IMG/VR virus record: IMGVR_UViG_3300042402_005180
Coordinates: 1-64,000 of that record
Reading direction: 5' to 3' (one strand)
Origin: a virus
DNA: 64,000 nt
Shown one piece after another: positions 1-64,000 of this stretch. Under the pieces are notes generated by a model. It was not told the DNA's origin and searched no databases. It saw nothing but the letters and a program-made list of their open reading frames with translations. The position numbers and the translations under genes were made by a program. Each line of letters starts with the position of its first letter. The first letter of the stretch is position 1.

Positions 1-2
1 TT

Positions 3-206
3 GATGAACTATCTTATTCTAAAAAAGAAAAAGAAAAGCACACTAGCAAAATAGAAAAGATTAACAATGAGAAGAAAGAAAAGGATAAGAAGTCAAATTC
101 TTATTTTGGTAATTTTGATGGTCATGACGGGCATTCCAGCACTCATAGCAAATCTCCTGTCAAAGTAAAAAAAGAGCAAAGTGATTACGAGAGAGGCAAC
201 TTTTAA
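3..206 (+). CDS. 3' end of Lys-rich hypothetical protein (truncated by window start)
   Basis: Frame 3 is open from the window edge to TAA at 204-206 (DELSYSKKEKEK...YERGNF*). Confidence 0.6.
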   Translation, partial: DELSYSKKEKEKHTSKIEKINNEKKEKDKKSNSYFGNFDGHDGHSSTHSKSPVKVKKEQSDYERGNF

Positions 207-233
207 TAACAGTAATCAGCATAGGAAAAGGCG

Positions 234-1079
234 ATGAAAAATCTTAACGATAGAATAAAAGATATTCAAGATGCATTAGAGGAGTCTAATGCATTACAAT
301 ATGGTAAACCATCTAAAAATGATCCTCGTAAAACTCCCGCAAAGCCCGGAGAAAGAAAAAAGGGATCAAAGAAAAATGCTCCAGATTCAGCTAGCAAGCC
401 AAATCCCGATATTAAACAAGGAAAAAATACCACTAATACTCTTTCTTCAATGATGAAAGAACATAATGCAAAAGTTGAAAAAAATAAAAAAGGATTCAAG
501 GCTACTATGGGTCAGCTAAAATCTGTACAAAGAAGAGGAGAAGGAGCTTTTTCAACAAGTCATCACCCCTCAATGGACAGAAGGGGCTGGGGCATTGCTA
601 GAGTAAAAGCATTTTTATATCTTATGTACAACGGAAGACCATCAAATCCTAATTATAAACAGGACAATGATTTACTACCAAAAGATCACCCTAAATCAAG
701 CAAGAAGGCAAAAGCTATGAATATTAAACAACTAGAAGAGGCTTGGGCATCAATAAAAACTAAATCTAGCGAAGATGCAGAAGAAATTACAGAACAAGCG
801 ATAACTATGGCAAAAGGAAGCATCTCTTCATTAAAGAGACATATTGATCCATTAGTTGCAATGATTGCAAATGAAAATATGTCTTTCGCAGAACCTTGGG
901 TTCAGGGTAAACTTACCTTAGCCGACGACTACATTAAGGCGGTTCATGACTATGTAATGTCACAAAAAAATGAAGATAGCGAAGAAGAAGAACCTGAAGA
1001 AGAGGAAGAGCCAGAAGATTCTGAATCGAATAAAATTTATACTGGTGAAGACTTAATGAGAATCAAAAGGAGCAAATAA
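234..1079 (+). CDS. Modular Lys-rich phage protein with DUF5824-like domain and acidic tail; possible internal head protein
   Basis: LKSVQRRGEGAFSTSHHP...WGIARVKAFL resembles the DUF5824 motif; AGGA upstream; TAATG coupling to the next gene. Confidence 0.6.
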   Translation: MKNLNDRIKDIQDALEESNALQYGKPSKNDPRKTPAKPGERKKGSKKNAPDSASKPNPDIKQGKNTTNTLSSMMKEHNAKVEKNKKGFKATMGQLKSVQRRGEGAFSTSHHPSMDRRGWGIARVKAFLYLMYNGRPSNPNYKQDNDLLPKDHPKSSKKAKAMNIKQLEEAWASIKTKSSEDAEEITEQAITMAKGSISSLKRHIDPLVAMIANENMSFAEPWVQGKLTLADDYIKAVHDYVMSQKNEDSEEEEPEEEEEPEDSESNKIYTGEDLMRIKRSK

Positions 1080-1654
1080 TGCCCATTCCAAACAGAAAAA
1101 AAGGTCAGGATGAGAATTCTTTTATGTCAAGTTGCATGAGCAATCCTGCAATGAAAAAAGAATATCCAGACCAAAAGCAGCGTGTAGCAATTTGTATTCA
1201 ACAAAGCAAAGGCGATGATTTGCTTGGAAAGGCAAGTCTTTATATGGAATATGCCGAAGCTGAATGGGATGAAGAATGGGGCGAATTTACTTATGAAGTA
1301 ACAGTTGCAGGAGGAGTGTTCTACGAAGACACTAGAGATAAAACTCTTGATGGTGAAACTCCGCACGAAGGTCTTGGCAAAGATGATAAGGGCAAAGGTA
1401 AAAAAGTCAAATTAAATAAACCTTTTCGTACTCCGGGCGGACCTAAAAAGTTCTCAGTATATGTAAAAAATGAAAAAGGTAACGTAGTTAAAGTAAATTT
1501 TGGCGATCCCAATATGAGTATTAAAAGAGACGACCCAGAAAGACGAAAGTCTTATCGCGCCAGACATAATTGCGATAGTCCCGGTCCAAAATGGAAAGCT
1601 AATTACTGGAGCTGTAAAATGTGGTCTAAAACGAATGTGAGCGATTTAACATAA
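1079..1654 (+). CDS. Modular phage protein (MPIP...QRVAIC N-domain; DUF6321/DUF5754-like C-domain)
   Basis: VNFGDPNMSIKRDDPERRKSYRARHNC...ANYWSCKMW is a motif widespread in large phages. Confidence 0.6.
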   Translation: MPIPNRKKGQDENSFMSSCMSNPAMKKEYPDQKQRVAICIQQSKGDDLLGKASLYMEYAEAEWDEEWGEFTYEVTVAGGVFYEDTRDKTLDGETPHEGLGKDDKGKGKKVKLNKPFRTPGGPKKFSVYVKNEKGNVVKVNFGDPNMSIKRDDPERRKSYRARHNCDSPGPKWKANYWSCKMWSKTNVSDLT

Positions 1655-1663
1655 GGAAATAAT

Positions 1664-2335
1664 ATGTATTCTCAGGAAGCACAGGATGAGTTCGCTTATT
1701 TATTAAATAACAAGCAACCCGGATTTTATTTGGATATTGGTGCTGGAGATGGATTTATGGAACCTAACGGGGGAAATACTCTATTTCTAGAAGAAAATGG
1801 TTGGGATGGAATTTTAATAGAAGGTAGGCTAGATTATTATTTGGCAGGAAAGGATAGAAGAAAAGGTAAATTTGTTCACGCAATGATACCAGATACGCCT
1901 CTGAAGAAAATCCTTGATGACAATAATGCTCCTAAATTAATAGATTATATTTCTATGGATATCGATCCTGTTACATATATCGCATTAGAAAATTTTCCAT
2001 TTGATGATTATGAGTTTAAAATTTTAACTTTTGAGCATGATCTTTATTGTGGAATTTTAAATGATAGCATACATCCAACAGTGCCGAAAGAAGCCTACAT
2101 CGAACAAAAACGCAAATCTCAAGAATTACTCTTCAATAAAGGCTATAGACTTCTTTGCGAAGATGTGAAAGCTGGATTTTGGTATAAGCCGTTCGAAGAT
2201 TGGTGGGTAAATCCAAAATATTTCTCAGAGGCGTTTATTAATTGTAACCAATTCAAAGGAAGACTTGGTGGATATATTGTGGAACATTTGGATCTTACTG
2301 GAGAAATATACAGTAAGCATACGTACAAAGGATAA
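1664..2335 (+). CDS. FkbM-family (Methyltransf_21) SAM methyltransferase
   Basis: GFYLDIGAGDG motif I, NTLFLEENGWDGILIE, IDYISMDID, ILTFEH. Confidence 0.85.
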   Translation: MYSQEAQDEFAYLLNNKQPGFYLDIGAGDGFMEPNGGNTLFLEENGWDGILIEGRLDYYLAGKDRRKGKFVHAMIPDTPLKKILDDNNAPKLIDYISMDIDPVTYIALENFPFDDYEFKILTFEHDLYCGILNDSIHPTVPKEAYIEQKRKSQELLFNKGYRLLCEDVKAGFWYKPFEDWWVNPKYFSEAFINCNQFKGRLGGYIVEHLDLTGEIYSKHTYKG

Positions 2336-2338
2336 TAT

Positions 2339-3127
2339 ATGATATATGATTGCTTTCAATTCTTCAACGAATTCGATGTTGTAGAGATTCGTTTGGAAGA
2401 ACTGTACCCTATTGTTGATAAGTTTGTAATATGTGAATCTACTTTAACTCACAGCAATAAACCAAATGAATTAAAGTTTATGAAACATAAAGATAGATAT
2501 GCAAAATATCTTGATAAGATCACATATATCGTTTATGATTCTTTTCCAGAAAATATAGGTTACTGGACATTAGAAAATGCTCAAAGAAAATATCTATTAT
2601 CTGGAATTGATATGCAAAATCTGAAACCAGATGATATATTAATGATTTCAGATGCAGATGAGATACCTAATAGATCGTTTTTATCGGAATTGTTAAACAG
2701 TTATAATTTTAATCATCCCGTCACTATTTGCCAACAGTTGTATTATAGTAAGTTAACACATAAAGTTATTGAACCATCAATGCATAAAAATTGGGGAGGT
2801 ACAGTAGCCATACCCGGAAAAACATTTAAATATAATCCAGATTTTCAATTCTATAGAAATGGGAAAGATATTGGAGCTAGATTTTTTGATACTGGAAGTT
2901 GGCATTTCTCGTACATGGGAACAACTGAAGATATTAAAAATAAAATACAGTCATTTTGTCACAGCGAATGGGATCAAGAAAGCGTATTAAATAAAATTGA
3001 ATCAAATGTTTCTAGCTGTAGAGACCCATTAGGAAGACCGGAATTTAGACTGGAAAAGGTAGAAATAGATAATACTTATCCAGAATTAGTAAAATCTAAC
3101 CCAGAGAAATTTGAGCATATTATATGA
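2339..3127 (+). CDS. GT17-family (MGAT3-like) beta-1,4-N-acetylglucosaminyltransferase
   Basis: MIYDCFQFFNE...IRLEELYPIVDKFVICES, SDADEIP (DxD), WHFSY, KIQSFCHSE. Confidence 0.88.
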   Translation: MIYDCFQFFNEFDVVEIRLEELYPIVDKFVICESTLTHSNKPNELKFMKHKDRYAKYLDKITYIVYDSFPENIGYWTLENAQRKYLLSGIDMQNLKPDDILMISDADEIPNRSFLSELLNSYNFNHPVTICQQLYYSKLTHKVIEPSMHKNWGGTVAIPGKTFKYNPDFQFYRNGKDIGARFFDTGSWHFSYMGTTEDIKNKIQSFCHSEWDQESVLNKIESNVSSCRDPLGRPEFRLEKVEIDNTYPELVKSNPEKFEHII

Positions 3128-3918
3128 TATACGATTGTTTTCAATTTTTTAATGAATTTGATACTTTAGAAATAAGACTAGAAGAGCTTTATCCTGTTGT
3201 TGATTTATTTGTAATATGTGAATCAACAATGACTCATAGTGGCAAATCAAAGAATTTAAGATATCTTGAAAATTCAAATAGATATAAAAAATATCAAGAT
3301 AAGATAAAGTATATTGTATATGATCAATTTCCTACTCAATATACAAGCTGGATGCTCGAAAACAATCAAAGAAGATTTATGATCACGGCAATACCAACCA
3401 GTATTAAAGATAGTGATTTAGTTTTTATTTCTGATGTTGATGAAATTCCACGAAGATCTTTTATGGAAAAGATAGTAAAGGACCACTATAGGAATAATAG
3501 TATCGCATTCCCAGTAACTCTATGTACTCAGTTATACTATAATAAACTGACATATAAAGTAACAGAACCAGATGAATTTCATAACTGGAGGGGAACTGTT
3601 GTTATAGATGGAAAAACCTTAAAGCAAAATTCAGACTTGCATTGGTATAGACATTACAAGGATACGTTCCCTAATATTAAGAACACTGGATGGCATTTTT
3701 CTTATCTTGGAGATGAAAAGCAGATTATTGAAAAGATAGAATCATTTGCTCACACAGAGAGCGATACACCCGAAATTAAAGAAACGATCAGAAATAATTT
3801 AGATAAGTGTGTCGATTTATTTGGAAGAACTGAATATAAAATGGAGCATGTTGAAGTTGATGATACCTATCCTGAGTTAGTCAAAAACAATATTGAAAGA
3901 TTTAGGCATCTAGTATGA
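3124..3918 (+). CDS. GT17-family glycosyltransferase, tandem paralogue
   Basis: Same motifs (SDVDEIP, GWHFSY, KIESFAHTE); ATGA overlap. Confidence 0.88.
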   Translation: MIYDCFQFFNEFDTLEIRLEELYPVVDLFVICESTMTHSGKSKNLRYLENSNRYKKYQDKIKYIVYDQFPTQYTSWMLENNQRRFMITAIPTSIKDSDLVFISDVDEIPRRSFMEKIVKDHYRNNSIAFPVTLCTQLYYNKLTYKVTEPDEFHNWRGTVVIDGKTLKQNSDLHWYRHYKDTFPNIKNTGWHFSYLGDEKQIIEKIESFAHTESDTPEIKETIRNNLDKCVDLFGRTEYKMEHVEVDDTYPELVKNNIERFRHLV

Positions 3919-4640
3919 AAGTTACATGTGGAAATTATGGCATGGGAGATACTTTACTTATGACTGCGATATGTAAATATTTCCCATTTAAATTTACTAT
4001 CCTACTTCCTAAAGATCAAGAGAAGTTCAAAATTTTTTTTGATAATTTAGCAAAGGTAGAAATAACAGATAATGTGCCATTTGAGATAATGACAAAAAAT
4101 AGCTTGCCTAAGTTGGGAAATGGGCATTATACAACTAGAATGCTCAGGGGGATTTTTGGTAGTTATGGCGATCTAATTGACAATAGACCTCTCGTGATAT
4201 CAAGCAACTTCTCTGCTGATACGTGGACATATGAGTATTTAAAAGACAAACCAAATCCGGTTATAGTATCACCTATGTGTTCCGCGCTTGCTAAAGATAT
4301 TAGAGGAATTTCTGAAAATGATTGCTCTAAAATTATAGAACTGCTTAAAAGAAAAAGATATACTCCAATTTTAATATTGTCATCTTCGTATACTTATGAT
4401 AAGAATATAGCAGAACATGTATTAATAGATCTCGAAATTACAAAATACCTATCTCTTATGAAAAAAGTTGGATTATATTATGGAAGCAATACAGGAGATA
4501 AACACCTAGCAGTTGCAGTAGGAGCAGAGACTCACGTATTTGAGCCGGAAAATCACCCAATGTTCAATCCATCAGAATGGGACTACAATCATCCAACTAT
4601 TAAATACTACAGAGGAAAAGATAAATGGTTTCAATTTTAG
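3915..4640 (+). CDS. GT9-like (heptosyltransferase-type) GT-B glycosyltransferase
   Basis: GMGDTLLMT at the N-terminus; NTGDKHLAVAVG resembles the GT9 DSGPMHLAAA motif. Confidence 0.65.
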   Translation: MKVTCGNYGMGDTLLMTAICKYFPFKFTILLPKDQEKFKIFFDNLAKVEITDNVPFEIMTKNSLPKLGNGHYTTRMLRGIFGSYGDLIDNRPLVISSNFSADTWTYEYLKDKPNPVIVSPMCSALAKDIRGISENDCSKIIELLKRKRYTPILILSSSYTYDKNIAEHVLIDLEITKYLSLMKKVGLYYGSNTGDKHLAVAVGAETHVFEPENHPMFNPSEWDYNHPTIKYYRGKDKWFQF

Positions 4641-4951
4641 TAGATGAAGGATATGCATATGATTATCTTGCTATTTTAATAGTTAAAAATAGTTTTCCAT
4701 TGTCCGATTTTATTTCGGGATATATAGCTGGACAAGTCGGAGGCAAAAAGCATAACGATATTATCACTTCAGAAGAGTTTAAGAATTTGATACAGGTAAA
4801 TAGAGAAACTTTTATTGCGGTGGAAAAAGCACGATATGGAGAGATCTCTGCAAAAGAGGTTGACAATGCCAACATGAAGAGATATAATTCAAAGGTGGAA
4901 CTGCAAAATAAATTTTTTCCAGAATCAAAAGTGACAGAGGTAAAAACTTGA
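4625..4951 (+). CDS. Hypothetical protein in glycosylation cluster (DUF6165-like)
   Basis: Overlapping ORF with GAGG RBS; weak resemblance only. Confidence 0.5.
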   Translation: MVSILVDEGYAYDYLAILIVKNSFPLSDFISGYIAGQVGGKKHNDIITSEEFKNLIQVNRETFIAVEKARYGEISAKEVDNANMKRYNSKVELQNKFFPESKVTEVKT

Positions 4952-5661
4952 AGACGCTAACAATTTCATTATATAATAGACCAAAATACACTGCTACACT
5001 TTTACAACATCTTGATCAGTGCTTTGGCATTGAAGATTATAAAATAACAATTTGTTGCGACCCCGGATCAAAAGAAGTTGAAAAACTAGCTAAAAACTTT
5101 AGACCAAATCAAACTGAAACAATTATAAATAAACGAAGAATGGGATGTAATACTAATATCTACCAGTCGCTTGCAATTGGATTTTCACAAAATGATTATC
5201 ATATTCACTTTGAAGACGATACAATTCCCGGAAAAGATTGTTTGAAATATTTTGAATGGGCAAAACAATTTAGAGATGATTCTAGTCTATTTACGGTTTG
5301 CGGATATGTCACATCGGATAATTTAACAGAACATCACTATCCTAAAAATAATAATACAGATAGAGTATTTCGCAGATGCTGGTTCACTCCTTGGGGCTGG
5401 GCAACATGGAAAAGTAGATTTGATGAGATGGAAAAAGTTTGGGATTTTCAAGGGCGAAATGGCAGTTGGGACGCTACTATAAATCATGTAGCAAGAAAAG
5501 AAAGATGGGAGTTATTCCCAACTATTTCAAGAATACAAAATATTGGTGCTGAAATGGGAACTCATGTTCCAAATTCTGAATGGCATAAACAGCATCATTT
5601 TAACGAGTACTGGATAGAATCAATAAATATGTATACTAATAACTTTAAGGAAATTTTATGA
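4948..5661 (+). CDS. GT-A fold glycosyltransferase (GT2/GT13-like)
   Basis: YNRPKY, HFEDD, FTPWGWATWKSRF, SWD, SRIQNIG motifs. Confidence 0.8.
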   Translation: MKTLTISLYNRPKYTATLLQHLDQCFGIEDYKITICCDPGSKEVEKLAKNFRPNQTETIINKRRMGCNTNIYQSLAIGFSQNDYHIHFEDDTIPGKDCLKYFEWAKQFRDDSSLFTVCGYVTSDNLTEHHYPKNNNTDRVFRRCWFTPWGWATWKSRFDEMEKVWDFQGRNGSWDATINHVARKERWELFPTISRIQNIGAEMGTHVPNSEWHKQHHFNEYWIESINMYTNNFKEIL

Positions 5662-6239
5662 ATATAGTACAAGTTGGATGTAATCATGGCGATGATCACG
5701 TTTTCCATTATATTAAATCTAATAAAAATGCAATTAAAAATGCATATTTAATAGAACCTATGAAATCCGCTTTGAATATGGCGGTAAATCATTATAGTGG
5801 ATTTGAAAATGTACACTTCTTTAATATTGCCATAACAGAAGATCCAAATAAAAAAGAATTAGAATTATTTATGCCAGCAAATGAAGTAAGATGCGAAGCC
5901 ACTTCAGTCAAGAGAGAACATGTTGTAATGCATGTTAAGCATCAAGATATCATATCATTTACGGTTCCAGCAATGACTATTAATGATTTTTTCGATAGTC
6001 AAAATTTAAAAATAATTGATAGATTATATATTGATACAGAAGGTCTTGATTGTGATATAGTGAATACCATTGATCTTGATAAATATGATATTAAAAGAAT
6101 ACAATTTGAACACATCCATGCTGAGTTTTCATTAAGTTTTGGCAATAGTATATTATATAATAATATATTATCTAAACTAACAAAAGCGGGGTACACTTTA
6201 ACTACAAGTGGATTTGATACAATAGCTGAAATAAGTTAA
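5658..6239 (+). CDS. FkbM-family methyltransferase
   Basis: IVQVGCNHG, LIEP, NIAIT, IDRLYIDTEGLD, IQFEH. Confidence 0.85.
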   Translation: MNIVQVGCNHGDDHVFHYIKSNKNAIKNAYLIEPMKSALNMAVNHYSGFENVHFFNIAITEDPNKKELELFMPANEVRCEATSVKREHVVMHVKHQDIISFTVPAMTINDFFDSQNLKIIDRLYIDTEGLDCDIVNTIDLDKYDIKRIQFEHIHAEFSLSFGNSILYNNILSKLTKAGYTLTTSGFDTIAEIS

Positions 6240-6288
6240 TTGTGTAATATTATATAGTGTCAAATATTTTTATATAGGAGAGTTTCAA

Positions 6289-6462
6289 ATGAAAAAAAAT
6301 TATATAGACGCAATGAGTGGATACGCAGAAGCCGAAAAGCCCGGATTATGGGAAAATATCCAAAAGAAAAAGCAGCGAGAAGGCAAAAACTATAAACCGG
6401 CAAAGCCGGGAGACCCTGATCGTCCAGACCCTGAAGCGTTGAAAAAAGCACAATCTTCATAA
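6289..6462 (+). CDS. Small basic protein, 57 aa (absent from ORF track)
   Basis: GGAG at 6277-6280; MKKNYIDAMSGYAEAEKPGLWENIQKKKQREGKNYKPAKPGDPDRPDPEALKKAQSS*; the PGLWxNI motif is typical of small phage proteins. Confidence 0.8.
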   Translation: MKKNYIDAMSGYAEAEKPGLWENIQKKKQREGKNYKPAKPGDPDRPDPEALKKAQSS

Positions 6463-6471
6463 AATCTTCAC

Positions 6472-6499
6472 TTGACTTTTGATTATTCAGTGTTATAAT
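6472..6499 (+). promoter_or_regulatory. Sigma70-type promoter
   Basis: TTGACT-16-TATAAT with TGn extension. Confidence 0.65.
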
Positions 6500-6510
6500 A
6501 ATGTTGTCGA

Positions 6511-6541
6511 AGGGCGACGAATAGAGTCGCCTCTTTATTTT
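6511..6541 (+). terminator. Probable intrinsic terminator
   Basis: GGCGAC/GTCGCC stem followed by TCTTTATTTT. Confidence 0.5.
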
Positions 6542-6571
6542 AATAGAATTAATTCACTTCTATTGAATTAT

Positions 6572-6582
6572 TGTGTATAGTA
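6572..6582 (+). promoter_or_regulatory. Phage-specific promoter motif TGTGTATARTA
   Basis: TGTGTATAGTA just upstream of AAGGAG RBS and ATG 6606; motif recurs 6 times in sense orientation. Confidence 0.6.
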
Positions 6583-6605
6583 TAACAAGCGAAAGGAGCT
6601 TTAAA

Positions 6606-7331
6606 ATGCTAACACAAAAAGATATCGAAGATGTAATTAATAGTGAAAACTCTATTGTGGATTTCTGTAAATCTAAAAATATTTCAAAAAGAACATTTTA
6701 TAACTATATGAATAAATATGGTATTAAAAATTCTAAAAATAAAAATTCAAAAAATAAAATTAAATCTACAATTGGAAATAAGTATAATCGCTGGACAGTA
6801 TTAAACTATATAGGAGATACAGAAACTTCAAATGGTATATTAAACTGTAAATGCGAATGTGGCACTGAACAAAATGTAAGATATTATGACTTAATTTCTG
6901 GACAAACTAAAGGCTGCAACTCATGCTCTAGAATTGAAAGAAGTAAAAATTGTGGAAAGTATGAACGAAAATATGGAAAAGAAAATCATAGCTTTAAAGG
7001 TTATGAAAAGATATCTGGTCACTACTGGTCAGTAGTTAAAAATAGAGCAAAAAAAAGAGGTAATGAGCTTTCTATATCTATAGAATATGCGTATGAAATA
7101 TTAAAAAAACAAAATTTTAAATGCGCAATAAGTGGAATAGATATTTATTTACCACAAATAGACAATAAAAAATGGACCGCAACATTAGATAGAATAGATT
7201 CTGCAAAAGGTTATATCGAAGGTAATGTGCAATGGTTGCATAAAGATATTAATACTATGAAATGGGCGTTTAGTCAAGAGCAATTTCTTAATTATTGCAG
7301 AATAATAGTGGAGAATAATAAAAGTGATTAA
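6606..7331 (+). CDS. Free-standing HNH-like homing endonuclease (HTH + CxCxCG zinc module + LDRIDS..GY..GNVQW nuclease domain)
   Basis: [10 protein letters not shown]...CKCECG...GCNSC; CAISG...[27 protein letters not shown]; start moved to ATG 6606 after AAGGAG. Confidence 0.75.
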
Positions 7332-8445
7332 AAACAAAAATGTTCGTCGTGGATTTTCTCTAATTGAGCTGTTAGTAACTATTTCAATTATCGCTGTATT
7401 AATCAGTCTTCTTCTTCCGGCTGTACAATCAGCAAGAGAAGCGGCTCGAAGATCTCAGTGTGTTAATAATCTCAAGCAAATCGGACTAGCGGCACACAAC
7501 TTTGAAAGTATTAGAGGAACACTTCCACGATCAGGCGAACATAATCTTCCGGTAAACTCTCAAGTTTATAAAACCCAAGATTATCATAGTACGTTCACAA
7601 TGATTCTTGGAACAATTGAGCAAGGTAATGTATATAATCAATTCAATCTACAGCTACCTTATAATTTTGCAGGGAACACAACAGCAACTAATACAATGAT
7701 TGCGACATTCTTGTGTCCAACAAATGCCTTGTCATCAGATAGAAACAATGGAAAAGACAGCGTTGGATTTGGATGTATTGACTATGCAACAGCCCCGTAT
7801 ACGGAAATCATGGCAAATGGAACGACAAAGTGGCAAACTGGATATGTATCTCCAGTTCCTATGGATGGTCCACTAACTGGCAGTCCTTACCCAGTATCAG
7901 CCTATACAGTATTTAATTGCTCTAGCTGCTCTAGCATTAAAACTTATCAGATCGACCCTAGTAAAGTAATTTCAGGAGCAGTCGATATTTTTCAAGGCGT
8001 ACCAATTTCAGCAACTACAGATGGCACTTCTAACACTGCTATGTTTTATGAAGACACGGGCAGAAGTCCAAAAATGCAAGGAACTGGAAATTACTCAATG
8101 CCTACCACTGATTACTTGCCAGACTTGAACGCTCCCGCTCCTTATGTTGCTGGGGCAAGACGTAGCTGGCGATGGGGCGATCCAGATAATGCTGCTGGCG
8201 TATCTAGCGGTATTAATAATAATAGAAATGGATCATTTAGTCAAATTAGTTGCGGAGGAACTGCAACATGGTCAACTCACGACTGCGGACCAAACAATGA
8301 AATCTTTAGCTGGCATCCGGGCGGAGCAAATATCTGTATGTCAGATGGCAGTGTAAGATTTGTAAAAGAAACAGCATCAACTTCTGTAGTTAGATCTTTG
8401 ATTACAAGAGCTGGTGGAGAAGTAATTTCCGCAGATTCTTATTGA
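7324..8445 (+). CDS. DUF1559 / prepilin-type N-terminal cleavage-methylation protein with H-X9-DG C-terminal motif
   Basis: RRG|[50 protein letters not shown]; FLCPT; [17 protein letters not shown]. Confidence 0.95.
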
Positions 8446-8469
8446 CATAAAGACGAAACCTGTTATAAT
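8442..8469 (+). promoter_or_regulatory. Consensus sigma70 promoter
   Basis: TTGACA-16-TATAAT with TGn. Confidence 0.8.
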
Positions 8470-8502
8470 AGAGCTATCCAGAATTGGGTAGCTCTTTTTT
8501 TT
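8470..8502 (+). terminator. Intrinsic terminator
   Basis: AGAGCTATCCA-GAAT-TGGGTAGCTCT stem plus T tract. Confidence 0.85.
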
Positions 8503-8875
8503 GGAGAAAACAATGGTAGAATTTTTATTGCAGAATGAAATATTTGTATTTGGTAGTAATACTGAAGGTAGGCACGGTGCTGGGGCAGCTAAAACCGCTA
8601 TGATGTGGGGTGCAAAATACGGACAAGCTAAGGGGCGGCAGGGCCAGACATACGCTATAATAACTAAAGATTTACAAAAGGGGTTTGTGGGATGGGATTA
8701 TGTACGAGAACAATTAGTAGAGCTAATAAAATACGCCCATATACACGATGATCTTATCTTCCTGTTAACTCCTCTTGCAACTGGTTTTGCCGGTCAAACA
8801 ATTGAAGATCTAGAAGATAATATTAAAGATCTTTATTTTCCAGACAATATTATCAAAATTTGGCAGAATGATTAA
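8501..8875 (+). CDS. A1S_2505-family macro-domain-like phage protein
   Basis: NEIFVFGSNTEGRHGAGAAKTA...GQTYAI...FLLTPLATGFAG; true start is probably ATG 8513 after GGAG. Confidence 0.8.
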   Translation: MEKTMVEFLLQNEIFVFGSNTEGRHGAGAAKTAMMWGAKYGQAKGRQGQTYAIITKDLQKGFVGWDYVREQLVELIKYAHIHDDLIFLLTPLATGFAGQTIEDLEDNIKDLYFPDNIIKIWQND

Positions 8876-8910
8876 ACGTGCGATAAGCACAAGAAAAAGG
8901 AGAAAAAGCA

Positions 8911-9408
8911 ATGTCGTGGACAATTAATGACGTTAAAATCTTTGCTCAAAAAGCTCACAGTGGACAAAAACGATGGAGCGGAGCAGATTACTACGAAGAT
9001 CACATTTTAAAAGTATATGAAAATACTAAAAAATTTCTTGATGATAATCGTGCAGATCTTGATTTGTATTTTGAAACTTACCAGATTAATGAATCTGACG
9101 TATTGGCAGCTGCACTTCTTCATGACACAATTGAAGATACAGACGTAACTTTTCAAGAACTTGTAGATGTTTTCAATTCAAATGTAGCAACTATTGTTAG
9201 ATTATTAACACATGAAAAAAATGTAGATTATGCAGAATATATCTTTAATCTAATTGATTGTTCTATTCCAGAAAAATTAGCTGCATGTATCATAAAAATT
9301 GCCGACTTGCAGCATAATTGTTTAAATTTTCCAAATGGTAAACCTAAATATTCAATATATCTTCTTTCAAAAAGATTGTTGGAAAATTTTCTTACTGATT
9401 GTTTATAA
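8911..9408 (+). CDS. HD-domain (p)ppGpp-hydrolase-like protein (small alarmone hydrolase type)
   Basis: AQKAHSGQKR.SG..Y...H, AALLHDTIEDT, LLTH, IKIADLQHN match the RelA/SpoT hydrolase (HD_4) pattern. Confidence 0.85.
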   Translation: MSWTINDVKIFAQKAHSGQKRWSGADYYEDHILKVYENTKKFLDDNRADLDLYFETYQINESDVLAAALLHDTIEDTDVTFQELVDVFNSNVATIVRLLTHEKNVDYAEYIFNLIDCSIPEKLAACIIKIADLQHNCLNFPNGKPKYSIYLLSKRLLENFLTDCL

Positions 9409-9411
9409 ATA

Positions 9412-10491
9412 ATGAAAGAGAAAAATATTATGATTTTGCAATGTCCAATTAATAGTCTTGGCTATGGTGTAGCCGGATATAATATCGCAAAACAACTAGT
9501 AAAATCTGGGGAAGACGTAGCTATTTTTCCTATTGGAGATCCTGAACCTGAGTTATATCAAGATTTACAAAAATATGACTGGCGAATAAAGAATATTTTA
9601 GACTGTAGAAATAAAACTACGTCTATTAAAATCTGGCATCAAAATCAACTCCATGAAAGAGTTGGCAATGGAACTCAAATTGGATTTCCTATTTTTGAAT
9701 TAAATAAATTTACGCTACAAGAAAAGCGAAGTATGATGTTTTGCGACAAAATCTTCGTTTGTTCAAAGTGGGCAAAAGGTGTTATTCAGGACCAGATAAG
9801 CATTCCAGATGAAATGATAGATGTCGTTCCTCTTGGTGTTGATCGTTCCATTTTTAATGAAAATAATAATGTAGCAAGAAAGCCAACAGTATTTTTTAAT
9901 TGTGGTAAGTGGGAAATTAGAAAAGGACATGATGTTCTTCTAAAGTGTTTTGAAGCAGCGTTCACAAAAGATGACGATGTTGAGCTTTGGCTTTTATGTG
10001 AAAATCCATTTATTAATCAAATTAATGAACAATGGAACAATTATTACAAAAATTCCAAGTTAGCTAATAAGATTAAAATTTTACCACGACAAAAATCACA
10101 TCAAAATGTGTATAATATAATGAGACAAATTGATTGTGGTGTTTTTCCTGTTAAGGCAGAGGGATGGAATCTTGAACTTCTTGAATTGCTATCCTGTGGA
10201 AAACATGTGATTACAACAAATTATTCGGGCCACACAGAATTTACAAATACAGAAAATTCATATTTGATTGAAATAGATAAACTTGAACCGGCTCATGATG
10301 GAATCTGGTTTCATGGACAAGGTGAATGGGCTGCATTTGAGGATAGACAAATCGAACAAACGGCAAATTATATGAGAGAAATTCATAATAAAAAAGTAAA
10401 CAATCAACTACAAAATAATTTAGCAGGAATTGAAACTGCAATTAAATTTTCATGGGAAAATACAGCGAAGGAGATCTTAAATGGGCTTTGA
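9412..10491 (+). CDS. GT4-family glycosyltransferase
   Basis: VVPLGVD, GKWEIRKGHD, EGWNLELLE, ITTNYSGHTEF. Confidence 0.9.
   Translation: MKEKNIMILQCPINSLGYGVAGYNIAKQLVKSGEDVAIFPIGDPEPELYQDLQKYDWRIKNILDCRNKTTSIKIWHQNQLHERVGNGTQIGFPIFELNKFTLQEKRSMMFCDKIFVCSKWAKGVIQDQISIPDEMIDVVPLGVDRSIFNENNNVARKPTVFFNCGKWEIRKGHDVLLKCFEAAFTKDDDVELWLLCENPFINQINEQWNNYYKNSKLANKIKILPRQKSHQNVYNIMRQIDCGVFPVKAEGWNLELLELLSCGKHVITTNYSGHTEFTNTENSYLIEIDKLEPAHDGIWFHGQGEWAAFEDRQIEQTANYMREIHNKKVNNQLQNNLAGIETAIKFSWENTAKEILNGL
10107..10117 (+). promoter_or_regulatory. Phage-specific promoter motif inside the GT4 gene
   Basis: AATGTGTATAATATAATGA at 10105-10123 is an exact 19-nt match to the - strand element at 46245-46263. 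Confidence 0.55.
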
Positions 10492-11410
10492 AACTCCAGA
10501 AGATATTTTAAAAGAATATGATAATGGCTTAAAGGGTGCAGTTTGCGATTCTAAAGATATGGCAGCATTAATGGAAGAGTTGCCAAGACCGCTATTTAGC
10601 AGTTTTGGTAATGATATATACGGAACAGGAAAAGGTACTCTTTCATTGCCGTATAAAGCAATTCAACATTTCTTTCCTCTCTTTGGAGAAGATGAAAGAC
10701 AAACAACTGGCGACTGTGTAAGTCATGCTGCAAGAAACGCTATTGATATTACGAGATGCTATGAGATTCTTTACAAAGGCGATAAAGAAGTATTCGTAGC
10801 AAGAGGAGCAACAGAGCCAATCTATGGATGTAGAGGTCACGGTGGACAAGGAATGTACTGCTCTCAAGCCGCAAGATTTGTTAGCTTAACAGGTGGATTC
10901 TTAGCAAGACAAAAATATGATAAGATTGACTTGTCTGTTTATAATGCTGGTCTTGGAACAGCGTGGGGTTCCAAAGGTATTCCAAAATCAATTCTTGAAA
11001 ATTGCAACAAGCATAAAATTAAAACAGCTACAGCGGTAACTTCAGTTGAACAAGCAAGAGACTTGCTTGCAAATGGTTATGCACTTTCCGTTTGCTCTGA
11101 TCTTGGGTTCTCTTCTGTCAGAGATAAGTACGGTATTGCTGAAGTGCAAGGATCATGGGCACATGCTATGGCATGGATTGCTTGCGATGATACATATGAA
11201 AGATTAAACGAAACTTTATTCTTAGTTCAAAATAGTTGGGGCAAATGGAATAGCGGTCCAAAGTTTCATAATCAACCAGAAGGAAGTTTTTGGATTAGAC
11301 AAAGTGTTGCTGAAAAAATGCTTGCCGCTGGTGCTGCTTTTGCGTACAGTAATTTTGACGGATTTGTTAGAAAAATGGTTTGGGATAGAATAAAAGAGGT
11401 ATATGCATGA
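10481..11410 (+). CDS. Papain-like (C1 family) cysteine peptidase
   Basis: Q..GDCVSHA (oxyanion Gln, catalytic Cys), AHAM (His), VQNSWG (Asn). Confidence 0.85.
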   Translation: MGFETPEDILKEYDNGLKGAVCDSKDMAALMEELPRPLFSSFGNDIYGTGKGTLSLPYKAIQHFFPLFGEDERQTTGDCVSHAARNAIDITRCYEILYKGDKEVFVARGATEPIYGCRGHGGQGMYCSQAARFVSLTGGFLARQKYDKIDLSVYNAGLGTAWGSKGIPKSILENCNKHKIKTATAVTSVEQARDLLANGYALSVCSDLGFSSVRDKYGIAEVQGSWAHAMAWIACDDTYERLNETLFLVQNSWGKWNSGPKFHNQPEGSFWIRQSVAEKMLAAGAAFAYSNFDGFVRKMVWDRIKEVYA

Positions 11411-11781
11411 AAAAGATACAATTATTAATAATGGGATTGATTGGATTTTCATTAGCAGTTGTTTATAATGACTATTCCAATTCTCAAAAAGAACTTGCCG
11501 CATATGGCAATAGAGACGTAGAAACTGAATTAAAAAATACTGTTGATAGGGCAAATCTTGTGCTTGAAACAGTAGAAAAAATGTATATAAAAAAAGAAGC
11601 TCCAAAGCCTGAGCCTAAGCCAGAGCCGAAGCCTCAGCCTAAGCCAGAACCAAAGCCAAAGCCAGCCTGTGAATGCAATGGAACAAAAGTACTAGTGCAG
11701 CCCGATGGGAATAGAGTGTACTGTCCTTGTACAAACTCTGCCGAGGGATGTAAATGCAAAAGCACAGGAGAGGAGCAATGA
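11407..11781 (+). CDS. Membrane-anchored or secreted protein with PKPE linker and Cys-rich tip
   Basis: N-terminal hydrophobic segment; (PKPE)n; CECNG...PDG...CPC...CKC. Confidence 0.75.
   Translation: MKKIQLLIMGLIGFSLAVVYNDYSNSQKELAAYGNRDVETELKNTVDRANLVLETVEKMYIKKEAPKPEPKPEPKPQPKPEPKPKPACECNGTKVLVQPDGNRVYCPCTNSAEGCKCKSTGEEQ
11601..11665 (+). repeat. 12-bp-period coding tandem repeat (PKPE/PKPQ)
   Basis: CCAAAGCCTGAGCCTAAGCCAGAGCCGAAGCCTCAGCCTAAGCCAGAACCAAAGCCAAAGCC. Confidence 0.8.
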
Positions 11782-12125
11782 GTACAGAAGTAGATAACTT
11801 TGCTTGTGAGATAGCAAGAGATCTTCCAAGCCAAGATGGCAAATATTCTTTTGATTTAAGTTTAATAGTAATAATCGGCTCTATTATAATTAACACCTTA
11901 CAACTGCTAATTAAATGCAATGTCTTTTCTTCTAATTTAAGTGCAAAAGTAAAAAATCCCGGAATGGTAGAAAAGGCTATGCTTGCACGAACAATTAAAA
12001 ATAAAGTCCCAAAAGAGTATATGCATTTAAGAGAAGAGATTAAAAATACGATAATAGATAAGATCAAAGATCTACCAGAAGACAAAATAAATTCAATGAT
12101 AACGGAGGTAAAAAATGCAAGATAA
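11778..12125 (+). CDS. Hypothetical protein with hydrophobic segment
   Basis: AGGAG RBS, ATGA overlap at 11778; FDLSLIVIIGSIIINTLQLL. Confidence 0.7.
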   Translation: MSTEVDNFACEIARDLPSQDGKYSFDLSLIVIIGSIIINTLQLLIKCNVFSSNLSAKVKNPGMVEKAMLARTIKNKVPKEYMHLREEIKNTIIDKIKDLPEDKINSMITEVKNAR

Positions 12126-12303
12126 ATTAAAAGCAATGATACAATCCAGAAGATTTTGGATTGCAGTATCTGGGATTTTAGCAGTGATAAGTAATGACTT
12201 GGGAATTACAGATATGACTCCTGAGCAAATTCAGAACGTAACAATACTATTAGCTAGTTGGATTTTAGGAGATTCAATTAGAGAAACCGGAGGAACACTA
12301 TGA
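12115..12303 (+). CDS. Holin-like two-TM protein
   Basis: 62 aa; SRRFW..TM..TM..ILGDS pattern typical of small phage holins; GGAGG RBS. Confidence 0.6.
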   Translation: MQDKLKAMIQSRRFWIAVSGILAVISNDLGITDMTPEQIQNVTILLASWILGDSIRETGGTL

Positions 12304-12593
12304 GTTTATTTCAAATTTTACTACTATGTATGGCAGGTCTAGTAATTCTTTCATCTATCTCTATCGATTTTAAAGTTATAAGGGATAACTTGCCAAAGCC
12401 AAGCGATAAGAAAGATAAGCCGGAGGACGTAAAAATTAAACCAGTTATAGAGCCAGATCATGCTCAAGATAGTTTACTTCTTATTGTTAATAAGTGGCAG
12501 TGCTTAAAAGACGCTTGCGATAAAAATAATTTAACGGCAGCGTCAGCTAAACTTGATGAAATTTTTCCAATGCTAATTGAGGTTAAAAAATGA
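12300..12593 (+). CDS. N-terminally anchored membrane protein
   Basis: MSLFQILLLCMAGLVILSSISI followed by a Pro/Lys linker. Confidence 0.7.
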   Translation: MSLFQILLLCMAGLVILSSISIDFKVIRDNLPKPSDKKDKPEDVKIKPVIEPDHAQDSLLLIVNKWQCLKDACDKNNLTAASAKLDEIFPMLIEVKK

Positions 12594-13057
12594 AAAAAGG
12601 TAGAATTGCATTAGCTCTAGCATTAGTTGCGGCAGCTTTTTTATATGATTATTTACCATCAAAAAAGCCTAGCTTGCCAACTACAAATTATAGCAAGTAT
12701 TTAAACTTAACAAAGCCAAGTGATAGCGTTCTTGAAGAATTAAAGGACCTCAAGGATATCGTGTCCGGCCCCAATGAAGTTATTGACAGAGAGCTTATTG
12801 CCGTTTTCAATAATGAAATGGGGAAAAGAATTGAAAAATATGATAATGTAAATACTTTGACATTTGAAAATTATTATTACGATGCAGGAAAAATGTATTT
12901 TGAGGGAAGAATAGCAAAGAAGTATAATGGCTTAAGCGACAAGGTTTATAAAGTAATCTTGTCAACACTTGGCGATAACGAATCATATATTAAAAACGAA
13001 GAGTTTAAAAATTTATCAGAAAAAATGAAAGGAATTGCTTGGGTTTTACTAAATTAG
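12590..13057 (+). CDS. Signal-anchored exported protein
   Basis: MKKGRIALALALVAAAFLY. Confidence 0.7.
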   Translation: MKKGRIALALALVAAAFLYDYLPSKKPSLPTTNYSKYLNLTKPSDSVLEELKDLKDIVSGPNEVIDRELIAVFNNEMGKRIEKYDNVNTLTFENYYYDAGKMYFEGRIAKKYNGLSDKVYKVILSTLGDNESYIKNEEFKNLSEKMKGIAWVLLN

Positions 13058-13059
13058 GC

Positions 13060-13087
13060 TTGACACTTGGCGGGATCGTGCTATAAT
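13060..13087 (+). promoter_or_regulatory. Consensus sigma70 promoter
   Basis: TTGACA-16-TATAAT with TGn; AAGGAG RBS downstream. Confidence 0.8.
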
Positions 13088-13109
13088 ACTATTAAACGTC
13101 CCGCCTTTT
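13069..13109 (+). terminator. Hairpin terminator interleaved with the promoter
   Basis: GGCGGGA (13069-75) / TCCCGCC (13099-105) plus TTTT. Confidence 0.55.
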
Positions 13110-13123
13110 AAAAGGAGCTTAAT

Positions 13124-13498
13124 ATGGAAAATAATTACGAAGTTGTAGTTAGCTTAATTTGTATTTTCTATGATAAACAATATAATCAAACAGATCCAAA
13201 TTACATAAAAATACTTTTAGATGAAAAAAAAGTTATAAATAAAAAAATTAGCATTTTTCATAAAGATATAAAAAATTGTATAGAAGAATTGTTTTCTGAA
13301 TACATAAAAATAAATTATGAATGGCCCTCAAAAGAATTAGTATCGTGTAGAAAAATAGACAATAAGATAGAAATAACGTACATAACATCAATGCCTTTTA
13401 TTAATGGTTCTCTAAAAAAAGGCAGTTTATATAATATCACCGATTTTATTAATATAATACAGGATAATTACTATGCCGAATCAATCACCAGAGCCTGA
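13124..13498 (+). CDS. Hypothetical protein
   Basis: ORF with AAGGAG RBS. Confidence 0.7.
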   Translation: MENNYEVVVSLICIFYDKQYNQTDPNYIKILLDEKKVINKKISIFHKDIKNCIEELFSEYIKINYEWPSKELVSCRKIDNKIEITYITSMPFINGSLKKGSLYNITDFINIIQDNYYAESITRA

Positions 13499-13793
13499 AA
13501 GTTCTGAGGAGTTTTCTCCAAAGTCCTTTATTATATTTTGCTTAGATGAAACAGGGAATGTTGCATTAGAGCTATCTTGGGGCGAAAAAGAAGAAGATAT
13601 TAAAAAGTTTGCAGCACTGTTAAATAAGATAAATACTGGCTACTTTAATCAAATGATAGTTGATCAATTAAAAGAACAGTCTAAAACCCAAACTAATGGA
13701 AGTAAAAACTATTCAATCTTCAATAAATCTTATAAAAATTTAAATAAGCCCAAAAATCTAGTAGTAGACCCTACAAGCGTGGAGCTAAATTAA
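13473..13793 (+). CDS. Hypothetical protein
   Basis: Coupled ORF in operon. Confidence 0.7.
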   Translation: MPNQSPEPESSEEFSPKSFIIFCLDETGNVALELSWGEKEEDIKKFAALLNKINTGYFNQMIVDQLKEQSKTQTNGSKNYSIFNKSYKNLNKPKNLVVDPTSVELN

Positions 13794-14209
13794 TGAAAAA
13801 AATAATGTGGGAAAACTGGAATGAAAAAGAAAAAGAACTACTTGAGCCAGCTCAAGATCCATTTTTATTACCAAATGATATAGATAATGAAGAACAAAAT
13901 GAAATAGAGCAATTATTATCTTCTTCGTCAATGTTATCTCCAATGATTGATTTTCAACAACCAATTATTCATACTCCATTTGGAGTTGTTCCATCTGATT
14001 CAGTTTTAAAGCCTTCAGATAGATGGGAATGCTGGATGGGATATACTAATTTTGACTTAACTCATCAAGTATCAGATAAAATAAAGGTAATAAATGGTGT
14101 AGAAGCATTGAAGATAATGAGCAGATACACATTTTGTGTTGGGGTTGGTAAAATGTTTCAATTTACAAGTGTCAGGAAGGAAATAGAGAATGCAATTTGT
14201 AAGCAATAA
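13793..14209 (+). CDS. Hypothetical protein
   Basis: TAATG coupling; W-rich conserved-looking C-terminus (WMGYTNFDLT...SRYTFCVGVGKMF). Confidence 0.7.
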   Translation: MKKIMWENWNEKEKELLEPAQDPFLLPNDIDNEEQNEIEQLLSSSSMLSPMIDFQQPIIHTPFGVVPSDSVLKPSDRWECWMGYTNFDLTHQVSDKIKVINGVEALKIMSRYTFCVGVGKMFQFTSVRKEIENAICKQ

Positions 14210-14726
14210 AAAATTTAAAGAAGCTGTTGATAATGAATTTTATAAAAAGATCATGAGCAAAGTTTGTAGAGAAAATTTAAAAGGAGTTTGTACAAAAGAA
14301 GAAATGAATTCAATTATGATGACAACTTTACTAGATTGCTTGCAAAAGTTTGATAAGTCTAAAAATGTAAAATTTTCATCTTATTTATATAGAAGTTTAC
14401 AAAATAACACCAGAAGAATATATAAAAAGAAGTCCAAAGAGTTTAGCAACCAAGAATTTATAGAAAATTGCCATAGTATTGTAGATGAAAACTTTAAAAA
14501 TAAAGAAGAAGTAAGAGACATTCTTATGTCTTTAGAAGATATAAATAAAGAATTACATCAAATTATTATTCAAAAATTTTATTATGGAATGACAAATAAA
14601 GAGATTGGTCAAAAAAACGGCTATGGAAAAGAAGCGGCTCGAAAAAAAGTTAAAAAAGCCATCGAATTGTGCCAAGAAATTGTGTATAGTAATATGGGAA
14701 AAGGAACTTTAGCATCAGGACAATAG
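14190..14726 (+). CDS. Phage RNA polymerase sigma factor (sigma70 regions 2 and 4)
   Basis: LLDCLQKFDKSKNVKFSSYLY (region 2); IIIQKFYYGMTNKEIGQKNGYGKEAARKKVKKAI (region 4 HTH). Confidence 0.8.
   Translation: MQFVSNKKFKEAVDNEFYKKIMSKVCRENLKGVCTKEEMNSIMMTTLLDCLQKFDKSKNVKFSSYLYRSLQNNTRRIYKKKSKEFSNQEFIENCHSIVDENFKNKEEVRDILMSLEDINKELHQIIIQKFYYGMTNKEIGQKNGYGKEAARKKVKKAIELCQEIVYSNMGKGTLASGQ
14681..14691 (+). promoter_or_regulatory. Phage-specific promoter motif
   Basis: TGTGTATAGTA about 75 nt upstream of ATG 14766. Confidence 0.6.
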
Positions 14727-14765
14727 GAAATTAAGATTAAAACCATAAAAGTGAGGTAAATAGCT

Positions 14766-15404
14766 ATGGTTCCAAATCAGTCAGTTAATCCGTATTTAAA
14801 TAATACAGCGGGTAGCACCTATACAGCTCAGAGACAAGGTGGTACTATCGTTGGTTTAACTTCTGCTACAACGATAATTACAAAAGCAATTCTAGTTAAA
14901 GATATCAACACAAACGATATCACAAACGACACCCTTCCAAAAGTATCTTCAGGTGCAAAAGCATACAATACAGCCAAGATTCTTTCTGCTGGAACTTTTG
15001 CATACAACGCTGCAAAGAATGGAACATGGGTATTAACTCGTGTTACAACAACTCTTGCTGGCGTTTCAAAAACTTTCTTACAGTCTATGGCGAATGTTGG
15101 ATACGCTCCATCATTAGCTTATTATGTAAGAAATAACTGGGTTGATACAACCAGTTTAATCCGCAAAATGCAACTTAGCTTTACTGGCTATGATGCTTCT
15201 GGTTCAGGTTATGCTGGAAAGATTAAAGCCAGAACACCTTGGATCACAAGTCCAACTGCTACTGCTGGTACAGACTTTGGTACTTCATCATCTTTACCAA
15301 GCAGAGCTTATCCGGGCGAATTGTACATCTTAACAAACTTTATTGATTACAAACCAGCTACAAGCTCAAATAAATATTACTATTCTCCAATTACTGGTAA
15401 GTGA
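14766..15404 (+). CDS. Probable virion structural protein (Thr/Ala/Ser/Gly-rich)
   Basis: Composition; GAGG RBS; own promoter motif and terminator. Confidence 0.55.
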   Translation: MVPNQSVNPYLNNTAGSTYTAQRQGGTIVGLTSATTIITKAILVKDINTNDITNDTLPKVSSGAKAYNTAKILSAGTFAYNAAKNGTWVLTRVTTTLAGVSKTFLQSMANVGYAPSLAYYVRNNWVDTTSLIRKMQLSFTGYDASGSGYAGKIKARTPWITSPTATAGTDFGTSSSLPSRAYPGELYILTNFIDYKPATSSNKYYYSPITGK

Positions 15405-15423
15405 TTTCCTTTATTATTAAGTT

Positions 15424-15452
15424 GGGGTCGGGGAATCCCGGCCCCTTTTTTT
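15424..15452 (+). terminator. Intrinsic terminator
   Basis: GGGGTCGGG-AAT-CCCGGCCCC plus T8. Confidence 0.9.
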
Positions 15453-15468
15453 AGGAGTATATCATATT

Positions 15469-15903
15469 ATGAGTAGTTTATTTAACTGGCATGAAGCATT
15501 ACCAAATATTGGAGATTTCTTTAATAAAGTTGGATTTCCAATGGGCGTATGGTTGGTAACAGTATTTATATTGTATAAACTATTTTATACCATTGGTTAT
15601 AAAGCATTGTCTAAATTATGGAATAAAGTAGAGCCAATAATGGATGCGCACTTTGAACTAGTAACTAGTATGAAAGATAATCTTTCAAAGCAAACTGAGA
15701 TTATGAGTGCAACAAATGTTCTTATTGAAACTAAACTTGATAAGCATACAATAATTTTAGAAGATCATAGCAAAGCTCTTGATAGGATGCTTAAAATGAG
15801 TGAAAAAAGAAATGAACTTCTTGAGCAAAATGGCTCAACTAAGAAATTAAAACCATCGCCCTCAAATAATGGATCGGTAGGAAATATTCATGGGACTAAA
15901 TGA
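15469..15903 (+). CDS. Membrane protein with coiled coil
   Basis: VGFPMGVWLVTVFILY TM segment followed by heptads; AGGAG RBS. Confidence 0.65.
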   Translation: MSSLFNWHEALPNIGDFFNKVGFPMGVWLVTVFILYKLFYTIGYKALSKLWNKVEPIMDAHFELVTSMKDNLSKQTEIMSATNVLIETKLDKHTIILEDHSKALDRMLKMSEKRNELLEQNGSTKKLKPSPSNNGSVGNIHGTK

Positions 15904-16075
15904 TAAAATCATAGAAATTTTGCTTAAACAGTTTAATTTTTCTCAGGCCGACCTTGACAAAGTGAAGGCGGTACTGGATAATATAAATGTAAAAACGGTT
16001 GATGGCAAAACCTACATTGAAATCAGGGTAAACAAAGTAACAGTCGTATTAGAAGGCAATCAGAATGAATCTTAA
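15890..16075 (+). CDS. Hypothetical protein
   Basis: Coupled ORF. Confidence 0.6.
   Translation: MGLNDKIIEILLKQFNFSQADLDKVKAVLDNINVKTVDGKTYIEIRVNKVTVVLEGNQNES
15954..15982 (+). promoter_or_regulatory. Possible sigma70 promoter
   Basis: TTGACA-17-GATAAT upstream of the nucleotide-metabolism genes. Confidence 0.45.
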
Positions 16076-16409
16076 TATTGGAAAAATTAGAATTACAGAG
16101 GAGATTGACCGTTATGATAGCGGTCTTCTCATGTTTAAGTTTAAACAGAATAAAATTGAATACCACTGTATCAGCATTCAACTGCTAAATGAAAGAGAAG
16201 GTTACTTAGCCTTTTTTCTATCTAAAGAGTTAGCAGATCTTTTTAAAAAGAGTGATTATAGTACAAAAGGTATGCAAGATTTATTTAAGGAAAAAATTGA
16301 AGAATTCTATTTTGTTTCATTTCAAGATGAAGACCCTGAAACTCAAGTAATTGAATACTGCGGATTTATTGAAAAAGAAGAAGTTTTTAAACTTTTCAAC
16401 ATAAAATAA
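16065..16409 (+). CDS. Hypothetical protein
   Basis: Coupled ORF. Confidence 0.65.
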   Translation: MNLNIGKIRITEEIDRYDSGLLMFKFKQNKIEYHCISIQLLNEREGYLAFFLSKELADLFKKSDYSTKGMQDLFKEKIEEFYFVSFQDEDPETQVIEYCGFIEKEEVFKLFNIK

Positions 16410-16419
16410 TTTAAAGGAC

Positions 16420-16614
16420 TTGATCATGAGAATTAACGTAGACAAGCTCAATGAAACAGTAAAAAAAGAGATCCCAAACACAGAAAATATTTCAAATCCA
16501 GATGGATTTTTTGGTTACTTTGAAGAGCGAGAAGGCTATAATAAATTAGTAGCATTTTGCTCACGTAACGATCAATCAAAATTCACTTGGATTCATAAAG
16601 CGTATCAAGCATGA
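16420..16614 (+). CDS. Hypothetical protein
   Basis: AAGGA RBS; ATGA overlap with the next gene. Confidence 0.6.
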   Translation: MIMRINVDKLNETVKKEIPNTENISNPDGFFGYFEEREGYNKLVAFCSRNDQSKFTWIHKAYQA

Positions 16615-17084
16615 GACTAGACTGGGATCAATATTTTTTAGGAATGGCCCACTGGGCAGCTATTCGTTCTCACGATAGCCAGACTCAAGTGGGCTGTATT
16701 ATTGTTAATTCAGATAATCATATTATCAGTATTGGATATAACGGATTTCCTGCGAAAACTAATGACACTAATCTTCCAACGGTTAGGCCGGGAAAATATC
16801 CTTTTATGCTACATGCAGAACAAAACGCCATTAGCAACATGTTAATTAAACAAAATAATTTAAGAGCTTATATAACAGCTAATCCATGTTCAACGTGTGC
16901 AAAGCTATTATGGCAAAATGATATAAAAGAATTAATAGTAGATAAAAAAGGCGTCATATATTCAATGAATCAAGGCGATATTGATGTTATGAAATTTTTG
17001 ATAGAAAACGGTTTAAAAATAAGAAACATAGATTTTAATCAAGATATATTTGCGTATCTTGCCAATAAATTAAGAAGAGGATAA
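16611..17084 (+). CDS. dCMP deaminase
   Basis: WDQYFL, QVGC, IGYNGFP, HAEQNAI, PCSTC zinc motifs. Confidence 0.93.
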   Translation: MRLDWDQYFLGMAHWAAIRSHDSQTQVGCIIVNSDNHIISIGYNGFPAKTNDTNLPTVRPGKYPFMLHAEQNAISNMLIKQNNLRAYITANPCSTCAKLLWQNDIKELIVDKKGVIYSMNQGDIDVMKFLIENGLKIRNIDFNQDIFAYLANKLRRG

Positions 17085-17087
17085 TAA

Positions 17088-19271
17088 ATGTCAATTAAAG
17101 CACTCCAAGACTATACTTTCACCGGAAAATATGCAAGATTTATTCCAGATAAAAAAAGAAGAGAAACGTACAAAGAAAGTGTTGATCGTGTTCGCAATAT
17201 GATGCATAAGCAATATGCAGATAAGGGCGAAGAAGTAGGAAAGATGATCGATTGGGCATATGATATGATGCTCAAGAAAAAGGGACTCGGCTCACAACGA
17301 GCATTGCAATTTGGCGGAGACCCAATCTTCAAGCATAATGCTAGAATGTATAATTGTACAGTTTCTTTTGCAGATCGTATAAGATTCTTTCAAGAGTGCA
17401 TGTATATGCTTCTTTGCGGATGCGGAGTTGGATTCTCAGTTCAGTTTAAGCATATTGATAAATTACCAAATCTTTTAGATAGCAAATCTGGAAAAGTAAA
17501 TTATACTATTCCTGACGATATTGAAGGGTGGAGCGATGCTGTCGGTATTTTAATTTCGTCATATTTTGATAGTGATAGCGAATTTCAAGATTATAAAGGA
17601 AAAGAAGTTCAATTTATTTATGATAAAATTCGTAAAAAGGGAACAAGAATTTCTGGAGGAGGAAAGGCTCCCGGTCCAGAACCACTAAAAAGGGCATTAG
17701 ATAAAATTAAAGACGTTCTTGATAAAGCTGTCCTGCGAGGCAATAAAAGAATCAAACCTATTGAAGTATACGATATAGTGATGCATTTTGCAGATGCTGT
17801 TATTTCTGGAGGAGTTCGCAGAAGTGCGACGATCTGCCTTTTTTCGCCAGAAGATAAAGAGATGGCTACCGCTAAAACTGGTAATTGGTTTATTGATAAT
17901 CCTCAGCGGGGGCGATCTAACAATTCAGCATTGCTACTTCGAGAGAAGACAACTCCTGAACAATTCTCTGAACTAATGAAGTCAGTAAAAGAGTTTGGTG
18001 AGCCGGGATTTGTATGGGCTGACGATGAAGACTTTATTGTTAATCCTTGTGTTGAAATCGGTATGTATCCAGTTGATATTGAAACTGGTGAAAGCGGTTG
18101 GCAGGGATGTAATCTTTCTACTGTTAATTGTGCGAAAGTTAATACAGAAGAAGATTTTTATGATGCAGTTCGTGCTGTAACAATTATTGGAACTCTTCAA
18201 GCTGGATTTAATAATTTTCCATATTTAGGTAAAACTAGCGAAAAGATTTTTGCCAGAGAGGCTTTACTTGGCGTATCAGGAACGGGCTGGTTTGAAAAGC
18301 CTGAAATTTGTTTAAATCCCGATATCCAAAGAAAGGCAGCAGAACTTGCAAAATCTACCAATAAAATGGTCGCAGCAGCAATCGGCATCAATCAGGCTGC
18401 GAGAGTCACGTGCGTTAAACCTGAAGGCACTGCTTCTTGTATTCTTGGTACTGCTAGCGGTATCCATCCTCATCATGCTAAACGCTATATTCGTCGTGTT
18501 CAGGCAAATAAGATGGAAGCAATCTACCAACATTTCCAAAAATGTAATCCAAGAGCGTGCGAAGAATCTGTTTGGTCGGCCAATAGGACCGATGATGTAA
18601 TTGCTTTTTGTATTGAAGTCCCTGATGGTAGCAAAACTAAGAACCAAATTACTGCTATTGAACTTCTTAAAACGGTAAAGTCAACTCAACAAAATTGGGT
18701 ATTGTCGGGAACTAATAAGGAGCTTTGTACTAAGCCTTGGCTTAATCATAATGTCAGCAATACTATTAATGTTAAGCCAGCGGAATGGGAAGAGGTTGAG
18801 AAATTCATTTATGATAATCGTGAATTTTTCTGTGGGATTTCCTTGCTTCCAGTAACAGGAGATAAGGATTATCCTCAAGCTCCATTTACTACTGTGTATT
18901 TACCTAGCGAGATGATTGCACATTATGGCGATGGAGTCATGTTTGCAAGTGGTTTAATTGAAGTTGCTTTAACTTTATTTGAAGATAATCTTTGGGCAGC
19001 TTGCGATAGCCTTCTTGGACTAGGCGCTCCAATCAAAGGTAAGGCTAAAGAAGAATGGGTATCAAGATGTGGAAGATTTGCCAATAAGTACTTTGAAGGT
19101 GACGTAAAGAAGTTTACCTATTGCATGAAAGATATTTATAACTTTAAACTCTGGACTGAACTTAAGCGAGAGTATGAAGATGTTGATTATACAGAAGTTC
19201 TTGAAGAATATGATGATACTCAATTGGAACAGGCAATGGCATGTACTGGTGGAGCTTGTGAAGTAGTATGA
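17088..19271 (+). CDS. nrdJ: Class II (adenosylcobalamin-dependent) ribonucleotide reductase
   Basis: YNCT, GGVRRSA, NPCVEI, CNL, TCVKPEGT; C-terminal CTGGAC pair; no beta subunit nearby. Confidence 0.85.
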   Translation: MSIKALQDYTFTGKYARFIPDKKRRETYKESVDRVRNMMHKQYADKGEEVGKMIDWAYDMMLKKKGLGSQRALQFGGDPIFKHNARMYNCTVSFADRIRFFQECMYMLLCGCGVGFSVQFKHIDKLPNLLDSKSGKVNYTIPDDIEGWSDAVGILISSYFDSDSEFQDYKGKEVQFIYDKIRKKGTRISGGGKAPGPEPLKRALDKIKDVLDKAVLRGNKRIKPIEVYDIVMHFADAVISGGVRRSATICLFSPEDKEMATAKTGNWFIDNPQRGRSNNSALLLREKTTPEQFSELMKSVKEFGEPGFVWADDEDFIVNPCVEIGMYPVDIETGESGWQGCNLSTVNCAKVNTEEDFYDAVRAVTIIGTLQAGFNNFPYLGKTSEKIFAREALLGVSGTGWFEKPEICLNPDIQRKAAELAKSTNKMVAAAIGINQAARVTCVKPEGTASCILGTASGIHPHHAKRYIRRVQANKMEAIYQHFQKCNPRACEESVWSANRTDDVIAFCIEVPDGSKTKNQITAIELLKTVKSTQQNWVLSGTNKELCTKPWLNHNVSNTINVKPAEWEEVEKFIYDNREFFCGISLLPVTGDKDYPQAPFTTVYLPSEMIAHYGDGVMFASGLIEVALTLFEDNLWAACDSLLGLGAPIKGKAKEEWVSRCGRFANKYFEGDVKKFTYCMKDIYNFKLWTELKREYEDVDYTEVLEEYDDTQLEQAMACTGGACEVV

Positions 19272-20326
19272 GTTTATTCGGAGTCCCTCCAACTTTAATA
19301 AGATACGACCTACAAAGTTTAAAAATAAATAATGTAGGCGTATCAGGTATTCAAAATATATCTATAAGCCAAACTTTAGATGCAACAACGATTCCTGCTT
19401 GGGGAAATCCATTTACGTCTAAAAATATATATAAAAAACCAAACATTGAAATATCTTTTAGTAAATTTATTTCTGACAATGTTAAACCACTTCCAATTGA
19501 TGGAGCAATAACTGGAGTTAGTAAAACAGGATCTGTAATTCCTTCTGGAAGATTAGTTCCATCTCCATTGGATATTGATTTATATATTTATAATTATCAA
19601 AATTCTGAAAACATATATCCAACAGGAATACAATTAAAAGACTGCTTGTTAAAATCTGTATCATATAGATTCCAAACAGAAGGATTTTTTACAGAAGATA
19701 TTTCTTTTAGTTCTCATGCATTATTAAGCAGTGGAATGCCAAATGCAATAAAAGCAAATGAAGATAGTCCATCTTATGTAGCGCATAGTGGAAATGTAAA
19801 GAGAAGAAAAGATTTCTTTGTAAGCGGGATACCACCAGAAGTGTCAGGACACTTATCTAGCGGTCATGCTTTATTATCAGTCGAAGTTACAATATCTTTT
19901 GACTATGGTGAAGTTCCTTCTTATGGAAGATTCTATACGGCTGCTAATAAATATGTAAGATATCCAATTGATGTGTCGTGTACTTTTGAAGTTCTTGATC
20001 GTGGATTTTATCCAGTAACAAATAACTTATTCCAAGATACAGGAACAATACCTGATACTTATGTATATTCGGGAATTCCTAACCCTCCACCGTTTAGTGG
20101 AGAAATAAGAGCTTCTGGAAATATAAATGAAGTTGTAAATTCAGTTTTTGAAAATATGTATACCACTGGAATTTTATTAGGCATTAAAGATTCTTTAACA
20201 ATAGATCTTGGGTCTAATAATTTCTTAACAAACAGAGAAAGAAGTGGAGGTGATGCTGGGCAAAATAACTACTCAACATATCGCTACACATATAAAAATA
20301 CAACAAGCGAATTTACTTTATCATGA
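19268..20326 (+). CDS. Probable structural protein (tail-tube-like beta protein)
   Basis: GIQNISISQT...IEISFSKF...SVSYRF...FTEDISF pattern; Ser-Gly rich like the tail genes. Confidence 0.5.
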   Translation: MSLFGVPPTLIRYDLQSLKINNVGVSGIQNISISQTLDATTIPAWGNPFTSKNIYKKPNIEISFSKFISDNVKPLPIDGAITGVSKTGSVIPSGRLVPSPLDIDLYIYNYQNSENIYPTGIQLKDCLLKSVSYRFQTEGFFTEDISFSSHALLSSGMPNAIKANEDSPSYVAHSGNVKRRKDFFVSGIPPEVSGHLSSGHALLSVEVTISFDYGEVPSYGRFYTAANKYVRYPIDVSCTFEVLDRGFYPVTNNLFQDTGTIPDTYVYSGIPNPPPFSGEIRASGNINEVVNSVFENMYTTGILLGIKDSLTIDLGSNNFLTNRERSGGDAGQNNYSTYRYTYKNTTSEFTLS

Positions 20327-20339
20327 AAGATCATAAATC

Positions 20340-21035
20340 ATGTCAACACGCAAAACAAGAAAAACCGCTCAAAGAGCAACAGCAAGTGCTATAACTAATC
20401 CGCATCGTAAAATACTTAAACCGAAAAGTATTAATCAAGAAAACTATATCATATCTATGGTTGAAAACGATATTACAATTTGTACAGGTCCAGCAGGATC
20501 TGGCAAATCTTCGGTTGCTGTTGGTCTTGCGTGTAACTGGCTTTTAGAAAATAAAATAGAAAAAATCATAGTAACAAGACCAGTTGTTGAAGCCGGTAGA
20601 GGGCTTGGATATCTTCCCGGTAGTAAAGATGAGAAGATACAACCCTATGTTATGCCAGTTCTTGAAGAGATGCAGCAATATCTTGGCAGAGAATTATTAA
20701 ACAAACAGCTTGCTGCTGGAATTGTTGAACTCTGTCCACTTGAGTATATGAGAGGAAGAAACTTCCATCATTCATTTATGATACTTGATGAAGCACAGAA
20801 CGCAACGTATGAACAAATAAAAATGTTTTTAACTAGAATAGGAATGCATTCACGAGCAATTATTGAAGGCGATCCATATCAATCAGACCTACCCCTTTCT
20901 ATGAGGGGTGCAATGATGGATATTAGAGACAAGCTATTTGGATTACAAGGAGTTGGAGTTTGTGAACTTCAGGCAACAGATATTGTTCGTAACCCTATAA
21001 TCGGTCGAGTACTAGAAAGGCTAGAGACTAGATGA
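20340..21035 (+). CDS. phoH: PhoH-family ATPase
   Basis: GPAGSGKS, TRPVVEAG..LGYLPG, YMRGRNF, LDEAQN, GDPYQSDL, DIVRNP. Confidence 0.95.
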   Translation: MSTRKTRKTAQRATASAITNPHRKILKPKSINQENYIISMVENDITICTGPAGSGKSSVAVGLACNWLLENKIEKIIVTRPVVEAGRGLGYLPGSKDEKIQPYVMPVLEEMQQYLGRELLNKQLAAGIVELCPLEYMRGRNFHHSFMILDEAQNATYEQIKMFLTRIGMHSRAIIEGDPYQSDLPLSMRGAMMDIRDKLFGLQGVGVCELQATDIVRNPIIGRVLERLETR

Positions 21036-21292
21036 GAAAGTATGTCGCTCCAATCATTGTTGCTGGAATCTTAATAGGTAACTTAGCTTTATCTTATGCA
21101 GCAATGAAAGACATGAAAGAAGAATCTCAAGATATTAATGTTGAGATTATTGAACATTATAACTATATGATTGATTTTGAAGAAAGAACAAAAGAAGAAG
21201 AGAGAATTATCAAAGAAGGATATGCCCATTTTCTATCTTATGTTTCTGAGGAATACTACGAGTCTAATCCAGAAGATAAACCAAGTTTTTGA
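21032..21292 (+). CDS. Hypothetical membrane-anchored protein
   Basis: N-terminal hydrophobic helix; ATGA overlap. Confidence 0.65.
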   Translation: MRKYVAPIIVAGILIGNLALSYAAMKDMKEESQDINVEIIEHYNYMIDFEERTKEEERIIKEGYAHFLSYVSEEYYESNPEDKPSF

Positions 21293-21299
21293 GGAATTT

Positions 21300-21641
21300 A
21301 TGCCAACTTATCACTATGCTTGCAAAGAATGCAAAGAAGAATTCGAAGTCTTTCATTCAATCAAAGAACCATTAAGAACCATCTGTCCATTTTGCGAAAA
21401 AGCGGGCTTGTCGGTTGTTTTGGATGAGCCTCCTGTTATAATAAATAAAGAGGTGAAGACAATCGGCCAGCTCGCCGAAAAGAATGCCAAAAGCCTTGGG
21501 CGGTATGGACTTGAAGAAAAGATGGCAAAGGACGGCTCTTTAGAAAGAATTAAGCACAGAGAAAAAAGAGAGCTAAATAGTAAAATAGCAAAGCTGTCTC
21601 CAGAGAAACAACGGAAATTTATTGAAACAGGAAAACTATGA
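21300..21641 (+). CDS. FmdB-family zinc-ribbon protein
   Basis: MPTYHYACKEC...CPFC; GAGG RBS places the start at 21300. Confidence 0.85.
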   Translation: MPTYHYACKECKEEFEVFHSIKEPLRTICPFCEKAGLSVVLDEPPVIINKEVKTIGQLAEKNAKSLGRYGLEEKMAKDGSLERIKHREKRELNSKIAKLSPEKQRKFIETGKL

Positions 21642-21886
21642 TAAGAGAAAAATTCAATGTAGGTCCACATATAGGAATACTAAAAGTGAATCTATATATC
21701 CATAGAATGTTAGATGATGGTAGTGTTGATCCTGAAATTGTAGATTGCACAGAAGAATTTCAAAATTTAAAAATGACAAACAAAGGCGAGATTCATGTGG
21801 TAGGATATGATAAGAAGGATTGTATTGAAAAAGTAAAAAATATGCTTGAAAGTCTAGGAAAAACAAATGTCAAGAAACGAAAATGA
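21638..21886 (+). CDS. Hypothetical protein
   Basis: ATGA overlap. Confidence 0.65.
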   Translation: MIREKFNVGPHIGILKVNLYIHRMLDDGSVDPEIVDCTEEFQNLKMTNKGEIHVVGYDKKDCIEKVKNMLESLGKTNVKKRK

Positions 21887-22223
21887 AAATATACAAGATC
21901 TTAATTTACCAGAAAAAGATGAAGTAAACGTAGAGTTTATCGAGAAGACAGGAAAATCAGGAGAAGAGCATAACGCTGTTGCTAAAATTGCAACAATAGT
22001 AAACAAAGAAGAACAGAAAAAAACAATTAATTACTATGTAAAAATTGGAAGGGGTATGATATTTGATCCTTTTGGAATGGACTCTAATAAAATCAATGCC
22101 TACAATTTTCAATTTAAAAAAGCTGATGAGAAAGTTTTTTCATATTATTTACAGTATTTGAAAACACGAAGATCAATGTTTTTAACTTATGCTCAAAGAG
22201 AATTTCAAAATAAAGGATATTGA
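21867..22223 (+). CDS. Hypothetical protein
   Basis: Coupled ORF. Confidence 0.7.
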   Translation: MSRNENENIQDLNLPEKDEVNVEFIEKTGKSGEEHNAVAKIATIVNKEEQKKTINYYVKIGRGMIFDPFGMDSNKINAYNFQFKKADEKVFSYYLQYLKTRRSMFLTYAQREFQNKGY

Positions 22224-22525
22224 TTATGCCGAAGAAAAAGGTGGAAGTTCCAAAAACCAATATAAACAAAACAGTTAAAATGGGCAATGAAAATAAAAAG
22301 GTAAATATTACTGAACCTAAAGTAGCCCAGAAAAATGAGCCAAGTCCAAAAGGCTATCCTGAAACAAGAGAGTTGTTTGCTCATAAAAAAGATTATGGTG
22401 TAACTGCAATGACAGAGCAAGCGTCTATGAGGGCTGATGAAACAGCAAAAAATAGACAACCTACAAATGGATATAATATTCCTCCAAGACTTGGAAATTG
22501 TGTTCGTAAAATTAGGGAAGACTAA
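22220..22525 (+). CDS. Hypothetical protein
   Basis: Coupled ORF (GVTAMTEQASMRADE). Confidence 0.65.
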   Translation: MIMPKKKVEVPKTNINKTVKMGNENKKVNITEPKVAQKNEPSPKGYPETRELFAHKKDYGVTAMTEQASMRADETAKNRQPTNGYNIPPRLGNCVRKIRED

Positions 22526-23022
22526 TGCTTTGTACAAGTTTCAATAAAGACATATTATTACTTTTAGATAAGCAAGAAATATTATGGAAGTGCATTCTTG
22601 ATAATGGAACAGAAGTGTGGTCAGATTTTGACGCTTCTGACAAAAAAGATCCTTGGACAAGACTAAAAGAGTTCTGCTTTAATAATAATATAAAAGTAAT
22701 TGAAGTAAGAGTTCTTTGCCCCGGAATGCCAGAGCAAACAATATTTCAAGATGACAATGGCCTTGATAAATTTTTTATTATAAGAGGGCTTTGCAAAGAA
22801 CTAACCGATAATACTGATGTGATATACAAGTTCATGTCTTTTGGAATTGTTAAGAGTGACAACAAAATTCATGTTAAGAAATTTTATTGGCCACAATTCG
22901 CTCTTGGTGAAGACGAAGAGATCAGAGAAATAACTCCTGAAAATGAAAAGTTACTTTTTAAAAAAAGAATAATGTGCGAGGATAACTGTAAATGTCGGGA
23001 AAAAAAATCCAGACTGCATTAA
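22525..23022 (+). CDS. Hypothetical protein
   Basis: TAATG coupling. Confidence 0.7.
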   Translation: MLCTSFNKDILLLLDKQEILWKCILDNGTEVWSDFDASDKKDPWTRLKEFCFNNNIKVIEVRVLCPGMPEQTIFQDDNGLDKFFIIRGLCKELTDNTDVIYKFMSFGIVKSDNKIHVKKFYWPQFALGEDEEIREITPENEKLLFKKRIMCEDNCKCREKKSRLH

Positions 23023-23456
23023 GTAAATACAAGTCTCCATCAACTGGAGACTTTTGTACTTCAGCACAATATGTTGCTGAATTAATTTGTCAGAAACTTG
23101 CAAAGCATGAAAAAGTAGGGACGCTCCCCTATAAGTTTTGGAATCTGCCAAAATGGAAAAAAATATATATTAGGCAAGTTTCGTTAGCAAATAAACTAAT
23201 AAAAGAATACGGCGAAGAGTCTGTTATAAAATTTGTAAAGTCAAGTGCAGGTAAAAATACAATTTCTCTTGGAGCTAGAAATGTAAAAAAAGAAATTGAA
23301 AAAATTAAATTTGCTCTTGACAATACGCCAAAGCGTGATACAATTGAAATAATTGCGATTGAGCCACTTGAATTTAAACCAAGAAAATCATTTGGAACCA
23401 AAACGCTTGTAAATAGATTGAAAGATATAGAAAGTGACATGAATAACAATGGATAA
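22992..23456 (+). CDS. Hypothetical protein
   Basis: Coupled ORF upstream of recA. Confidence 0.7.
   Translation: MSGKKIQTALSKYKSPSTGDFCTSAQYVAELICQKLAKHEKVGTLPYKFWNLPKWKKIYIRQVSLANKLIKEYGEESVIKFVKSSAGKNTISLGARNVKKEIEKIKFALDNTPKRDTIEIIAIEPLEFKPRKSFGTKTLVNRLKDIESDMNNNG
23317..23344 (+). promoter_or_regulatory. Sigma70 promoter upstream of recA
   Basis: TTGACA-16-TACAAT with TGn. Confidence 0.6.
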
Positions 23457-24441
23457 AGATTTTCTTAAAAAATATGGCGATTACGTAACAACTGGCGAAA
23501 AAGTATTAGAAACTAAAAAAAGCTACAAAACTATCTCTATTAGTCCTGCAATTGATCTTGCTCTAGGAGGTGGTGTTAAAGAAGGCTCTTGGATGATTCT
23601 TTCTGGGCCACCAAAAGCTGGCAAGACAACCACAACTATGCAAATCATTGCCAACTGTCAAGCAGAAGGTCGAAAGATTATTTATCTTGATGTAGAGGGT
23701 CGGCTTAAAGAAATGAACTTTGAAGTTCCGGGAATCGATCCATCTTTAGTGCAAGTAATTCGATCAGGAGACCAGCCATTACCAGCAGAAACATTTCTTG
23801 ATATTGCAAGAAAGTTAATATCTGAAAAAGAGAACGAAGGTTGTGTTCTTGTTATTGACTCTATTTCTTCCCTAATTCCTTCTCGTGATCTTGATGAAGA
23901 TATTAGCGGCATGACTCGTCCGGGTTTGCCAAAGATTCTATCAGATTTTGTAAAAAAACTTGGTCAAACTGTACCAAACCAAAAGTGTCTTGTTATCATG
24001 ATTACGCACATGATTACGAATACCAGTGGATATGGTAAGAGTAAAATGGCTGATGGCGGTGTTAAGATTCAATTCCAAGCCGACACGAGAATGGAAGTAA
24101 AAAGTGTTCAGCCTTGGGAATCTGCAAGCTCTAGTAAAGATCAAAAGAATGTCATTGGATTAAAGGTTACATGGGATATCCTTTGTTCATCTATTGGATC
24201 TCCTTATAAGACTTGCGAGAGTTGGATTAGATTTGGTCATGGAATCGACAAAGTGCAAGAAATTCTTATGATTGCAATCGATCTTGGTCTTATTTCAGTT
24301 GCTGGCTCATGGTACAACCTTGACTTTATTGAATCTGAAAAAGTTAAGTTGCAAGGACAAGAGAAGGTATATAATTATTTAACTGAAAATCCAGAAGCAT
24401 ATAAAACGCTGGAGTCTAAAGTTAAGGAACTATTATATTGA
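23449..24441 (+). CDS. recA: RecA/UvsX-like recombinase
   Basis: IDLALGGG, GPPKAGKTT, YLDVE, VIDSISSL, GSWY, KLQGQE. Confidence 0.9.
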   Translation: MDKDFLKKYGDYVTTGEKVLETKKSYKTISISPAIDLALGGGVKEGSWMILSGPPKAGKTTTTMQIIANCQAEGRKIIYLDVEGRLKEMNFEVPGIDPSLVQVIRSGDQPLPAETFLDIARKLISEKENEGCVLVIDSISSLIPSRDLDEDISGMTRPGLPKILSDFVKKLGQTVPNQKCLVIMITHMITNTSGYGKSKMADGGVKIQFQADTRMEVKSVQPWESASSSKDQKNVIGLKVTWDILCSSIGSPYKTCESWIRFGHGIDKVQEILMIAIDLGLISVAGSWYNLDFIESEKVKLQGQEKVYNYLTENPEAYKTLESKVKELLY

Positions 24442-24851
24442 ACATTATTGGATTAGATGGTAAAGAGTACTCTTGGATTCCTAGCAATAATATTGTAGAA
24501 ACTGAACGTCGATCAGGACCACATGCTAAAGCTAAGGATTTATTAAAAGAGCGTTATCCTAATGATCGAATACTAGAAGAGATAGTTTTGCCCGGAACAA
24601 AGACAAGTACAAGAAAATCCACTTTAAAAGCGGATTTTTTTATTCCAGTTAGGGGACTAATCGTTGAAGTGCATGGCCGACAGCATACAGAGTTTAATAA
24701 TTTCTTTTTTGCTAATAAGATGGAATTTTATAAAGCTCAAGCAAGAGATAAAGATAAAAAAACTTGGTGCGATCTTAATGAGTTTACACTAATAGAATTA
24801 TTTGAAAATGAAACACTAGAAGAGTGGAAAGAAAAGCTATGGACGACATAG
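24438..24851 (+). CDS. Vsr/DUF559-like PD-(D/E)XK endonuclease
   Basis: ADFFIP...IVEVHGRQH...RDKDKKTWC. Confidence 0.7.
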   Translation: MNIIGLDGKEYSWIPSNNIVETERRSGPHAKAKDLLKERYPNDRILEEIVLPGTKTSTRKSTLKADFFIPVRGLIVEVHGRQHTEFNNFFFANKMEFYKAQARDKDKKTWCDLNEFTLIELFENETLEEWKEKLWTT

Positions 24852-25324
24852 AAAAAAAATGCGAAGCGTTCCAGAAAAGCATAGACGACTGGATCTCTGG
24901 ACATTTTATTGATTATGGATTAAAAAACTCTTCTGAATTAGTTGGTAGAGTTTATCAAATAATGTATATGTCAGAAGAAGACTTAAGAAAAATGTCGTCA
25001 GTTGATTGCCAAACTGCAATATATTCTCTTAATAAATATATGACATATATAAACAATGTAATTGCCAGAGAGAAAGCGGTTAAGCAATGGGCAGAACAAG
25101 GAATCTGGTATATAATAACTGGACAAAAGCACGAAAAGTATGCTAAATGGGAAGAAAAGTACTATTCTGCAATAAGAAATAGCGAGGTTGGTTTAAAATT
25201 ACAAAAACTTAAAACAACTTCTGAATCCAGAGTATTATCAGCAGAATCGCAAGTAAAAGGAATCGAGCAATCAATTAAAGTATTAGAAAATATAAGCAGG
25301 AGTAAGTCGTATGAACGATCTTAA
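24824..25324 (+). CDS. Helical hypothetical protein (possible UvsY-like mediator)
   Basis: All-helical coiled-coil pattern two genes after recA; function is inference. Confidence 0.5.
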   Translation: MERKAMDDIEKKCEAFQKSIDDWISGHFIDYGLKNSSELVGRVYQIMYMSEEDLRKMSSVDCQTAIYSLNKYMTYINNVIAREKAVKQWAEQGIWYIITGQKHEKYAKWEEKYYSAIRNSEVGLKLQKLKTTSESRVLSAESQVKGIEQSIKVLENISRSKSYERS

Positions 25325-25781
25325 AGAACAGGCAAAAATAATTATAGCAAAAGGAAAAAAGTTAAATGATCCCGAATTAGTTCGAATGGGTTTAGAAATG
25401 TTAGACGCTTATGATCAAGAAATAATTTCTGCAAATCCAATCGCAGTTCAGTCGTCAGTGCCAACAGAAAAAAAGACTATCGCTGGAAGATTTGATATGG
25501 GAGAATTCACCATGTCAAAGGCGGGATCAAATGTCGTAGAAAAAAGCGGAAGAAAGCAACCAATTTCTACTGGCCAAAGAAATAATAAATATGTTGATGA
25601 AGGAGAACATAGAGATATTGTAACGCCAAATGTTAAACAAACTGAGAGAACTAGAAAATCAATCGAAGAGCAAAAAGTCAATCAAATTTGTGAAGTATGT
25701 GGAAAAAGGGAGAGAGTTTTACCAATATACGCTAGAGAATTTTATCGTTGTGAATCTTGTTTATTGAAAGGAAAATCATGA
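25311..25781 (+). CDS. Hypothetical protein with C-terminal zinc ribbon
   Basis: CEVCG...YRCESC. Confidence 0.7.
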   Translation: MNDLKEQAKIIIAKGKKLNDPELVRMGLEMLDAYDQEIISANPIAVQSSVPTEKKTIAGRFDMGEFTMSKAGSNVVEKSGRKQPISTGQRNNKYVDEGEHRDIVTPNVKQTERTRKSIEEQKVNQICEVCGKRERVLPIYAREFYRCESCLLKGKS

Positions 25782-26221
25782 GTGCATTTTTAAGTTATGA
25801 ACTACCAGTTAAAAAATTAACCCCAACAGCAAAACTTCCAGATAAAGCTAATCTATTTGATGCTGGGCTAGATTTATATTGTGACGAAACAGAAGTTGTA
25901 GTGCTTAATCCGGGAGAACGTAAACTATTCTCTACAGGAATTGCGGTTGGAATTTCAAAAGGTTTTGTGGGCTTAATTTGGCCAAGATCAGGACTTGCTG
26001 TAAAGAAAGGCTTTGATACAATGGCAGGAGTTATTGATGCTCCCTACCGTGGAGAAGTTAAAGTGTTGATTATTAATGAAGATAGTGCATGTCAAATTGT
26101 TTCTCCGGGAGATAAGATTGCTCAAATGATTGTGCAGCCTATTCCTGATTTTACTCCAATTGAAGTTGAAGATCTTGATTCAACAACTCGTGGAGACAAA
26201 GGATTTGGGAGTTCGGGATGA
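25778..26221 (+). CDS. dut: Trimeric dUTPase
   Basis: AGLDL, PRSGLA, GVIDAPYRGE, GDKIAQ, RGDKGFGSSG; start at the ATGA overlap 25778. Confidence 0.97.
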   Translation: MSAFLSYELPVKKLTPTAKLPDKANLFDAGLDLYCDETEVVVLNPGERKLFSTGIAVGISKGFVGLIWPRSGLAVKKGFDTMAGVIDAPYRGEVKVLIINEDSACQIVSPGDKIAQMIVQPIPDFTPIEVEDLDSTTRGDKGFGSSG

Positions 26222-26328
26222 CAATTAGCGATTATCTTGGAGTTGGATTTGTATTGTTTACGGTTTTTTATTTTATAGTTTTAACCAGAGTATTATCTAA
26301 CACAAAAATAGGGACGAAAGAAAATTAA
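26218..26328 (+). CDS. Small single-TM protein, 36 aa (absent from ORF track)
   Basis: MTISDYLGVGFVLFTVFYFIVLTRVLSNTKIGTKEN*; ATGA overlap upstream and TAATG downstream. Confidence 0.7.
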   Translation: MTISDYLGVGFVLFTVFYFIVLTRVLSNTKIGTKEN

Positions 26329-26564
26329 TGGATTACGTGCAAGCATTTTATGTAGAAAATTCAAAAATTATACTTGACAATTTGCCGCAAGAGATATATA
26401 ATGGAATGAATGAAGATGGGTTTTTATCTAATGTAGATAATAGTCCTTGGACAACAAAAATCAATATTCTTGGAAGAACATATCACTTAATTTTCTCAAA
26501 AAGGCAAGAGACAGTAAGTGACTTTATGAACGGTGTTTTTTATTTAGAAGGGGAAACGCAATGA
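26328..26564 (+). CDS. Hypothetical protein
   Basis: Coupled ORF. Confidence 0.6.
   Translation: MDYVQAFYVENSKIILDNLPQEIYNGMNEDGFLSNVDNSPWTTKINILGRTYHLIFSKRQETVSDFMNGVFYLEGETQ
26374..26402 (+). promoter_or_regulatory. Consensus sigma70 promoter (intragenic)
   Basis: TTGACA-17-TATAAT. Confidence 0.7.
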
Positions 26565-26809
26565 ATTCTTTAATAGCATTAGTAGCTATAACAATTGGAC
26601 AAATACATGTAAATGTCCCACAGCAATATGTAAATGTTCCAGTTCAGCAATTAGTACAGTATGTAAATGTACCAGTTCAACAGCCAGTACAATACGTTAA
26701 TGTGCCCGTACAAACAGTTACATATACATACCAGCCAGTAATTTATTATTATCCAACATATTATTATCCTATTTATTATTACCCTTATGTCATATATAGA
26801 AGTTATTAA
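26561..26809 (+). CDS. Secreted low-complexity protein with QYVNVPVQQ repeats and Tyr/Pro-rich tail
   Basis: MNSLIALVAITIGQ signal-like start; four VNVP repeats; YYPxYYY tail. Confidence 0.7.
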   Translation: MNSLIALVAITIGQIHVNVPQQYVNVPVQQLVQYVNVPVQQPVQYVNVPVQTVTYTYQPVIYYYPTYYYPIYYYPYVIYRSY

Positions 26810-26818
26810 GGAGAACTA

Positions 26819-27217
26819 ATGGAAAATAATAATGAAAATAGTGTTTATAGCTATTTAGAAATAATTCGTAAAGCTGCAAATGAACTTGAAAAAATTCATG
26901 TTTACGAAACTAATAGTGCAATCTACGGATCATCTAAAGAAGAAGAGCTAAAAATAGAAATTGGAAATCTTAATAATCAAATTTTAGAATATGAAATTCA
27001 ATTAGCAGACCTTCAAAAAATGGTCGACTCTGCTATCGAATTGAATAAATCACTATATGATGCTAATGGGAAGTTAATTGAAGCAAATAATAAATTGATT
27101 TCAGAAAAGAAACTAGCAGAAGAAAATAAGGAACTTGCGATTGAGCAAGCGGAAAAGATTATAGAAGTGTATAATCGACTTCCAAAAATTGTAAAAAGAA
27201 TGTATGGAGTAAAATAA
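26819..27217 (+). CDS. Coiled-coil protein
   Basis: Heptad pattern; AAGGAG RBS. Confidence 0.7.
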   Translation: MENNNENSVYSYLEIIRKAANELEKIHVYETNSAIYGSSKEEELKIEIGNLNNQILEYEIQLADLQKMVDSAIELNKSLYDANGKLIEANNKLISEKKLAEENKELAIEQAEKIIEVYNRLPKIVKRMYGVK

Positions 27218-27218
27218 A

Positions 27219-28673
27219 ATGTCCCAAGCTATACTTGAAAATTTACCTGTAGAACGTGCTGTGCTGGCAGGAATTTGCCAGTATGGCTTGGAAGTATATG
27301 TTGATTTAGATTTTATAGATGCTGATTATTTCTCTCACGAATTAAATCAAATTATTTTCAGTTGCTTGCAAGATATTATTCAGAATAACCAAAAGATTGA
27401 GTATCTTGCAATTTTTTCTGCCGCTCAAAAACTAGGAGTATTTGAACTTATTAATAAAAATACAGAAATGGGTTTTATTAGAAGTTTATTTAATTTTCCT
27501 ATTAATAAAGATAATGTGCCAAAATTTGCAGCTAAGTTAGCAAAGTTAAAACTAGCTAGAGATATTAAAAAAGCAATCAAGCAATCAGAAAAAGCAATTG
27601 ATAAAGTCACTGGCGATGAAGCAGTAGAAGATATTATCTCCTCTGTAGAAAAACCAATTACAGATATTACATTAAACGCATACAAAGAGTATAGTAATAA
27701 AACTATGCTTGTGGGTGAAAATATTGATGAATACGTTCAATTTCTTATTGATAACCCTACTGATTATCTTGGTATTCCTACCGGCCTTAATCGGTTTGAT
27801 GAGGCTTGCGGAGGAGGTATCAGACGAAAATCGGTCTGTTTAATTGGGGCAAGAACAGGTGTAGGTAAAAGTGTTATTTCTACAAACGTAGCTCTTCATG
27901 TTGCAAGTAAACTACACATCCCCGCTTTATATCTTGATACCGAAATGGATATAAGCGACCAAAGAAATCGTATGCTGGCAAACTTGAGCGGAGTCGATAT
28001 TAATGATATTGCTAAAGGTAAATTTGCTAAAAGTTTTATGGCGACAGAAAGTGTAAAAAAAGCAGCTCAACACTTAAAGGATATACCATATCATTATATG
28101 TCGATTGCAGGACAGCCATTCGATAATATTTTAAATATTATTAAAAAATGGATTCATCAATATGTTGGATTTGACGAGAACGGTAAAACAAAAGATTGCT
28201 TAATTATCTATGACTATTTTAAATTAATGAGTAGTGCGGGACTTTCTGCCGCAATGCAGGAATATCAAGCATTAGGATTTCAAATTACTAAAATGAATGA
28301 TTTTTGTATTCAATACGATGTCCCTTGCTTGTCATTTGTTCAGCTTAATAGAGAAGAAGAAATTGCCCAATCAGATCGATTGCAATGGCTTGCAGCAACT
28401 GTTGCTAAGTTTCAAGTTAAAAATGATGAAGAAATTGCAGACGATGGCGATCAAAATGGAAATAGAAAAATTGTTTTCATTAAAACGAGACATGGTTCTG
28501 GGCTTGAGCCGGGAGACTATATTAATGTAAAAATGCATGGATCTCAGGCGAAACTAACTGAATGGTATACCAGAAATGAATTAAAATCAGGAGCAGTAGA
28601 TGACAACAGAAACGAAGAACCGCCATTCGAAGAACGAGAAGATAACTCAGCAGAAGGTTTATTCGATCTGTAA
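27219..28673 (+). CDS. dnaB: Replicative DNA helicase
   Basis: ERAVLAG, GIPTG, GARTGVGKS, LDTEM, IIYDY, QLNR, KTRHG. Confidence 0.93.
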   Translation: MSQAILENLPVERAVLAGICQYGLEVYVDLDFIDADYFSHELNQIIFSCLQDIIQNNQKIEYLAIFSAAQKLGVFELINKNTEMGFIRSLFNFPINKDNVPKFAAKLAKLKLARDIKKAIKQSEKAIDKVTGDEAVEDIISSVEKPITDITLNAYKEYSNKTMLVGENIDEYVQFLIDNPTDYLGIPTGLNRFDEACGGGIRRKSVCLIGARTGVGKSVISTNVALHVASKLHIPALYLDTEMDISDQRNRMLANLSGVDINDIAKGKFAKSFMATESVKKAAQHLKDIPYHYMSIAGQPFDNILNIIKKWIHQYVGFDENGKTKDCLIIYDYFKLMSSAGLSAAMQEYQALGFQITKMNDFCIQYDVPCLSFVQLNREEEIAQSDRLQWLAATVAKFQVKNDEEIADDGDQNGNRKIVFIKTRHGSGLEPGDYINVKMHGSQAKLTEWYTRNELKSGAVDDNRNEEPPFEEREDNSAEGLFDL

Positions 28674-29682
28674 TCAATTAGCAGATAAAATACATGCTTT
28701 GCTTGAAGCTCTTAATGTTGAATATATAGAATTTGAAAATCGTTTAGCTTTTTCCTGTCCTGTTCATGGCGGAGATAATTCAGGAGGAGCTTGCATATTT
28801 ACTGATGGCTCAAAATCTAAAGGTAATTGGGTTTGCTGGACTCATTCATGTGAAAAAGACTTTGGAAAAAATCTAATTGGTTTTGTTAGAGGCGTTCTAA
28901 GTTATAAGAAAAATAAAGAAGTTAGTTTTATTGAAGCAATTAACTTTTGTTTGTCGTTTCTTGATAAAAAACTAATTGATATTCCAGAAGAAAAAATTCC
29001 AGAGAGTATTTATAATAATCAAAAACTAATGGAAATTTTAACCAGAGAACCAGAAAAAGTAATTACAAATATTACTAGAGAACAGATTATAAAAAGCATT
29101 GAAATCCCCTCAAAATATTATATGGAAAGAGGATTTTTAGCGGAAACTCTTGTTGTTTTTGATGTCGGTGAATGCTATAATTCTAATAAGCAGATGTATA
29201 ATCGTGCAGTGGTTCCTGTTTATGATGAAGATCTAAATTACATAGGATGTGTTGGCAGATCGCTAGATGAAAGCAATAAAAAATATAAATGGATAAATAG
29301 TAAAGGATTTAAAAAATCTTTTTATTTATATGGAGTATGGAAAGCAAAACCATTTATACAAAAAACTTCAACAGTTATTCTTGTAGAGGGACAGGGTGAT
29401 GTCTGGCGTCTTTATGAAGCGGGTATCAAAAATGCAGTTGGTATATTCGGATCAGATTTAAGTGAAGATCAATTAATAGCATTGGAAAAACTTGGTGCTA
29501 TGAATGTAGTTATATTAACTGATAATGACGAGGCTGGACAAAAGGCATCACAAGGAATTATCCAAAAGGGTGGAAGAAGATTTAATTATTTTACTCCAAA
29601 AATTTCAAAAAAAGATATTGGCGACATGTCAATAGAAGATATCGAAAAAGAATTAAAACCTCAAATAGAAGGGCTATTTTAA
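28600..29682 (+). CDS. dnaG: DNA primase (zinc ribbon + TOPRIM)
   Basis: CPVHGGDN...WVCWTHSC, VGR, KWINS, LVEGQGD, DNDEAG, KDIGD. Confidence 0.92.
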   Translation: MTTETKNRHSKNEKITQQKVYSICNQLADKIHALLEALNVEYIEFENRLAFSCPVHGGDNSGGACIFTDGSKSKGNWVCWTHSCEKDFGKNLIGFVRGVLSYKKNKEVSFIEAINFCLSFLDKKLIDIPEEKIPESIYNNQKLMEILTREPEKVITNITREQIIKSIEIPSKYYMERGFLAETLVVFDVGECYNSNKQMYNRAVVPVYDEDLNYIGCVGRSLDESNKKYKWINSKGFKKSFYLYGVWKAKPFIQKTSTVILVEGQGDVWRLYEAGIKNAVGIFGSDLSEDQLIALEKLGAMNVVILTDNDEAGQKASQGIIQKGGRRFNYFTPKISKKDIGDMSIEDIEKELKPQIEGLF

Positions 29683-30497
29683 TGAGTCAAATTTTAGCAT
29701 TCAGCGGAAAGAAACAATCAGGGAAAAATACTCTTTGCAATTTCCTTCATGGGTATCAATTAAAAAGCTACTCTATGATCGATGGGTTTGAAATTGCAGA
29801 AACTGGAGATCTGATTATTGAAACAAGCATAAGAGAAGAAACTGGAAAAATTTCTAAAGGAAAGGGTCAAATTGATGTTACAAGATTAGATATTGAATTT
29901 GTTGTATGGGCAATGGATAATATCTGGCCTTTTGTTAAACATTACGCTTTTGCAACAGCTTTGAAAGAAATGGCAATTGGTTTATTTAATATTAAGAATG
30001 AATTAATATATGGAACTGATGAACAAAAAAATCAATTAATCCAATATAAATGGGAAGATATGCCAACAAAAGTTAAGGGTAAAACTGGATTTATGACTGG
30101 CCGAGAGTTTATGCAATATTTTGGAACTGATATTTGTAGAAAAGTATATCCTGATATTTGGACAAATAGACTAATTAAAGATATTCAAGCAGAAGAACCT
30201 AATCTAGCTATTATTTCTGACGCAAGATTTGAAAATGAAATTAAAGCAATTCAGGCAGTAGGTGGAAAAGTTATTAGATTAACTAGAGAAGTTTCAGGCG
30301 AAGATTCTCATGATAGCGAAACGTCACTTAATAATTATGATGGTTTCGATGCAGTAATTGATACGCAAAACCTTAATATAGAACAGTCATGCGAAGAGCT
30401 AATAAAAATTCTTAGCGAGTGGAGATGGTTTGATACAAAAACACTTATCGCTCCAGACAAACCAACTAAAAAGCAATCAACAATGGCAATTCGATGA
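29682..30497 (+). CDS. Deoxynucleoside monophosphate kinase (T4 gp1-like)
   Basis: FSGKKQSGKNT, FATALKE, REFMQYFGTD, ISDARFENE, HDSE. Confidence 0.88.
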   Translation: MSQILAFSGKKQSGKNTLCNFLHGYQLKSYSMIDGFEIAETGDLIIETSIREETGKISKGKGQIDVTRLDIEFVVWAMDNIWPFVKHYAFATALKEMAIGLFNIKNELIYGTDEQKNQLIQYKWEDMPTKVKGKTGFMTGREFMQYFGTDICRKVYPDIWTNRLIKDIQAEEPNLAIISDARFENEIKAIQAVGGKVIRLTREVSGEDSHDSETSLNNYDGFDAVIDTQNLNIEQSCEELIKILSEWRWFDTKTLIAPDKPTKKQSTMAIR

Positions 30498-31525
30498 TAA
30501 CAACATATTTTAGAAGTTCTAGTCTAAATAACTGGAAATACTGTCAAATGCAGTATTTTATGACTTATGTTTTAGGACATCAATCGCCATCAGGAAAAAA
30601 AGCTGACTTAGGAACTATAACCCATGCGGTATTTGAAACACTAGCACTATGTAAAAAAAGAACACAGTTTAATAAACGTAGCAATATGAAAATCACTCAA
30701 GAGCCTTTGGGTGATTTTTCTTTTACAGAAGAGCAGTTATATACTAGTGAATTTGTAAATTATATTCTTGGAAGAAGTTTTGACTATTATAAAACTAATT
30801 GTACTCATAACCAGTTTAATCAAAAAGATTATGAATTTTGCTATAAAATGGTATGGGATACTTTAGCGTATAATAATGGACAATTTGACCCCCGTAATCG
30901 TAAAATTATTGATACAGAACCACATTTCGATATTCCTATTAAGGAACCTTGGGCTAAATTTAGCTTCGCTGGACCGGATGGAGAAGAAATTTCTGGAAAT
31001 CTTGCGATAAAAGGGACGATTGATCTTGTAACTGAGCTGCCAGATGGTACAATAGAAGTGATCGACTGGAAAACTGGGCAGAGGTTAGATTGGGCCACGG
31101 GCGAAAAGAAGGACTACGAGAAACTTATGACAGATACTCAACTTCTTCTTTACCACTATGCTATTGGTAAATTATATCCTATGCATCGACACGCTTTAAT
31201 GACTATCTTCTTTTGTCGTGATGGAGGTCCATTTACGCTTGCTTTTGATGAGCAGGATGATAAAAACTTCATAAAGACACTCGAAAAGACATTTAAAGAA
31301 ATTACAATTAATCAAGCCCCTAAGCCAGTTTCAAAAGATCGAAACAATTTTAAATGTGAAAAACTTTGTCACTTTTATAAAACAGTTTGGCCCGGAACAA
31401 ATAAAACAATGTGTCATCACGTAGAACAGCAACTCTCTACTATTGGTATGGAAAAGACTGTAGCTACATGTTCTAGGCCGGGATTTGCAATTGGGACATA
31501 TAAGGACCCCGGAGCAGTTGAATGA
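30494..31525 (+). CDS. Cas4/RecB-like PD-(D/E)XK exonuclease
   Basis: SSS...C; GTITHAVFE; KGTIDL...VIDWKTG; QLLLY; C-terminal C...C...C possible Fe-S ligands. Confidence 0.85.
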   Translation: MITTYFRSSSLNNWKYCQMQYFMTYVLGHQSPSGKKADLGTITHAVFETLALCKKRTQFNKRSNMKITQEPLGDFSFTEEQLYTSEFVNYILGRSFDYYKTNCTHNQFNQKDYEFCYKMVWDTLAYNNGQFDPRNRKIIDTEPHFDIPIKEPWAKFSFAGPDGEEISGNLAIKGTIDLVTELPDGTIEVIDWKTGQRLDWATGEKKDYEKLMTDTQLLLYHYAIGKLYPMHRHALMTIFFCRDGGPFTLAFDEQDDKNFIKTLEKTFKEITINQAPKPVSKDRNNFKCEKLCHFYKTVWPGTNKTMCHHVEQQLSTIGMEKTVATCSRPGFAIGTYKDPGAVE

Positions 31526-33006
31526 TTATTCCAGCTATTACAACTCACTATTCACTATCAAAGGGCTTTATCAAGCCAGAAGAGGCAGCTAAAAAGTGTA
31601 AAGACCTTGGCTATACTCATTGCCTACTTGCTGATAATTCATTAAGTGGTGTGGTTGAGTTTTTTAGCTGTATGAAAAAAGAAGGCATAGTACCCATCAT
31701 TGGTTGGAAAGTCGATGATGGGCATTTTATTGCAAAAACACTAGAAGGTTATAAACTTCTTGTTAAATTATTCTCAGGCGAGAATATAATATATTATGAT
31801 GAAGATCTTGAATTTTATCCAGATGGTAGTCTTGAATTACTAGAAGTCTGCTATGCAGAAAAAAGAGATGCAATTCTCCATAGAATTGTTCTTTGTTCTG
31901 GGTTAAAAACTACGCTTAAAAAAGCAAAAGACATTGATCTTGGTGAATTTAAGAAATATTTTGAAAGTGATGACTACTCATTTGAATCAAGCAGAAATGC
32001 GCAAGTCTTCAATTTTAGCAATAATACAAAGTTAATTTCTGAACTAAAAGACTATACAATTTTTGCAAAGCCTAAACTTCCAAAAGTGGACTGTAAAGGT
32101 CAAACAGAAGAGGAATATATAACACAGTTATGTCGTGAAGGCTGGAAGAAAAAATTATCGTATTTAAAAGGAGAAAAAAGACAAGAGTATGGCGACCGTG
32201 TAAAGTACGAACTTTCAATTATCAATGGCTTTGGCCTTGCGGGATATTTTTTAATTGTGCAAGATATTATCGCATATGTTAGAAATAATGGTTGGTTGCC
32301 GGGACCGGGAAGAGGTTCTGCTGGAGGTTGTTTAGTATCTTATCTTTTAGGCATTACAGAAATTGATCCAGTAAAATACGATCTACTATTTTCAAGGTTC
32401 CTTAATTCTGGTCGATTCAGCAAAGATAATATATCATTACCGGATATTGATATGGACGTTCCTTCTAATCATCGTGATGAAATCATTGAGTATCTTAAGA
32501 ACAAATATGGTCATCAACGAGTTTGTCAAATGATTACCTTTGGGCGATTGCAAGGGCGATCAGTAATTAAAGAAGTGGCTCGTATATATGGAGATTTATC
32601 ATTTTCTGAGTTAAATGAGATCACTGAAAGCCTTCCGCCTGAGTCAAGTATTTCAGATGAACTTGAAGAAATGGATATAAAATCAGTTATTATCTGGACA
32701 CTTGAAAATAAGCCCGAAAAATTAGGTAAATGGTGCAGACTAGTTAATGGAAAATTAACAGGAGAGTTGTCCGATCTATTCGACCTTGCTATAAGAATTG
32801 AAGGAACTTTTAAAAGTCAAGGAGTTCATCCTGCTGGTGTAATTATATCCAATGAAGATCTTCTTAATGATGCTCCGCTAATAAAAAATAAAAGCGGAAA
32901 TAATGTAGTAGGTTTTGAAATGCATGATTTAGATAAAGTGGGACTAACTAAATTCGATGTCTTGGGAGTTAATCTTTTAGATAAAATAATGGAAATTAAA
33001 AAATGA
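31522..33006 (+). CDS. dnaE: DNA polymerase III alpha, N-terminal part (reduced PHP + palm/thumb)
   Basis: THYSL..G, GYFLIVQD, GPGRGSAGGCLVSYLLGIT, PDIDMD, HPAGVII, GLTKFDVLG then stop. Confidence 0.93.
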   Translation: MIIPAITTHYSLSKGFIKPEEAAKKCKDLGYTHCLLADNSLSGVVEFFSCMKKEGIVPIIGWKVDDGHFIAKTLEGYKLLVKLFSGENIIYYDEDLEFYPDGSLELLEVCYAEKRDAILHRIVLCSGLKTTLKKAKDIDLGEFKKYFESDDYSFESSRNAQVFNFSNNTKLISELKDYTIFAKPKLPKVDCKGQTEEEYITQLCREGWKKKLSYLKGEKRQEYGDRVKYELSIINGFGLAGYFLIVQDIIAYVRNNGWLPGPGRGSAGGCLVSYLLGITEIDPVKYDLLFSRFLNSGRFSKDNISLPDIDMDVPSNHRDEIIEYLKNKYGHQRVCQMITFGRLQGRSVIKEVARIYGDLSFSELNEITESLPPESSISDELEEMDIKSVIIWTLENKPEKLGKWCRLVNGKLTGELSDLFDLAIRIEGTFKSQGVHPAGVIISNEDLLNDAPLIKNKSGNNVVGFEMHDLDKVGLTKFDVLGVNLLDKIMEIKK

Positions 33007-33212
33007 ATGAAAAAATAAGCTATGCTGAAGTTATAATAAAAGGAAATGATATAAATTACAAAGATATTTCTTTATGTGATTTAAGAAATTATGTTCCTTG
33101 GTATCGAAATAAAAAAAATGGTATTTATCAAGTTCACAGTAATAAATTTTCACAAATATATTATAATTTGGATGACGCAATTAATAAATTTTTGGAATTA
33201 AAAGGAAAATAG
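33003..33212 (+). CDS. Hypothetical protein
   Basis: ATGA overlap. Confidence 0.6.
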   Translation: MNEKISYAEVIIKGNDINYKDISLCDLRNYVPWYRNKKNGIYQVHSNKFSQIYYNLDDAINKFLELKGK

Positions 33213-33242
33213 TTGCCTGTTACAAGACTTTTGTGTATAATA
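33213..33242 (+). promoter_or_regulatory. Composite promoter (sigma70-like plus TGTGTATAATA motif)
   Basis: TTGCCT-17-TATAAT; the -10 lies within TGTGTATAATA 33232-33242. Confidence 0.6.
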
Positions 33243-33268
33243 ATATGGAAACAGAAAAGGAGAATTTA

Positions 33269-34063
33269 ATGAAAACAAAAGTCTGTAACGTGTGTAATAT
33301 TGAAAAATCAGAATCTGAATACTATAAAAAAGGTTCTGGATTACAATATAGATGTAAACAATGTGTAAAAAATCATATTAGGTATGAAAAATGTCCTAAT
33401 TGTGATAGACAAAAAAGATTAGAAGCTGAATTATGTTCTATATGCTCTAAGCAGTCTCAGAGAGAAGTATATTCAGAAGAATTAATAAATCAAGTAATTG
33501 ATCTTTATACTTCAGGGCTATCTACTTGGAAAATTGCCAACCAATTAGGTAGTTATCAGGTGAAGATAGTAAGAATTCTTCACAGAAATAATATTAAGTT
33601 AAGAAATAATGATTTTGTAAATAACGGTAAATATAGAGAAGATAATCCAGCTTGGAAAGGATACAAATTAATAAGTGGGGGATATTTTGCGTCAATTAAA
33701 AGATCCGCAGATTCCAGAAATCTAGAATTTGATATTAATATTGAATATCTAAATGAACTATTTGAGCTTCAAAATGGGAAATGCGCAATATCTGGATTAG
33801 ACATTATACTTCCTAGAAGCGATGAAAGTAGATCAACTGGAGAATATACTGCATCATTAGATCGGAAAAATTCTAATTTAGGTTATATTAAAAATAATTT
33901 ACAATGGGTTCATAAATGGGTTAATAAAATGAAGCAAAATTTACAAGAAGATGAATTTTTATATTTATGTAGCTTGATAACAGATAATAATAAAGATAAA
34001 ATAAAAGAAGTTGATATTAATACTTTAATGCAATATAAAAGGAGAAATAAAATTGGCACTTAA
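33269..34063 (+). CDS. Free-standing HNH-like homing endonuclease, paralogous to 6606-7331
   Basis: N-terminal CxxC zinc fingers, HTH, NPAWKGY, CAISG...ASLDRKNSNLGYIKNNLQWVHKWVNKMK; AAGGAG before ATG 33269. Confidence 0.75.
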   Translation: MKTKVCNVCNIEKSESEYYKKGSGLQYRCKQCVKNHIRYEKCPNCDRQKRLEAELCSICSKQSQREVYSEELINQVIDLYTSGLSTWKIANQLGSYQVKIVRILHRNNIKLRNNDFVNNGKYREDNPAWKGYKLISGGYFASIKRSADSRNLEFDINIEYLNELFELQNGKCAISGLDIILPRSDESRSTGEYTASLDRKNSNLGYIKNNLQWVHKWVNKMKQNLQEDEFLYLCSLITDNNKDKIKEVDINTLMQYKRRNKIGT

Positions 34064-34760
34064 TACGTATCGTGACTATTGTGTTATGGACCTAGAAACC
34101 TCTGGTAAAAACCCTAATGGTTGTCAGATCACTCAAATTGCGGCTGTGGTAATCCACGGCAAGAAATTGACTCTCCAGCCCGGAGGAATCTTCAACATTG
34201 AAGTAAGGCCCGAATTTGACGACGAGAAGGCCATTGCTGCCGGATTCGATCCAGTAGAGCAAGAGGCTCTTGATATAACACGTAAAACTCGTGAACAGCT
34301 CGAAAAGGCGATTGGGCCAAAAGAAGCGTGGAGTCAGTTTGTAAACTTTGTAAATAAGTTCAACGCTAAAGGCAGTCCTTATTTTGCACCAATTCCCGTA
34401 GGATATAATATTAATAATTTCGATTTACCAATAGTCGAAAGATACTGTCGTATTTATGGACCAAAAGAGGAAAAAACTGGAAGACAAAAATTATTTAATC
34501 CTATTTTTAAAGTTGATATGATGGATAATCTATTTATGTGGTTTGAAGATCATAGCGCTGTTCAAAAATTAAATTTAGGTTATTTACGAGATTTCTTTGG
34601 GTTTCCAGAAAAGAGCAAAGCAAATGCTCACGATGCTCTTTATGATGTTGTAGATACTGCAAATCTTTTTATTAAGTTTCTTAAATATCACAGAAAACAC
34701 AGCGAAAAAACTAAATTTGAAAAATCATTTGCCGACATTAAAATGGATATTGAACTATGA
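34053..34760 (+). CDS. dnaQ: DEDDh 3'-5' exonuclease (Pol III epsilon-like)
   Basis: MDLETSG, VGYNINNFD, AHDALYDV. Confidence 0.88.
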   Translation: MALNTYRDYCVMDLETSGKNPNGCQITQIAAVVIHGKKLTLQPGGIFNIEVRPEFDDEKAIAAGFDPVEQEALDITRKTREQLEKAIGPKEAWSQFVNFVNKFNAKGSPYFAPIPVGYNINNFDLPIVERYCRIYGPKEEKTGRQKLFNPIFKVDMMDNLFMWFEDHSAVQKLNLGYLRDFFGFPEKSKANAHDALYDVVDTANLFIKFLKYHRKHSEKTKFEKSFADIKMDIEL

Positions 34761-34984
34761 AAATTAAATCAATTGAAAAATATTCGCATTTCATAATTGA
34801 AATGGAAGATGGTAAAATTTATAAATATGTCCCGGACCAATCAAAGCAAACTCATTGGGGAGAGTGGTTTCTTGATTTTGACGGTCATTATATAAAAGTG
34901 ATTAATGAAGAAAAAATTAATCAACTAAAAGACGCTTATATTGAACATGTTGACTATATAATCTCTTGTGGAGCATACCAGTGA
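34757..34984 (+). CDS. Hypothetical protein
   Basis: ATGA overlap; TGA overlaps the GTG start of the next gene. Confidence 0.6.
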   Translation: MKIKSIEKYSHFIIEMEDGKIYKYVPDQSKQTHWGEWFLDFDGHYIKVINEEKINQLKDAYIEHVDYIISCGAYQ

Positions 34985-36555
34985 CTCAAGATTTTGATAT
35001 TGATAATTTTGAAGACATTGCAACATGGGAATTAATTAGCAGTGGCAAAACTAAAGGTGTATTCCAGCTAGAATCTAAATTGGGTTCTAGTTGGGCCAAG
35101 CGAGTTAAGCCACGTAATATTGAAGAGCTGGCAGATTTAATTTCAATTATTCGTCCGGGAACTCTTGAGGCGGAACTTGAAGGAAAGTCTATGACTAAAC
35201 ACTATGTTGATCGCAAGTGGAAAATAGACGAGACTAAATATTTACATTCTGCCCTTGAGCCATTACTTGGTAGTACATATGGCATTATCGTATATCAAGA
35301 ACAGGCGATGAAAATTGCAACTGCTCTTGCTGGATTTACCCCAGAAGAAGCAGATTCGCTTCGCAAGGCGATGGGTAAAAAAGATGCTGCTCTTATGAAT
35401 GAAGTGGGACAGAAATTTATTAAAGGCTGCGAAGCAAAAGGAATTGTTGATGCAGCATCCGCAGCACAAATCTTTAACTGGATTCAGGCTTCAGCCCGAT
35501 ATTCATTTAATAAAAGCCACGCAGTTGCTTATGCTATTAATTCTTTTCGCTCTGCTTACTGTAAAGTCCATCGTCCATTAAAATTCTATGAGAAATATCT
35601 TAATCATGCTCATAACAAACCGGATAAGCAAAAGGAAATAAAAGAACTTATTATGGATGCTAAATTATCTGGCATTGAAGTTTACCCTCCAAGATTAAAT
35701 AATTTACATAGAACTTTTACTCGTGATGGAAGCAAAGGTATTATATACTTTGGATATAGCAATGTAAAAAGTGTTGGTGAGGGAGAACAGGAAAAAATCG
35801 AAGCGGTTATTACTGATGCGGTTAAAAGTTCAAATAAGCCGATTTCAGAATTTAACTGGCTTGATTCTTTGTTTTATATCGGCAATGAAATTAAAAAGAA
35901 CGCATTTATTTCACTTATTAGCGTTGGAACTTTTTCAGGAAAAAACAACGCTTTAACTAGAAATCAAATGATGTTTGAATTTGATATTTGGTCAAAATTA
36001 ACAGTAAAAGAACAGACTTGGATTATCAATAATCGAAACAGTAGTAATTGCTTAAAAAGTTTAGTTCAAAAAATGATAAATGAAAATGAGAAAATCAATT
36101 CTAGAAGAATGGCGTCTGTATTAGATATTTATCAAGCTCTTGAAAATCCGCCATATTCTTTGGAAGACGATTATGCATGGATAGCAGAAACAGAACAAAA
36201 ATTAATGGGCTGTGCTTTAACATGCTCTACTGTTGATATGTCATGTAGTGATGTTAATATTACTTGTGCAGAAATTGCAAATGGTGAAGTTAAGAGTATA
36301 AAAGATGCTTGTTTAGGAGTTAGAATTAATGAAGTAAAAGAATATACGATTAAACGTGGAAATTCAATTGGAAAAATCATGGGATTTGTAAGTGCAGAAG
36401 ACTGGAGCGGGGAGCTTGATTCCATAACATTTTTTTCTGATGAATTTGAAAAATATAAAAAGTTGCTTTTTATCGGAAACACGCTATTATTATATGGTGA
36501 GGTTCAAGAGAAAAGGGACAAATCCTTTGTAGTTAAACATGCAGAACAAATTTAG
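34981..36555 (+). CDS. dnaE: DNA polymerase III alpha, C-terminal part (fingers, HhH, OB)
   Basis: GKTKGVFQLES, IRPG, TYGIIVYQEQAM, LRKAMGKK, YSFNKSHAVAY, C-terminal OB fold; GGAG plus GTG 34981 is the likely start. Confidence 0.93.
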   Translation: MTQDFDIDNFEDIATWELISSGKTKGVFQLESKLGSSWAKRVKPRNIEELADLISIIRPGTLEAELEGKSMTKHYVDRKWKIDETKYLHSALEPLLGSTYGIIVYQEQAMKIATALAGFTPEEADSLRKAMGKKDAALMNEVGQKFIKGCEAKGIVDAASAAQIFNWIQASARYSFNKSHAVAYAINSFRSAYCKVHRPLKFYEKYLNHAHNKPDKQKEIKELIMDAKLSGIEVYPPRLNNLHRTFTRDGSKGIIYFGYSNVKSVGEGEQEKIEAVITDAVKSSNKPISEFNWLDSLFYIGNEIKKNAFISLISVGTFSGKNNALTRNQMMFEFDIWSKLTVKEQTWIINNRNSSNCLKSLVQKMINENEKINSRRMASVLDIYQALENPPYSLEDDYAWIAETEQKLMGCALTCSTVDMSCSDVNITCAEIANGEVKSIKDACLGVRINEVKEYTIKRGNSIGKIMGFVSAEDWSGELDSITFFSDEFEKYKKLLFIGNTLLLYGEVQEKRDKSFVVKHAEQI

Positions 36556-36565
36556 GAGTTGAATA

Positions 36566-36889
36566 ATGAATGTTTGTTGTTTTATTGGAAAATTGGTTAA
36601 TGATCCAGAGCTAAGGGAAATCAATGAAACTTATGTTGTAAATTTTTCTTTAGCCGTAGAGGACTATAGAAAAGACAAAGAAGGTGAAAAGCATAGAAGA
36701 ATTGATTTTTTAGATTTTGAAGCATGGGATAGCGGAGCAACTACTATCGCCAAACATTTTAAAAAGGGCGATATGATGGCAATTGAAGCAGAAGCTAGGC
36801 AGCACAAGTGGACATCTAATGATCAAAAGCGTCAAAAAATTGTTTTCAGAGTAAAAACTTTTAAATCTTCAGGATGCAAAACGGAATAA
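36566..36889 (+). CDS. ssb: Single-stranded DNA-binding protein (no acidic tail)
   Basis: MNVCCFIGKLVNDPELR, NFSLAV, EAWD, KKGD. Confidence 0.9.
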   Translation: MNVCCFIGKLVNDPELREINETYVVNFSLAVEDYRKDKEGEKHRRIDFLDFEAWDSGATTIAKHFKKGDMMAIEAEARQHKWTSNDQKRQKIVFRVKTFKSSGCKTE

Positions 36890-36892
36890 AAT

Positions 36893-38542
36893 ATGAGAAA
36901 AAGAAAAGTATTATTTGTAACAGAGGCATCTTTTATGCCGACTGGATATTCAGTTTATACAAAAGAAGTTTTATCAAGACTTCATAAGCATCCAGAATTA
37001 GAAGTTGCAGAACTGGCGTGTTTTACAACTCAAAAAGCAGAAGAAATTAAATCAGTTCCTTGGAAAGTATATGCCAATGTTCCTGATCCAGAGAATCAAG
37101 AACATAACAATATATATAATTCTAGCATGACAAATAAGTTTGGAGATTTTACATTTAATCATGTATTAATAGATTTTCAGCCAGATTTTGTTATGGATAT
37201 TCGTGACTGGTGGATGCTGGAATTTGAAGAGAGATCTCCATTTAGAGACTTCTTTAACTGGGCTATAATGCCAACAGTTGATGCAGAGCCACAAAATATT
37301 TCATGGATTGATACATATTCTACTGCTGATGCGGTTTTTTCATATTCTGAATTTGGTAGAGATACCATGCTTCAACAGTCAAAAAATATAAATTTTATAG
37401 ATGTAGCATCTCCTTGCGCAAGTAATAGCTTTCATCCTATAAAAGATAAAAAAGCTCTAAGAAATGAATTTGGACTAAAGGACGATATTACTATTTTTGG
37501 AACAGTTATGCGCAACCAAAGACGCAAATTGTATCCAGATTTATTTAAGGCATTTAGATTATTCTTAAATGAAAACCCCTCACTAACAAATGTATATCTA
37601 TATTGCCATACAGCATATCCAGATGTTGGTTGGGATATTCCAGATTTAATTAAAGAAAATGAACTGGGTAATAAAGTTTTACTAACTTATAAGTGCAGAA
37701 AGTGCAATAAGATCAGTTCTCTATTCTTTAATGATGCTGTTACATTTTGCAATTCATGCGGAGCATATGCTTCATGCCCAGTCGGAATTCAAAATAAAAT
37801 TGAAGAAAGCGATCTTAATAAAGTTTACAATCTTTTTGATGTATATATTCAATGGGCAAATAGCGAAGGTTGGGGAATGCCCCAACTTGAAGCAGCTCAT
37901 GCGGGGCTTCCAATAGTCTCTGTTCACTACTCTGCTATGCAGTCTCTTATTGATAATATCGAAGGAATTGGAATTAAGCCAATCGGATTTTATAAAGAGC
38001 TAGAAACAGGATGCATGAGAGCAGTGCCTGATAATCAATCTTTAGCTAATATAATTCGTGATTTATCAGTAGATACAGCTAAGAGAAATTATATAGCAAA
38101 TAAGTGCTATGTTAATTCAAAAAATATTTACGATTGGGATTTTACTGCAAATAAATGGTTGAAGTATTTCTTAGCAGCTCCATTAAAAGATCCTAAGACA
38201 ACTTGGCTTTCTCCTCCTAGATTTTTTAATCCAGCAAGAGAAGTTCCTGAGCAAGTAAAAAATATTTCAATTGCCGATCAAGTAAATTGGCTATTTATGA
38301 ATGTACTTGGAAAACCAGAACTTTTAAATAAAAGCATATGGAAGCGAATGTGTAAAGATCTGATTTATAGATCAACAATGTCGTCTATTATACCGGGTTA
38401 TTATTATAACGAGTATTCTCATCCAGATATGGAGAAAAGATTTGAAGAGTTTAACATTCAAAAGGCTTTTGAAAATTGTTTGAACATGAGAAATTCTATT
38501 AATGAATGGGAAAAAGTAAGAGTTCAAAGGATTAGCAAATGA
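36893..38542 (+). CDS. GT4-family glycosyltransferase with zinc-ribbon insert
   Basis: PTGYS, RNQRRK, CRKC...CNSC, EGWGMPQLEAAHAGLP. Confidence 0.88.
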   Translation: MRKRKVLFVTEASFMPTGYSVYTKEVLSRLHKHPELEVAELACFTTQKAEEIKSVPWKVYANVPDPENQEHNNIYNSSMTNKFGDFTFNHVLIDFQPDFVMDIRDWWMLEFEERSPFRDFFNWAIMPTVDAEPQNISWIDTYSTADAVFSYSEFGRDTMLQQSKNINFIDVASPCASNSFHPIKDKKALRNEFGLKDDITIFGTVMRNQRRKLYPDLFKAFRLFLNENPSLTNVYLYCHTAYPDVGWDIPDLIKENELGNKVLLTYKCRKCNKISSLFFNDAVTFCNSCGAYASCPVGIQNKIEESDLNKVYNLFDVYIQWANSEGWGMPQLEAAHAGLPIVSVHYSAMQSLIDNIEGIGIKPIGFYKELETGCMRAVPDNQSLANIIRDLSVDTAKRNYIANKCYVNSKNIYDWDFTANKWLKYFLAAPLKDPKTTWLSPPRFFNPAREVPEQVKNISIADQVNWLFMNVLGKPELLNKSIWKRMCKDLIYRSTMSSIIPGYYYNEYSHPDMEKRFEEFNIQKAFENCLNMRNSINEWEKVRVQRISK

Positions 38543-39621
38543 AGATAAAATATATTGGAAATTTTAATGATGGCACAGGGTGGGCAAAAGCTGCTACATA
38601 TAATGCTCTTGCTCTTGCCTCTGCTGGACATGATATATATTGCGAAGAATTTAAATATAATCAAATGTCAGTTATGCTAGAGCCTGAAATTCAAAATTTA
38701 ACAGAAAAAAAATCTGATAAATATGATGCTGTAGTTTATCACTTATTGCCTACTGATTATAGATATGATTCATCTGTAAAAAATATTGGTTTTGTTTCTT
38801 TGGAGACTCTGACTTTATCATCTGTTCCTTGGCTTAAAAAAATTAGCATGATGGATGAGATTTGGGTTCCAAATAACGCATCTAAACGGTGTCTTATTAA
38901 TTCTGGAATTGAAAACGATAAAATTAAAGTTTTTCCACATACTTTTAATTTTTATAAAACTTTGGAAGTGGCTCAAAATAGCAAAACACAAAAAGAACTT
39001 AGCGGCACTTTTAATTTTGTTTTTAACGGGGAATTCACTAAAAGAAAAAATTTAGAAGCTCTTTTATTTGCGTTTCATAATGAATTTGATTTTATTGAGC
39101 CTGTAAATGTATTTATAAAAACATCAAAAAATCCAAATCAGGTAATTGATTTTTGCAATGCTGTAAAAACAAGAATGAAAAAAAGAGGCAAGTACAAGAG
39201 TGAAATAGTGGCAACCGGATATATGAGCGAAGCTGATTTATTCGGGGTCATCAAAAACTGTCATGCGTTTGTTATGCCAAGCTATGGAGAAGCGTGGTGC
39301 TATCCCGCACTTGAAGCAATGACATTTGGAATTCCTCCTATTTATACAAAAGGAATCGGAATAGAAGATTTTGATAGTTCAGGATTTTTTGTTGATTCCA
39401 GAGTTACTCCTTGTTATGGCGCAAATGATACATTCGACTTTTTATATACATCGGATGATTTCTGGCTTGAAATTGATATAATGGACTTACAAAAAAAACT
39501 AAGACAAGTTTATGAGCTACAAGCCAATCCGAAAGAATTTAACTCGCTTAAAGAAATATGCACTATGCGTGCTAAACAATTTCATTTTACAAATACAGAA
39601 ATTACCAGAGGAATTATATGA
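38539..39621 (+). CDS. GT4-family glycosyltransferase
   Basis: TGWAKA, DEIWVP, RKNLEALL, PSYGEAWCYPALEAM. Confidence 0.88.
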   Translation: MKIKYIGNFNDGTGWAKAATYNALALASAGHDIYCEEFKYNQMSVMLEPEIQNLTEKKSDKYDAVVYHLLPTDYRYDSSVKNIGFVSLETLTLSSVPWLKKISMMDEIWVPNNASKRCLINSGIENDKIKVFPHTFNFYKTLEVAQNSKTQKELSGTFNFVFNGEFTKRKNLEALLFAFHNEFDFIEPVNVFIKTSKNPNQVIDFCNAVKTRMKKRGKYKSEIVATGYMSEADLFGVIKNCHAFVMPSYGEAWCYPALEAMTFGIPPIYTKGIGIEDFDSSGFFVDSRVTPCYGANDTFDFLYTSDDFWLEIDIMDLQKKLRQVYELQANPKEFNSLKEICTMRAKQFHFTNTEITRGII

Positions 39622-40037
39622 AAGTTTATATTGGAAACAGATCGGTTGACTCGCCAGAATATAAAAACTTAACAGAAGTTGAAATGCTCAAGTATATCGC
39701 TGATGATTCTGAATGCACTTCTATTATACTAGATGGGGTTTTAAAAGGTCTGGCAATTAGTGAAATCCCACCAGTTTTAAATTTAATAGTTAGTAAGCTC
39801 AGAAATAAGGGCGAAATTATTATTAATGATTTGGATTTTGATCTTCTTGTATTTGCTCATAGAAAACAAAATAATTTGTTTGAATTGAATAAAATGGTTG
39901 AAAGTTTTGGGGGATTTAAGTCATTTATAACTTATGAATTAATTTCCGATGTAATGAAAAATTTTAACAACATTCAACTTTTATCTATTAATATAGACAA
40001 CTTGGAATTTAGACTTACATATCAGAAATCACTATGA
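39618..40037 (+). CDS. Degenerate class I methyltransferase-like protein
   Basis: IILDGVL...SKLRNKGEIIINDLDF resembles the Methyltransf_11 C-terminal half; SAM motif is weak. Confidence 0.4.
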   Translation: MKVYIGNRSVDSPEYKNLTEVEMLKYIADDSECTSIILDGVLKGLAISEIPPVLNLIVSKLRNKGEIIINDLDFDLLVFAHRKQNNLFELNKMVESFGGFKSFITYELISDVMKNFNNIQLLSINIDNLEFRLTYQKSL

Positions 40038-40756
40038 ATATAAATATATTTTCTTGCGAAAACTGCTGCAATGCTAAAATGCAAAACGAAAATCAAGTCG
40101 GTTGCAATTTAGATAAACTAAAAAAAATACCACACGCTTTTAACGAAACTAATAAATTTTTTGATTTACAGAAAGTTTGTCAGTATAAAAATAAAACAGA
40201 AGATGAGATTTTTATTAAGTTTGGATATATTTTTATACTTGACGATAAAGATAATCTAGATATCTTAAAAGAAAATATAAAAGCAGTTGTAAAACTAAAG
40301 CCAATGTGGATAGGAATAAGTAATGACTTTCCAGAAATTGGAAACGAAATAAACGACCAATTAGTTAATTGTCAAATTCCATATAATATTATTTCAAACT
40401 ATGAAAAAATAGCGGGAGATATTTATAGACTTGATCAATTCATGAACAGCTATAAAAACGGATGGACTTTTGTAAATATTGCTGGAAAAGAACTAGATAC
40501 AAATCTATTAAACGTGTTAAATGGATATGTAAATGATTTTAATTCATTAGGTCTAGTAACCCATGATTGCGATTCTATAAATGGATTTGCATTTTTTAAC
40601 ATGATTTTTAAATATTTAAAGGGCAACTATCCATCTATCCTAGATGATGAAACAGTAGTAGAAAAAACTTTTATTGAAAAAATTATGGAAACATCACCAC
40701 AAATGAAAAAGAATTGGAAGGATTTATATGAAGTCTACAGTAATTCTAGCAGTTAA
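40034..40756 (+). CDS. Hypothetical protein with N-terminal Cys cluster
   Basis: CENCC...QVGC...C. Confidence 0.65.
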   Translation: MNINIFSCENCCNAKMQNENQVGCNLDKLKKIPHAFNETNKFFDLQKVCQYKNKTEDEIFIKFGYIFILDDKDNLDILKENIKAVVKLKPMWIGISNDFPEIGNEINDQLVNCQIPYNIISNYEKIAGDIYRLDQFMNSYKNGWTFVNIAGKELDTNLLNVLNGYVNDFNSLGLVTHDCDSINGFAFFNMIFKYLKGNYPSILDDETVVEKTFIEKIMETSPQMKKNWKDLYEVYSNSSS

Positions 40757-41330
40757 TGATCAAGAAAATATTGCCGCTTCTATACTAAGCGTATTAGAAA
40801 GTAATAAAAAGCCTGATAATTTTTGTATTGCACTAAATGAATCTAGCTCAGATAAAGTAAAAGCAGTAGTAACTTCGTTTTTTAAAAGCTGTTGTGATGG
40901 GTCTTTTTATACAGAAGAACACAACAAAGATTTTGTGCTTTCAAAGAAAAATGATTTTGAAATTAATATGATTAGTATATTATCAAAAAATCCTATTGCG
41001 GACTGCTATGACTATATTAAAAATGAGACAGATATATTTTTTACAATGGGCCATAAAACAGTTTATAAAAAAGAATATATTGAAAGAGTATTAGATTTAT
41101 TTGATAATATTACTGGAGCTGTTTATACTGATTTTTATATAAATGGCAGAAGAACATATCTGGAATCAATGCATCCTTTTAATAGCAATCTTAATAATGT
41201 TCAAGAGTTAGCTTTTAAGAAAGAAATTCTAGATGCTACACCCAAGTTTTTTCACGCTCCAGAAATTATATCAAAAGCATATTCAAAATCAATTATAAGA
41301 AATATTCCAGAAGCATTGTATTTACTATGA
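40728..41330 (+). CDS. Degenerate GT2-like protein
   Basis: VILAVN...SILSVL...SSD...GAVYTDF...IPEAL follow a GT-A layout, but no DxD. Confidence 0.5.
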   Translation: MKSTVILAVNDQENIAASILSVLESNKKPDNFCIALNESSSDKVKAVVTSFFKSCCDGSFYTEEHNKDFVLSKKNDFEINMISILSKNPIADCYDYIKNETDIFFTMGHKTVYKKEYIERVLDLFDNITGAVYTDFYINGRRTYLESMHPFNSNLNNVQELAFKKEILDATPKFFHAPEIISKAYSKSIIRNIPEALYLL

Positions 41331-42025
41331 ATAAGCATATAAGAAAAATTAAGGGGAAGAACTTCTCTGATTTGCAAATATGTGTTCTTGCCGCTGGAAT
41401 AGGAGCAAGGACAAAATCTTATGAGCCAAGATGTCTATTAAAATATGATGGAAAAATCATTTTAGATAATCAAATAGATGTTTTATCAGAAGTTTTTCCT
41501 AAAGCTGAATTAAGTATTGTTGGTGGATATGATATTAACAGGATAATAAAAAAAAATAATAAAAGAGCAAGGATAATTGAAAATCAAATATATCAAGATA
41601 CTAATAGCGGCGAAAGTTTAAAATTAGCTGTTAACAACTCTTTATTAGAAAATATGATATTTATTCATGGTGATCTAGTTATATCCACTGAAATTTTTAA
41701 TTATGTAACAATGGAAAATTCTTTCATACTTACTGATAGTCGAAATAAATTTGAAGAAAAAGAAGTGGGAGTAACTATTGTTAATGGTTATGCAACTGTG
41801 CTATCTTATAATTTGCCAACAAAATGGTGTCAAATAGCATATCTAGGAACAAACGAGCTTAATATTTTTAAAAAGCTATTAAGTAAACAAGACTTCAACA
41901 CTAAATATTTGCTAACATTTGAAATATTAAATAAGATTTTAGAGAATGGTGGATCTTTTAAGTGTTTTGATATAGGAAACGGGTTCATAAAAGAAATAGA
42001 TAATTTAAAGGACATTAGCCAATGA
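41327..42025 (+). CDS. Nucleotidyltransferase (LicC / sugar-phosphate NTP transferase-like)
   Basis: LAAGIGAR...PRCLL, VGGY, TNSGESL, IHGDL, EIDNLKD. Confidence 0.85.
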   Translation: MNKHIRKIKGKNFSDLQICVLAAGIGARTKSYEPRCLLKYDGKIILDNQIDVLSEVFPKAELSIVGGYDINRIIKKNNKRARIIENQIYQDTNSGESLKLAVNNSLLENMIFIHGDLVISTEIFNYVTMENSFILTDSRNKFEEKEVGVTIVNGYATVLSYNLPTKWCQIAYLGTNELNIFKKLLSKQDFNTKYLLTFEILNKILENGGSFKCFDIGNGFIKEIDNLKDISQ

Positions 42026-42774
42026 AATTGTTAGTAGATAAAACTTTAATATCATATGCAACTCCAGTTGTATTTTCTGGATTTTCAGCGTCTCAACATA
42101 ATAGTCAGATCATGTCAACCTTTGATACATTTGATTCGTATGAGCCAGATATTTATTTAGCCGATCCAGATCTTTTAAATAATACAACGTATAAAGCTCT
42201 TGAAGAAAGGCCGCACTTAAGAGTTTGTGTAATCCAAAAAGAAGGAACTGAACATCCTAAAAAAGCGGAATTTAAAGAAAGATTTGGAAATCTATACGAA
42301 TGGATTATCGATTCGGGACATGGCGATTTATATTTATATAGTAACCCATCTTTTATAGAAGAATATAAATCTGACCTAGTTTCAATTGAAAATGGTATAA
42401 AAGATTTCTTAGAAAACTTAGAAATCCCCGATTCACTAGTATTTAGAATTTTTTCAAATCAACTAATCTATAATAAAAGATATTGCGGAATAGTACCAGA
42501 GCCAGTCAACAAAAATATTTATAAATCATCAAAATATAGCATTTCTTTAAATAGCAATACGTATAATTCATTACTATGTGATTGCTATCCAATTAAACCC
42601 GAAGAGTTCACTATCGATACTCTGTACACTGATAAGCAAAAAGAAGTAAAAGAATTAAAAGAAAAAGTTATTGAAGAAAAGACAAATTTTCATTTCGTAG
42701 CAAATATTTTAAACATTTTAGGGCTTGATAAAGAATCAAAAATAATTTTATATAAAATGAAGGAGCTTCTATGA
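42022..42774 (+). CDS. Hypothetical protein (possibly a GT-B-derived fragment)
   Basis: Coupled ORF in glycan cluster; EPDIYL. Confidence 0.55.
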   Translation: MKLLVDKTLISYATPVVFSGFSASQHNSQIMSTFDTFDSYEPDIYLADPDLLNNTTYKALEERPHLRVCVIQKEGTEHPKKAEFKERFGNLYEWIIDSGHGDLYLYSNPSFIEEYKSDLVSIENGIKDFLENLEIPDSLVFRIFSNQLIYNKRYCGIVPEPVNKNIYKSSKYSISLNSNTYNSLLCDCYPIKPEEFTIDTLYTDKQKEVKELKEKVIEEKTNFHFVANILNILGLDKESKIILYKMKELL

Positions 42775-43217
42775 ATATTGGATTTATTGTAAATAATCTT
42801 GCAAACTCGGAACAAACTTGCGAAATTTTCAATTTAGTAAACAAGATTTCTTTGGGGAGTAATAAGTATATTCCACAAATATTTTTTCAAAATGTATTAA
42901 ATCAAGTGTTACCGCCTCCTTGTTTATGCATGAACATTACAGGGATTTCCAACTTTAAAGGAAAAGCAGTTGCTTTTGGATTAGACTCTGCTCAGGTTCT
43001 TTTCAACAACAATGCTAATACAGAAAACTGGCTAGTGTTATGGGACTTGCCTTGGTTATATAATTCTATAAATTATCCTGTTTGTATAAACCTAATGAAA
43101 AAATTTAAATTAGTAGTACGAAGCGAAGACCATAAAGAAATCGTTAAAAATTTTACAGGCAGAGATGATATTTTAATTGCTAAAAATTCGGATGAGTTAT
43201 TAAAATGTTTGATATAA
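42771..43217 (+). CDS. Hypothetical protein (GT-B N-domain-like)
   Basis: MNIGFIV...LWDLPW...VVRSEDH; AAGGAG RBS. Confidence 0.55.
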   Translation: MNIGFIVNNLANSEQTCEIFNLVNKISLGSNKYIPQIFFQNVLNQVLPPPCLCMNITGISNFKGKAVAFGLDSAQVLFNNNANTENWLVLWDLPWLYNSINYPVCINLMKKFKLVVRSEDHKEIVKNFTGRDDILIAKNSDELLKCLI

Positions 43218-43981
43218 AAAAAATATGCGATATGTATGACGAGAATAATAGCATAAGAGAAATCGCTTCAGCTCTAAATACATATCCAAACAAGATAGCT
43301 CGAATACTAAAAAAAGCGGGCAAGGAACTAAGATCAAAAAGAGAAGCTGGTAAAATAGCTGTTGATCAAGGTAAAATAAAACCACCTATGCTTGGTAAGA
43401 AAAGAAGTGAAGAAGAAAAAAGCAATATTGCAGCCAAAAGATCAAAAAAATGGAAAGAGATGTCAGAAGAAGATTTGGAAGCGTTTAGAAAAAATGCTAA
43501 AGATAGATGGGAATCTCAAACAGAGCAAGAAAAAGATTATAGACAGCAAAAAGCTGGAGAGGCTCTTAAAAAGGCAAGTGTAGAAGGTTCAAAGGCTGAA
43601 AAATATCTTTATAGAGAGTTGACAAAAGCGGGTTATGATGTTATAATGCATAAGACGGGTCTTATTCCCGGAGAAAAGTATGAAATTGATTTATATATTC
43701 CGTCAATGATGGTGGCTATTGAAATAGATGGCCCTCAGCATTTTTTCCCCATATACGGAGAAAAAAACTTGAACCGTAATATAAAATATGATTCCATAAA
43801 AAATGGTGCATTAATTTCAAGAGGAATATGTGTTCTAAGAATAAAATATTTGCATAAGCACAATTCTCGCACAATCAATAAAAAGCTCTTTTCTCTTATT
43901 TTGGGTGAACTAAACAAAATTAAAAATAAATTTCCAGATTTGCAAAATAGACTAATAGAATTGGAGATGGATGATGTTTGA
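43205..43981 (+). CDS. HTH + NUMOD3-like + Vsr/DUF559 endonuclease (homing-endonuclease architecture)
   Basis: SIREIA HTH, GKKRSEEEK, SKAEKYL...EIDLYIP...AIEIDGPQH. Confidence 0.75.
   Translation: MFDIKKICDMYDENNSIREIASALNTYPNKIARILKKAGKELRSKREAGKIAVDQGKIKPPMLGKKRSEEEKSNIAAKRSKKWKEMSEEDLEAFRKNAKDRWESQTEQEKDYRQQKAGEALKKASVEGSKAEKYLYRELTKAGYDVIMHKTGLIPGEKYEIDLYIPSMMVAIEIDGPQHFFPIYGEKNLNRNIKYDSIKNGALISRGICVLRIKYLHKHNSRTINKKLFSLILGELNKIKNKFPDLQNRLIELEMDDV
43619..43647 (+). promoter_or_regulatory. Consensus sigma70 promoter (intragenic)
   Basis: TTGACA-17-TATAAT with TGn. Confidence 0.7.
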
Positions 43982-44768
43982 AGAAAAAGAAGATTTCTTT
44001 GGTAGTACAGAAAAAGATAATGATATTTTTGATTTGTCTTCAATAGAAAAAGTTGAAATAGTCAAAGATCCGAATGAACCAGACCAACTATCTCCTGAAT
44101 GGCATGACTATGTTATGTCTAAGTTCACTGACTATGAACTTGTAGAAATAAACGGAGAAAAGTATCCAAATTGTTATGGACTAAGAAGAGTTGTGGAATT
44201 GCTAATTGGAAATATTGTAGAGAGCAAACCAACTAATCTTATTGTTTCTCCTGATTCTACCGGAAGCAATCCGGGGCGAGTAACTTGTATTTATGAAGTT
44301 ACTATTAGAGATTTTGAAACAGGGCAACTTAAAAAATATGGCGATGTTGCAGAAGTATTTTCTCTTAACTGCGACGATCTTTTCCTTGCTTATCCTGCGG
44401 CAACTGCTGTCACCCGTGCAGAAGGCCGCTGCTTGCGTAAATTGCTCAAGGTGCGATGTGTGGCAGCAGAAGAGCTTACTCGCAATAAGAACGTAGGAGA
44501 GGCCGTTAAAGCCGTTATAAAGAGTGTTCCAACAGATGGCTCTTATCAGGAGCAAGATCCTATTAGCGGCGCACAAATCAAAGCTGTCGAGAGTCGATGT
44601 AATATCTTGGGAATTGATATTATGAAATTTATCAACAGTTATGAAGAAGGTAAGACATATAGCAAGCTAGAAGATGTTCGTAAAAAAACAGCGATCACCA
44701 TGATTGGCTTACTAAATGATTATCAGAATAATAAAACACCAATTCCTACAAATATATTGAAAGGGTAG
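43971..44768 (+). CDS. Rad52/Sak-like single-strand annealing protein
   Basis: GLRR...ATAVTRAEGRCLRKLL...AAEEL; C-terminal ISGAQIK helical module. Confidence 0.55.
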   Translation: MMFEEKEDFFGSTEKDNDIFDLSSIEKVEIVKDPNEPDQLSPEWHDYVMSKFTDYELVEINGEKYPNCYGLRRVVELLIGNIVESKPTNLIVSPDSTGSNPGRVTCIYEVTIRDFETGQLKKYGDVAEVFSLNCDDLFLAYPAATAVTRAEGRCLRKLLKVRCVAAEELTRNKNVGEAVKAVIKSVPTDGSYQEQDPISGAQIKAVESRCNILGIDIMKFINSYEEGKTYSKLEDVRKKTAITMIGLLNDYQNNKTPIPTNILKG

Positions 44769-44770
44769 TA

Positions 44771-45112
44771 ATGAGTTTTACAATCACAAAAGGTCCAAAT
44801 GGAATTTCTATTGCCGCAACTGGCGATACTCATAAAGATGTATTTTCTCAAATTGCTGATTTGGAAGAAGTTTTTGGAGTTCAAAAGTGTGGCAAATGTC
44901 AGTGTCCAGATATTAGATTTGTTGTCAGAACAGTTGATGACAACGATTACTATGAATTCCAGTGTAAAAATCTAAAGTGTAGAGCTAAGTTAGCTTTTGG
45001 CCAAAATAAAAAAGGCGGAGGACTATTTCCAAAACGCAAAGATAAGGATGATAACTGGTTGCCAGATAGCGGCTGGATGCGATGGGATAAAGAAAATAAT
45101 AAAGAAATATAA
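44771..45112 (+). CDS. Zinc-ribbon protein
   Basis: CGKC...YYEFQC...CRAKLAFGQ..KGGGLFPKRK. Confidence 0.7.
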   Translation: MSFTITKGPNGISIAATGDTHKDVFSQIADLEEVFGVQKCGKCQCPDIRFVVRTVDDNDYYEFQCKNLKCRAKLAFGQNKKGGGLFPKRKDKDDNWLPDSGWMRWDKENNKEI

Positions 45113-45114
45113 AC

Positions 45115-45145
45115 AAAAAAGCCCCGGTAAAACGGGGCTTTTTTT
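45115..45145. terminator. Bidirectional intrinsic terminator at the convergence of the two genome arms
   Basis: A6-GCCCCG-GTAAAA-CGGGGC-T7. Confidence 0.92.
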
Positions 45146-45242
45146 ATATCGATATAACCTACCGCCGTTCGTATTCGGTTATATTACGAGAATGAGTCGT
45201 GACTCGAAACGGCAAAAAGGCCACCAGCTATTCTCTCGATAT
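45146..45242 (-). ncRNA. Candidate structured RNA (multi-pseudoknot) in the 3' UTR of the tail operon
   Basis: GC-elevated 97-nt non-coding stretch with five perfect 5-8 bp complementary pairs; family not identified. Confidence 0.45.
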
Positions 45243-46213
45243 TATAGATATTCTAAGCTAACATAAAGACCATAGTTTGTTTTACTACCAATACTCAACG
45301 GAGAAGCAGATAAAGCAACTCTCCAAGTATGAAGAGTATCATATCCAGTTCCACCATAAGAATTTGCTAAATATGTTCCTGAATTATATGGCCCTAAAGT
45401 TGTGCCAAGTAAACTTGCCTGTTGAGCTGAGTCAATATATTGACTATACTTTGGAACTGCTGATGTTAAAACACCAGTATCAAGACCTTTTCCACCACTT
45501 CCGGGAGAGTCGAGAAGAGGAACAATTAATCCACTTCCACCAACTGTATCAAAACCCGGAATTACTAATGCGGAAATAGCAGAATCGGGATTTCCTGAAC
45601 CATTATTATAATGATAGTCAGTATAATTATAAAATTTTACACCAACTGAGTTCTGATAGTATGGACGAATAGATTTATTTGCACCATATACTGAGCCGCT
45701 TGGCCAAGGTGATCCCCACCAAAAAGCATCACCAAAACACGAGTTTGCACCAACAACTGGAGAGCCAAAATTGCTAACCCAAGTAGCATATGCTTTATTG
45801 TCAAAATTAACAATTTCTGCAACCTTAGTAATGACTCCAGTTGCAGGAGAGTTAATATTAACTCTATCAAAAATTCTTAACTGAGCATTTTGAACTTTTA
45901 CAGCAGAAGTATGAGAAAAATTAATTAAAAGAGTTGCCTGAGAGCTGTTTGCAGTAGCAATTGTTCCTGAAGTTGGAGATATTCCAACAATACATCCAGA
46001 AGCATTTGGTCCAGCAACGGTTCCAAGATATTTTACATTTCTTGCTTCGCCACCATTTGTTGTTCCATTAGAATCTGTAATATAAGTACTATCTTGGTAT
46101 TTTAATGTTGAAACACTTGACCCCCAAGTTGATCCATAAAATCCAAGACCTGAACCTCCTAGCCCAATAACTCCAGAGCTAGAATCTAAAACCGAAAAGT
46201 AAATCGATGCCAT
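45242..46213 (-). CDS. Probable virion structural protein (Gly/Ser-rich)
   Basis: GGAGG RBS; own promoter motif; ends ALSASPLSIGSK...LYVSLEYL. Confidence 0.65.
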   Translation of the reverse strand: MASIYFSVLDSSSGVIGLGGSGLGFYGSTWGSSVSTLKYQDSTYITDSNGTTNGGEARNVKYLGTVAGPNASGCIVGISPTSGTIATANSSQATLLINFSHTSAVKVQNAQLRIFDRVNINSPATGVITKVAEIVNFDNKAYATWVSNFGSPVVGANSCFGDAFWWGSPWPSGSVYGANKSIRPYYQNSVGVKFYNYTDYHYNNGSGNPDSAISALVIPGFDTVGGSGLIVPLLDSPGSGGKGLDTGVLTSAVPKYSQYIDSAQQASLLGTTLGPYNSGTYLANSYGGTGYDTLHTWRVALSASPLSIGSKTNYGLYVSLEYL

Positions 46214-46250
46214 TTAAACCTCCTACGTAGGAAAGAATGATATATCATTA

Positions 46251-46261
46251 TATTATACACA
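46251..46261 (-). promoter_or_regulatory. Phage-specific promoter motif
   Basis: TGTGTATAATA on the - strand 38 nt upstream of ATG 46213. Confidence 0.65.
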
Positions 46262-46468
46262 TTACCACTTATTCAAGGGGCATTTTTCAGAATCCCAAGA
46301 GGCTTTTATTTCTAAATAACATCCACACTCTTTACATTTTGAATTTTCGAATTTATCACAATTATAACAAATGCTAAGTCTTTCATTTTTAATTATTTCG
46401 TCAGCTTTTTTAAATTTATTTGCAGCATGATTAAATAATGACGAAGTAAGATTAAATACTTCTTTCAT
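46262..46468 (-). CDS. DUF6171-like Cys-rich small protein
   Basis: RLSICYNC...CKECGCYL..KASW..EKCPLNKW. Confidence 0.8.
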   Translation of the reverse strand: MKEVFNLTSSLFNHAANKFKKADEIIKNERLSICYNCDKFENSKCKECGCYLEIKASWDSEKCPLNKW

Positions 46469-46818
46469 ATGATAATTTCCTTAATTTCTTCGTTTTCAGA
46501 TTGTTGAAAAGCAAATCGTAGCTCGCAATCTGTGTGAAGATAATGATGTACCGTGAATGATTTTAATCTATTAAAAAAATCCTCATTTTGTTCATTATAT
46601 CGCAAAATTAAATATGAAACAAAATTTGCAATTGCTGGCAAAATTACATTATTCTCAGTGCATTGTGAACATCCAACTTCGTTGTTTGCAATTTTTTTCA
46701 TTTGATCTTTATAGTTTAACATAAAATTAAATTCTGGCAAAATAACATAAAAATCATCTTTTGCCAATGCACCTATAATATATTCTCTATCTATATATTT
46801 AATATTCATTATCCACAA
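46465..46818 (-). CDS. Hypothetical protein with CxxC
   Basis: GCSQC; coupled in the tail operon. Confidence 0.65.
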   Translation of the reverse strand: MWIMNIKYIDREYIIGALAKDDFYVILPEFNFMLNYKDQMKKIANNEVGCSQCTENNVILPAIANFVSYLILRYNEQNEDFFNRLKSFTVHHYLHTDCELRFAFQQSENEEIKEIII

Positions 46819-48530
46819 CTCCCAAGTCTATTATTATCACAACATGATAAGTATATTTTATCAAATACATTTATTCCACATGATTGGCACGATATTGTAG
46901 GTTGATATTCTTTAACTGGACATCCTGTAGCAATGTCAATTATATCTTGTATTGACACATTCATATTTCCATATGTGAATCCTCCACACCCTGCTATTTT
47001 ATCATTAGCATTAATTCCAGCTTCAACTTTTAAAAACCCAGAGCAAGGATTACATGGATCAAATATATTAGGCCCAGAAAAGCACTCTTTATCCTCTTCT
47101 CCATATTGTCTAATATTTATATTAGTATTAAATAAGCCCCCTTGAAAAAGACATGTACCTCCTGCAAATAAACAAGCATCTTCCCAAGATGTCTCATTTT
47201 CCCACCAACCACCTTCATCCATAAATTTTACCAAATATTCGCATCCCGGTGGTAAGTTTTCATCATTTTCTCCGAAATCAGGTCTTGGTATAAATTTTTG
47301 TTTGATTCTTATACATTTAAGCTCATCTAATGGTGGCAAATCAGCACAAGAACATCCTCTATCTCCTTTTCCATGATAGTTTATAAATCTAACTCCTGCT
47401 GGGCACTCTTCAGTTGGATCATCGGGTAGTCCTCTGCTTCCAGCAAATATAGCCGGATAAAATCTAAATTTTCCAGCACTACCGCATTCTCCAAGTTCAG
47501 AGTTAAGTTCACTTGCCCAAGCTCCATAGCTACAATATGTTCGAACCTTATAATATTTATAGCCACAAACCTTATAAGAGGCCCATGCATATTGATTTGC
47601 ACAAAAATTTTCTTCTGTACAGCCAGCATCTGTAACAGGAGGCTTTGATATATTGCAACATCCGCTATACTGACTATAGGGTCCAAGAATCATAAGGAAC
47701 TCATTATTTCCGCTGCTAGATACTGTTCCTCCTCCTGCCGCACCTCCTCCGATTGGTCTCCATTCATAATTAATATTAGCAGCTAAAAAATAATCACCAG
47801 ACTGTAAAGAAAAACTATTATTTCTATTTGTAAGTTGAACTACTTCTTTAACATTTAAACTAGATGGACCGTCTTTTACCATTTCTCCATATGGATTTGG
47901 CTTTACTACTCCTGAATTATTTCTAACTAATGTAAAAGTAGAATACTGAAGATTTTTACCTCTGTATATTTGTCCAGAACCAACTGAAGGAGACGAAAAA
48001 TCACCAGCAGATAAATTACTAACCATTCTACCTTCTATAATTTCTGTGCCACCGGTCCAAACTTTTCTATTGTCATCCCATCTTAAATCAACTGGCCCAG
48101 TTTTCCATTTTGATCGATCAACGGGAGTTTCTAAATTAAATACTCTACCATTTGATCCAGATGGCATTGGAAGTCCACAGACATCATATCCCCACCCTGA
48201 TAAATAAAATGGTCCCTTCCAAACCATAGGTTGCACGCTATGACTTCCGCTAGCAACTGGAAATTTTTTATGATTAAAATCTTTTGTTAATCCCGCCCTT
48301 GCAGTTATAGAATAATCATTTTTATCAAAAAAGAAATATGGATCAAGATCAAAAGAAGTTGGAGAAACATTAAATTTAAAAAATACTCCTGAACATTTAG
48401 CTGTTTGATCTATTGGTCCTTGAGTTGAAGGATACATCAAAGTTGGATCAACCGATATATTTTGCGGAACTTCTGAAATCTGTTTTGCATTCCAAAGAAC
48501 TTGTCTATATCCTGACTGAAAATTAACCAT
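46809..48530 (-). CDS. Tail/baseplate-associated protein with Cys-rich C-terminal half
   Basis: WKTGPVDLRW N-domain, GGGAAGGG hinge, about 24 Cys in the last ~285 aa. Confidence 0.6.
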   Translation of the reverse strand: MVNFQSGYRQVLWNAKQISEVPQNISVDPTLMYPSTQGPIDQTAKCSGVFFKFNVSPTSFDLDPYFFFDKNDYSITARAGLTKDFNHKKFPVASGSHSVQPMVWKGPFYLSGWGYDVCGLPMPSGSNGRVFNLETPVDRSKWKTGPVDLRWDDNRKVWTGGTEIIEGRMVSNLSAGDFSSPSVGSGQIYRGKNLQYSTFTLVRNNSGVVKPNPYGEMVKDGPSSLNVKEVVQLTNRNNSFSLQSGDYFLAANINYEWRPIGGGAAGGGTVSSSGNNEFLMILGPYSQYSGCCNISKPPVTDAGCTEENFCANQYAWASYKVCGYKYYKVRTYCSYGAWASELNSELGECGSAGKFRFYPAIFAGSRGLPDDPTEECPAGVRFINYHGKGDRGCSCADLPPLDELKCIRIKQKFIPRPDFGENDENLPPGCEYLVKFMDEGGWWENETSWEDACLFAGGTCLFQGGLFNTNINIRQYGEEDKECFSGPNIFDPCNPCSGFLKVEAGINANDKIAGCGGFTYGNMNVSIQDIIDIATGCPVKEYQPTISCQSCGINVFDKIYLSCCDNNRLGSCG

Positions 48531-51500
48531 AAAAAATTCCTCCCATTGTTGTGCCTGAGCTTTCCTTTCCTCTTACTTCAAATAGCCCGGAGTTAAATAA
48601 AGCCTTATGTTCTATAGGATATCTTTGATTCCATACATAAGCAGGGCTATAAATTTGTTCATACGATACTCCAAAACTTTCTTCAGGACTAAATCCTAGA
48701 GCCTTCATTGCAGGTTGTGAAGCAGAAGAGTGTGCGTTAATAGCTCCATAGTCTGAAGGTGATTGCGGTTTAATCTGATTAATTGTTCTCCAGAGTGAAT
48801 TATTCCAGTTTGCCCAAATGCCTTGCGCCGAACTTCTATTGATAGAATTAATTTTTTGTTTTTCCATAAAACTAAAAAAAGATTTATTTACAGGAGGAAG
48901 AAAAGCTCTTCTGATAGAATTTCTTATTTCTGTATCTATTTTAAATTTTTCTTTTTGAGAAGTAATTATTCTTTCAATATTATATCTTGCAAGTTCGCCT
49001 CGTTTTTTTGTCCAAGTTGTAAAATTATATGTAGTTTTTATTTCCTCTGAAGAAATGCTAATAGAGATAGTTGTTATATATGGTCCAGTATCAAAAATTT
49101 TATCTGATATATTCCATTTTGGAGTTTCTGAAAATTCTATATATCCTGTTTCTAGTGCATGAATACTTGTTAATTCCGCTTGAGCCATTTGTGAAGCAAA
49201 AATATTCATATCATCTGTGGAACCAAAAGTTTCTGGTTTTAAACTAGTGTCTGCACTAATATTAACTTTACCTTTTCTACCTTCTTTTGCATTAATTTCT
49301 GAACTACTATCCCATCCACTAAATGCCCACCACGGCCCCCAGACATATCTTGTACTTTTTTGAGGAACAGAAATTAAAACAGGCGGCATTTTTGCAGGAG
49401 CGATAGATCCATCAAGAATATTTTCTGAGCCAAACATATTTTGATAACCTACTTTTGTCGATTTTCCAATTTCACTATCGTCTTGGAAAATAAGTTTGGC
49501 AAGAACTCCAAATGCATTTACTTCTGTTGTATATTGATCATATATTTCAACAGATGGAACAGTAACTTTACAAAATCCATAAATTTTATTTAAAACTTTA
49601 TTTCCGGCACTATCAGTCATTAACTGGCCTGATGGAGAAGTTACTGGAAATTTTTGTCCTGCAATTTCTTGATATAGTTTTGTAACGTCAACATATCTAA
49701 TTCCCCAAGCGGTATCAACTGTTGCAGCTCCTAGTATACCTTTTTTTGTTTGATTTGCATTATCTAAATAATCGATAATTGTATATTGGCTATTTAAATC
49801 TGAATAATCAGCTAATATGCCACCCCAAATAGGATCATAACTATATAAAGGGTAGGCAACAGTGCATTTTAATCTTCCGGCTCCACCATCATAAAACGAA
49901 GTGTCAGTAATATATTTTGTAATATCATTTCCTGCCCATGCAGAATTATCAAGCTCCCAAGCGTATTCCGGTTCTTGGTCAAGCTCAATCCATCTAAAAT
50001 TATTTTCAATGCCTCCCGGCTCTGAAGGAACAGCAACTAAAAATTCTTTTCCATAAAAATCATCGGCTATTTTTTTTATTCCATTATATCTTGTATTTAA
50101 AGTTCTTTGCATTATATCTTTTTGTGCGTCTTTTGTTCCAAACATATATGACGCATATAATTCTGCGCTATCTAAACTTGTATCCATTAAATCGTGAGTT
50201 GTTTTATTTCCTTTAAAAACATCTCGAATGTCTTTTAAAGAAAAATTATCAAATCCAGAAATAGTTTTTAATGGAGTATAATAATTCAATTTTAATTGTA
50301 AATCAGTAGGTGCTGCCATCATTAATTTATGATACATATCCCAAGTTTGTCTACTCGATATAGCACATCGCATTTCAAGTAAATTTGTATCAAACCACAG
50401 AAAGTCACCCTCTTTAACAAATGAATTTCTTTGTCCAGTCATATCTAATGCATCAATAACAACTCTAATTGGACTGAAAAAATCTAAATATTGATTCATT
50501 CCAGTTCCATGATAATAAATTGTATTAATTCCAGCTCCCTTTTTACCCCAAATTGGCAACATATGACCTTGATTTGCAAACCAATGTCTAGTAGCATTAT
50601 CTCCAATAATAACTTTTTGAGAAACTAATTCAGTAGTTAGTTCTTTTCCAATTCTATATGATTTTATATTTTTTGACTCATCAGGAACTTTTAACAAATT
50701 AGTTATAATTTTTTTTACTTGATCTGAATCTGATGGTTTTTTTCTTGGCAACATTTTTAATTTTAACGCAGCTTTTTTCATAACTCCTAGATCATCAGCT
50801 ATATATCCTTTAGTTTTATCTTCATCAATATAAATGTAATAATCATACATTGTAATTTCTGAAATATCTCTTAAAAAAGAATTAAAATCAACAAATGTGC
50901 TTTTAATTCTATAGTCATTCAATTCTTTTATAGCAGTCGAAAGATCAGAAATGTCAAACTCATATTCTGTTCCACCAAAAAATAAATTTCCACCAAAAAC
51001 GCCTTTTTTACAACAATCAGTAAAATCTTTGACAAAAGTTGATATAGGATAACCTAATGAATTTCGATCTGCTCCACCAAATTTTCCGCCTTTTCCTATA
51101 TTTTCTTTATATGCATACAAATTAATCATGTTAACTGGCGTATACCAGTTTTTATCTTCAAAAGCAGATTTTGAAATATTGTAAAATTCATAATTAATAG
51201 ATGAGTTATATTGAATAACAGGTTTTGCACTTGGATTAATAATATCATTATCATCAACATAAATTGTACCAATAAAAGATCCAAGAATAAGAAAAACTCC
51301 ATCTAAAAATGAAGAAGGAGAATTAAGCTCTACCTCCCATTTTCTTCCAGAAGAAACATCTTCAACATAACTATATCTTTGTACAATTCCAGCATATTTA
51401 AAAGTTTGATTAGTATCGTCATCTATAATTTTTAACATGCAACAAGTGCCAATTTCAGGAGGCTGAAAATATACATCATCTATTTTTTTGCCCGGACGAG

Positions 51501-51621
51501 AAGGATCGTCTTCTTCTTCTACAAGAGTAATAGAACAAGAAGTATTTTCTCCATTCCATCCAGCACTTATATTTACATCTGTAACATACGCACCTAAGAA
51601 TTTTATTGGTTTTTTTATCAT
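48523..51621 (-). CDS. Large tail/baseplate hub-like protein
   Basis: N-terminal VNISAGW...CSITLVE beta-hub pattern; position downstream of the tape measure. Confidence 0.6.
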   Translation of the reverse strand: MIKKPIKFLGAYVTDVNISAGWNGENTSCSITLVEEEDDPSRPGKKIDDVYFQPPEIGTCCMLKIIDDDTNQTFKYAGIVQRYSYVEDVSSGRKWEVELNSPSSFLDGVFLILGSFIGTIYVDDNDIINPSAKPVIQYNSSINYEFYNISKSAFEDKNWYTPVNMINLYAYKENIGKGGKFGGADRNSLGYPISTFVKDFTDCCKKGVFGGNLFFGGTEYEFDISDLSTAIKELNDYRIKSTFVDFNSFLRDISEITMYDYYIYIDEDKTKGYIADDLGVMKKAALKLKMLPRKKPSDSDQVKKIITNLLKVPDESKNIKSYRIGKELTTELVSQKVIIGDNATRHWFANQGHMLPIWGKKGAGINTIYYHGTGMNQYLDFFSPIRVVIDALDMTGQRNSFVKEGDFLWFDTNLLEMRCAISSRQTWDMYHKLMMAAPTDLQLKLNYYTPLKTISGFDNFSLKDIRDVFKGNKTTHDLMDTSLDSAELYASYMFGTKDAQKDIMQRTLNTRYNGIKKIADDFYGKEFLVAVPSEPGGIENNFRWIELDQEPEYAWELDNSAWAGNDITKYITDTSFYDGGAGRLKCTVAYPLYSYDPIWGGILADYSDLNSQYTIIDYLDNANQTKKGILGAATVDTAWGIRYVDVTKLYQEIAGQKFPVTSPSGQLMTDSAGNKVLNKIYGFCKVTVPSVEIYDQYTTEVNAFGVLAKLIFQDDSEIGKSTKVGYQNMFGSENILDGSIAPAKMPPVLISVPQKSTRYVWGPWWAFSGWDSSSEINAKEGRKGKVNISADTSLKPETFGSTDDMNIFASQMAQAELTSIHALETGYIEFSETPKWNISDKIFDTGPYITTISISISSEEIKTTYNFTTWTKKRGELARYNIERIITSQKEKFKIDTEIRNSIRRAFLPPVNKSFFSFMEKQKINSINRSSAQGIWANWNNSLWRTINQIKPQSPSDYGAINAHSSASQPAMKALGFSPEESFGVSYEQIYSPAYVWNQRYPIEHKALFNSGLFEVRGKESSGTTMGGIFYG

Positions 51622-53711
51622 GGCTTAGTAAATATCCATCCTGCTGTAATTGATAATTTTCCCGCAGGCCAATCCCACGAATAATTTAAATCCGTTAAAT
51701 AAGCCTGTGTTTTTAATCCGGCATTAAATGTCCCACTTGGTATAAATTTCATAGCTGCTTCAAGAGCATTTGAAACAACTGGAGAATTAGGGTGTCTATG
51801 TTCAGCCCCATAAATAGCTTCTATTTGAATTGTTCTTTTTGATTCTTTTGTTGTATTCATATCCTGAATTATTGGCCCTTTATCTCTTCCAAGAATCATA
51901 ACTGGAATAACATGCTTTGTTCTATATATTGTTGGATTTGAAGAACCAGCAGTAACAAAATTTTCCTGAGATTGGTTGACACTTACGCTTAAAGCTCCAA
52001 AAGATGATCTCAGTGATCGAACAGTCTCAGCAATACCTTTATATGTTGCACTAAATTGTATAGATCCTGCTATTTTATTTTCAGTAATAGATGTTGTTAT
52101 TGGTTTCCAGTCAAGAACATTGTCAACAGCATAATAACTAGCATATTGATTATTTCTAAAAATTTCATCAGCAAAAGCATAAACTATAGTTCCATATGCC
52201 CACGGTTTAATGATATTTGTTGTAGAGTATGGAGAGGTAGATAGTTCTTTTCCGGGATCTTTTAATATTCCTGTTAATTGACTAGTGATTACATTTCCAC
52301 TTCCAGTTCCATAAATAGAACTTGGATAAATTGGTTGCACAGAGGAGTAAGACTCTGGATCATTAATTCTATCTGTAGTAGTTGACTGAATAGTAGGATT
52401 TGATGTTGATTGATCAATAACACCACTAGATATTAATTTTTTAAATAAAATTTGTGCATTCTTAAATTTATTTTGTCTATCTGAATTTACACCCAAAGAG
52501 TCTAATCCTTGAATTGTACCTTCTACTCTTACAATGTCATCTCCATCTTCACCCTTTTCAAAAGATCCATTTATTTCAATAGTTGCAGGATTTCTAGAAT
52601 AAAAATAATTAGTTGTAATAGAATATGACCCACCAATAATATCAATATTGGATGAGCGAATAACATTATATTCTCCATATTTTCCTGAACCGTGCATTCC
52701 GGCAGCATGTTGCTGTCCGCTTACAGAATCCCAAAAAAGATTACTAACCATTCCACTAGCGCCAACTCTTTCTCCAAGAGAATTAGTCGTGCCATTCCAC
52801 CCGTTTATAGTTGAAGCAGCAGTACCTGAAACAGAGTTGCTAACATCCCATCCTACAGGATAAAAAGCATTACTTCCAACAAAAGGGCGTCCAAGGGGAT
52901 CAAGATTAATCATTACATTAATCAAACTATCCTTCTTTTTATCATTTACATATTTGTATGCTTCATAAAACGCTTCATACTTTTGATTAGTTTGAAAATT
53001 GCTGGGACTTGGAGCAGGAGATGGAGTAGTATAACCTAAAGTAGTATTATAATCAGTTGCTGATTGATTATAAAACATTGTCTGACCCTGTGCAGAAAGT
53101 GTATGAGTTATACTATATGAGTAATAAGGATCATCTGCTAAATATCTTATAATACCATTAGCATCTGTGCCCATAACAAAATAAGACATTTTGTCTTCTT
53201 CTTTTTTAACTTCAAATTGCTCACTCGCAGTTTTTAAACGATACTTAGTTGCAATATTATCAGTGGGAGGTGTAATCGACTCAAAGTTGAATGTAACTTC
53301 TTGATAATGAATCCCCGCTGTATCTTCAGGAGGCTCTCCAACGGATACACTCATTAACTGAGCAAAGTTATAAGATACTAGTGGCTGTCCGACTGTTTGA
53401 TAATTTCCATTTACAAGAGTCATCTTATATATTTGAAGAGGACCAGATTGTAAACTAACTAGTCTATCTACAAGCTGCGAGCCTTTAAAATCAGCATATT
53501 CTACTGATTTTTGTAACAAATCTTCATATCTATCTTCTGGGGTATTTCCAATAGCGGTAAATGCGCCTCTAATGGTAATGGAATGCTTTTCGCTTACAAT
53601 TGTTCCATCGTCAAGTCTATTAAAGTCTTTAGAAATTGCAGACGCAAATCCATATTCCAATATTAACTCTTGTCCGGCAAATAAAATACTAACTTTATCA
53701 CTACTTGTCAT
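51618..53711 (-). CDS. Tail protein (distal-tail/tube-like)
   Basis: Beta-rich; position in tail operon; ATGA overlaps. Confidence 0.55.
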   Translation of the reverse strand: MTSSDKVSILFAGQELILEYGFASAISKDFNRLDDGTIVSEKHSITIRGAFTAIGNTPEDRYEDLLQKSVEYADFKGSQLVDRLVSLQSGPLQIYKMTLVNGNYQTVGQPLVSYNFAQLMSVSVGEPPEDTAGIHYQEVTFNFESITPPTDNIATKYRLKTASEQFEVKKEEDKMSYFVMGTDANGIIRYLADDPYYSYSITHTLSAQGQTMFYNQSATDYNTTLGYTTPSPAPSPSNFQTNQKYEAFYEAYKYVNDKKKDSLINVMINLDPLGRPFVGSNAFYPVGWDVSNSVSGTAASTINGWNGTTNSLGERVGASGMVSNLFWDSVSGQQHAAGMHGSGKYGEYNVIRSSNIDIIGGSYSITTNYFYSRNPATIEINGSFEKGEDGDDIVRVEGTIQGLDSLGVNSDRQNKFKNAQILFKKLISSGVIDQSTSNPTIQSTTTDRINDPESYSSVQPIYPSSIYGTGSGNVITSQLTGILKDPGKELSTSPYSTTNIIKPWAYGTIVYAFADEIFRNNQYASYYAVDNVLDWKPITTSITENKIAGSIQFSATYKGIAETVRSLRSSFGALSVSVNQSQENFVTAGSSNPTIYRTKHVIPVMILGRDKGPIIQDMNTTKESKRTIQIEAIYGAEHRHPNSPVVSNALEAAMKFIPSGTFNAGLKTQAYLTDLNYSWDWPAGKLSITAGWIFTKP

Positions 53712-56700
53712 AATCTTGTCCCACGAACGTAGATTGGTATTGAAGAATTATTTTCCGTTGGATATACTTCTCCAGAGGTATACAAATTAATTCCACTACT
53801 TGCTAAGTATGCGCCCTTTGTAAAAAGATCCAAACCTCCTGAACTATAAGTATTATACACAGTTAATGGCATACCGGCTTCTATAATTCTTTTAATAAAT
53901 AAATTCATTGAACCAGAATTTTCTACCCCATGTAGTATGTCTGATCCAAGCATAGAAAGAGATATTTGACTAAAAGAAAATCCACTAGGATTATTAACAA
54001 ATAAATCTAATACGCCGCTATTTTCAGGAAATGGATAATTTATAGTCATATTCATTCCTTGTCCATAGTCATCATAGGGGCGAGTTTTTAGACTTAAATT
54101 AAACGATCCAGAAGAATTTGGAACTCCTGTGTGATGATTATCAATCATAAGAGATAGGCTAGTAAAGTTATCTTGAGTTGTGATGGTAGCAAAAGAGTCA
54201 TTCGTTTCAACTATATTTCCATCTTCGTCCATTTTAAAGTTTGAAAAAGTTTTTACTGTTAGCGGGAAATATCCACTAAATATTGGACTTATAACTAATG
54301 TTAAACTATCTTCTGCTTTTTGATCACTTATAAATAAACTTAAATTTCCAGTAGTTGTATCAATTTGTTTAGCAAATAGATTAAGTCCAGAATTATAAAG
54401 ATCAATTTGCTTTATAAATAAATCTACACCAGTTGGCTTTGGATCATATTCACTAAATGCACTTATTCTAAAATATAATCCAGAATTATTAGGCGATCCC
54501 TCAAGAGTTTTTATACTTAATGGTAAAAATTTTCTATCTTGATATGAAGTTGAAATAATTCTTGTATTTGAAACTCCATCAAAACCATCAAGGACATCTA
54601 GTGAAGTAATAAATCTACCATCAGAAGATCCGGCAAATGAAGAGTCTGAAGGTTGTATTCTTAATATTCCTAAGTTTGAAGTATTATTACTATTTAAAAT
54701 TTTATGATGATTTCTACATTTGAATTTTTTGGAAATTCCATCATATGTAAAAAATGCATATTCATAATAATCACGTAACACAAGAGCATCATTATAAATA
54801 TCGTATTTACCATATAAATCAATTAAATAAGTTACACTACTATTAGTTGTTCCATCATATGATAAATTAGAAGTTGGAGTATACAAATTTTGATTTATAT
54901 TATTATAATTTCCAATATCAATTGTTGGAGATATTCTATGTGAATAATAATATTTATTAATTCTATGATCAAATTCATATACATTTATATAACTTATTGT
55001 TTTTGTTGTATTTCCACTATCGTCAATTTTTGACAAAGAGTCTATAACAATAAAATCATTTTCTACAGCAAAATAATTTCCAAATCCACTATTTCCAACT
55101 GAAGTTATCGTTTGAGATAAATTATAATTTATACCAGATACATCATAAATATACAACTGCTCTTGGCCTCTATATGTTGCAGACCACCCAATAAATACTT
55201 TATCTTCCGTAGAATCTAAACTCAAGCCATAATTTTGAAGTTCTTTTATTTGATCATTTGCTTTAGTTGAAGTATATGTTGTCTGATTAACAATTCCACT
55301 CATGTTTGAAAAAGCGTTTGTCTGCAAATCATATTTAAAAACTTTTGATGTTGCATCGACATAATTCATTCTTGAATTATTAGTAAATCCAGCACTCTTA
55401 ACATTCGTAGATGCGGTGCAATATATTCCACTATCTATAATATTAAATACTGCACTTTTGCCAAAAGAATCAACAAATCCATATTCATTTATATATAGAT
55501 TTTGTTCAGGCATTTCTATTCCATACACAGGATCATAACTATAATTTTTATTCCAAGAATAGTATCTAGCGCCAAGCCAATAATTATCAGATGGATTATT
55601 AAATATATTTTTTACAGTTATTACATCTATTGGAGAATTTGAAATATTGCCTTCTAGCTTATGAGTTTGATTTGTTAGTTCATACGAAGACCAAGGATTA
55701 TTTGAAACTCCTGTAGAGTTTAAATATTCAATATTATATGGAGATTTTGTAATTTTATAAAAATGAACTTTTCCATAGGGTAAAAATGTTGGTATAGCAA
55801 ATTGATTTTCAGGGATTGGAAAAATTTCTTGAGGATTTTGATTTGTTTGTTGTTGTATTATATAATCTTCAAATATTTTGAAAGAAACTTCTGCTCCCGG
55901 TTCTGAGACCATAAGAATGTATTCATTATTATTTAATTTTTTTATACGACAATCAGATCCGAATTTATTTCCGTTATCTAATGTTGTTAGCGCATTCGGA
56001 TTACTAGCAATTCTTTGATAAGGATAAAAGTTTGTCCAAGAAATCCAGCTATTTAAGCGAGACTGAAGCGTTTGCAAAGAAGAAGATGGTTCATACTTGT
56101 TAGTTTCCACTGCTCTTGAAAGTAGTGTTTGTCCGCTTCCAGATTCGACTACTGTTCTTAGTTGGGGAATAAAGCCATATCCATTTTTTCCATTTGGAGA
56201 ATAAAGAGTATGATTATATTTCCATGCAGAGCCACCAATCGCTGTCCACTGAACCCCTGAAGTTGTTAACAATCCAGATGTATCCATTGGAGAAGTAAAT
56301 GAGCTATCAAAATAAATATCAAATTTATTTTGATTTATTCCACTTATATATCTAAAACCATTAATATCTGAAAATCCAAGACCGCAACTAATTTTTATTC
56401 TGTCGCCAGTAGATAGATTGTGTCCAGACGAAGTAATAGTATTTCCACTAGCTTCAGTTACTATTCCCATTTTTTTTGTATATATATCAACTTTTCCACA
56501 AGAAGGATAATTAGCAACTTTAATAACTTCTACTGTATCAAAATATATAGAATTATTTTTAATTAAAAAGATACCATATGTTAATGGGTCTAATAGGCTA
56601 CCGTTATCGCTTGGTTGATTAAATATTTTTTTATATCTAGGAACAATATCAGGAGAATTTGGGTCAGCTAAATCTTGACCAGAAAGCGTATTATTTAAAG

Positions 56701-57952
56701 TCGTTACAGAGTTTACAGTTTGTGGAATTATGTAACTACTTAATGTAACAAATAAATAGTCTCCTGATGTTTCCCTATAAACAATATACCATTTATAGCC
56801 TTCGCTATCTTGCAAAGATTGAATTGTATTCGATGAAAATGGTAAATATGACCTAGTTAAATTTTCAGACCTTGCTAAATAATCACTTACAGATAAAAAT
56901 CCACCAAATTTATAAATATATTCTGTTGTATCAGAATTTAATATAACTATATTATCATTAAAAGAAGATGATTTTGTATAATTTATTTTTAAAAATACAT
57001 CACTATAATCAGGAAATTCCTGAGATAACCAGTATCCACCTAAAGGAGTATTTGACTCTAGTTCTTCTGTATTTAATGAATCATTATCATCAGCCTGATG
57101 ATTATTTAAAAATTCTGGCTTTTGAAAAATATCTACTAAATTTTTAATATTAAAATAAGTTATAGTTTGCTGTAATCCAACATCTAATGGAGAAAAGGTA
57201 TTATAATAGCACTGATCATTTTTTAAATAAGTTCCAGAGCCACAGCCAAGTCCTCCGGGATAATATACAGCCGTGCCACTAGATGGACCAGATACAGGAT
57301 CATTAAATTCATCATAATCTCCAGTCAAAGTATAAGTAGGTTGAGCTGTTGAATAAACAACTATTTGATTATTATAATAATTATGAGGAACATCAATAGT
57401 TAAAGCCTGTTGACCTAAATTATTCTGGTAATTTATTATTACTTGACCATTACCATAATTAGGATGATGAGAGTCAATTTCAAAAGTCCAGTCTGTTAAT
57501 GTATATGATGATTGAGAAGATTGACTTGCAGACAATATATCTACATTATATAAATTATCAGAAGTAATCAAAACTCCAGAAATATCATATTCAGTAGTAA
57601 ATTTTTCTGTACTGGTCCAATCTTTTACTCCTATAACTGCTATATCATCCTTCATATCAATCATATCAACATACCAATTTGATTGTAAATCATAATTAAT
57701 ATAATTTTTACCATTATTATTTCCGTAATGATAATCATATTTATTTACTGAAAAATCAGTAAGATTAATACTTAACTCGTTTAAAGTTGATGAATTTATT
57801 AAATCTGGTCCATATATACTAGTGTCCCATGCAGTTTCATGTGGTATGTAATTAGAATTGTCGGCCTGAACTCTAAGAGGAACATGCCCAAACTGACCAC
57901 TTCCATTAGACGAGAATATATTTAAATTTAGTCCTTGATTATTATTGTTCAT
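53708..57952 (-). CDS. Large tail protein with FCCH-like beta module, propeller-like repeats and C-terminal SG-x-x-L-F repeats
   Basis: ITSSGHNLSTGDRIKIS...INGFRYI; KFGSD/SFGKS/NYGLSL/GFGNY blades; N/S/T-rich. Confidence 0.6.
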   Translation of the reverse strand: MNNNNQGLNLNIFSSNGSGQFGHVPLRVQADNSNYIPHETAWDTSIYGPDLINSSTLNELSINLTDFSVNKYDYHYGNNNGKNYINYDLQSNWYVDMIDMKDDIAVIGVKDWTSTEKFTTEYDISGVLITSDNLYNVDILSASQSSQSSYTLTDWTFEIDSHHPNYGNGQVIINYQNNLGQQALTIDVPHNYYNNQIVVYSTAQPTYTLTGDYDEFNDPVSGPSSGTAVYYPGGLGCGSGTYLKNDQCYYNTFSPLDVGLQQTITYFNIKNLVDIFQKPEFLNNHQADDNDSLNTEELESNTPLGGYWLSQEFPDYSDVFLKINYTKSSSFNDNIVILNSDTTEYIYKFGGFLSVSDYLARSENLTRSYLPFSSNTIQSLQDSEGYKWYIVYRETSGDYLFVTLSSYIIPQTVNSVTTLNNTLSGQDLADPNSPDIVPRYKKIFNQPSDNGSLLDPLTYGIFLIKNNSIYFDTVEVIKVANYPSCGKVDIYTKKMGIVTEASGNTITSSGHNLSTGDRIKISCGLGFSDINGFRYISGINQNKFDIYFDSSFTSPMDTSGLLTTSGVQWTAIGGSAWKYNHTLYSPNGKNGYGFIPQLRTVVESGSGQTLLSRAVETNKYEPSSSLQTLQSRLNSWISWTNFYPYQRIASNPNALTTLDNGNKFGSDCRIKKLNNNEYILMVSEPGAEVSFKIFEDYIIQQQTNQNPQEIFPIPENQFAIPTFLPYGKVHFYKITKSPYNIEYLNSTGVSNNPWSSYELTNQTHKLEGNISNSPIDVITVKNIFNNPSDNYWLGARYYSWNKNYSYDPVYGIEMPEQNLYINEYGFVDSFGKSAVFNIIDSGIYCTASTNVKSAGFTNNSRMNYVDATSKVFKYDLQTNAFSNMSGIVNQTTYTSTKANDQIKELQNYGLSLDSTEDKVFIGWSATYRGQEQLYIYDVSGINYNLSQTITSVGNSGFGNYFAVENDFIVIDSLSKIDDSGNTTKTISYINVYEFDHRINKYYYSHRISPTIDIGNYNNINQNLYTPTSNLSYDGTTNSSVTYLIDLYGKYDIYNDALVLRDYYEYAFFTYDGISKKFKCRNHHKILNSNNTSNLGILRIQPSDSSFAGSSDGRFITSLDVLDGFDGVSNTRIISTSYQDRKFLPLSIKTLEGSPNNSGLYFRISAFSEYDPKPTGVDLFIKQIDLYNSGLNLFAKQIDTTTGNLSLFISDQKAEDSLTLVISPIFSGYFPLTVKTFSNFKMDEDGNIVETNDSFATITTQDNFTSLSLMIDNHHTGVPNSSGSFNLSLKTRPYDDYGQGMNMTINYPFPENSGVLDLFVNNPSGFSFSQISLSMLGSDILHGVENSGSMNLFIKRIIEAGMPLTVYNTYSSGGLDLFTKGAYLASSGINLYTSGEVYPTENNSSIPIYVRGTRL
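53851..53861 (-). promoter_or_regulatory. Phage-specific promoter motif
   Basis: TGTGTATAATA on the - strand 140 nt upstream of ATG 53711. Confidence 0.5.
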
Positions 57953-60900
57953 CTCTTCTCTTGCCTATTATTTAATTGAATTTGATTTAATACTTCTGTC
58001 CTAATTTGACCAATAATAGCATCAGATAATTGTTTAGCAATTTCTGGGCCATTAACTCCAGTTACAGCTATACTTCCATCAACCGTCATGGTATGCTGAA
58101 CAGTGATTCCTGCAAATTGATTAGCTAAATTAGCAAGCGTTTCTGTAAAAGACGAAAAAGTAGCAGCAATTGAATTAAGTGATTCAACACTCTGGGCGAA
58201 TCCTGTCATATCAGGAGGCATTGCTCCAGCTCCAGCCGCACCCGGATTGACTGCTGCGTTGGCTTGCTGTGCCGGAGTCGTAGCCATTGACTGACGCTGC
58301 TGCTGTGCCATAGACTGAGAAATCATAGTTTTTTGCTGAACAATCGGACCGCTTACTTTACTACTTCCAGAAGATTGAACTTTTTTAGGATTCAAAAATC
58401 CTTCCATTTTTCTAGTATTTATTGATCTTTGCTTTAACCACTCTTCTGCTTTTTGCATATAAGCTATTTTAGGATCTCGTCCTCTTTTTGCAATTTCATC
58501 AGCTTGTTTTTGATCTTCTGCTTTTGCTTCCTTAATCGCTTGTTCTTTTGCTTTTCTATATTCCCTCATATCCATAATATCATTAATATTTTTTCCTTCT
58601 TTATTTTTATATACTCCTTGTTCAATTTGCTTTCTTACCTCATCAAGACGAGAACGTATATTTCCACTTCTTCTAGATGGTAAACCAAGCTGGTCAATGT
58701 TACCACCATTTGCATAATATCCAGCATTTATTTTTTGTAAATTTCCAGCTCCAAACTTATCAACTGCTCTTTTATTTACAACAAATTCGCCGGGAGTAAG
58801 CATGGCTGGAACAGTGTCTGTGCCACGAGGAGTAAAACCGCCGCCAGCACGATAGATTAAACCACCTGTAGATTTTTTTTCTGTTCCGTCAAATTTATCT
58901 TTAACTTGTTGAAACATATTATCAATTCTTTGAAGAAACTTCTCAATGCTCTGATCTATCGTTGCAATATCGCTATCTATTTTTGTTAATCTTGCTTCTG
59001 CCGCTTTCTTTTGAGCTTGTAAGGCTTCTGGAGTTTCAAGATTTTGTGGACCACCAGCCGGTCTAAGTTCTGCTGCTTTTTCTTGAGTTTCTTTAACTAA
59101 ATTATTTAACGATTGAGTATTCATTTGAATAGATTGATTCAACATATCCTGATGTAACATTTCTTCTAGAAGCATAGCTCTTCTAGCTTTTTCTTCTTGG
59201 GCATAGATATTTCCTAGCTCTTGAATCATTTGCTGCTCAGGACCGGAAGTATCATTAGCAATTGCCATTGCTCCTTCAACATTCCCCATTTGCATCATCT
59301 TGTTTGCCATAAGTTGATTTTGAACTTCTTTTCCTGTCATTCCACCAAATGCTTTAACATCTTTAAATTGATCAAGCAAGCCACTTACACCAGATTTTAA
59401 TTCATCCGGAATAGATTCAATATCACCACTCTGCATGGCATCTCTAAGAGCAACCATAATATCTTCTTGTTTATCTTTTTCTTCTCTTGTTCCAAATAAA
59501 TAACTTTTCGTAGCATCTCTTGCAGTTTCTCTTTGAGCTTTTAATTTTTCAAGTTCAAATAGAGTATCAGCAGTTCTAGAACTTTGATTTGATAACTCTT
59601 TTAACGACTGTTTTAATTTTGTAGATTCTTCTAGTAATCCAGCCTTTTTACCTATATCTGTTTCTTTAGCTAGACTAGTTCTAATATCTCTTAATCTTTT
59701 TCCAATTGCTTCTGGGTTTCCAGCATATTTTCCAGCTAACATATTTTGACGATTAGTTCTTAATGCATTTTTTTCTGTTAATGTTAGAATTTTACCCTGA
59801 GCATTTGCAACATTCTTTACTAATTCTTGAAAACTGTCAGCACCTTCTAGTTCAATATCAAGCTGTCTTTTTCTTGATTGTGCAATTTCATCATACGCCT
59901 TGGTAATAGATGCCTCATGATCCTGCATTGCCTTTAAAATTCTTCCGCCACCTTCTTGAAGAATCTTTGCATAGTTTTCTATATTATCTTGAATTCTTTT
60001 TGCTATTTCAGCGCCACTAGAAACGCCTTCTCTTGGAGTAATTTCAGAAGATTTTGTTTCTTTTTCGATTGATTCTCTAATTGCTTTTCCAACATCTGTT
60101 CCGCCATCTATTCCAATAGATTGAATAAAACTATCAATTTCTTTAGAGCTTGCTCCAACTCTTAATGTATTTTTTTCTAAACCAACTTTTAATTTTGGCA
60201 TAACTCCATTTAGTTGATTAAATTTATCTGCTAATTCTTTGCCAATAGGACCAACACTGGAAATTGTATCCATAGCTTTTTTGAAATCAGGAGAATTGGC
60301 AGCATTAGGAGCTGATAAACTTAACACATCAGCATTCGGCACGCTCGAAGAAAATGCACTTAATGAGTCACCAAACATTGCTCCCGCATTGACAATTGAA
60401 TCATTTGCCTTTTTAATACTATATTCAAAATTTTCCAATCCAATAGATAAAGCTAATTGATCAGCTAAAGTTCCAATTAATTTTTTTCTAATTGCTTCTT
60501 CTTCGGCAAGAGCTTGTTTTTGTTTAATAATTTGAATAGCAGCTTCTGTTGCAGACTTTTCTAACTCTAGTTCGCCTTTCTCTGCTCTTTTTTCATTAAG
60601 TCCGCCTTTGCCAAAAGTTAAGGATTGAATCTGCTTACCCATAAATTGAGCAAAATCACCCTTTGGGGTTCCAGCTTTACCAGCGCCTCTTAATAGATCT
60701 TCTATTTTTGCTCCATACTGACTTTTTGTTTCCGCTGTTGTTCTTTTGCTTATATTTTCTTTTTGACTTTCAACAATTTTACTAATTTCTCCACCAACAT
60801 CAACACCCTTTGTTCCAATTTTATTACCTAACTGAGTTATTTGCCTTGCATATTCAGCGCCAATAATTTGATCAAGAGCTTTGCCAAATTCATCTGCTTT

Positions 60901-63900
60901 TTCTTTTGCTTGTTTTATTTGATCACCAAATAATTTCTGTGCTTCTACTAAAGAGCCAGCAGCATTCATATACTTTAATTCAGCATTAGTAGCTGCATCT
61001 AAAGATTGAACAAACTTAGTTGTACTAGCTGCCGCCTGATCTGAAACTTGTTTATCGGTTTTTTTATCAATAGAACCCATGAACTTTTGAAGTTTTTGAG
61101 TTTCTTCAGCAGAAGTTTTAAAACTAACTGCTAGACTAGCACTTGCTGCATTTAAATCATCAAGCATTTGTTTTTGTTTAGCTTCAGCTCTAGCAACTTG
61201 ATCTTGATATTGTAAATACGCGCCTCCAAAAGCGCCAGCAGTAGCCCCTATACCAGCTCCGACTAAAGTTCCTCCGGGAACTCCTGTAGCAGTTCCAGCT
61301 ACACCACCTACTTTTCCGCCTATTATTCCTCCTCCTATAGCAGCTCCAAGAATTTTCATAATAGATTTTGAATCTGATCCAATTTTACCCATCAAAGATG
61401 CTTTGGCTTTATCTGAAGACGCTTGAGATATATCTGATGTTAGTTTTCCTGTAGAAACTTTGCTAGCATCTTTAAACAATGCATCAATCGTTTCATTCAT
61501 TTTCTTAGCTGATTTTTCAGAAACTTCAGCGTAATAAGCAGCATTAGCTGCCGCAATTGCCATTACAGCAGAGAATCCAGTTATAATACCGTCAAAAATA
61601 ACCATGCCCTTATCTAGTTTGCTTATTGTTCCACCAATTCCAGAACCTCCTGCTGTAGATCCAGCCTTACTGCCTACTGATCCAGATTTTATCTGTGTAG
61701 CAGCTTGATTTGCTGCATTAGCATGATTCTTCATTGCAGCGGCACTTTGAGCTAATGCTAATTTTTCCTGTTTACGTTGTTGCATTGTTTCAATAATACC
61801 TAATCCAAAATTCTTTAAATTTTGTCCAATGCCTTGGTAAACAGTAAATGTAGCAGTTAAAGCACCATAATAAGCCTTTTGTTCATCTGAAAGAGTAGTA
61901 AATTGAGTGACAACACTTCCAATTGCACTACCTAACAAGAGAAGATTTTGAATATTTGTTTGCGAAGCCTTTTGTAATTGTTGTTCCTGATTATTTGAAG
62001 TATTAGAAGCTGCTTCTTTATAAGTAGCTTTGAGTTCTTTACTAATTTTAAAATTAGCTGCATCTTTTTTAATTTCGGCAAAACCTTCTTTAATTAATTT
62101 AGAACTATCTAGACCAGCTTTATTTAAAGCCTCAACCATCTTTATAAATGTTTGAATTTGCTTATTACCACTGCCTAATGCTGCTCCAGATGCTGTTGGT
62201 CCTTGGGTAAGAGCTTGTCTGCTCATTTTTCTAATTTCAACAAGCATTTTTAAGGTAGCTGGATCAACTGTTCCTCCAGTTGCAAAATATTGAACTCCAA
62301 CGGGTCCACCATTAGCAAACTTTCCAACCTTATTCATTCTATTTAAAGATGAATATCCAATTGCTTGAGCAGATTGTTTATTAATTACAAATTCGCCCGG
62401 AGTTAGCATAGCGGGAACGGTGTCGGTTCCACTAGTCTTTCCTCCAGTTGCAAAATTTTTAATTGAAGCGAGAACGGCTTCTCTTCCTTCATAAGAAGGT
62501 CCAAATTTCTTTTTTGCTCTAATAATATTTTTATTATCTGATGATGGTTTTTGGTAGGCGTATTGTAATGCCCAATCTGGATCTTCTTTTTTAGGCCAAG
62601 TTAATTTAAGTTTTTCTATATCCTTTTCTGGTTTAGTTTGAAATTTACCTGATGCATTATTCCAATTATTATAGTCCATTAATTTTTTATTAACGTCCTG
62701 CCTATTCAAATAATAATTTTTCCAGACTCCAGCGGCATTTTTTGAGATATTTGTGTCGGGAGCAACCCAAGAACCAATTTTTGCTGCCTCTTCTAATAAC
62801 GCATCGTATAGTTTAGGTCCATATCCTGAAGTTGCATAAGAAAACTTCACTCGATAAAAATTATCTTTATTTTTTTTAGCTTCTACAAAACCAGTTCTAT
62901 CATTTTCTCCATCGACATATCTAGCTAATATATCATTTTTACCTGAAAATATTTCTATATTACCATAATTTTTGTTTTTACTAAAGTCATGTCCTGTAAT
63001 TTGGCTAAGTTTAATTTTATCTTGTTTTCCAAGATAAGAAACTAAATCCGATATTCCTGAATCGTAATATTTAAAAATATTTTTTATTTCATCGTTAATT
63101 TCAAATTTATCTTTAAATTTATTTTTTAAATCTTCATCTTTCAGCTTAGATAATCCATAAGCAGCTATAAATGATTTTGTAGAACTATTTCTATCCTTAC
63201 TATTACTTTTTTGTATTAATCCCAATTCTCTATATTTAGATAAACTCTCTGCAAAATTAGGAGATAGATTAGCAGTCTTAATAAAATTACTTTGTAATTC
63301 ATCATCTCTGTGTTTTGATAACACACTATCAAGAGATTCTTTATTATTAGGTTTATAGTGGCTCTGCTGATCAACTTCTCCGCCAATCGCTAAATGTTGA
63401 ACTCCTACTGCGCCACCATTAGCAAATTTAGCAACTTTATTCATACGATGCAAATTGCTATAACCAATCTTTTGAGCTGATTGTTTATTAATAACGAATT
63501 CGCCCGGAGTAAGCATGGCTGGAACAGTATCAGTACCACTAGCAAATCCTCCGCTAGCAAATCTAGAAACTCTATCTGCACGTGGCCCTTTTTGTCTTAA
63601 TGCATCAAGTGCTGGCTGTTTTGTTTTTCCTTCTGTAAAAACCATATTTGAAACTGGAATACCAAATACACTAGATAAGTATTCGGCAAGACCGGGAGTT
63701 CTGCCAGACTTACTAATAATCTGCATTTTACGAGGATTAATTTGACCACTTTCAACAGCGTCTTTTAATGCTTTTCCAAACTGTGTCAAGGGCGCTGATT
63801 TTACATCTGCTAATCTTGCAGCATCATCTCTAAAATATCTTTTAAGAACTTCTGCCTGAGCTTTTTTTGTAGGGGCTTTTGCGTATGCCTGATCACCAAT

Positions 63901-63999
63901 TGTTCTTTTTAGCGTGCGATCCATATCAACTGCGCCGCCACCAGCATCAATGATTGCCTGAATAGCCTTTACTGGATGGGGCAAAATGGCTCCTGTAGC
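57949..63999 (-). CDS. Tape-measure-like protein, over 2000 aa, 5' end outside the window
   Basis: Long Ala/Lys/Gln helical regions; Gly-zipper TM segment (GAAIGGGIIGG...GAGIGATAGAFGG); three GTDTVPAMLTPGEFV modules; frame stays open to the window edge. Confidence 0.85.
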   Translation of the reverse strand, partial: ATGAILPHPVKAIQAIIDAGGGAVDMDRTLKRTIGDQAYAKAPTKKAQAEVLKRYFRDDAARLADVKSAPLTQFGKALKDAVESGQINPRKMQIISKSGRTPGLAEYLSSVFGIPVSNMVFTEGKTKQPALDALRQKGPRADRVSRFASGGFASGTDTVPAMLTPGEFVINKQSAQKIGYSNLHRMNKVAKFANGGAVGVQHLAIGGEVDQQSHYKPNNKESLDSVLSKHRDDELQSNFIKTANLSPNFAESLSKYRELGLIQKSNSKDRNSSTKSFIAAYGLSKLKDEDLKNKFKDKFEINDEIKNIFKYYDSGISDLVSYLGKQDKIKLSQITGHDFSKNKNYGNIEIFSGKNDILARYVDGENDRTGFVEAKKNKDNFYRVKFSYATSGYGPKLYDALLEEAAKIGSWVAPDTNISKNAAGVWKNYYLNRQDVNKKLMDYNNWNNASGKFQTKPEKDIEKLKLTWPKKEDPDWALQYAYQKPSSDNKNIIRAKKKFGPSYEGREAVLASIKNFATGGKTSGTDTVPAMLTPGEFVINKQSAQAIGYSSLNRMNKVGKFANGGPVGVQYFATGGTVDPATLKMLVEIRKMSRQALTQGPTASGAALGSGNKQIQTFIKMVEALNKAGLDSSKLIKEGFAEIKKDAANFKISKELKATYKEAASNTSNNQEQQLQKASQTNIQNLLLLGSAIGSVVTQFTTLSDEQKAYYGALTATFTVYQGIGQNLKNFGLGIIETMQQRKQEKLALAQSAAAMKNHANAANQAATQIKSGSVGSKAGSTAGGSGIGGTISKLDKGMVIFDGIITGFSAVMAIAAANAAYYAEVSEKSAKKMNETIDALFKDASKVSTGKLTSDISQASSDKAKASLMGKIGSDSKSIMKILGAAIGGGIIGGKVGGVAGTATGVPGGTLVGAGIGATAGAFGGAYLQYQDQVARAEAKQKQMLDDLNAASASLAVSFKTSAEETQKLQKFMGSIDKKTDKQVSDQAAASTTKFVQSLDAATNAELKYMNAAGSLVEAQKLFGDQIKQAKEKADEFGKALDQIIGAEYARQITQLGNKIGTKGVDVGGEISKIVESQKENISKRTTAETKSQYGAKIEDLLRGAGKAGTPKGDFAQFMGKQIQSLTFGKGGLNEKRAEKGELELEKSATEAAIQIIKQKQALAEEEAIRKKLIGTLADQLALSIGLENFEYSIKKANDSIVNAGAMFGDSLSAFSSSVPNADVLSLSAPNAANSPDFKKAMDTISSVGPIGKELADKFNQLNGVMPKLKVGLEKNTLRVGASSKEIDSFIQSIGIDGGTDVGKAIRESIEKETKSSEITPREGVSSGAEIAKRIQDNIENYAKILQEGGGRILKAMQDHEASITKAYDEIAQSRKRQLDIELEGADSFQELVKNVANAQGKILTLTEKNALRTNRQNMLAGKYAGNPEAIGKRLRDIRTSLAKETDIGKKAGLLEESTKLKQSLKELSNQSSRTADTLFELEKLKAQRETARDATKSYLFGTREEKDKQEDIMVALRDAMQSGDIESIPDELKSGVSGLLDQFKDVKAFGGMTGKEVQNQLMANKMMQMGNVEGAMAIANDTSGPEQQMIQELGNIYAQEEKARRAMLLEEMLHQDMLNQSIQMNTQSLNNLVKETQEKAAELRPAGGPQNLETPEALQAQKKAAEARLTKIDSDIATIDQSIEKFLQRIDNMFQQVKDKFDGTEKKSTGGLIYRAGGGFTPRGTDTVPAMLTPGEFVVNKRAVDKFGAGNLQKINAGYYANGGNIDQLGLPSRRSGNIRSRLDEVRKQIEQGVYKNKEGKNINDIMDMREYRKAKEQAIKEAKAEDQKQADEIAKRGRDPKIAYMQKAEEWLKQRSINTRKMEGFLNPKKVQSSGSSKVSGPIVQQKTMISQSMAQQQRQSMATTPAQQANAAVNPGAAGAGAMPPDMTGFAQSVESLNSIAATFSSFTETLANLANQFAGITVQHTMTVDGSIAVTGVNGPEIAKQLSDAIIGQIRTEVLNQIQLNNRQEKR
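58702..58875 (-). repeat. xxGG...GTDTVPAMLTPGEFV...ANGG module, copy 3
   Basis: KSTGG.IYRAGGG...GTDTVPAMLTPGEFVVNK...YYANGG. Confidence 0.85.
62272..62457 (-). repeat. FAxGG...GTDTVPAMLTPGEFV module, copy 2
   Basis: NFATGG...GTDTVPAMLTPGEFVINKQSAQAIGYSSLNRMNKVGKFANGGPVGVQYFATGG. Confidence 0.9.
63379..63564 (-). repeat. FAxGG...GTDTVPAMLTPGEFV module, copy 1
   Basis: RFASGG...GTDTVPAMLTPGEFVINKQSAQKIGYSNLHRMNKVAKFANGGAVGVQHLAIGG. Confidence 0.9.
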
Positions 64000-64000
64000 C

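Follow-up and report, generated by a model that had tools for sequence, protein, structure and literature searches.

A DUF1559 prepilin-type gene behind a Pho-box-like repeat in low-GC lake phages

Cyanophages carry phosphate auxiliary genes such as pstS and phoA, which derive from the host phosphate-starvation response and stand behind a tandem repeat of the type that PhoB binds; pstS and other cyanophage genes respond to the host PhoBR system (PMC10976474, which cites earlier work on phage P-SSM2). The DUF1559 proteins form the largest paralogous family of planctomycete genomes, with 68 members in Planctopirus limnophila and 74 in Rhodopirellula baltica. We know of no DUF1559 protein with an established function. 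Phages commonly use pilus subunits as receptors, and some disable type IV pili once they have infected the cell, for example by means of Pseudomonas phage proteins that inhibit PilB. Our literature search found no mention of phage-borne DUF1559 genes or of planctomycete phages, and nothing that joined phosphate starvation with Planctomycetes and a pseudopilin.

Here we describe a phage DUF1559 gene in a stretch of 64,000 nucleotides (the window), positions 1 to 64,000 of the IMG/VR record IMGVR_UViG_3300042402_005180, which is 77.7 kb long. The locus resembles cyanophage pstS and phoA in that a lytic phage carries a host-derived gene, in this case a putative member of the phosphate-starvation set, behind a tandem repeat of the PhoB-bound kind, through which expression could track the phosphorus status of the host; it differs in that the product is pilin-like and not a known phosphate transporter or phosphatase, the likely host is a planctomycete, the half-site (AATCTTCA) is another one, and the link to PhoB is drawn from sequence alone. 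Like the inhibitors of the pilus ATPase in Pseudomonas phages, it is an early phage gene that could change pilus-type structures of the host, but those inhibitors are small, phage-specific and unrelated to pilins, whereas here we find a nearly unaltered copy of a host pilin-like protein. Measured against the DUF1559/H-X9-DG family of Planctomycetota, the protein is a full member (leader, domain and motif) and the orthologue of one single-copy lineage, distinguished by being phage-encoded, with phage codon usage, in a self-contained cassette of promoter, hairpin, gene and terminator.

The gene and its predicted product

The gene occupies positions 7324 to 8445 on the plus strand, with a GTG start preceded by GGAG 10 nt upstream, and encodes 373 amino acids. 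The original prediction, made without database searches, had named an intact class III signal, the DUF1559 signature and an H-X9-DG end, and profile searches bear out all three. PF07596 (DUF1559/SBP_bac_10) matches residues 35–350 over model positions 1–264 of 268, with an E-value of 3.3e-40 and 139.3 bits, above the Pfam gathering score of 23.3; the N-terminus matches Pfam N_methyl (PF07963, E 2.6e-7, 30.4 bits against a cut-off of 21.2) and NCBIfam TIGR02532 (29.3 bits against 16.3), and residues 328–348 match the NCBIfam H-X9-DG model TIGR04294 (39.7 bits against 19). The predicted prepilin leader spans 10 residues (7324–7353); it is short and basic, ends in Gly–1 (Gly10, after which cleavage is predicted) and is followed by FSLIELLV, with Phe+1, Glu+5 and a hydrophobic stretch of about 20 residues, as in class III signals generally. 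The mature N-terminus (residues 11–64, 7354–7515) consists of this hydrophobic segment and a long alpha-1 helix. The H-X9-DG motif (H331, D341 and G342; 8314–8349) lies within the C-terminal beta strands, and its three named residues are invariant across 116 relatives of the protein.

The phage-like codon usage claimed for the gene also holds, with a GC3 of 0.26 inside the range of the neighbouring phage genes (0.16–0.29); over its whole length the gene has 40.5% GC, as against 33% for the window.

An AlphaFold2 model (pLDDT 87.3, pTM 0.86) has a helix at residues 13–64, strands at 72–85 and 334–348, and a large insert between them. Foldseek returned nothing with E <0.001 from either PDB or BFVD. 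Exhaustive structural alignment gave 29 matches with Z ≥2, 26 of them to pilins or pseudopilins; these are weak (best Z 4.2), cover the pilin core only and carry no clue to ligand binding. The Pfam name SBP_bac_10 implies the two-lobed fold of periplasmic solute-binding proteins; no binding-protein chains were among the structural matches, a result that does not exclude such a fold. Sequence searches agree in stopping at the N-terminus: solved pilins in PDB match that part only, PHROGs matches are confined to the pilin signal, and the GspG model TIGR01710 aligns to residues 9–69 only, at 30 bits, far enough below its cut-off of 88.85 that the protein does not count as a GspG equivalog. The protein shares with GspG/PulG and the type IV pilins the class III signal, Phe+1 and Glu+5, and its modelled long N-terminal helix may pack against C-terminal beta strands as theirs does, but it is about 2.5 times larger, with an insert of about 250 residues between the helix and the last strands.

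Dependence on a host prepilin peptidase had been anticipated, and the distribution of Peptidase_A24 is consistent with it: none was found on the phage contig or in a complete 155-kb relative, in which the DUF1559 gene is the sole pilin-like gene, while each host genome searched has one or two.

The locus in related phages and its host origin

The source record, with a CheckV completeness of 52%, encodes a ribonucleotide reductase, a UvsX-like recombinase, a DnaB-like helicase, a primase, a split DNA polymerase, glycosyltransferases and PhoH, together with a weak tape-measure match; no tRNAs were found in the window. The 155-kb relative is rated 100% complete. A survey of related phage contigs recovered DUF1559 copies at 72–80% identity in 11 other viral contigs, independently assembled from different samples, and in all 11 the gene lies at the same syntenic place, opening a conserved block that continues with a 124-aa phrog_2072 protein, a glycosyltransferase and a 309-aa protein through to ribonucleotide reductase. 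Sequence upstream of this block differs between the contigs. An HD-domain gene of the window (8911–9408) is absent from all 11 related loci. Among the cultured and deposited phages of INPHARED, tblastn found no match to the DUF1559 protein.

An HNH homing-endonuclease gene (6573–7331, plus strand; phrog_3322 at E 1.5e-25, also phrog_374) separates the DUF1559 start from its promoter. The two reading frames overlap by 8 nt, the GTG overlapping the HNH stop codon, so that the coupling originally noted between them is real as a matter of layout. Its functional meaning did not survive comparison: the HNH gene has no tblastn match in any of the 11 related loci, and we therefore take it as a local insertion, incidental to the DUF1559 gene and not its functional partner.

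Protein searches yielded a tight group at 69–97% identity, followed by a drop to about 50% (Paludisphaera and other Isosphaeraceae). We rejected a reading of this group as entirely phage, since one member (L013) has 52% GC and bacterial neighbours, and since the tree mixes phage and host genes. L013 is a contig of a 3.4-Mb lake MAG of the same GC content with at least 34 DUF1559 matches; its gene, 74% identical to the phage protein, has YcjX-like and DUF697 genes as neighbours. A single orthologue, at 73–75% identity, is present in each of seven related lake planctomycete genomes, the next best match reaching 55%; these MAGs have at least 34–66 DUF1559 paralogues. In a phylogeny with the host DUF1559 genes (LG+G4), all phage copies fall into a single clade (UFboot/SH-aLRT 100/99), whose sister group is the orthologues of G001, G002 and G009 (95/91); the remaining host orthologues branch off outside. 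Because the phage copies are a single clade nested among single-copy host orthologues, the tree indicates a single capture of the gene, from host to phage, out of an Isosphaeraceae-like lineage.

The G002 RpoB shares 88% and 78% identity with proteins labelled Isosphaeraceae bacterium, 77% with Singulisphaera and 66–68% with two Pirellulales (and 91% with G008), and by RpoB all seven orthologue-bearing genomes are nearest Isosphaeraceae. The planctomycete host first proposed is thereby supported and narrowed: the host of the phage is likely a lake planctomycete of this clade.

No other trace of exchange was seen in the first 20 kb. When host DNA was compared with window positions 1–20000, the DUF1559 gene was the only matching stretch, with neither spacer-like nor other host matches outside it; host paralogues match the phage DNA only at the N-terminal segment of the gene, and no other protein of the host locus has a match in the phage. 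A capture of two genes was considered and rejected, because the 124-aa ORF that follows the gene in the phage is unrelated to the one in the host. Three host genomes have a small lipoprotein gene 3' of the orthologue, a neighbour that the phage gene lacks.

The gene is under strong purifying selection in the phage lineage. Unsaturated phage pairs (dS 0.17–0.59) have dN/dS values of 0.02–0.07, as compared with 0.04–0.11 among pairs of host orthologues, and between the two phage subclades, where synonymous sites are saturated, dN/dS is still no more than 0.12. The numbers of variable columns are nearly equal in the phage and host groups (166 and 165), and only 4 of 373 columns (I77V, T106Q, C117A/G and M208Y) distinguish phage from host copies, one of them the loss, in all phage copies, of a cysteine that is conserved in the host orthologues. 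With so few columns separating the two groups, the phage copy has probably kept its original host function, and the near-identical constraints suggest that it does the job of the host protein.

The expression cassette and its direct repeat

Ahead of the HNH gene lies a compact cassette on the plus strand (6452–6532). It begins with a Pho-box-like direct repeat, AATCTTCA-taa-AATCTTCA (6452–6470), an instance of the form AATCTTCA-N3-AATCTTCA in which 8-bp units recur with an 11-bp period; 1 nt downstream starts the –35 of a sigma-70-type promoter, TTGACT-16-TATAAT with an extended –10 TG (6472–6499), which agrees with the consensus at 11 of 12 positions and substantiates the phage-type promoter motif of the original prediction. 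A terminator scan placed a hairpin with a U-rich tail (6512–6532) in the 5' leader of the transcript. Sites of this sigma-70 type number six in the window, against 0.28 expected, and the repeat is absent at the other five.

In the relatives, which have no HNH gene, the order is repeat, TTGACA-17-TATAAT promoter, hairpin, ribosome-binding site and ATG of the DUF1559 gene, the last two directly 3' of the leader hairpin; in the window the HNH insertion has split the cassette from the gene. Across the relatives the repeat, –35 and –10 are invariant and the promoter spacer and flanks vary, and the conserved block starts exactly at the repeat, with three different sequences found upstream of it. The leader hairpin keeps its place in relatives with another stem sequence and compensatory changes; it may act as a stabiliser, an attenuator or a terminator of upstream transcripts. 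At the other end, the same scan marked an intrinsic-terminator-like hairpin (8470–8495, an 11-bp stem) followed by T8 (8470–8503 in all), again in the same place in relatives with other stem sequences. A terminator had been said to close the gene, and the hairpin and T-run are there; what needs correction is the arrangement, for a perfect promoter for the next gene (8442–8469) comes just before the hairpin.

We searched for the repeat with the pattern DATCTTSANNNRWTHTTCA, whose sole exact match in the 77.7-kb contig is at 6452–6470 (reversed control, none). The repeat recurs, with 0–2 mismatches, about 150–170 nt upstream of the start of the host orthologues of G001, G009, G008 and G006, in the layout of the phage: motif, 1 nt, a weak –35, 17 nt, –10. 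Within 260 nt of the G002 orthologue the motif was not seen, and G004 and G005 have it in part only. Ten genomes of the host clade gave 15 exact pattern matches, as opposed to none for the reversed control; a first, stricter pattern had given only 5 matches and no clear Pho genes. The clearest intergenic matches, in six genomes, mark pst operons and genes for PhoB-like regulators, the latter adjacent or close to pst genes. One precedes an abhydrolase-pstS-pstC-pstA-pstB operon, the repeat standing 11 nt before the –10; others precede OmpR-type regulators for which PhoB (TIGR02154) is the best family, at 248–250 bits, below the NCBIfam curated cut-off of 296; one of these regulator genes immediately follows pstB. 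In Tautonia sp. JC769, a cultured strain, the motif stands 58 nt upstream of a pstS-type gene. The remaining intergenic matches precede an NYN-domain gene and the orthologue itself, and among all matches some stand before unrelated genes (NYN, kdpA and Hsp20). A placement of the motif directly 5' of pstS was rejected, because the motif stands at the start of the operon, one gene before pstS, and no pstS adjoining the orthologue was found in the five genomes searched for it.

At the level of sequence, then, the motif upstream of the phage gene is common to pst and phoB-like promoters of the host clade. Its 8+3 tandem layout is typical of PhoB-family sites, and in the phage its distance upstream exceeds that in the pst promoter by about one helical turn. 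In cyanophage genomes, Pho-box prediction from sequence alone has been found unreliable (PMC10976474).

Possible roles of the phage gene

We give about even chances to the reading that this is an auxiliary gene taken from the phosphate-starvation set of the host and analogous to cyanophage pstS, its product being processed by the prepilin peptidase of the host. An ancestor of the low-GC lake phages of about 150 kb would have captured one host DUF1559 gene once, along with its promoter region, from a host in which the orthologue appears to belong to the Pho gene set. Host sigma-70 RNA polymerase would transcribe the cassette from its near-consensus promoter, in this phage as an HNH-DUF1559 bicistron, and the PhoB-type repeat, having been kept, would let PhoB of a phosphate-starved host bind and raise expression. 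Once the preprotein had entered the cytoplasmic membrane, cleavage after Gly10 and methylation of Phe11 by the prepilin peptidase of the host would follow. The mature protein would combine a pilin core with an inserted globular part of about 250 residues and would do the work of the host orthologue, putatively in the envelope or in a fibre of the type II secretion or type IV pilus kind. That work would most likely be to help capture a source of phosphorus, and so to supply phosphorus for phage DNA synthesis. Retention of the motif in front of the phage gene is what suggests a role within the phosphate-starvation response. One counterpoint is that the phage promoter, with its full consensus –35 and –10, should fire without an activator.

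This counterpoint also favours a more general envelope function without any phosphate link, for example in the uptake of macromolecules, in secretion or in membrane organisation, with the repeat serving as a site for another OmpR-family regulator or as an UP-like element. Planctopirus limnophila has two DUF1559 paralogues that are essential (PMC10632474), and in Rhodopirellula baltica several stresses elicit a response from paralogues (PMC2754498); further in keeping with such a function are the motif matches before non-Pho genes, kdpA included, and the lack of the motif at most other phage-borne DUF1559 genes in IMG/VR. Against it stand the concentration of the clearest intergenic matches at pst operons and PhoB-like genes in six genomes, and the PhoB-family layout of the motif. 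We regard this general function as unlikely.

We are similarly doubtful of superinfection exclusion or receptor control, whereby the host orthologue would belong to a surface fibre that serves this phage or its competitors as a receptor, and a phage-made subunit would alter, cap, block or retract that fibre and thereby stop adsorption to infected cells and debris. The use of pilus subunits as receptors and the shutdown of type IV pili by other phages lend it precedent, and the early-type host promoter of the gene, its standing as the sole pilin-like gene of the complete relative and the replacement of C117 in every phage copy would all suit it. A poison or decoy subunit should, however, diverge at assembly or exposed surfaces, and the four differing columns, the equal variability and a dN/dS as low as in the host do not have that character; we found no evidence for an exposed fibre of the DUF1559 protein, and exclusion leaves the retention of a repeat common to pst and phoB promoters unexplained. 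Exclusion, receptor masking, adhesion and nutrient capture had all been offered as functions of the protein. Of these, capture of a nutrient, namely phosphate, is favoured over interference with pili, because the copy is barely changed and the pst/phoB promoter motif has been kept.

A chimeric assembly of bacterial with phage DNA, or a functionless gene of recent acquisition, might be suspected from the isolated host match in the first 20 kb and the somewhat higher GC of the gene, but the first is excluded and both effectively refuted by the shared position in 11 independent contigs, the shift of GC3 to phage values, the saturated yet constrained divergence of the phage subclades and the conservation of promoter, hairpin and terminator in relatives.

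IMG/VR holds 267 DUF1559-encoding stretches; among the best 73 loci other than ours, 61 have 30–41% GC, and their contigs reach 355 kb in length. A further phage DUF1559 clade, unrelated to this one and 34–36% identical to our protein, has three to four tandem WTTCTTCA repeats with an 11-bp period upstream of its DUF1559 gene. Low-GC phages thus seem to have captured DUF1559 genes repeatedly, sometimes along with the motif. More tentatively, and with somewhat less confidence than we place in the phosphate-linked reading of this one gene, we suggest that one DUF1559 lineage is a phosphate-starvation-induced component of the envelope or of a fibre, with which planctomycetes capture phosphorus, and that large low-GC lake phages have repeatedly taken up such genes together with their Pho boxes.

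For the DUF1559 family, an orthologue that phages have kept and that shares a motif with pst and phoB promoters leads to a concrete and testable hypothesis, phosphate scavenging, and to a single gene on which to test it. Gene phylogeny also ties uncultured lake phages of about 150 kb to a defined planctomycete clade. If the wider suggestion is true, these genes would constitute a new class of phage genes for phosphorus acquisition, with a pilus-type machine in place of a transporter or phosphatase; if confirmed, the cyanophage pattern of phosphate helper genes under host control would extend to another phylum and to another kind of protein.

Insertions and control elements around the DUF1559 gene

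In the window, the conserved DUF1559 gene and its downstream neighbour, which encodes a 124-aa protein, are flanked by an HNH endonuclease gene (6573-7331) and an HD-domain gene (8911-9408), each absent from all 11 related viral contigs that carry the DUF1559 gene at the same syntenic place. Both look like recent insertions, made at intergenic sites adjoining promoters. Just 3' of the DUF1559 promoter lies a hairpin followed by a U-rich tract (6512-6532 in the window, 360-385 in the related contig L003); it is present in all relatives, although its stem sequences differ (GGGCGAC/GTCGCC vs. GGACATC/GGTGTCC). Candidate roles for this leader hairpin are attenuator, mRNA stabiliser or upstream terminator.

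At the other end of the gene, a perfect TTGACA-16-TATAAT promoter with a TG element overlaps the DUF1559 stop codon (8442-8503 region) and directly adjoins the hairpin of the terminator (8470-8495). RNA initiated here would have its 5' end within the 5' arm of that hairpin and so would escape termination; the region would be a compact terminator/promoter overlap.

Further upstream, ahead of the cassette of direct repeat, promoter and hairpin, a variable island (2339-6239), shared only in part with the relatives, contains genes for an FkbM-type methyltransferase and two glycosyltransferases resembling GT17, together with additional ORFs. PhoH-like genes are common among phages, and the window has one at 20340-21035 (PF02562, E 7.6e-67); no match to the Pho-box-like motif was found upstream of it. 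The DNA polymerase is represented by two ORFs, at 31522-33006 and 34966-36555, that match consecutive halves of phrog_405 and are separated by ~2 kb of other genes.

Bacterial genomes

The host orthologue is followed by a small lipoprotein gene in three lake planctomycete MAGs (G001, G009 and G002); this gene, at 6233-6607 of MAG contig L013 and likewise downstream of the orthologue in loci L108 and L109, encodes a GCGSK lipobox and a C-terminal KSKGKAKAK tail, and was not taken by the phage. Two of the lake MAGs, LE-05nov19-313 and MsH-30jul19-150 (contigs L013 and L032; genomes G001 and G002), have database records that name them Candidatus Kuenenia stuttgartiensis. From their sequences these labels look wrong, because Isosphaeraceae are nearest to the RpoB of G002 (88% and 78%) and each genome has dozens of DUF1559 genes.

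In Tundrisphaera lichenicola (G066) an identical 19-mer, TTTCTTCACCTGTTCTTCA, occurs three times (C1:2064887, 2134360 and 3198504). Both copies examined (L236 and L239) have a 288-aa ORF, without a Pfam match, 225 nt downstream, so the motif may be part of a gene or element present in several copies.

Other phage-borne DUF1559 genes

In a second clade of phage DUF1559 genes (L155, L161, L163, L191 and L153), three to four tandem 8-mers, WTTCTTCA, with an 11-bp period (for example, TTTCTTCAtaaTTTCTTAAaaaTTTCTTCAcatATAATTCA) are located 60-130 nt upstream of the gene; their half-site is identical to that of the window's motif. Many further low-GC (30-41%) viral contigs in IMG/VR, of up to 355 kb (L150-L222), carry DUF1559 genes belonging to other paralogue clades (27-45% identity), and IMG/VR holds 267 DUF1559 stretches in all. 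These numbers suggest that DUF1559 genes have been captured repeatedly, by a wide range of phages whose hosts are presumably planctomycetes.

Follow-up and report, generated by a model that had tools for sequence, protein, structure and literature searches.

The DNA analysed here (the window) is a 64,000-nucleotide stretch of a metagenome-derived record of 77,674 bp, approximately 52% complete, from an uncultured lake phage. Its longest ORF is a single open frame on the minus strand (record positions 57949–66648, 2899 aa) that extends beyond the window end; downstream of it on the same strand are ORFs of 1414, 697, 1032, and 573 aa, and no neighbour matched a named family. The N-terminal core of the product (aa 1–458, outside the window) scored above the cut-offs of TIGR01760 (E = 3.4e-27; 95.4 bits, cut-off 28.8) and PF10145 (E = 5.3e-22; 79.1 bits, cut-off 33.2) and also matched tape measure PHROGs. 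By these profile matches the product is a TP901-type tape measure protein (TMP), the identity proposed in an initial annotation made from the sequence alone. A tblastn search against cultured phages returned the N-terminal core, which is SPbeta-like (~25% identity) and is common to this TMP and the SPbeta-type TMPs, together with isolated copies of the module described below, and nothing further. From N- to C-terminus, the TMP consists of the N-terminal core, module M0, the X unit, a bare FAEGG joint, a HAD-like unit, module M1, a unit with a predicted GNAT fold, module M2, a helical, glycine-zipper body, module M3, and the C-terminal tail (Table 1).

Table 1. Features of the tape measure ORF (window positions unless stated otherwise).
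Feature	Position	Strand	Basis
Tape measure ORF, window part (aa 884–2899 and stop)	57949–64000	-	ORF list and translation
C-terminal tail (aa 2651–2899)	57952–58698	-	Final ~90–100 aa conserved
Module M3, C-terminal copy (aa 2599–2650)	58699–58854	-	Module HMM, E = 2e-25
Helical, glycine-zipper body (aa 1462–2598)	58855–62265	-	Composition; glycine-zipper match, E = 0.0015
Module M2 (aa 1398–1461)	62266–62457	-	Module HMM, E = 2e-26
Distal FANGG joint of M2, mosaic breakpoint	62305–62319	-	DNA break 2 nt past the FANGG codons; P0003 protein break at the same place
InsB, M1–M2 insert (aa 1093–1397, 305 aa): ~120 aa of low-confidence helices, then the B domain	62458–63372	-	Position between modules
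B domain core (aa 1213–1382), GNAT-like predicted fold; motifs SGYGPKLYD and S..A...W..Y	62503–63012	-	AF2, Foldseek, VIA-align, BFVD
Module M1 (aa 1029–1092): FASGG, DTVPAMLTPGEFV core, FANGG, LAIGG	63373–63564	-	Module HMM, E = 2e-27; regex; joints
HAD-like unit, window part (whole unit: aa 871–1028, record 63565–64038); DMDRT, IISKS	63565–64000	-	hhalign, motifs
Module M0	Record 65113–65274, outside the window	-	13-mer core

The exact 13-mer DTVPAMLTPGEFV was found by regular expression four times in the TMP (aa 473, 1040, 1409, and 2611), each time within a module of ~55 aa with the layout [FY]AxGG, then G-x-DTVPAMLTPGEFV-x-K...G..L..N, then [FY]AxGG. This TMP has 10 joints of the [FY]AxGG type, where 0.97 would be expected and none of 2000 shuffles gave more than 5. 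The initial annotation described two near-identical modules of ~60 aa flanking an insert, and a third copy near the C-terminus. The latter corresponds to M3, and M0 adds a fourth outside the window. The near-identity of the flanking pair holds for the protein, M1 and M2 sharing 88% of residues over 43 aa, and does not extend to a recent duplication, which is ruled out because the two are only 77% identical in nucleotides and use different codons at 17 of 38 identical residues. Two to five modules are present in 17 of the 18 nearest relatives and up to 8 in giant TMPs; the module subtypes are position-specific and are kept across relatives.

The module profile matched residues 732–791 of lambda gpH (hhalign probability 95.4%, E = 1.9e-8, 52 columns), and lambda gpH was also retrieved by hmmsearch against PDB sequences (E = 1.8e-5). 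Mycobacteriophage Douge gp16 carries two copies (964–1028 and 1411–1472; E = 4.4e-11). Judged by these profile comparisons, the TMP holds several copies of a junction module that lambda gpH has once (732–786). Lambda gpH is cut in a Gly-rich region into gpH* and gpHC, the exact site and the catalyst of this cut being as yet unidentified, and its far C-terminus binds the hub (PMC12617516). Comparison of the two TMPs revealed that (i) the homologous lambda module (FATGG ... GEFV ... YATGG) lies just after the cleaved Gly-rich region, within the gpHC fragment; (ii) lambda has 1 module and no enzyme domain, whereas here 4 copies fence enzyme-like units; and (iii) gpH is of the lambda type and matches TIGR01541 (tape_meas_lam_C), whereas the present TMP has a TP901-type N-terminal core, and no match to TIGR01541 at E ≤ 10 was obtained with any of its modules or with M3 and the C-terminus combined (control gpH 681–853, E = 3.1e-52). 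The last ~90–100 aa of the C-terminal tail are 77% identical to the relative L005 and ~90% identical to the relative P0003; from the parallel with lambda and Douge, it may be this tail that binds the hub.

The insert between M1 and M2, InsB, had been taken for a globular segment of ~307 aa unlike the helical body. In the AF2 model, this description suits the C-terminal 170 aa (residues 121–290), which form a β-sheet/helix domain (pLDDT ~90); low-confidence helices precede them. The top Foldseek matches of this B domain in the PDB are GNATs (probability 0.97–0.99, E = 6e-3), as are nearly all of the top 50 VIA-align matches (Z 7.5 to 5.4), the best being 3lod (Z 7.5, rmsd 3.7, 110 aligned) and 5us1 (Z 7.3); BFVD matches, starting at E = 4e-5, are phage NAT_SF/GNAT proteins. 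Thus, the B domain is predicted to have a GNAT fold, at moderate scores of fold comparison. Across 60 sequences, G183, G185, P186 (G-x-G-P), and a Trp are invariant, S210, A213, W217, and Y220 are conserved, and further Y, D, S, A, Y, R, and D residues are near-invariant; we read these residues as a putative GNAT motif A (the x-x-G-x-G/A pyrophosphate loop) and motif B helix. Searches of Pfam, PHROGs, and NCBIfam with InsB gave no family match, with only a faint language-model hint of a GNAT, and 10 stand-alone relatives of the B domain had no Pfam match.

The B domain has 181 relatives in sequence, of which 74 are long; modules are present in 63 of these 74 and the same TMP core in 52. In 42 of 58 cases, the next module begins no more than 60 aa after the domain. 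The domain is found again in over 60 clusters of giant TMPs, has no counterpart in the 18 nearest TMPs, and searches of viral and metagenome contigs for loci related to InsB gave no relatives. The insert is more AT-rich than its flanks, as annotated (GC 0.22–0.31 versus 0.36–0.42). Its third-position GC (0.125–0.173) matches that of the body (0.155); a foreign origin is therefore ruled out as the source of the AT-richness, which reflects an amino acid composition rich in Lys, Asn, and Tyr.

The DxDxT segment noted upstream of the first module proved to be DMDRT (aa 908–912), in a unit preceded by the bare FAEGG joint at aa 866. Residues 906–1000 aligned with the HAD-like region of giant TMPs (hhalign probability 94.7%, E = 6e-8), with identities of 58% to P0009 and 41% to P0086. 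From its motifs, the segment is a divergent relative of that region; it has DMDRT, IISKS, and a Lys, and at the place of LIDD in the giants it has ALDA, with a single Asp and no clear second motif-IV Asp. Pfam gave no match at E ≤ 5 for the HAD-like units of this TMP and of the relative L019, and only the TMP core for 11 giant TMPs; a profile of the region from 7 TMPs matched no PDB sequence, and a language-model search of named clusters with the region returned nothing usable.

Further upstream, the X domain (aa 636–713, outside the window) contains IEGYVLE, WDFP, and GDAKR at aa 644–703, which are PD-(D/E)xK-like motifs suggestive of a nuclease. The corresponding slot-1 motifs, GN.FE, FDFP.GLG, and PTDAK, are invariant in 11 sequences. 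The AF2 model of slot 1 (aa 513–860, 11-row alignment) is unreliable (mean pLDDT 49.8), a homologous-protein search with aa 560–800 found none, and the insert InsA had no family match in Pfam, PHROGs, or NCBIfam and no related loci in viral contigs. In the relative L020, slot 1 matched PF03496 above its cut-off (E = 1.8e-16, 173 of 196 profile positions), and by this match L020 carries an ADP-ribosyltransferase. The suggestion that the inserts are enzyme-like is supported by the predicted GNAT fold of InsB and by this relative, and is a matter of motifs for the HAD-like and X units. The X, HAD-like, and B domains co-occur in many giant TMPs and could work together as a single set instead of being effectors that are swapped one by one; X itself is a conserved resident of slot 1, contrary to the initial picture of exchanged items.

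Comparison with close variants located the borders between segments; joints of low support in runs X8 and X10 were left out. A 31.3-kb lake-metagenome contig from another study matches at ~98.8% nucleotide identity up to window position 62303, 2 nt past the FANGG codons of M2, beyond which 2.8 kb are replaced by 2.64 kb of unlike sequence. M3 stands as an island of identity (window 58703–58881) with replaced sequence on both sides and a distal border at the end of YANGG. At the protein level, 1420 of 1450 residues are identical to P0003, then ~25–30% from the M2 FANGG onward, again with M3 as an island; with L005, one 85% HSP reaches as far as the end of M0 (aa 510), and there is no match within InsA. 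The segment switch of a near-identical variant at the modules therefore shows that module edges are points where related phages exchange segments, which bears out the earlier view of the modules as recombination joints. Three further mosaic borders (aa ~2383, 2468, and 2811) lie away from modules. The helical body is 25–32% identical to relatives whose cores are 75–85% identical, and is by these identities itself one exchanged segment. What lies between the modules differs from relative to relative, in line with the initial annotation, and conservation is seen in the N-terminal core, the modules, and the extreme C-terminus; the accompanying expectation that the helical regions are conserved did not hold.

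We consider it probable, at roughly 60%, that this TP901-type TMP is a mosaic of segments joined by the conserved junction module, and that its enzyme-like units are carried in the tail and expelled into the host. Because whole segments are swapped at the modules, the enzymes that the tail would bring into the host are probably an exchangeable set. A folded domain of ~170 aa in 3–6 copies fits poorly in the lumen of a siphophage tail. By what is known of TMP biology, the whole TMP would lie in that lumen with its globular units probably not fully folded, and would pass into the envelope and cytoplasm of the host before the DNA does; the enzyme units would then act in advance of any phage gene expression. 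The [FY]AxGG joints might also be cleaved, as gpH is cut into gpH* and gpHC beside its module, and the units released as free proteins; by analogy with lambda, we hold this to be a minority possibility. Somewhat unlikely is the bolder proposal that the module is a self-contained processing signal, its joints being cut by a tail or host protease or autocatalytically, and that multi-module TMPs would be polyproteins freeing acetyltransferase, phosphatase, nuclease, or ADP-ribosyltransferase effectors at DNA entry.

Alternatively, the modules may be uncut structural or assembly elements (tube-lumen, chaperone, or hub contacts, or hinges), in which case the domains would stay tethered and aid envelope penetration or channel formation, and exchange would be a by-product of conservation. 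The invariance of the 13-mer core among TMPs with cores just 40% identical fits such a conserved binding partner, but up to 8 internal modules cannot all touch the hub. Cleavage of TMPs is known for lambda and T5 only (PMC12617516), and no peptidase was found in the record by a Prok-JAB search or by Pfam on the neighbours, a result weakened by the incompleteness of the record; the single lambda module, however, lies within the cleaved-off gpHC fragment. The enzymes embedded in known TMPs act on the cell wall (PMC10194240 and PMC12617516), whereas proteins with GNAT or ADP-ribosyltransferase folds depend on cofactors of the cytoplasm (acyl-CoA and NAD) and are typical host-modifying effectors. 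Overall, we regard uncut modules as a rather unlikely explanation.

It is improbable that the inserts are degenerate, non-catalytic remnants serving as spacer or length filler in a fast-evolving, repeat-rich TMP, with their motifs as relics. Such decay would accord with the lack of a curated family match for InsA and InsB, the unclear motif IV of the HAD-like copy, and the low confidence of both the slot-1 model and the N-terminal 120 aa of InsB. Against it, the B domain keeps its invariant G-x-G-P and Trp in 60 sequences, as expected of a working CoA site, genuine stand-alone copies occur on long phage contigs, synonymous divergence with protein conservation points to purifying selection, and the ADP-ribosyltransferase of L020 covers most of its profile. 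A chimera created during assembly, or a functionless duplication within the gene of very recent date, is conceivable in a metagenome-derived record where repeats can mislead assemblers, but is extremely improbable given that the M1–InsB–M2 stretch is present in full or large part in many independent runs (at least 13 lake or freshwater runs), that the 31-kb contig is colinear across M0 to M2, that M1 and M2 have diverged in DNA, and that the same multi-module architecture is present in dozens of contigs. No RNA runs with the stretch are listed among public runs.

A mosaic TMP carrying enzyme-like units can be compared with several known systems. T4 Alt is an ADP-ribosyltransferase that travels inside the virion and enters the host together with the DNA; it is likewise a ready-made host-modifying enzyme, but is a separate, head-packaged protein and not part of the tail ruler. 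TMPs with embedded enzymes (TM4 motif 3, T5 pb2, the SPbeta YomI-type transglycosylases, and Douge gp16) similarly hold enzyme domains in a TMP that is released from the tail during infection, those of mycobacteriophage TM4 and T5 being cell-wall hydrolases. By contrast with the embedded hydrolases of PMC10194240 and PMC12617516, the units here are GNAT-, HAD-, and nuclease-like, with an ADP-ribosyltransferase in a relative, that is to say, of cytoplasm-type activities. Polyvalent proteins combine several unrelated enzymatic domains, for example a GNAT beside an ADP-ribosyltransferase, in one virion-associated polypeptide that is thought to be co-delivered with DNA and sometimes autoprocessed (Iyer et al. 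2017, PMC5512222; tape measure proteins are mentioned 0 times there). The present TMP may resemble them in having multiple candidate effector-type domains per polypeptide, one supported by fold (GNAT) and two at motif level, with virion delivery suggested by the TMP identity. Polyvalent proteins differ in being head-packaged or delivered by conjugation and often fused to MuF, ParB, or a metallopeptidase, whereas here the carrier is a TMP and a dedicated junction module lies between units. Literature searches on the motif string and on effectors borne by TMPs turned up no description of the module-fenced cassette arrangement.

The arrangement joins two ideas, TMP-embedded enzymes, so far cell-wall hydrolases, and injected multi-enzyme polyvalent proteins of heads and conjugation: a tail ruler appears to carry cytoplasm-type enzyme folds, and a dedicated conserved module marks the exchange points. 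The module is present in two cultured phages, as 1 copy in lambda, beside the still-unmapped gpH cleavage site, and as 2 copies in Douge. If the module were a processing signal, the long-sought determinant of the cleavage of lambda gpH to gpH* would be identified. If the domains are delivered, such TMPs would constitute a large untapped reservoir of immediate-early host-takeover or anti-defence enzymes in freshwater and marine phages.

The window covers the first 64,000 bases of a 77,674-bp IMG/VR record, and its end truncates a single long minus-strand ORF, which spans positions 57949–66648 of the record and encodes 2899 residues. In profile searches, residues 1–458 matched TIGR01760 (E 3.4e-27), PF10145 (E 5.3e-22), and many tape-measure PHROGs. 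The body (residues 1462–2598) favors helix and includes a hydrophobic glycine-zipper stretch of the kind typical of membrane-insertion segments in tape measure proteins (TMPs). By these matches, the product is a TP901-type TMP. Matches in cultured phages were limited to the core, at ~25% identity (SPbeta group), or to single modules.

Four exact copies of the 13-mer DTVPAMLTPGEFV lie in the TMP (residues 473, 1040, 1409, and 2611), and 4 copies of a conserved junction module of ~55–64 residues, designated M0 to M3 from the N- to the C-terminus, are each framed by [FY]AxGG joints. The protein has 10 of these, compared with 0.97 expected from shuffling (maximum 5 in 2000 shuffles), and the bare FAEGG at residue 866 is the only one away from a module edge. 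The initial annotation placed a third copy near the C-terminus, which we recovered as M3; the total, however, is 4, with M0 beyond the window. It also described M1 and M2 as near-identical copies around an insert. Their proteins are indeed 88% identical, but their DNA is only 77% identical, with different codons at 17 of the 38 identical residues, which rules out a recent duplication. Judged from this divergence, M1 and M2 are old copies under purifying selection. In the freshwater run X11, which covers only the M1–InsB–M2 part at ≥90%, a contig at positions 4466–4745 of the record's own locus (L004) continues past the M2 core with a module variant (KIGYSDLHRM) that resembles the latter half of M1 more than that of M2, hinting that the 2 flanking modules have exchanged sequence.

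Coordinates of the modules and associated features
Feature	Location	Strand	Remark
M0	outside window (in record beyond its end)		
M1	window 63373–63564	minus	one of two copies in the initial annotation
InsB, 305 aa	window 62458–63372	minus	flanked by M1 and M2
M2	window 62266–62457	minus	other of the two copies
Glycine-zipper hydrophobic stretch, body	window 61213–61353 (TMP residues ~1766–1812)		weak NCBIfam glycine-zipper match, E 0.0015
M3	window 58699–58854	minus	C-terminal copy
ADP-ribosyltransferase exoenzyme domain	L020:6293–7915 (TMP residues 615–1155)		PF03496

Comparison with 18 related TMP loci, whose cores are 85% to 39% identical, revealed 2–5 modules in all but one. All of these loci broadly retain the core, modules, and final ~90 residues; InsA (the segment between M0 and M1) was barely shared, and InsB was absent from all 18. 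The expectation that inserts vary while modules and helical regions are kept held for the inserts and modules but not for the helical body, which was only 25–32% identical even where the core was 75–85% identical. In the related locus L005, a single 85% HSP (residues 1–510) ends at the end of M0, with neighboring genes 50–91% identical. P0003, a near-identical natural variant of 2827 residues, agrees at 1420 of 1450 positions as far as KVGKFA in M2, after which identity drops to ~25–30%; its M3, from KSTGG to YYANGG, is ~98% identical between unalignable flanks. A contig of 31.3 kb, taken from a separate study, aligns to L004 4404–7804 with 40 differences and 5 gaps, beyond which 2.64 kb of unlike sequence stands in place of 2.8 kb. 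The DNA break lies 2 nt beyond the M2 FANGG codons (window 62303), and an M3 island (window 58703–58881) ends at YANGG. Since the contig probably represents the P0003 variant, the protein and DNA views count as one piece of evidence. Three further mosaic borders (residues ~2383, 2468, and 2811) lie away from modules. The alignments demonstrate a mosaic TMP in which the junction modules are exchange points.

The AT-richness ascribed to the insert was confirmed by base composition. The third-position GC of InsB (0.125–0.173) is similar to that of the body (0.155); thus, the AT-richness comes from amino-acid composition, and a foreign origin on this ground is ruled out. A whole-library HMMER search with InsB retrieved 181 relatives, in which conservation is limited to InsB residues ~127–293 (the B domain). 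Seventy-four of these are ≥900 residues long, with modules in 63 and the same TMP core in 52, and the longest (7122 residues) has 8 modules. In agreement with the globular, enzyme-like insert initially envisaged, an AlphaFold2 model from a 60-sequence alignment had a pLDDT of ~90 over residues 121–290 and matched mainly GNAT acetyltransferases: they were the top Foldseek hits against the PDB (probability 0.97–0.99, E 6e-3) and nearly all of the top 50 in VIA-align against 48,161 chains (Z 7.5 to 5.4), including AcrVA5 and AtaT, and the BFVD matches were phage NAT_SF/GNAT proteins (from E 4e-5). None of the curated GNAT models matched the B domain sequence. An invariant G-x-G-P and a conserved S..A...W..Y helix look, in our own reading, like GNAT motifs A and B. 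The InsB unit has a GNAT fold as modeled. Three relatives, P0015 (1367 residues), P0049 (1532 residues), and P0087 (1520 residues), carry 3 or 4 tandem GNAT-like B domains without module or TMP core.

InsA occupies slot 1 and includes an X domain (residues 636–713) with the motifs GN.FE, FDFP.GLG, and PTDAK, which follow the E...D...DxK order of PD-(D/E)xK nucleases and suggest a nuclease-like domain. Ten of the 18 relatives also have X in slot 1, which makes it a conserved resident; the AlphaFold2 model of X-containing slot 1 had a pLDDT of only 49.8. The DxDxT motif noticed initially was found as DMDRT within residues 871–1028. This region is related (hhalign probability 94.7%, E 6e-8) to a ~165-residue region of giant, multi-module TMPs that has all 4 HAD motifs (DFDETL, ILTARPQ, K, and LIDD); the window copy keeps DMDRT, IISKS, and K and has only one Asp in motif IV. 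Pfam and PDB sequence searches gave no match supporting HAD, and we designate the region HAD-like from its motifs. In the relative L020, slot 1, between the first and second modules, contains an ADP-ribosyltransferase (PF03496, E 1.8e-16, above cut-off). In the relative L022, an inter-module segment (15209–17986; TMP residues 1828–2753) weakly resembles an EF-hand, at E 2e-4 and below the cut-off.

The usual order in the giants is HAD, X, B, module, with a module ≤60 residues after B in 42/58 and X ≤150 residues upstream of B in 25/38. A module directly upstream of B, as in the window, is rare (3/49); the window has these units rearranged as X, joint, HAD-like, M1, B, M2. Pfam recognizes none of HAD-like, X, and B in the giants' cassette. 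That these enzyme-like domains travel together suggests a joint function. The cassette was seen in P0020, P0024, P0025, P0027, P0029, P0031, P0036, P0038, P0040, P0058, and L019 (TMP residues 986–1232). P0022 (7122 residues), P0007, P0033, P0045, and others are TP901-type TMPs of 4000–7100 residues with up to 8 modules. Tails of micrometer length would follow if these proteins were helical throughout, so a large part of each probably serves as cargo and not as ruler.

The M1–InsB–M2 stretch is present in at least 13 lake/freshwater metagenome runs; therefore, it is real and the phage comes from a lake, where it represents a poorly charted lineage. Nearly all structural-module neighbors (window 45242–57952 and record 66748–77674, i.e., L004:8849–19775) lack a Pfam or PHROG match, including downstream ORFs of 1414, 697, 1032, 573, and 323 residues and 10 upstream ORFs; the only match is a 381-residue protein whose N-terminus resembles tail-fiber proteins.

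A module profile built from 54 copies matched lambda gpH residues 732–791 (hmmsearch E 1.8e-5; hhalign probability 95.4%, E 1.9e-8) and the TMP of mycobacteriophage Douge (gp16, PDB 8zdo chain S, 1699 residues) twice, at 964–1028 and 1411–1472 (E 4.4e-11). The lambda control hit NCBIfam TIGR01541 at E 3e-52 and the modules did not; the relation to gpH is thus sub-domain homology without family membership. Residues 690–817 of gpH are unresolved in structures (PMC12617516), and only 1658–1699 of the Douge TMP are resolved (PMC13033339). Both Douge copies fall in the unresolved part of the map.

Cell-wall hydrolases embedded in TMPs are already described in the sources consulted (PMC10194240, PMC12617516). 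Polyvalent injected proteins place GNAT next to ADP-ribosyltransferase in heads and plasmids, in a paper that does not mention tape measures (PMC5512222), and the literature searched did not describe TMP cargo fenced by modules. The enzyme-like units would be carried in the tail lumen, probably incompletely folded; leaving together with the TMP, they would precede the DNA and act prior to expression of phage genes. Cleavage of lambda gpH within a Gly-rich region (~690–730) yields gpH* and gpHC, with site and catalyst unknown (PMC12617516). This region adjoins the gpH module. Cleavage of the joints here, by analogy, is speculative; searches of the half-complete record yielded no protease. Douge, a cultured and structurally studied mycobacteriophage with 2 modules, offers a ready system for the cleavage question.
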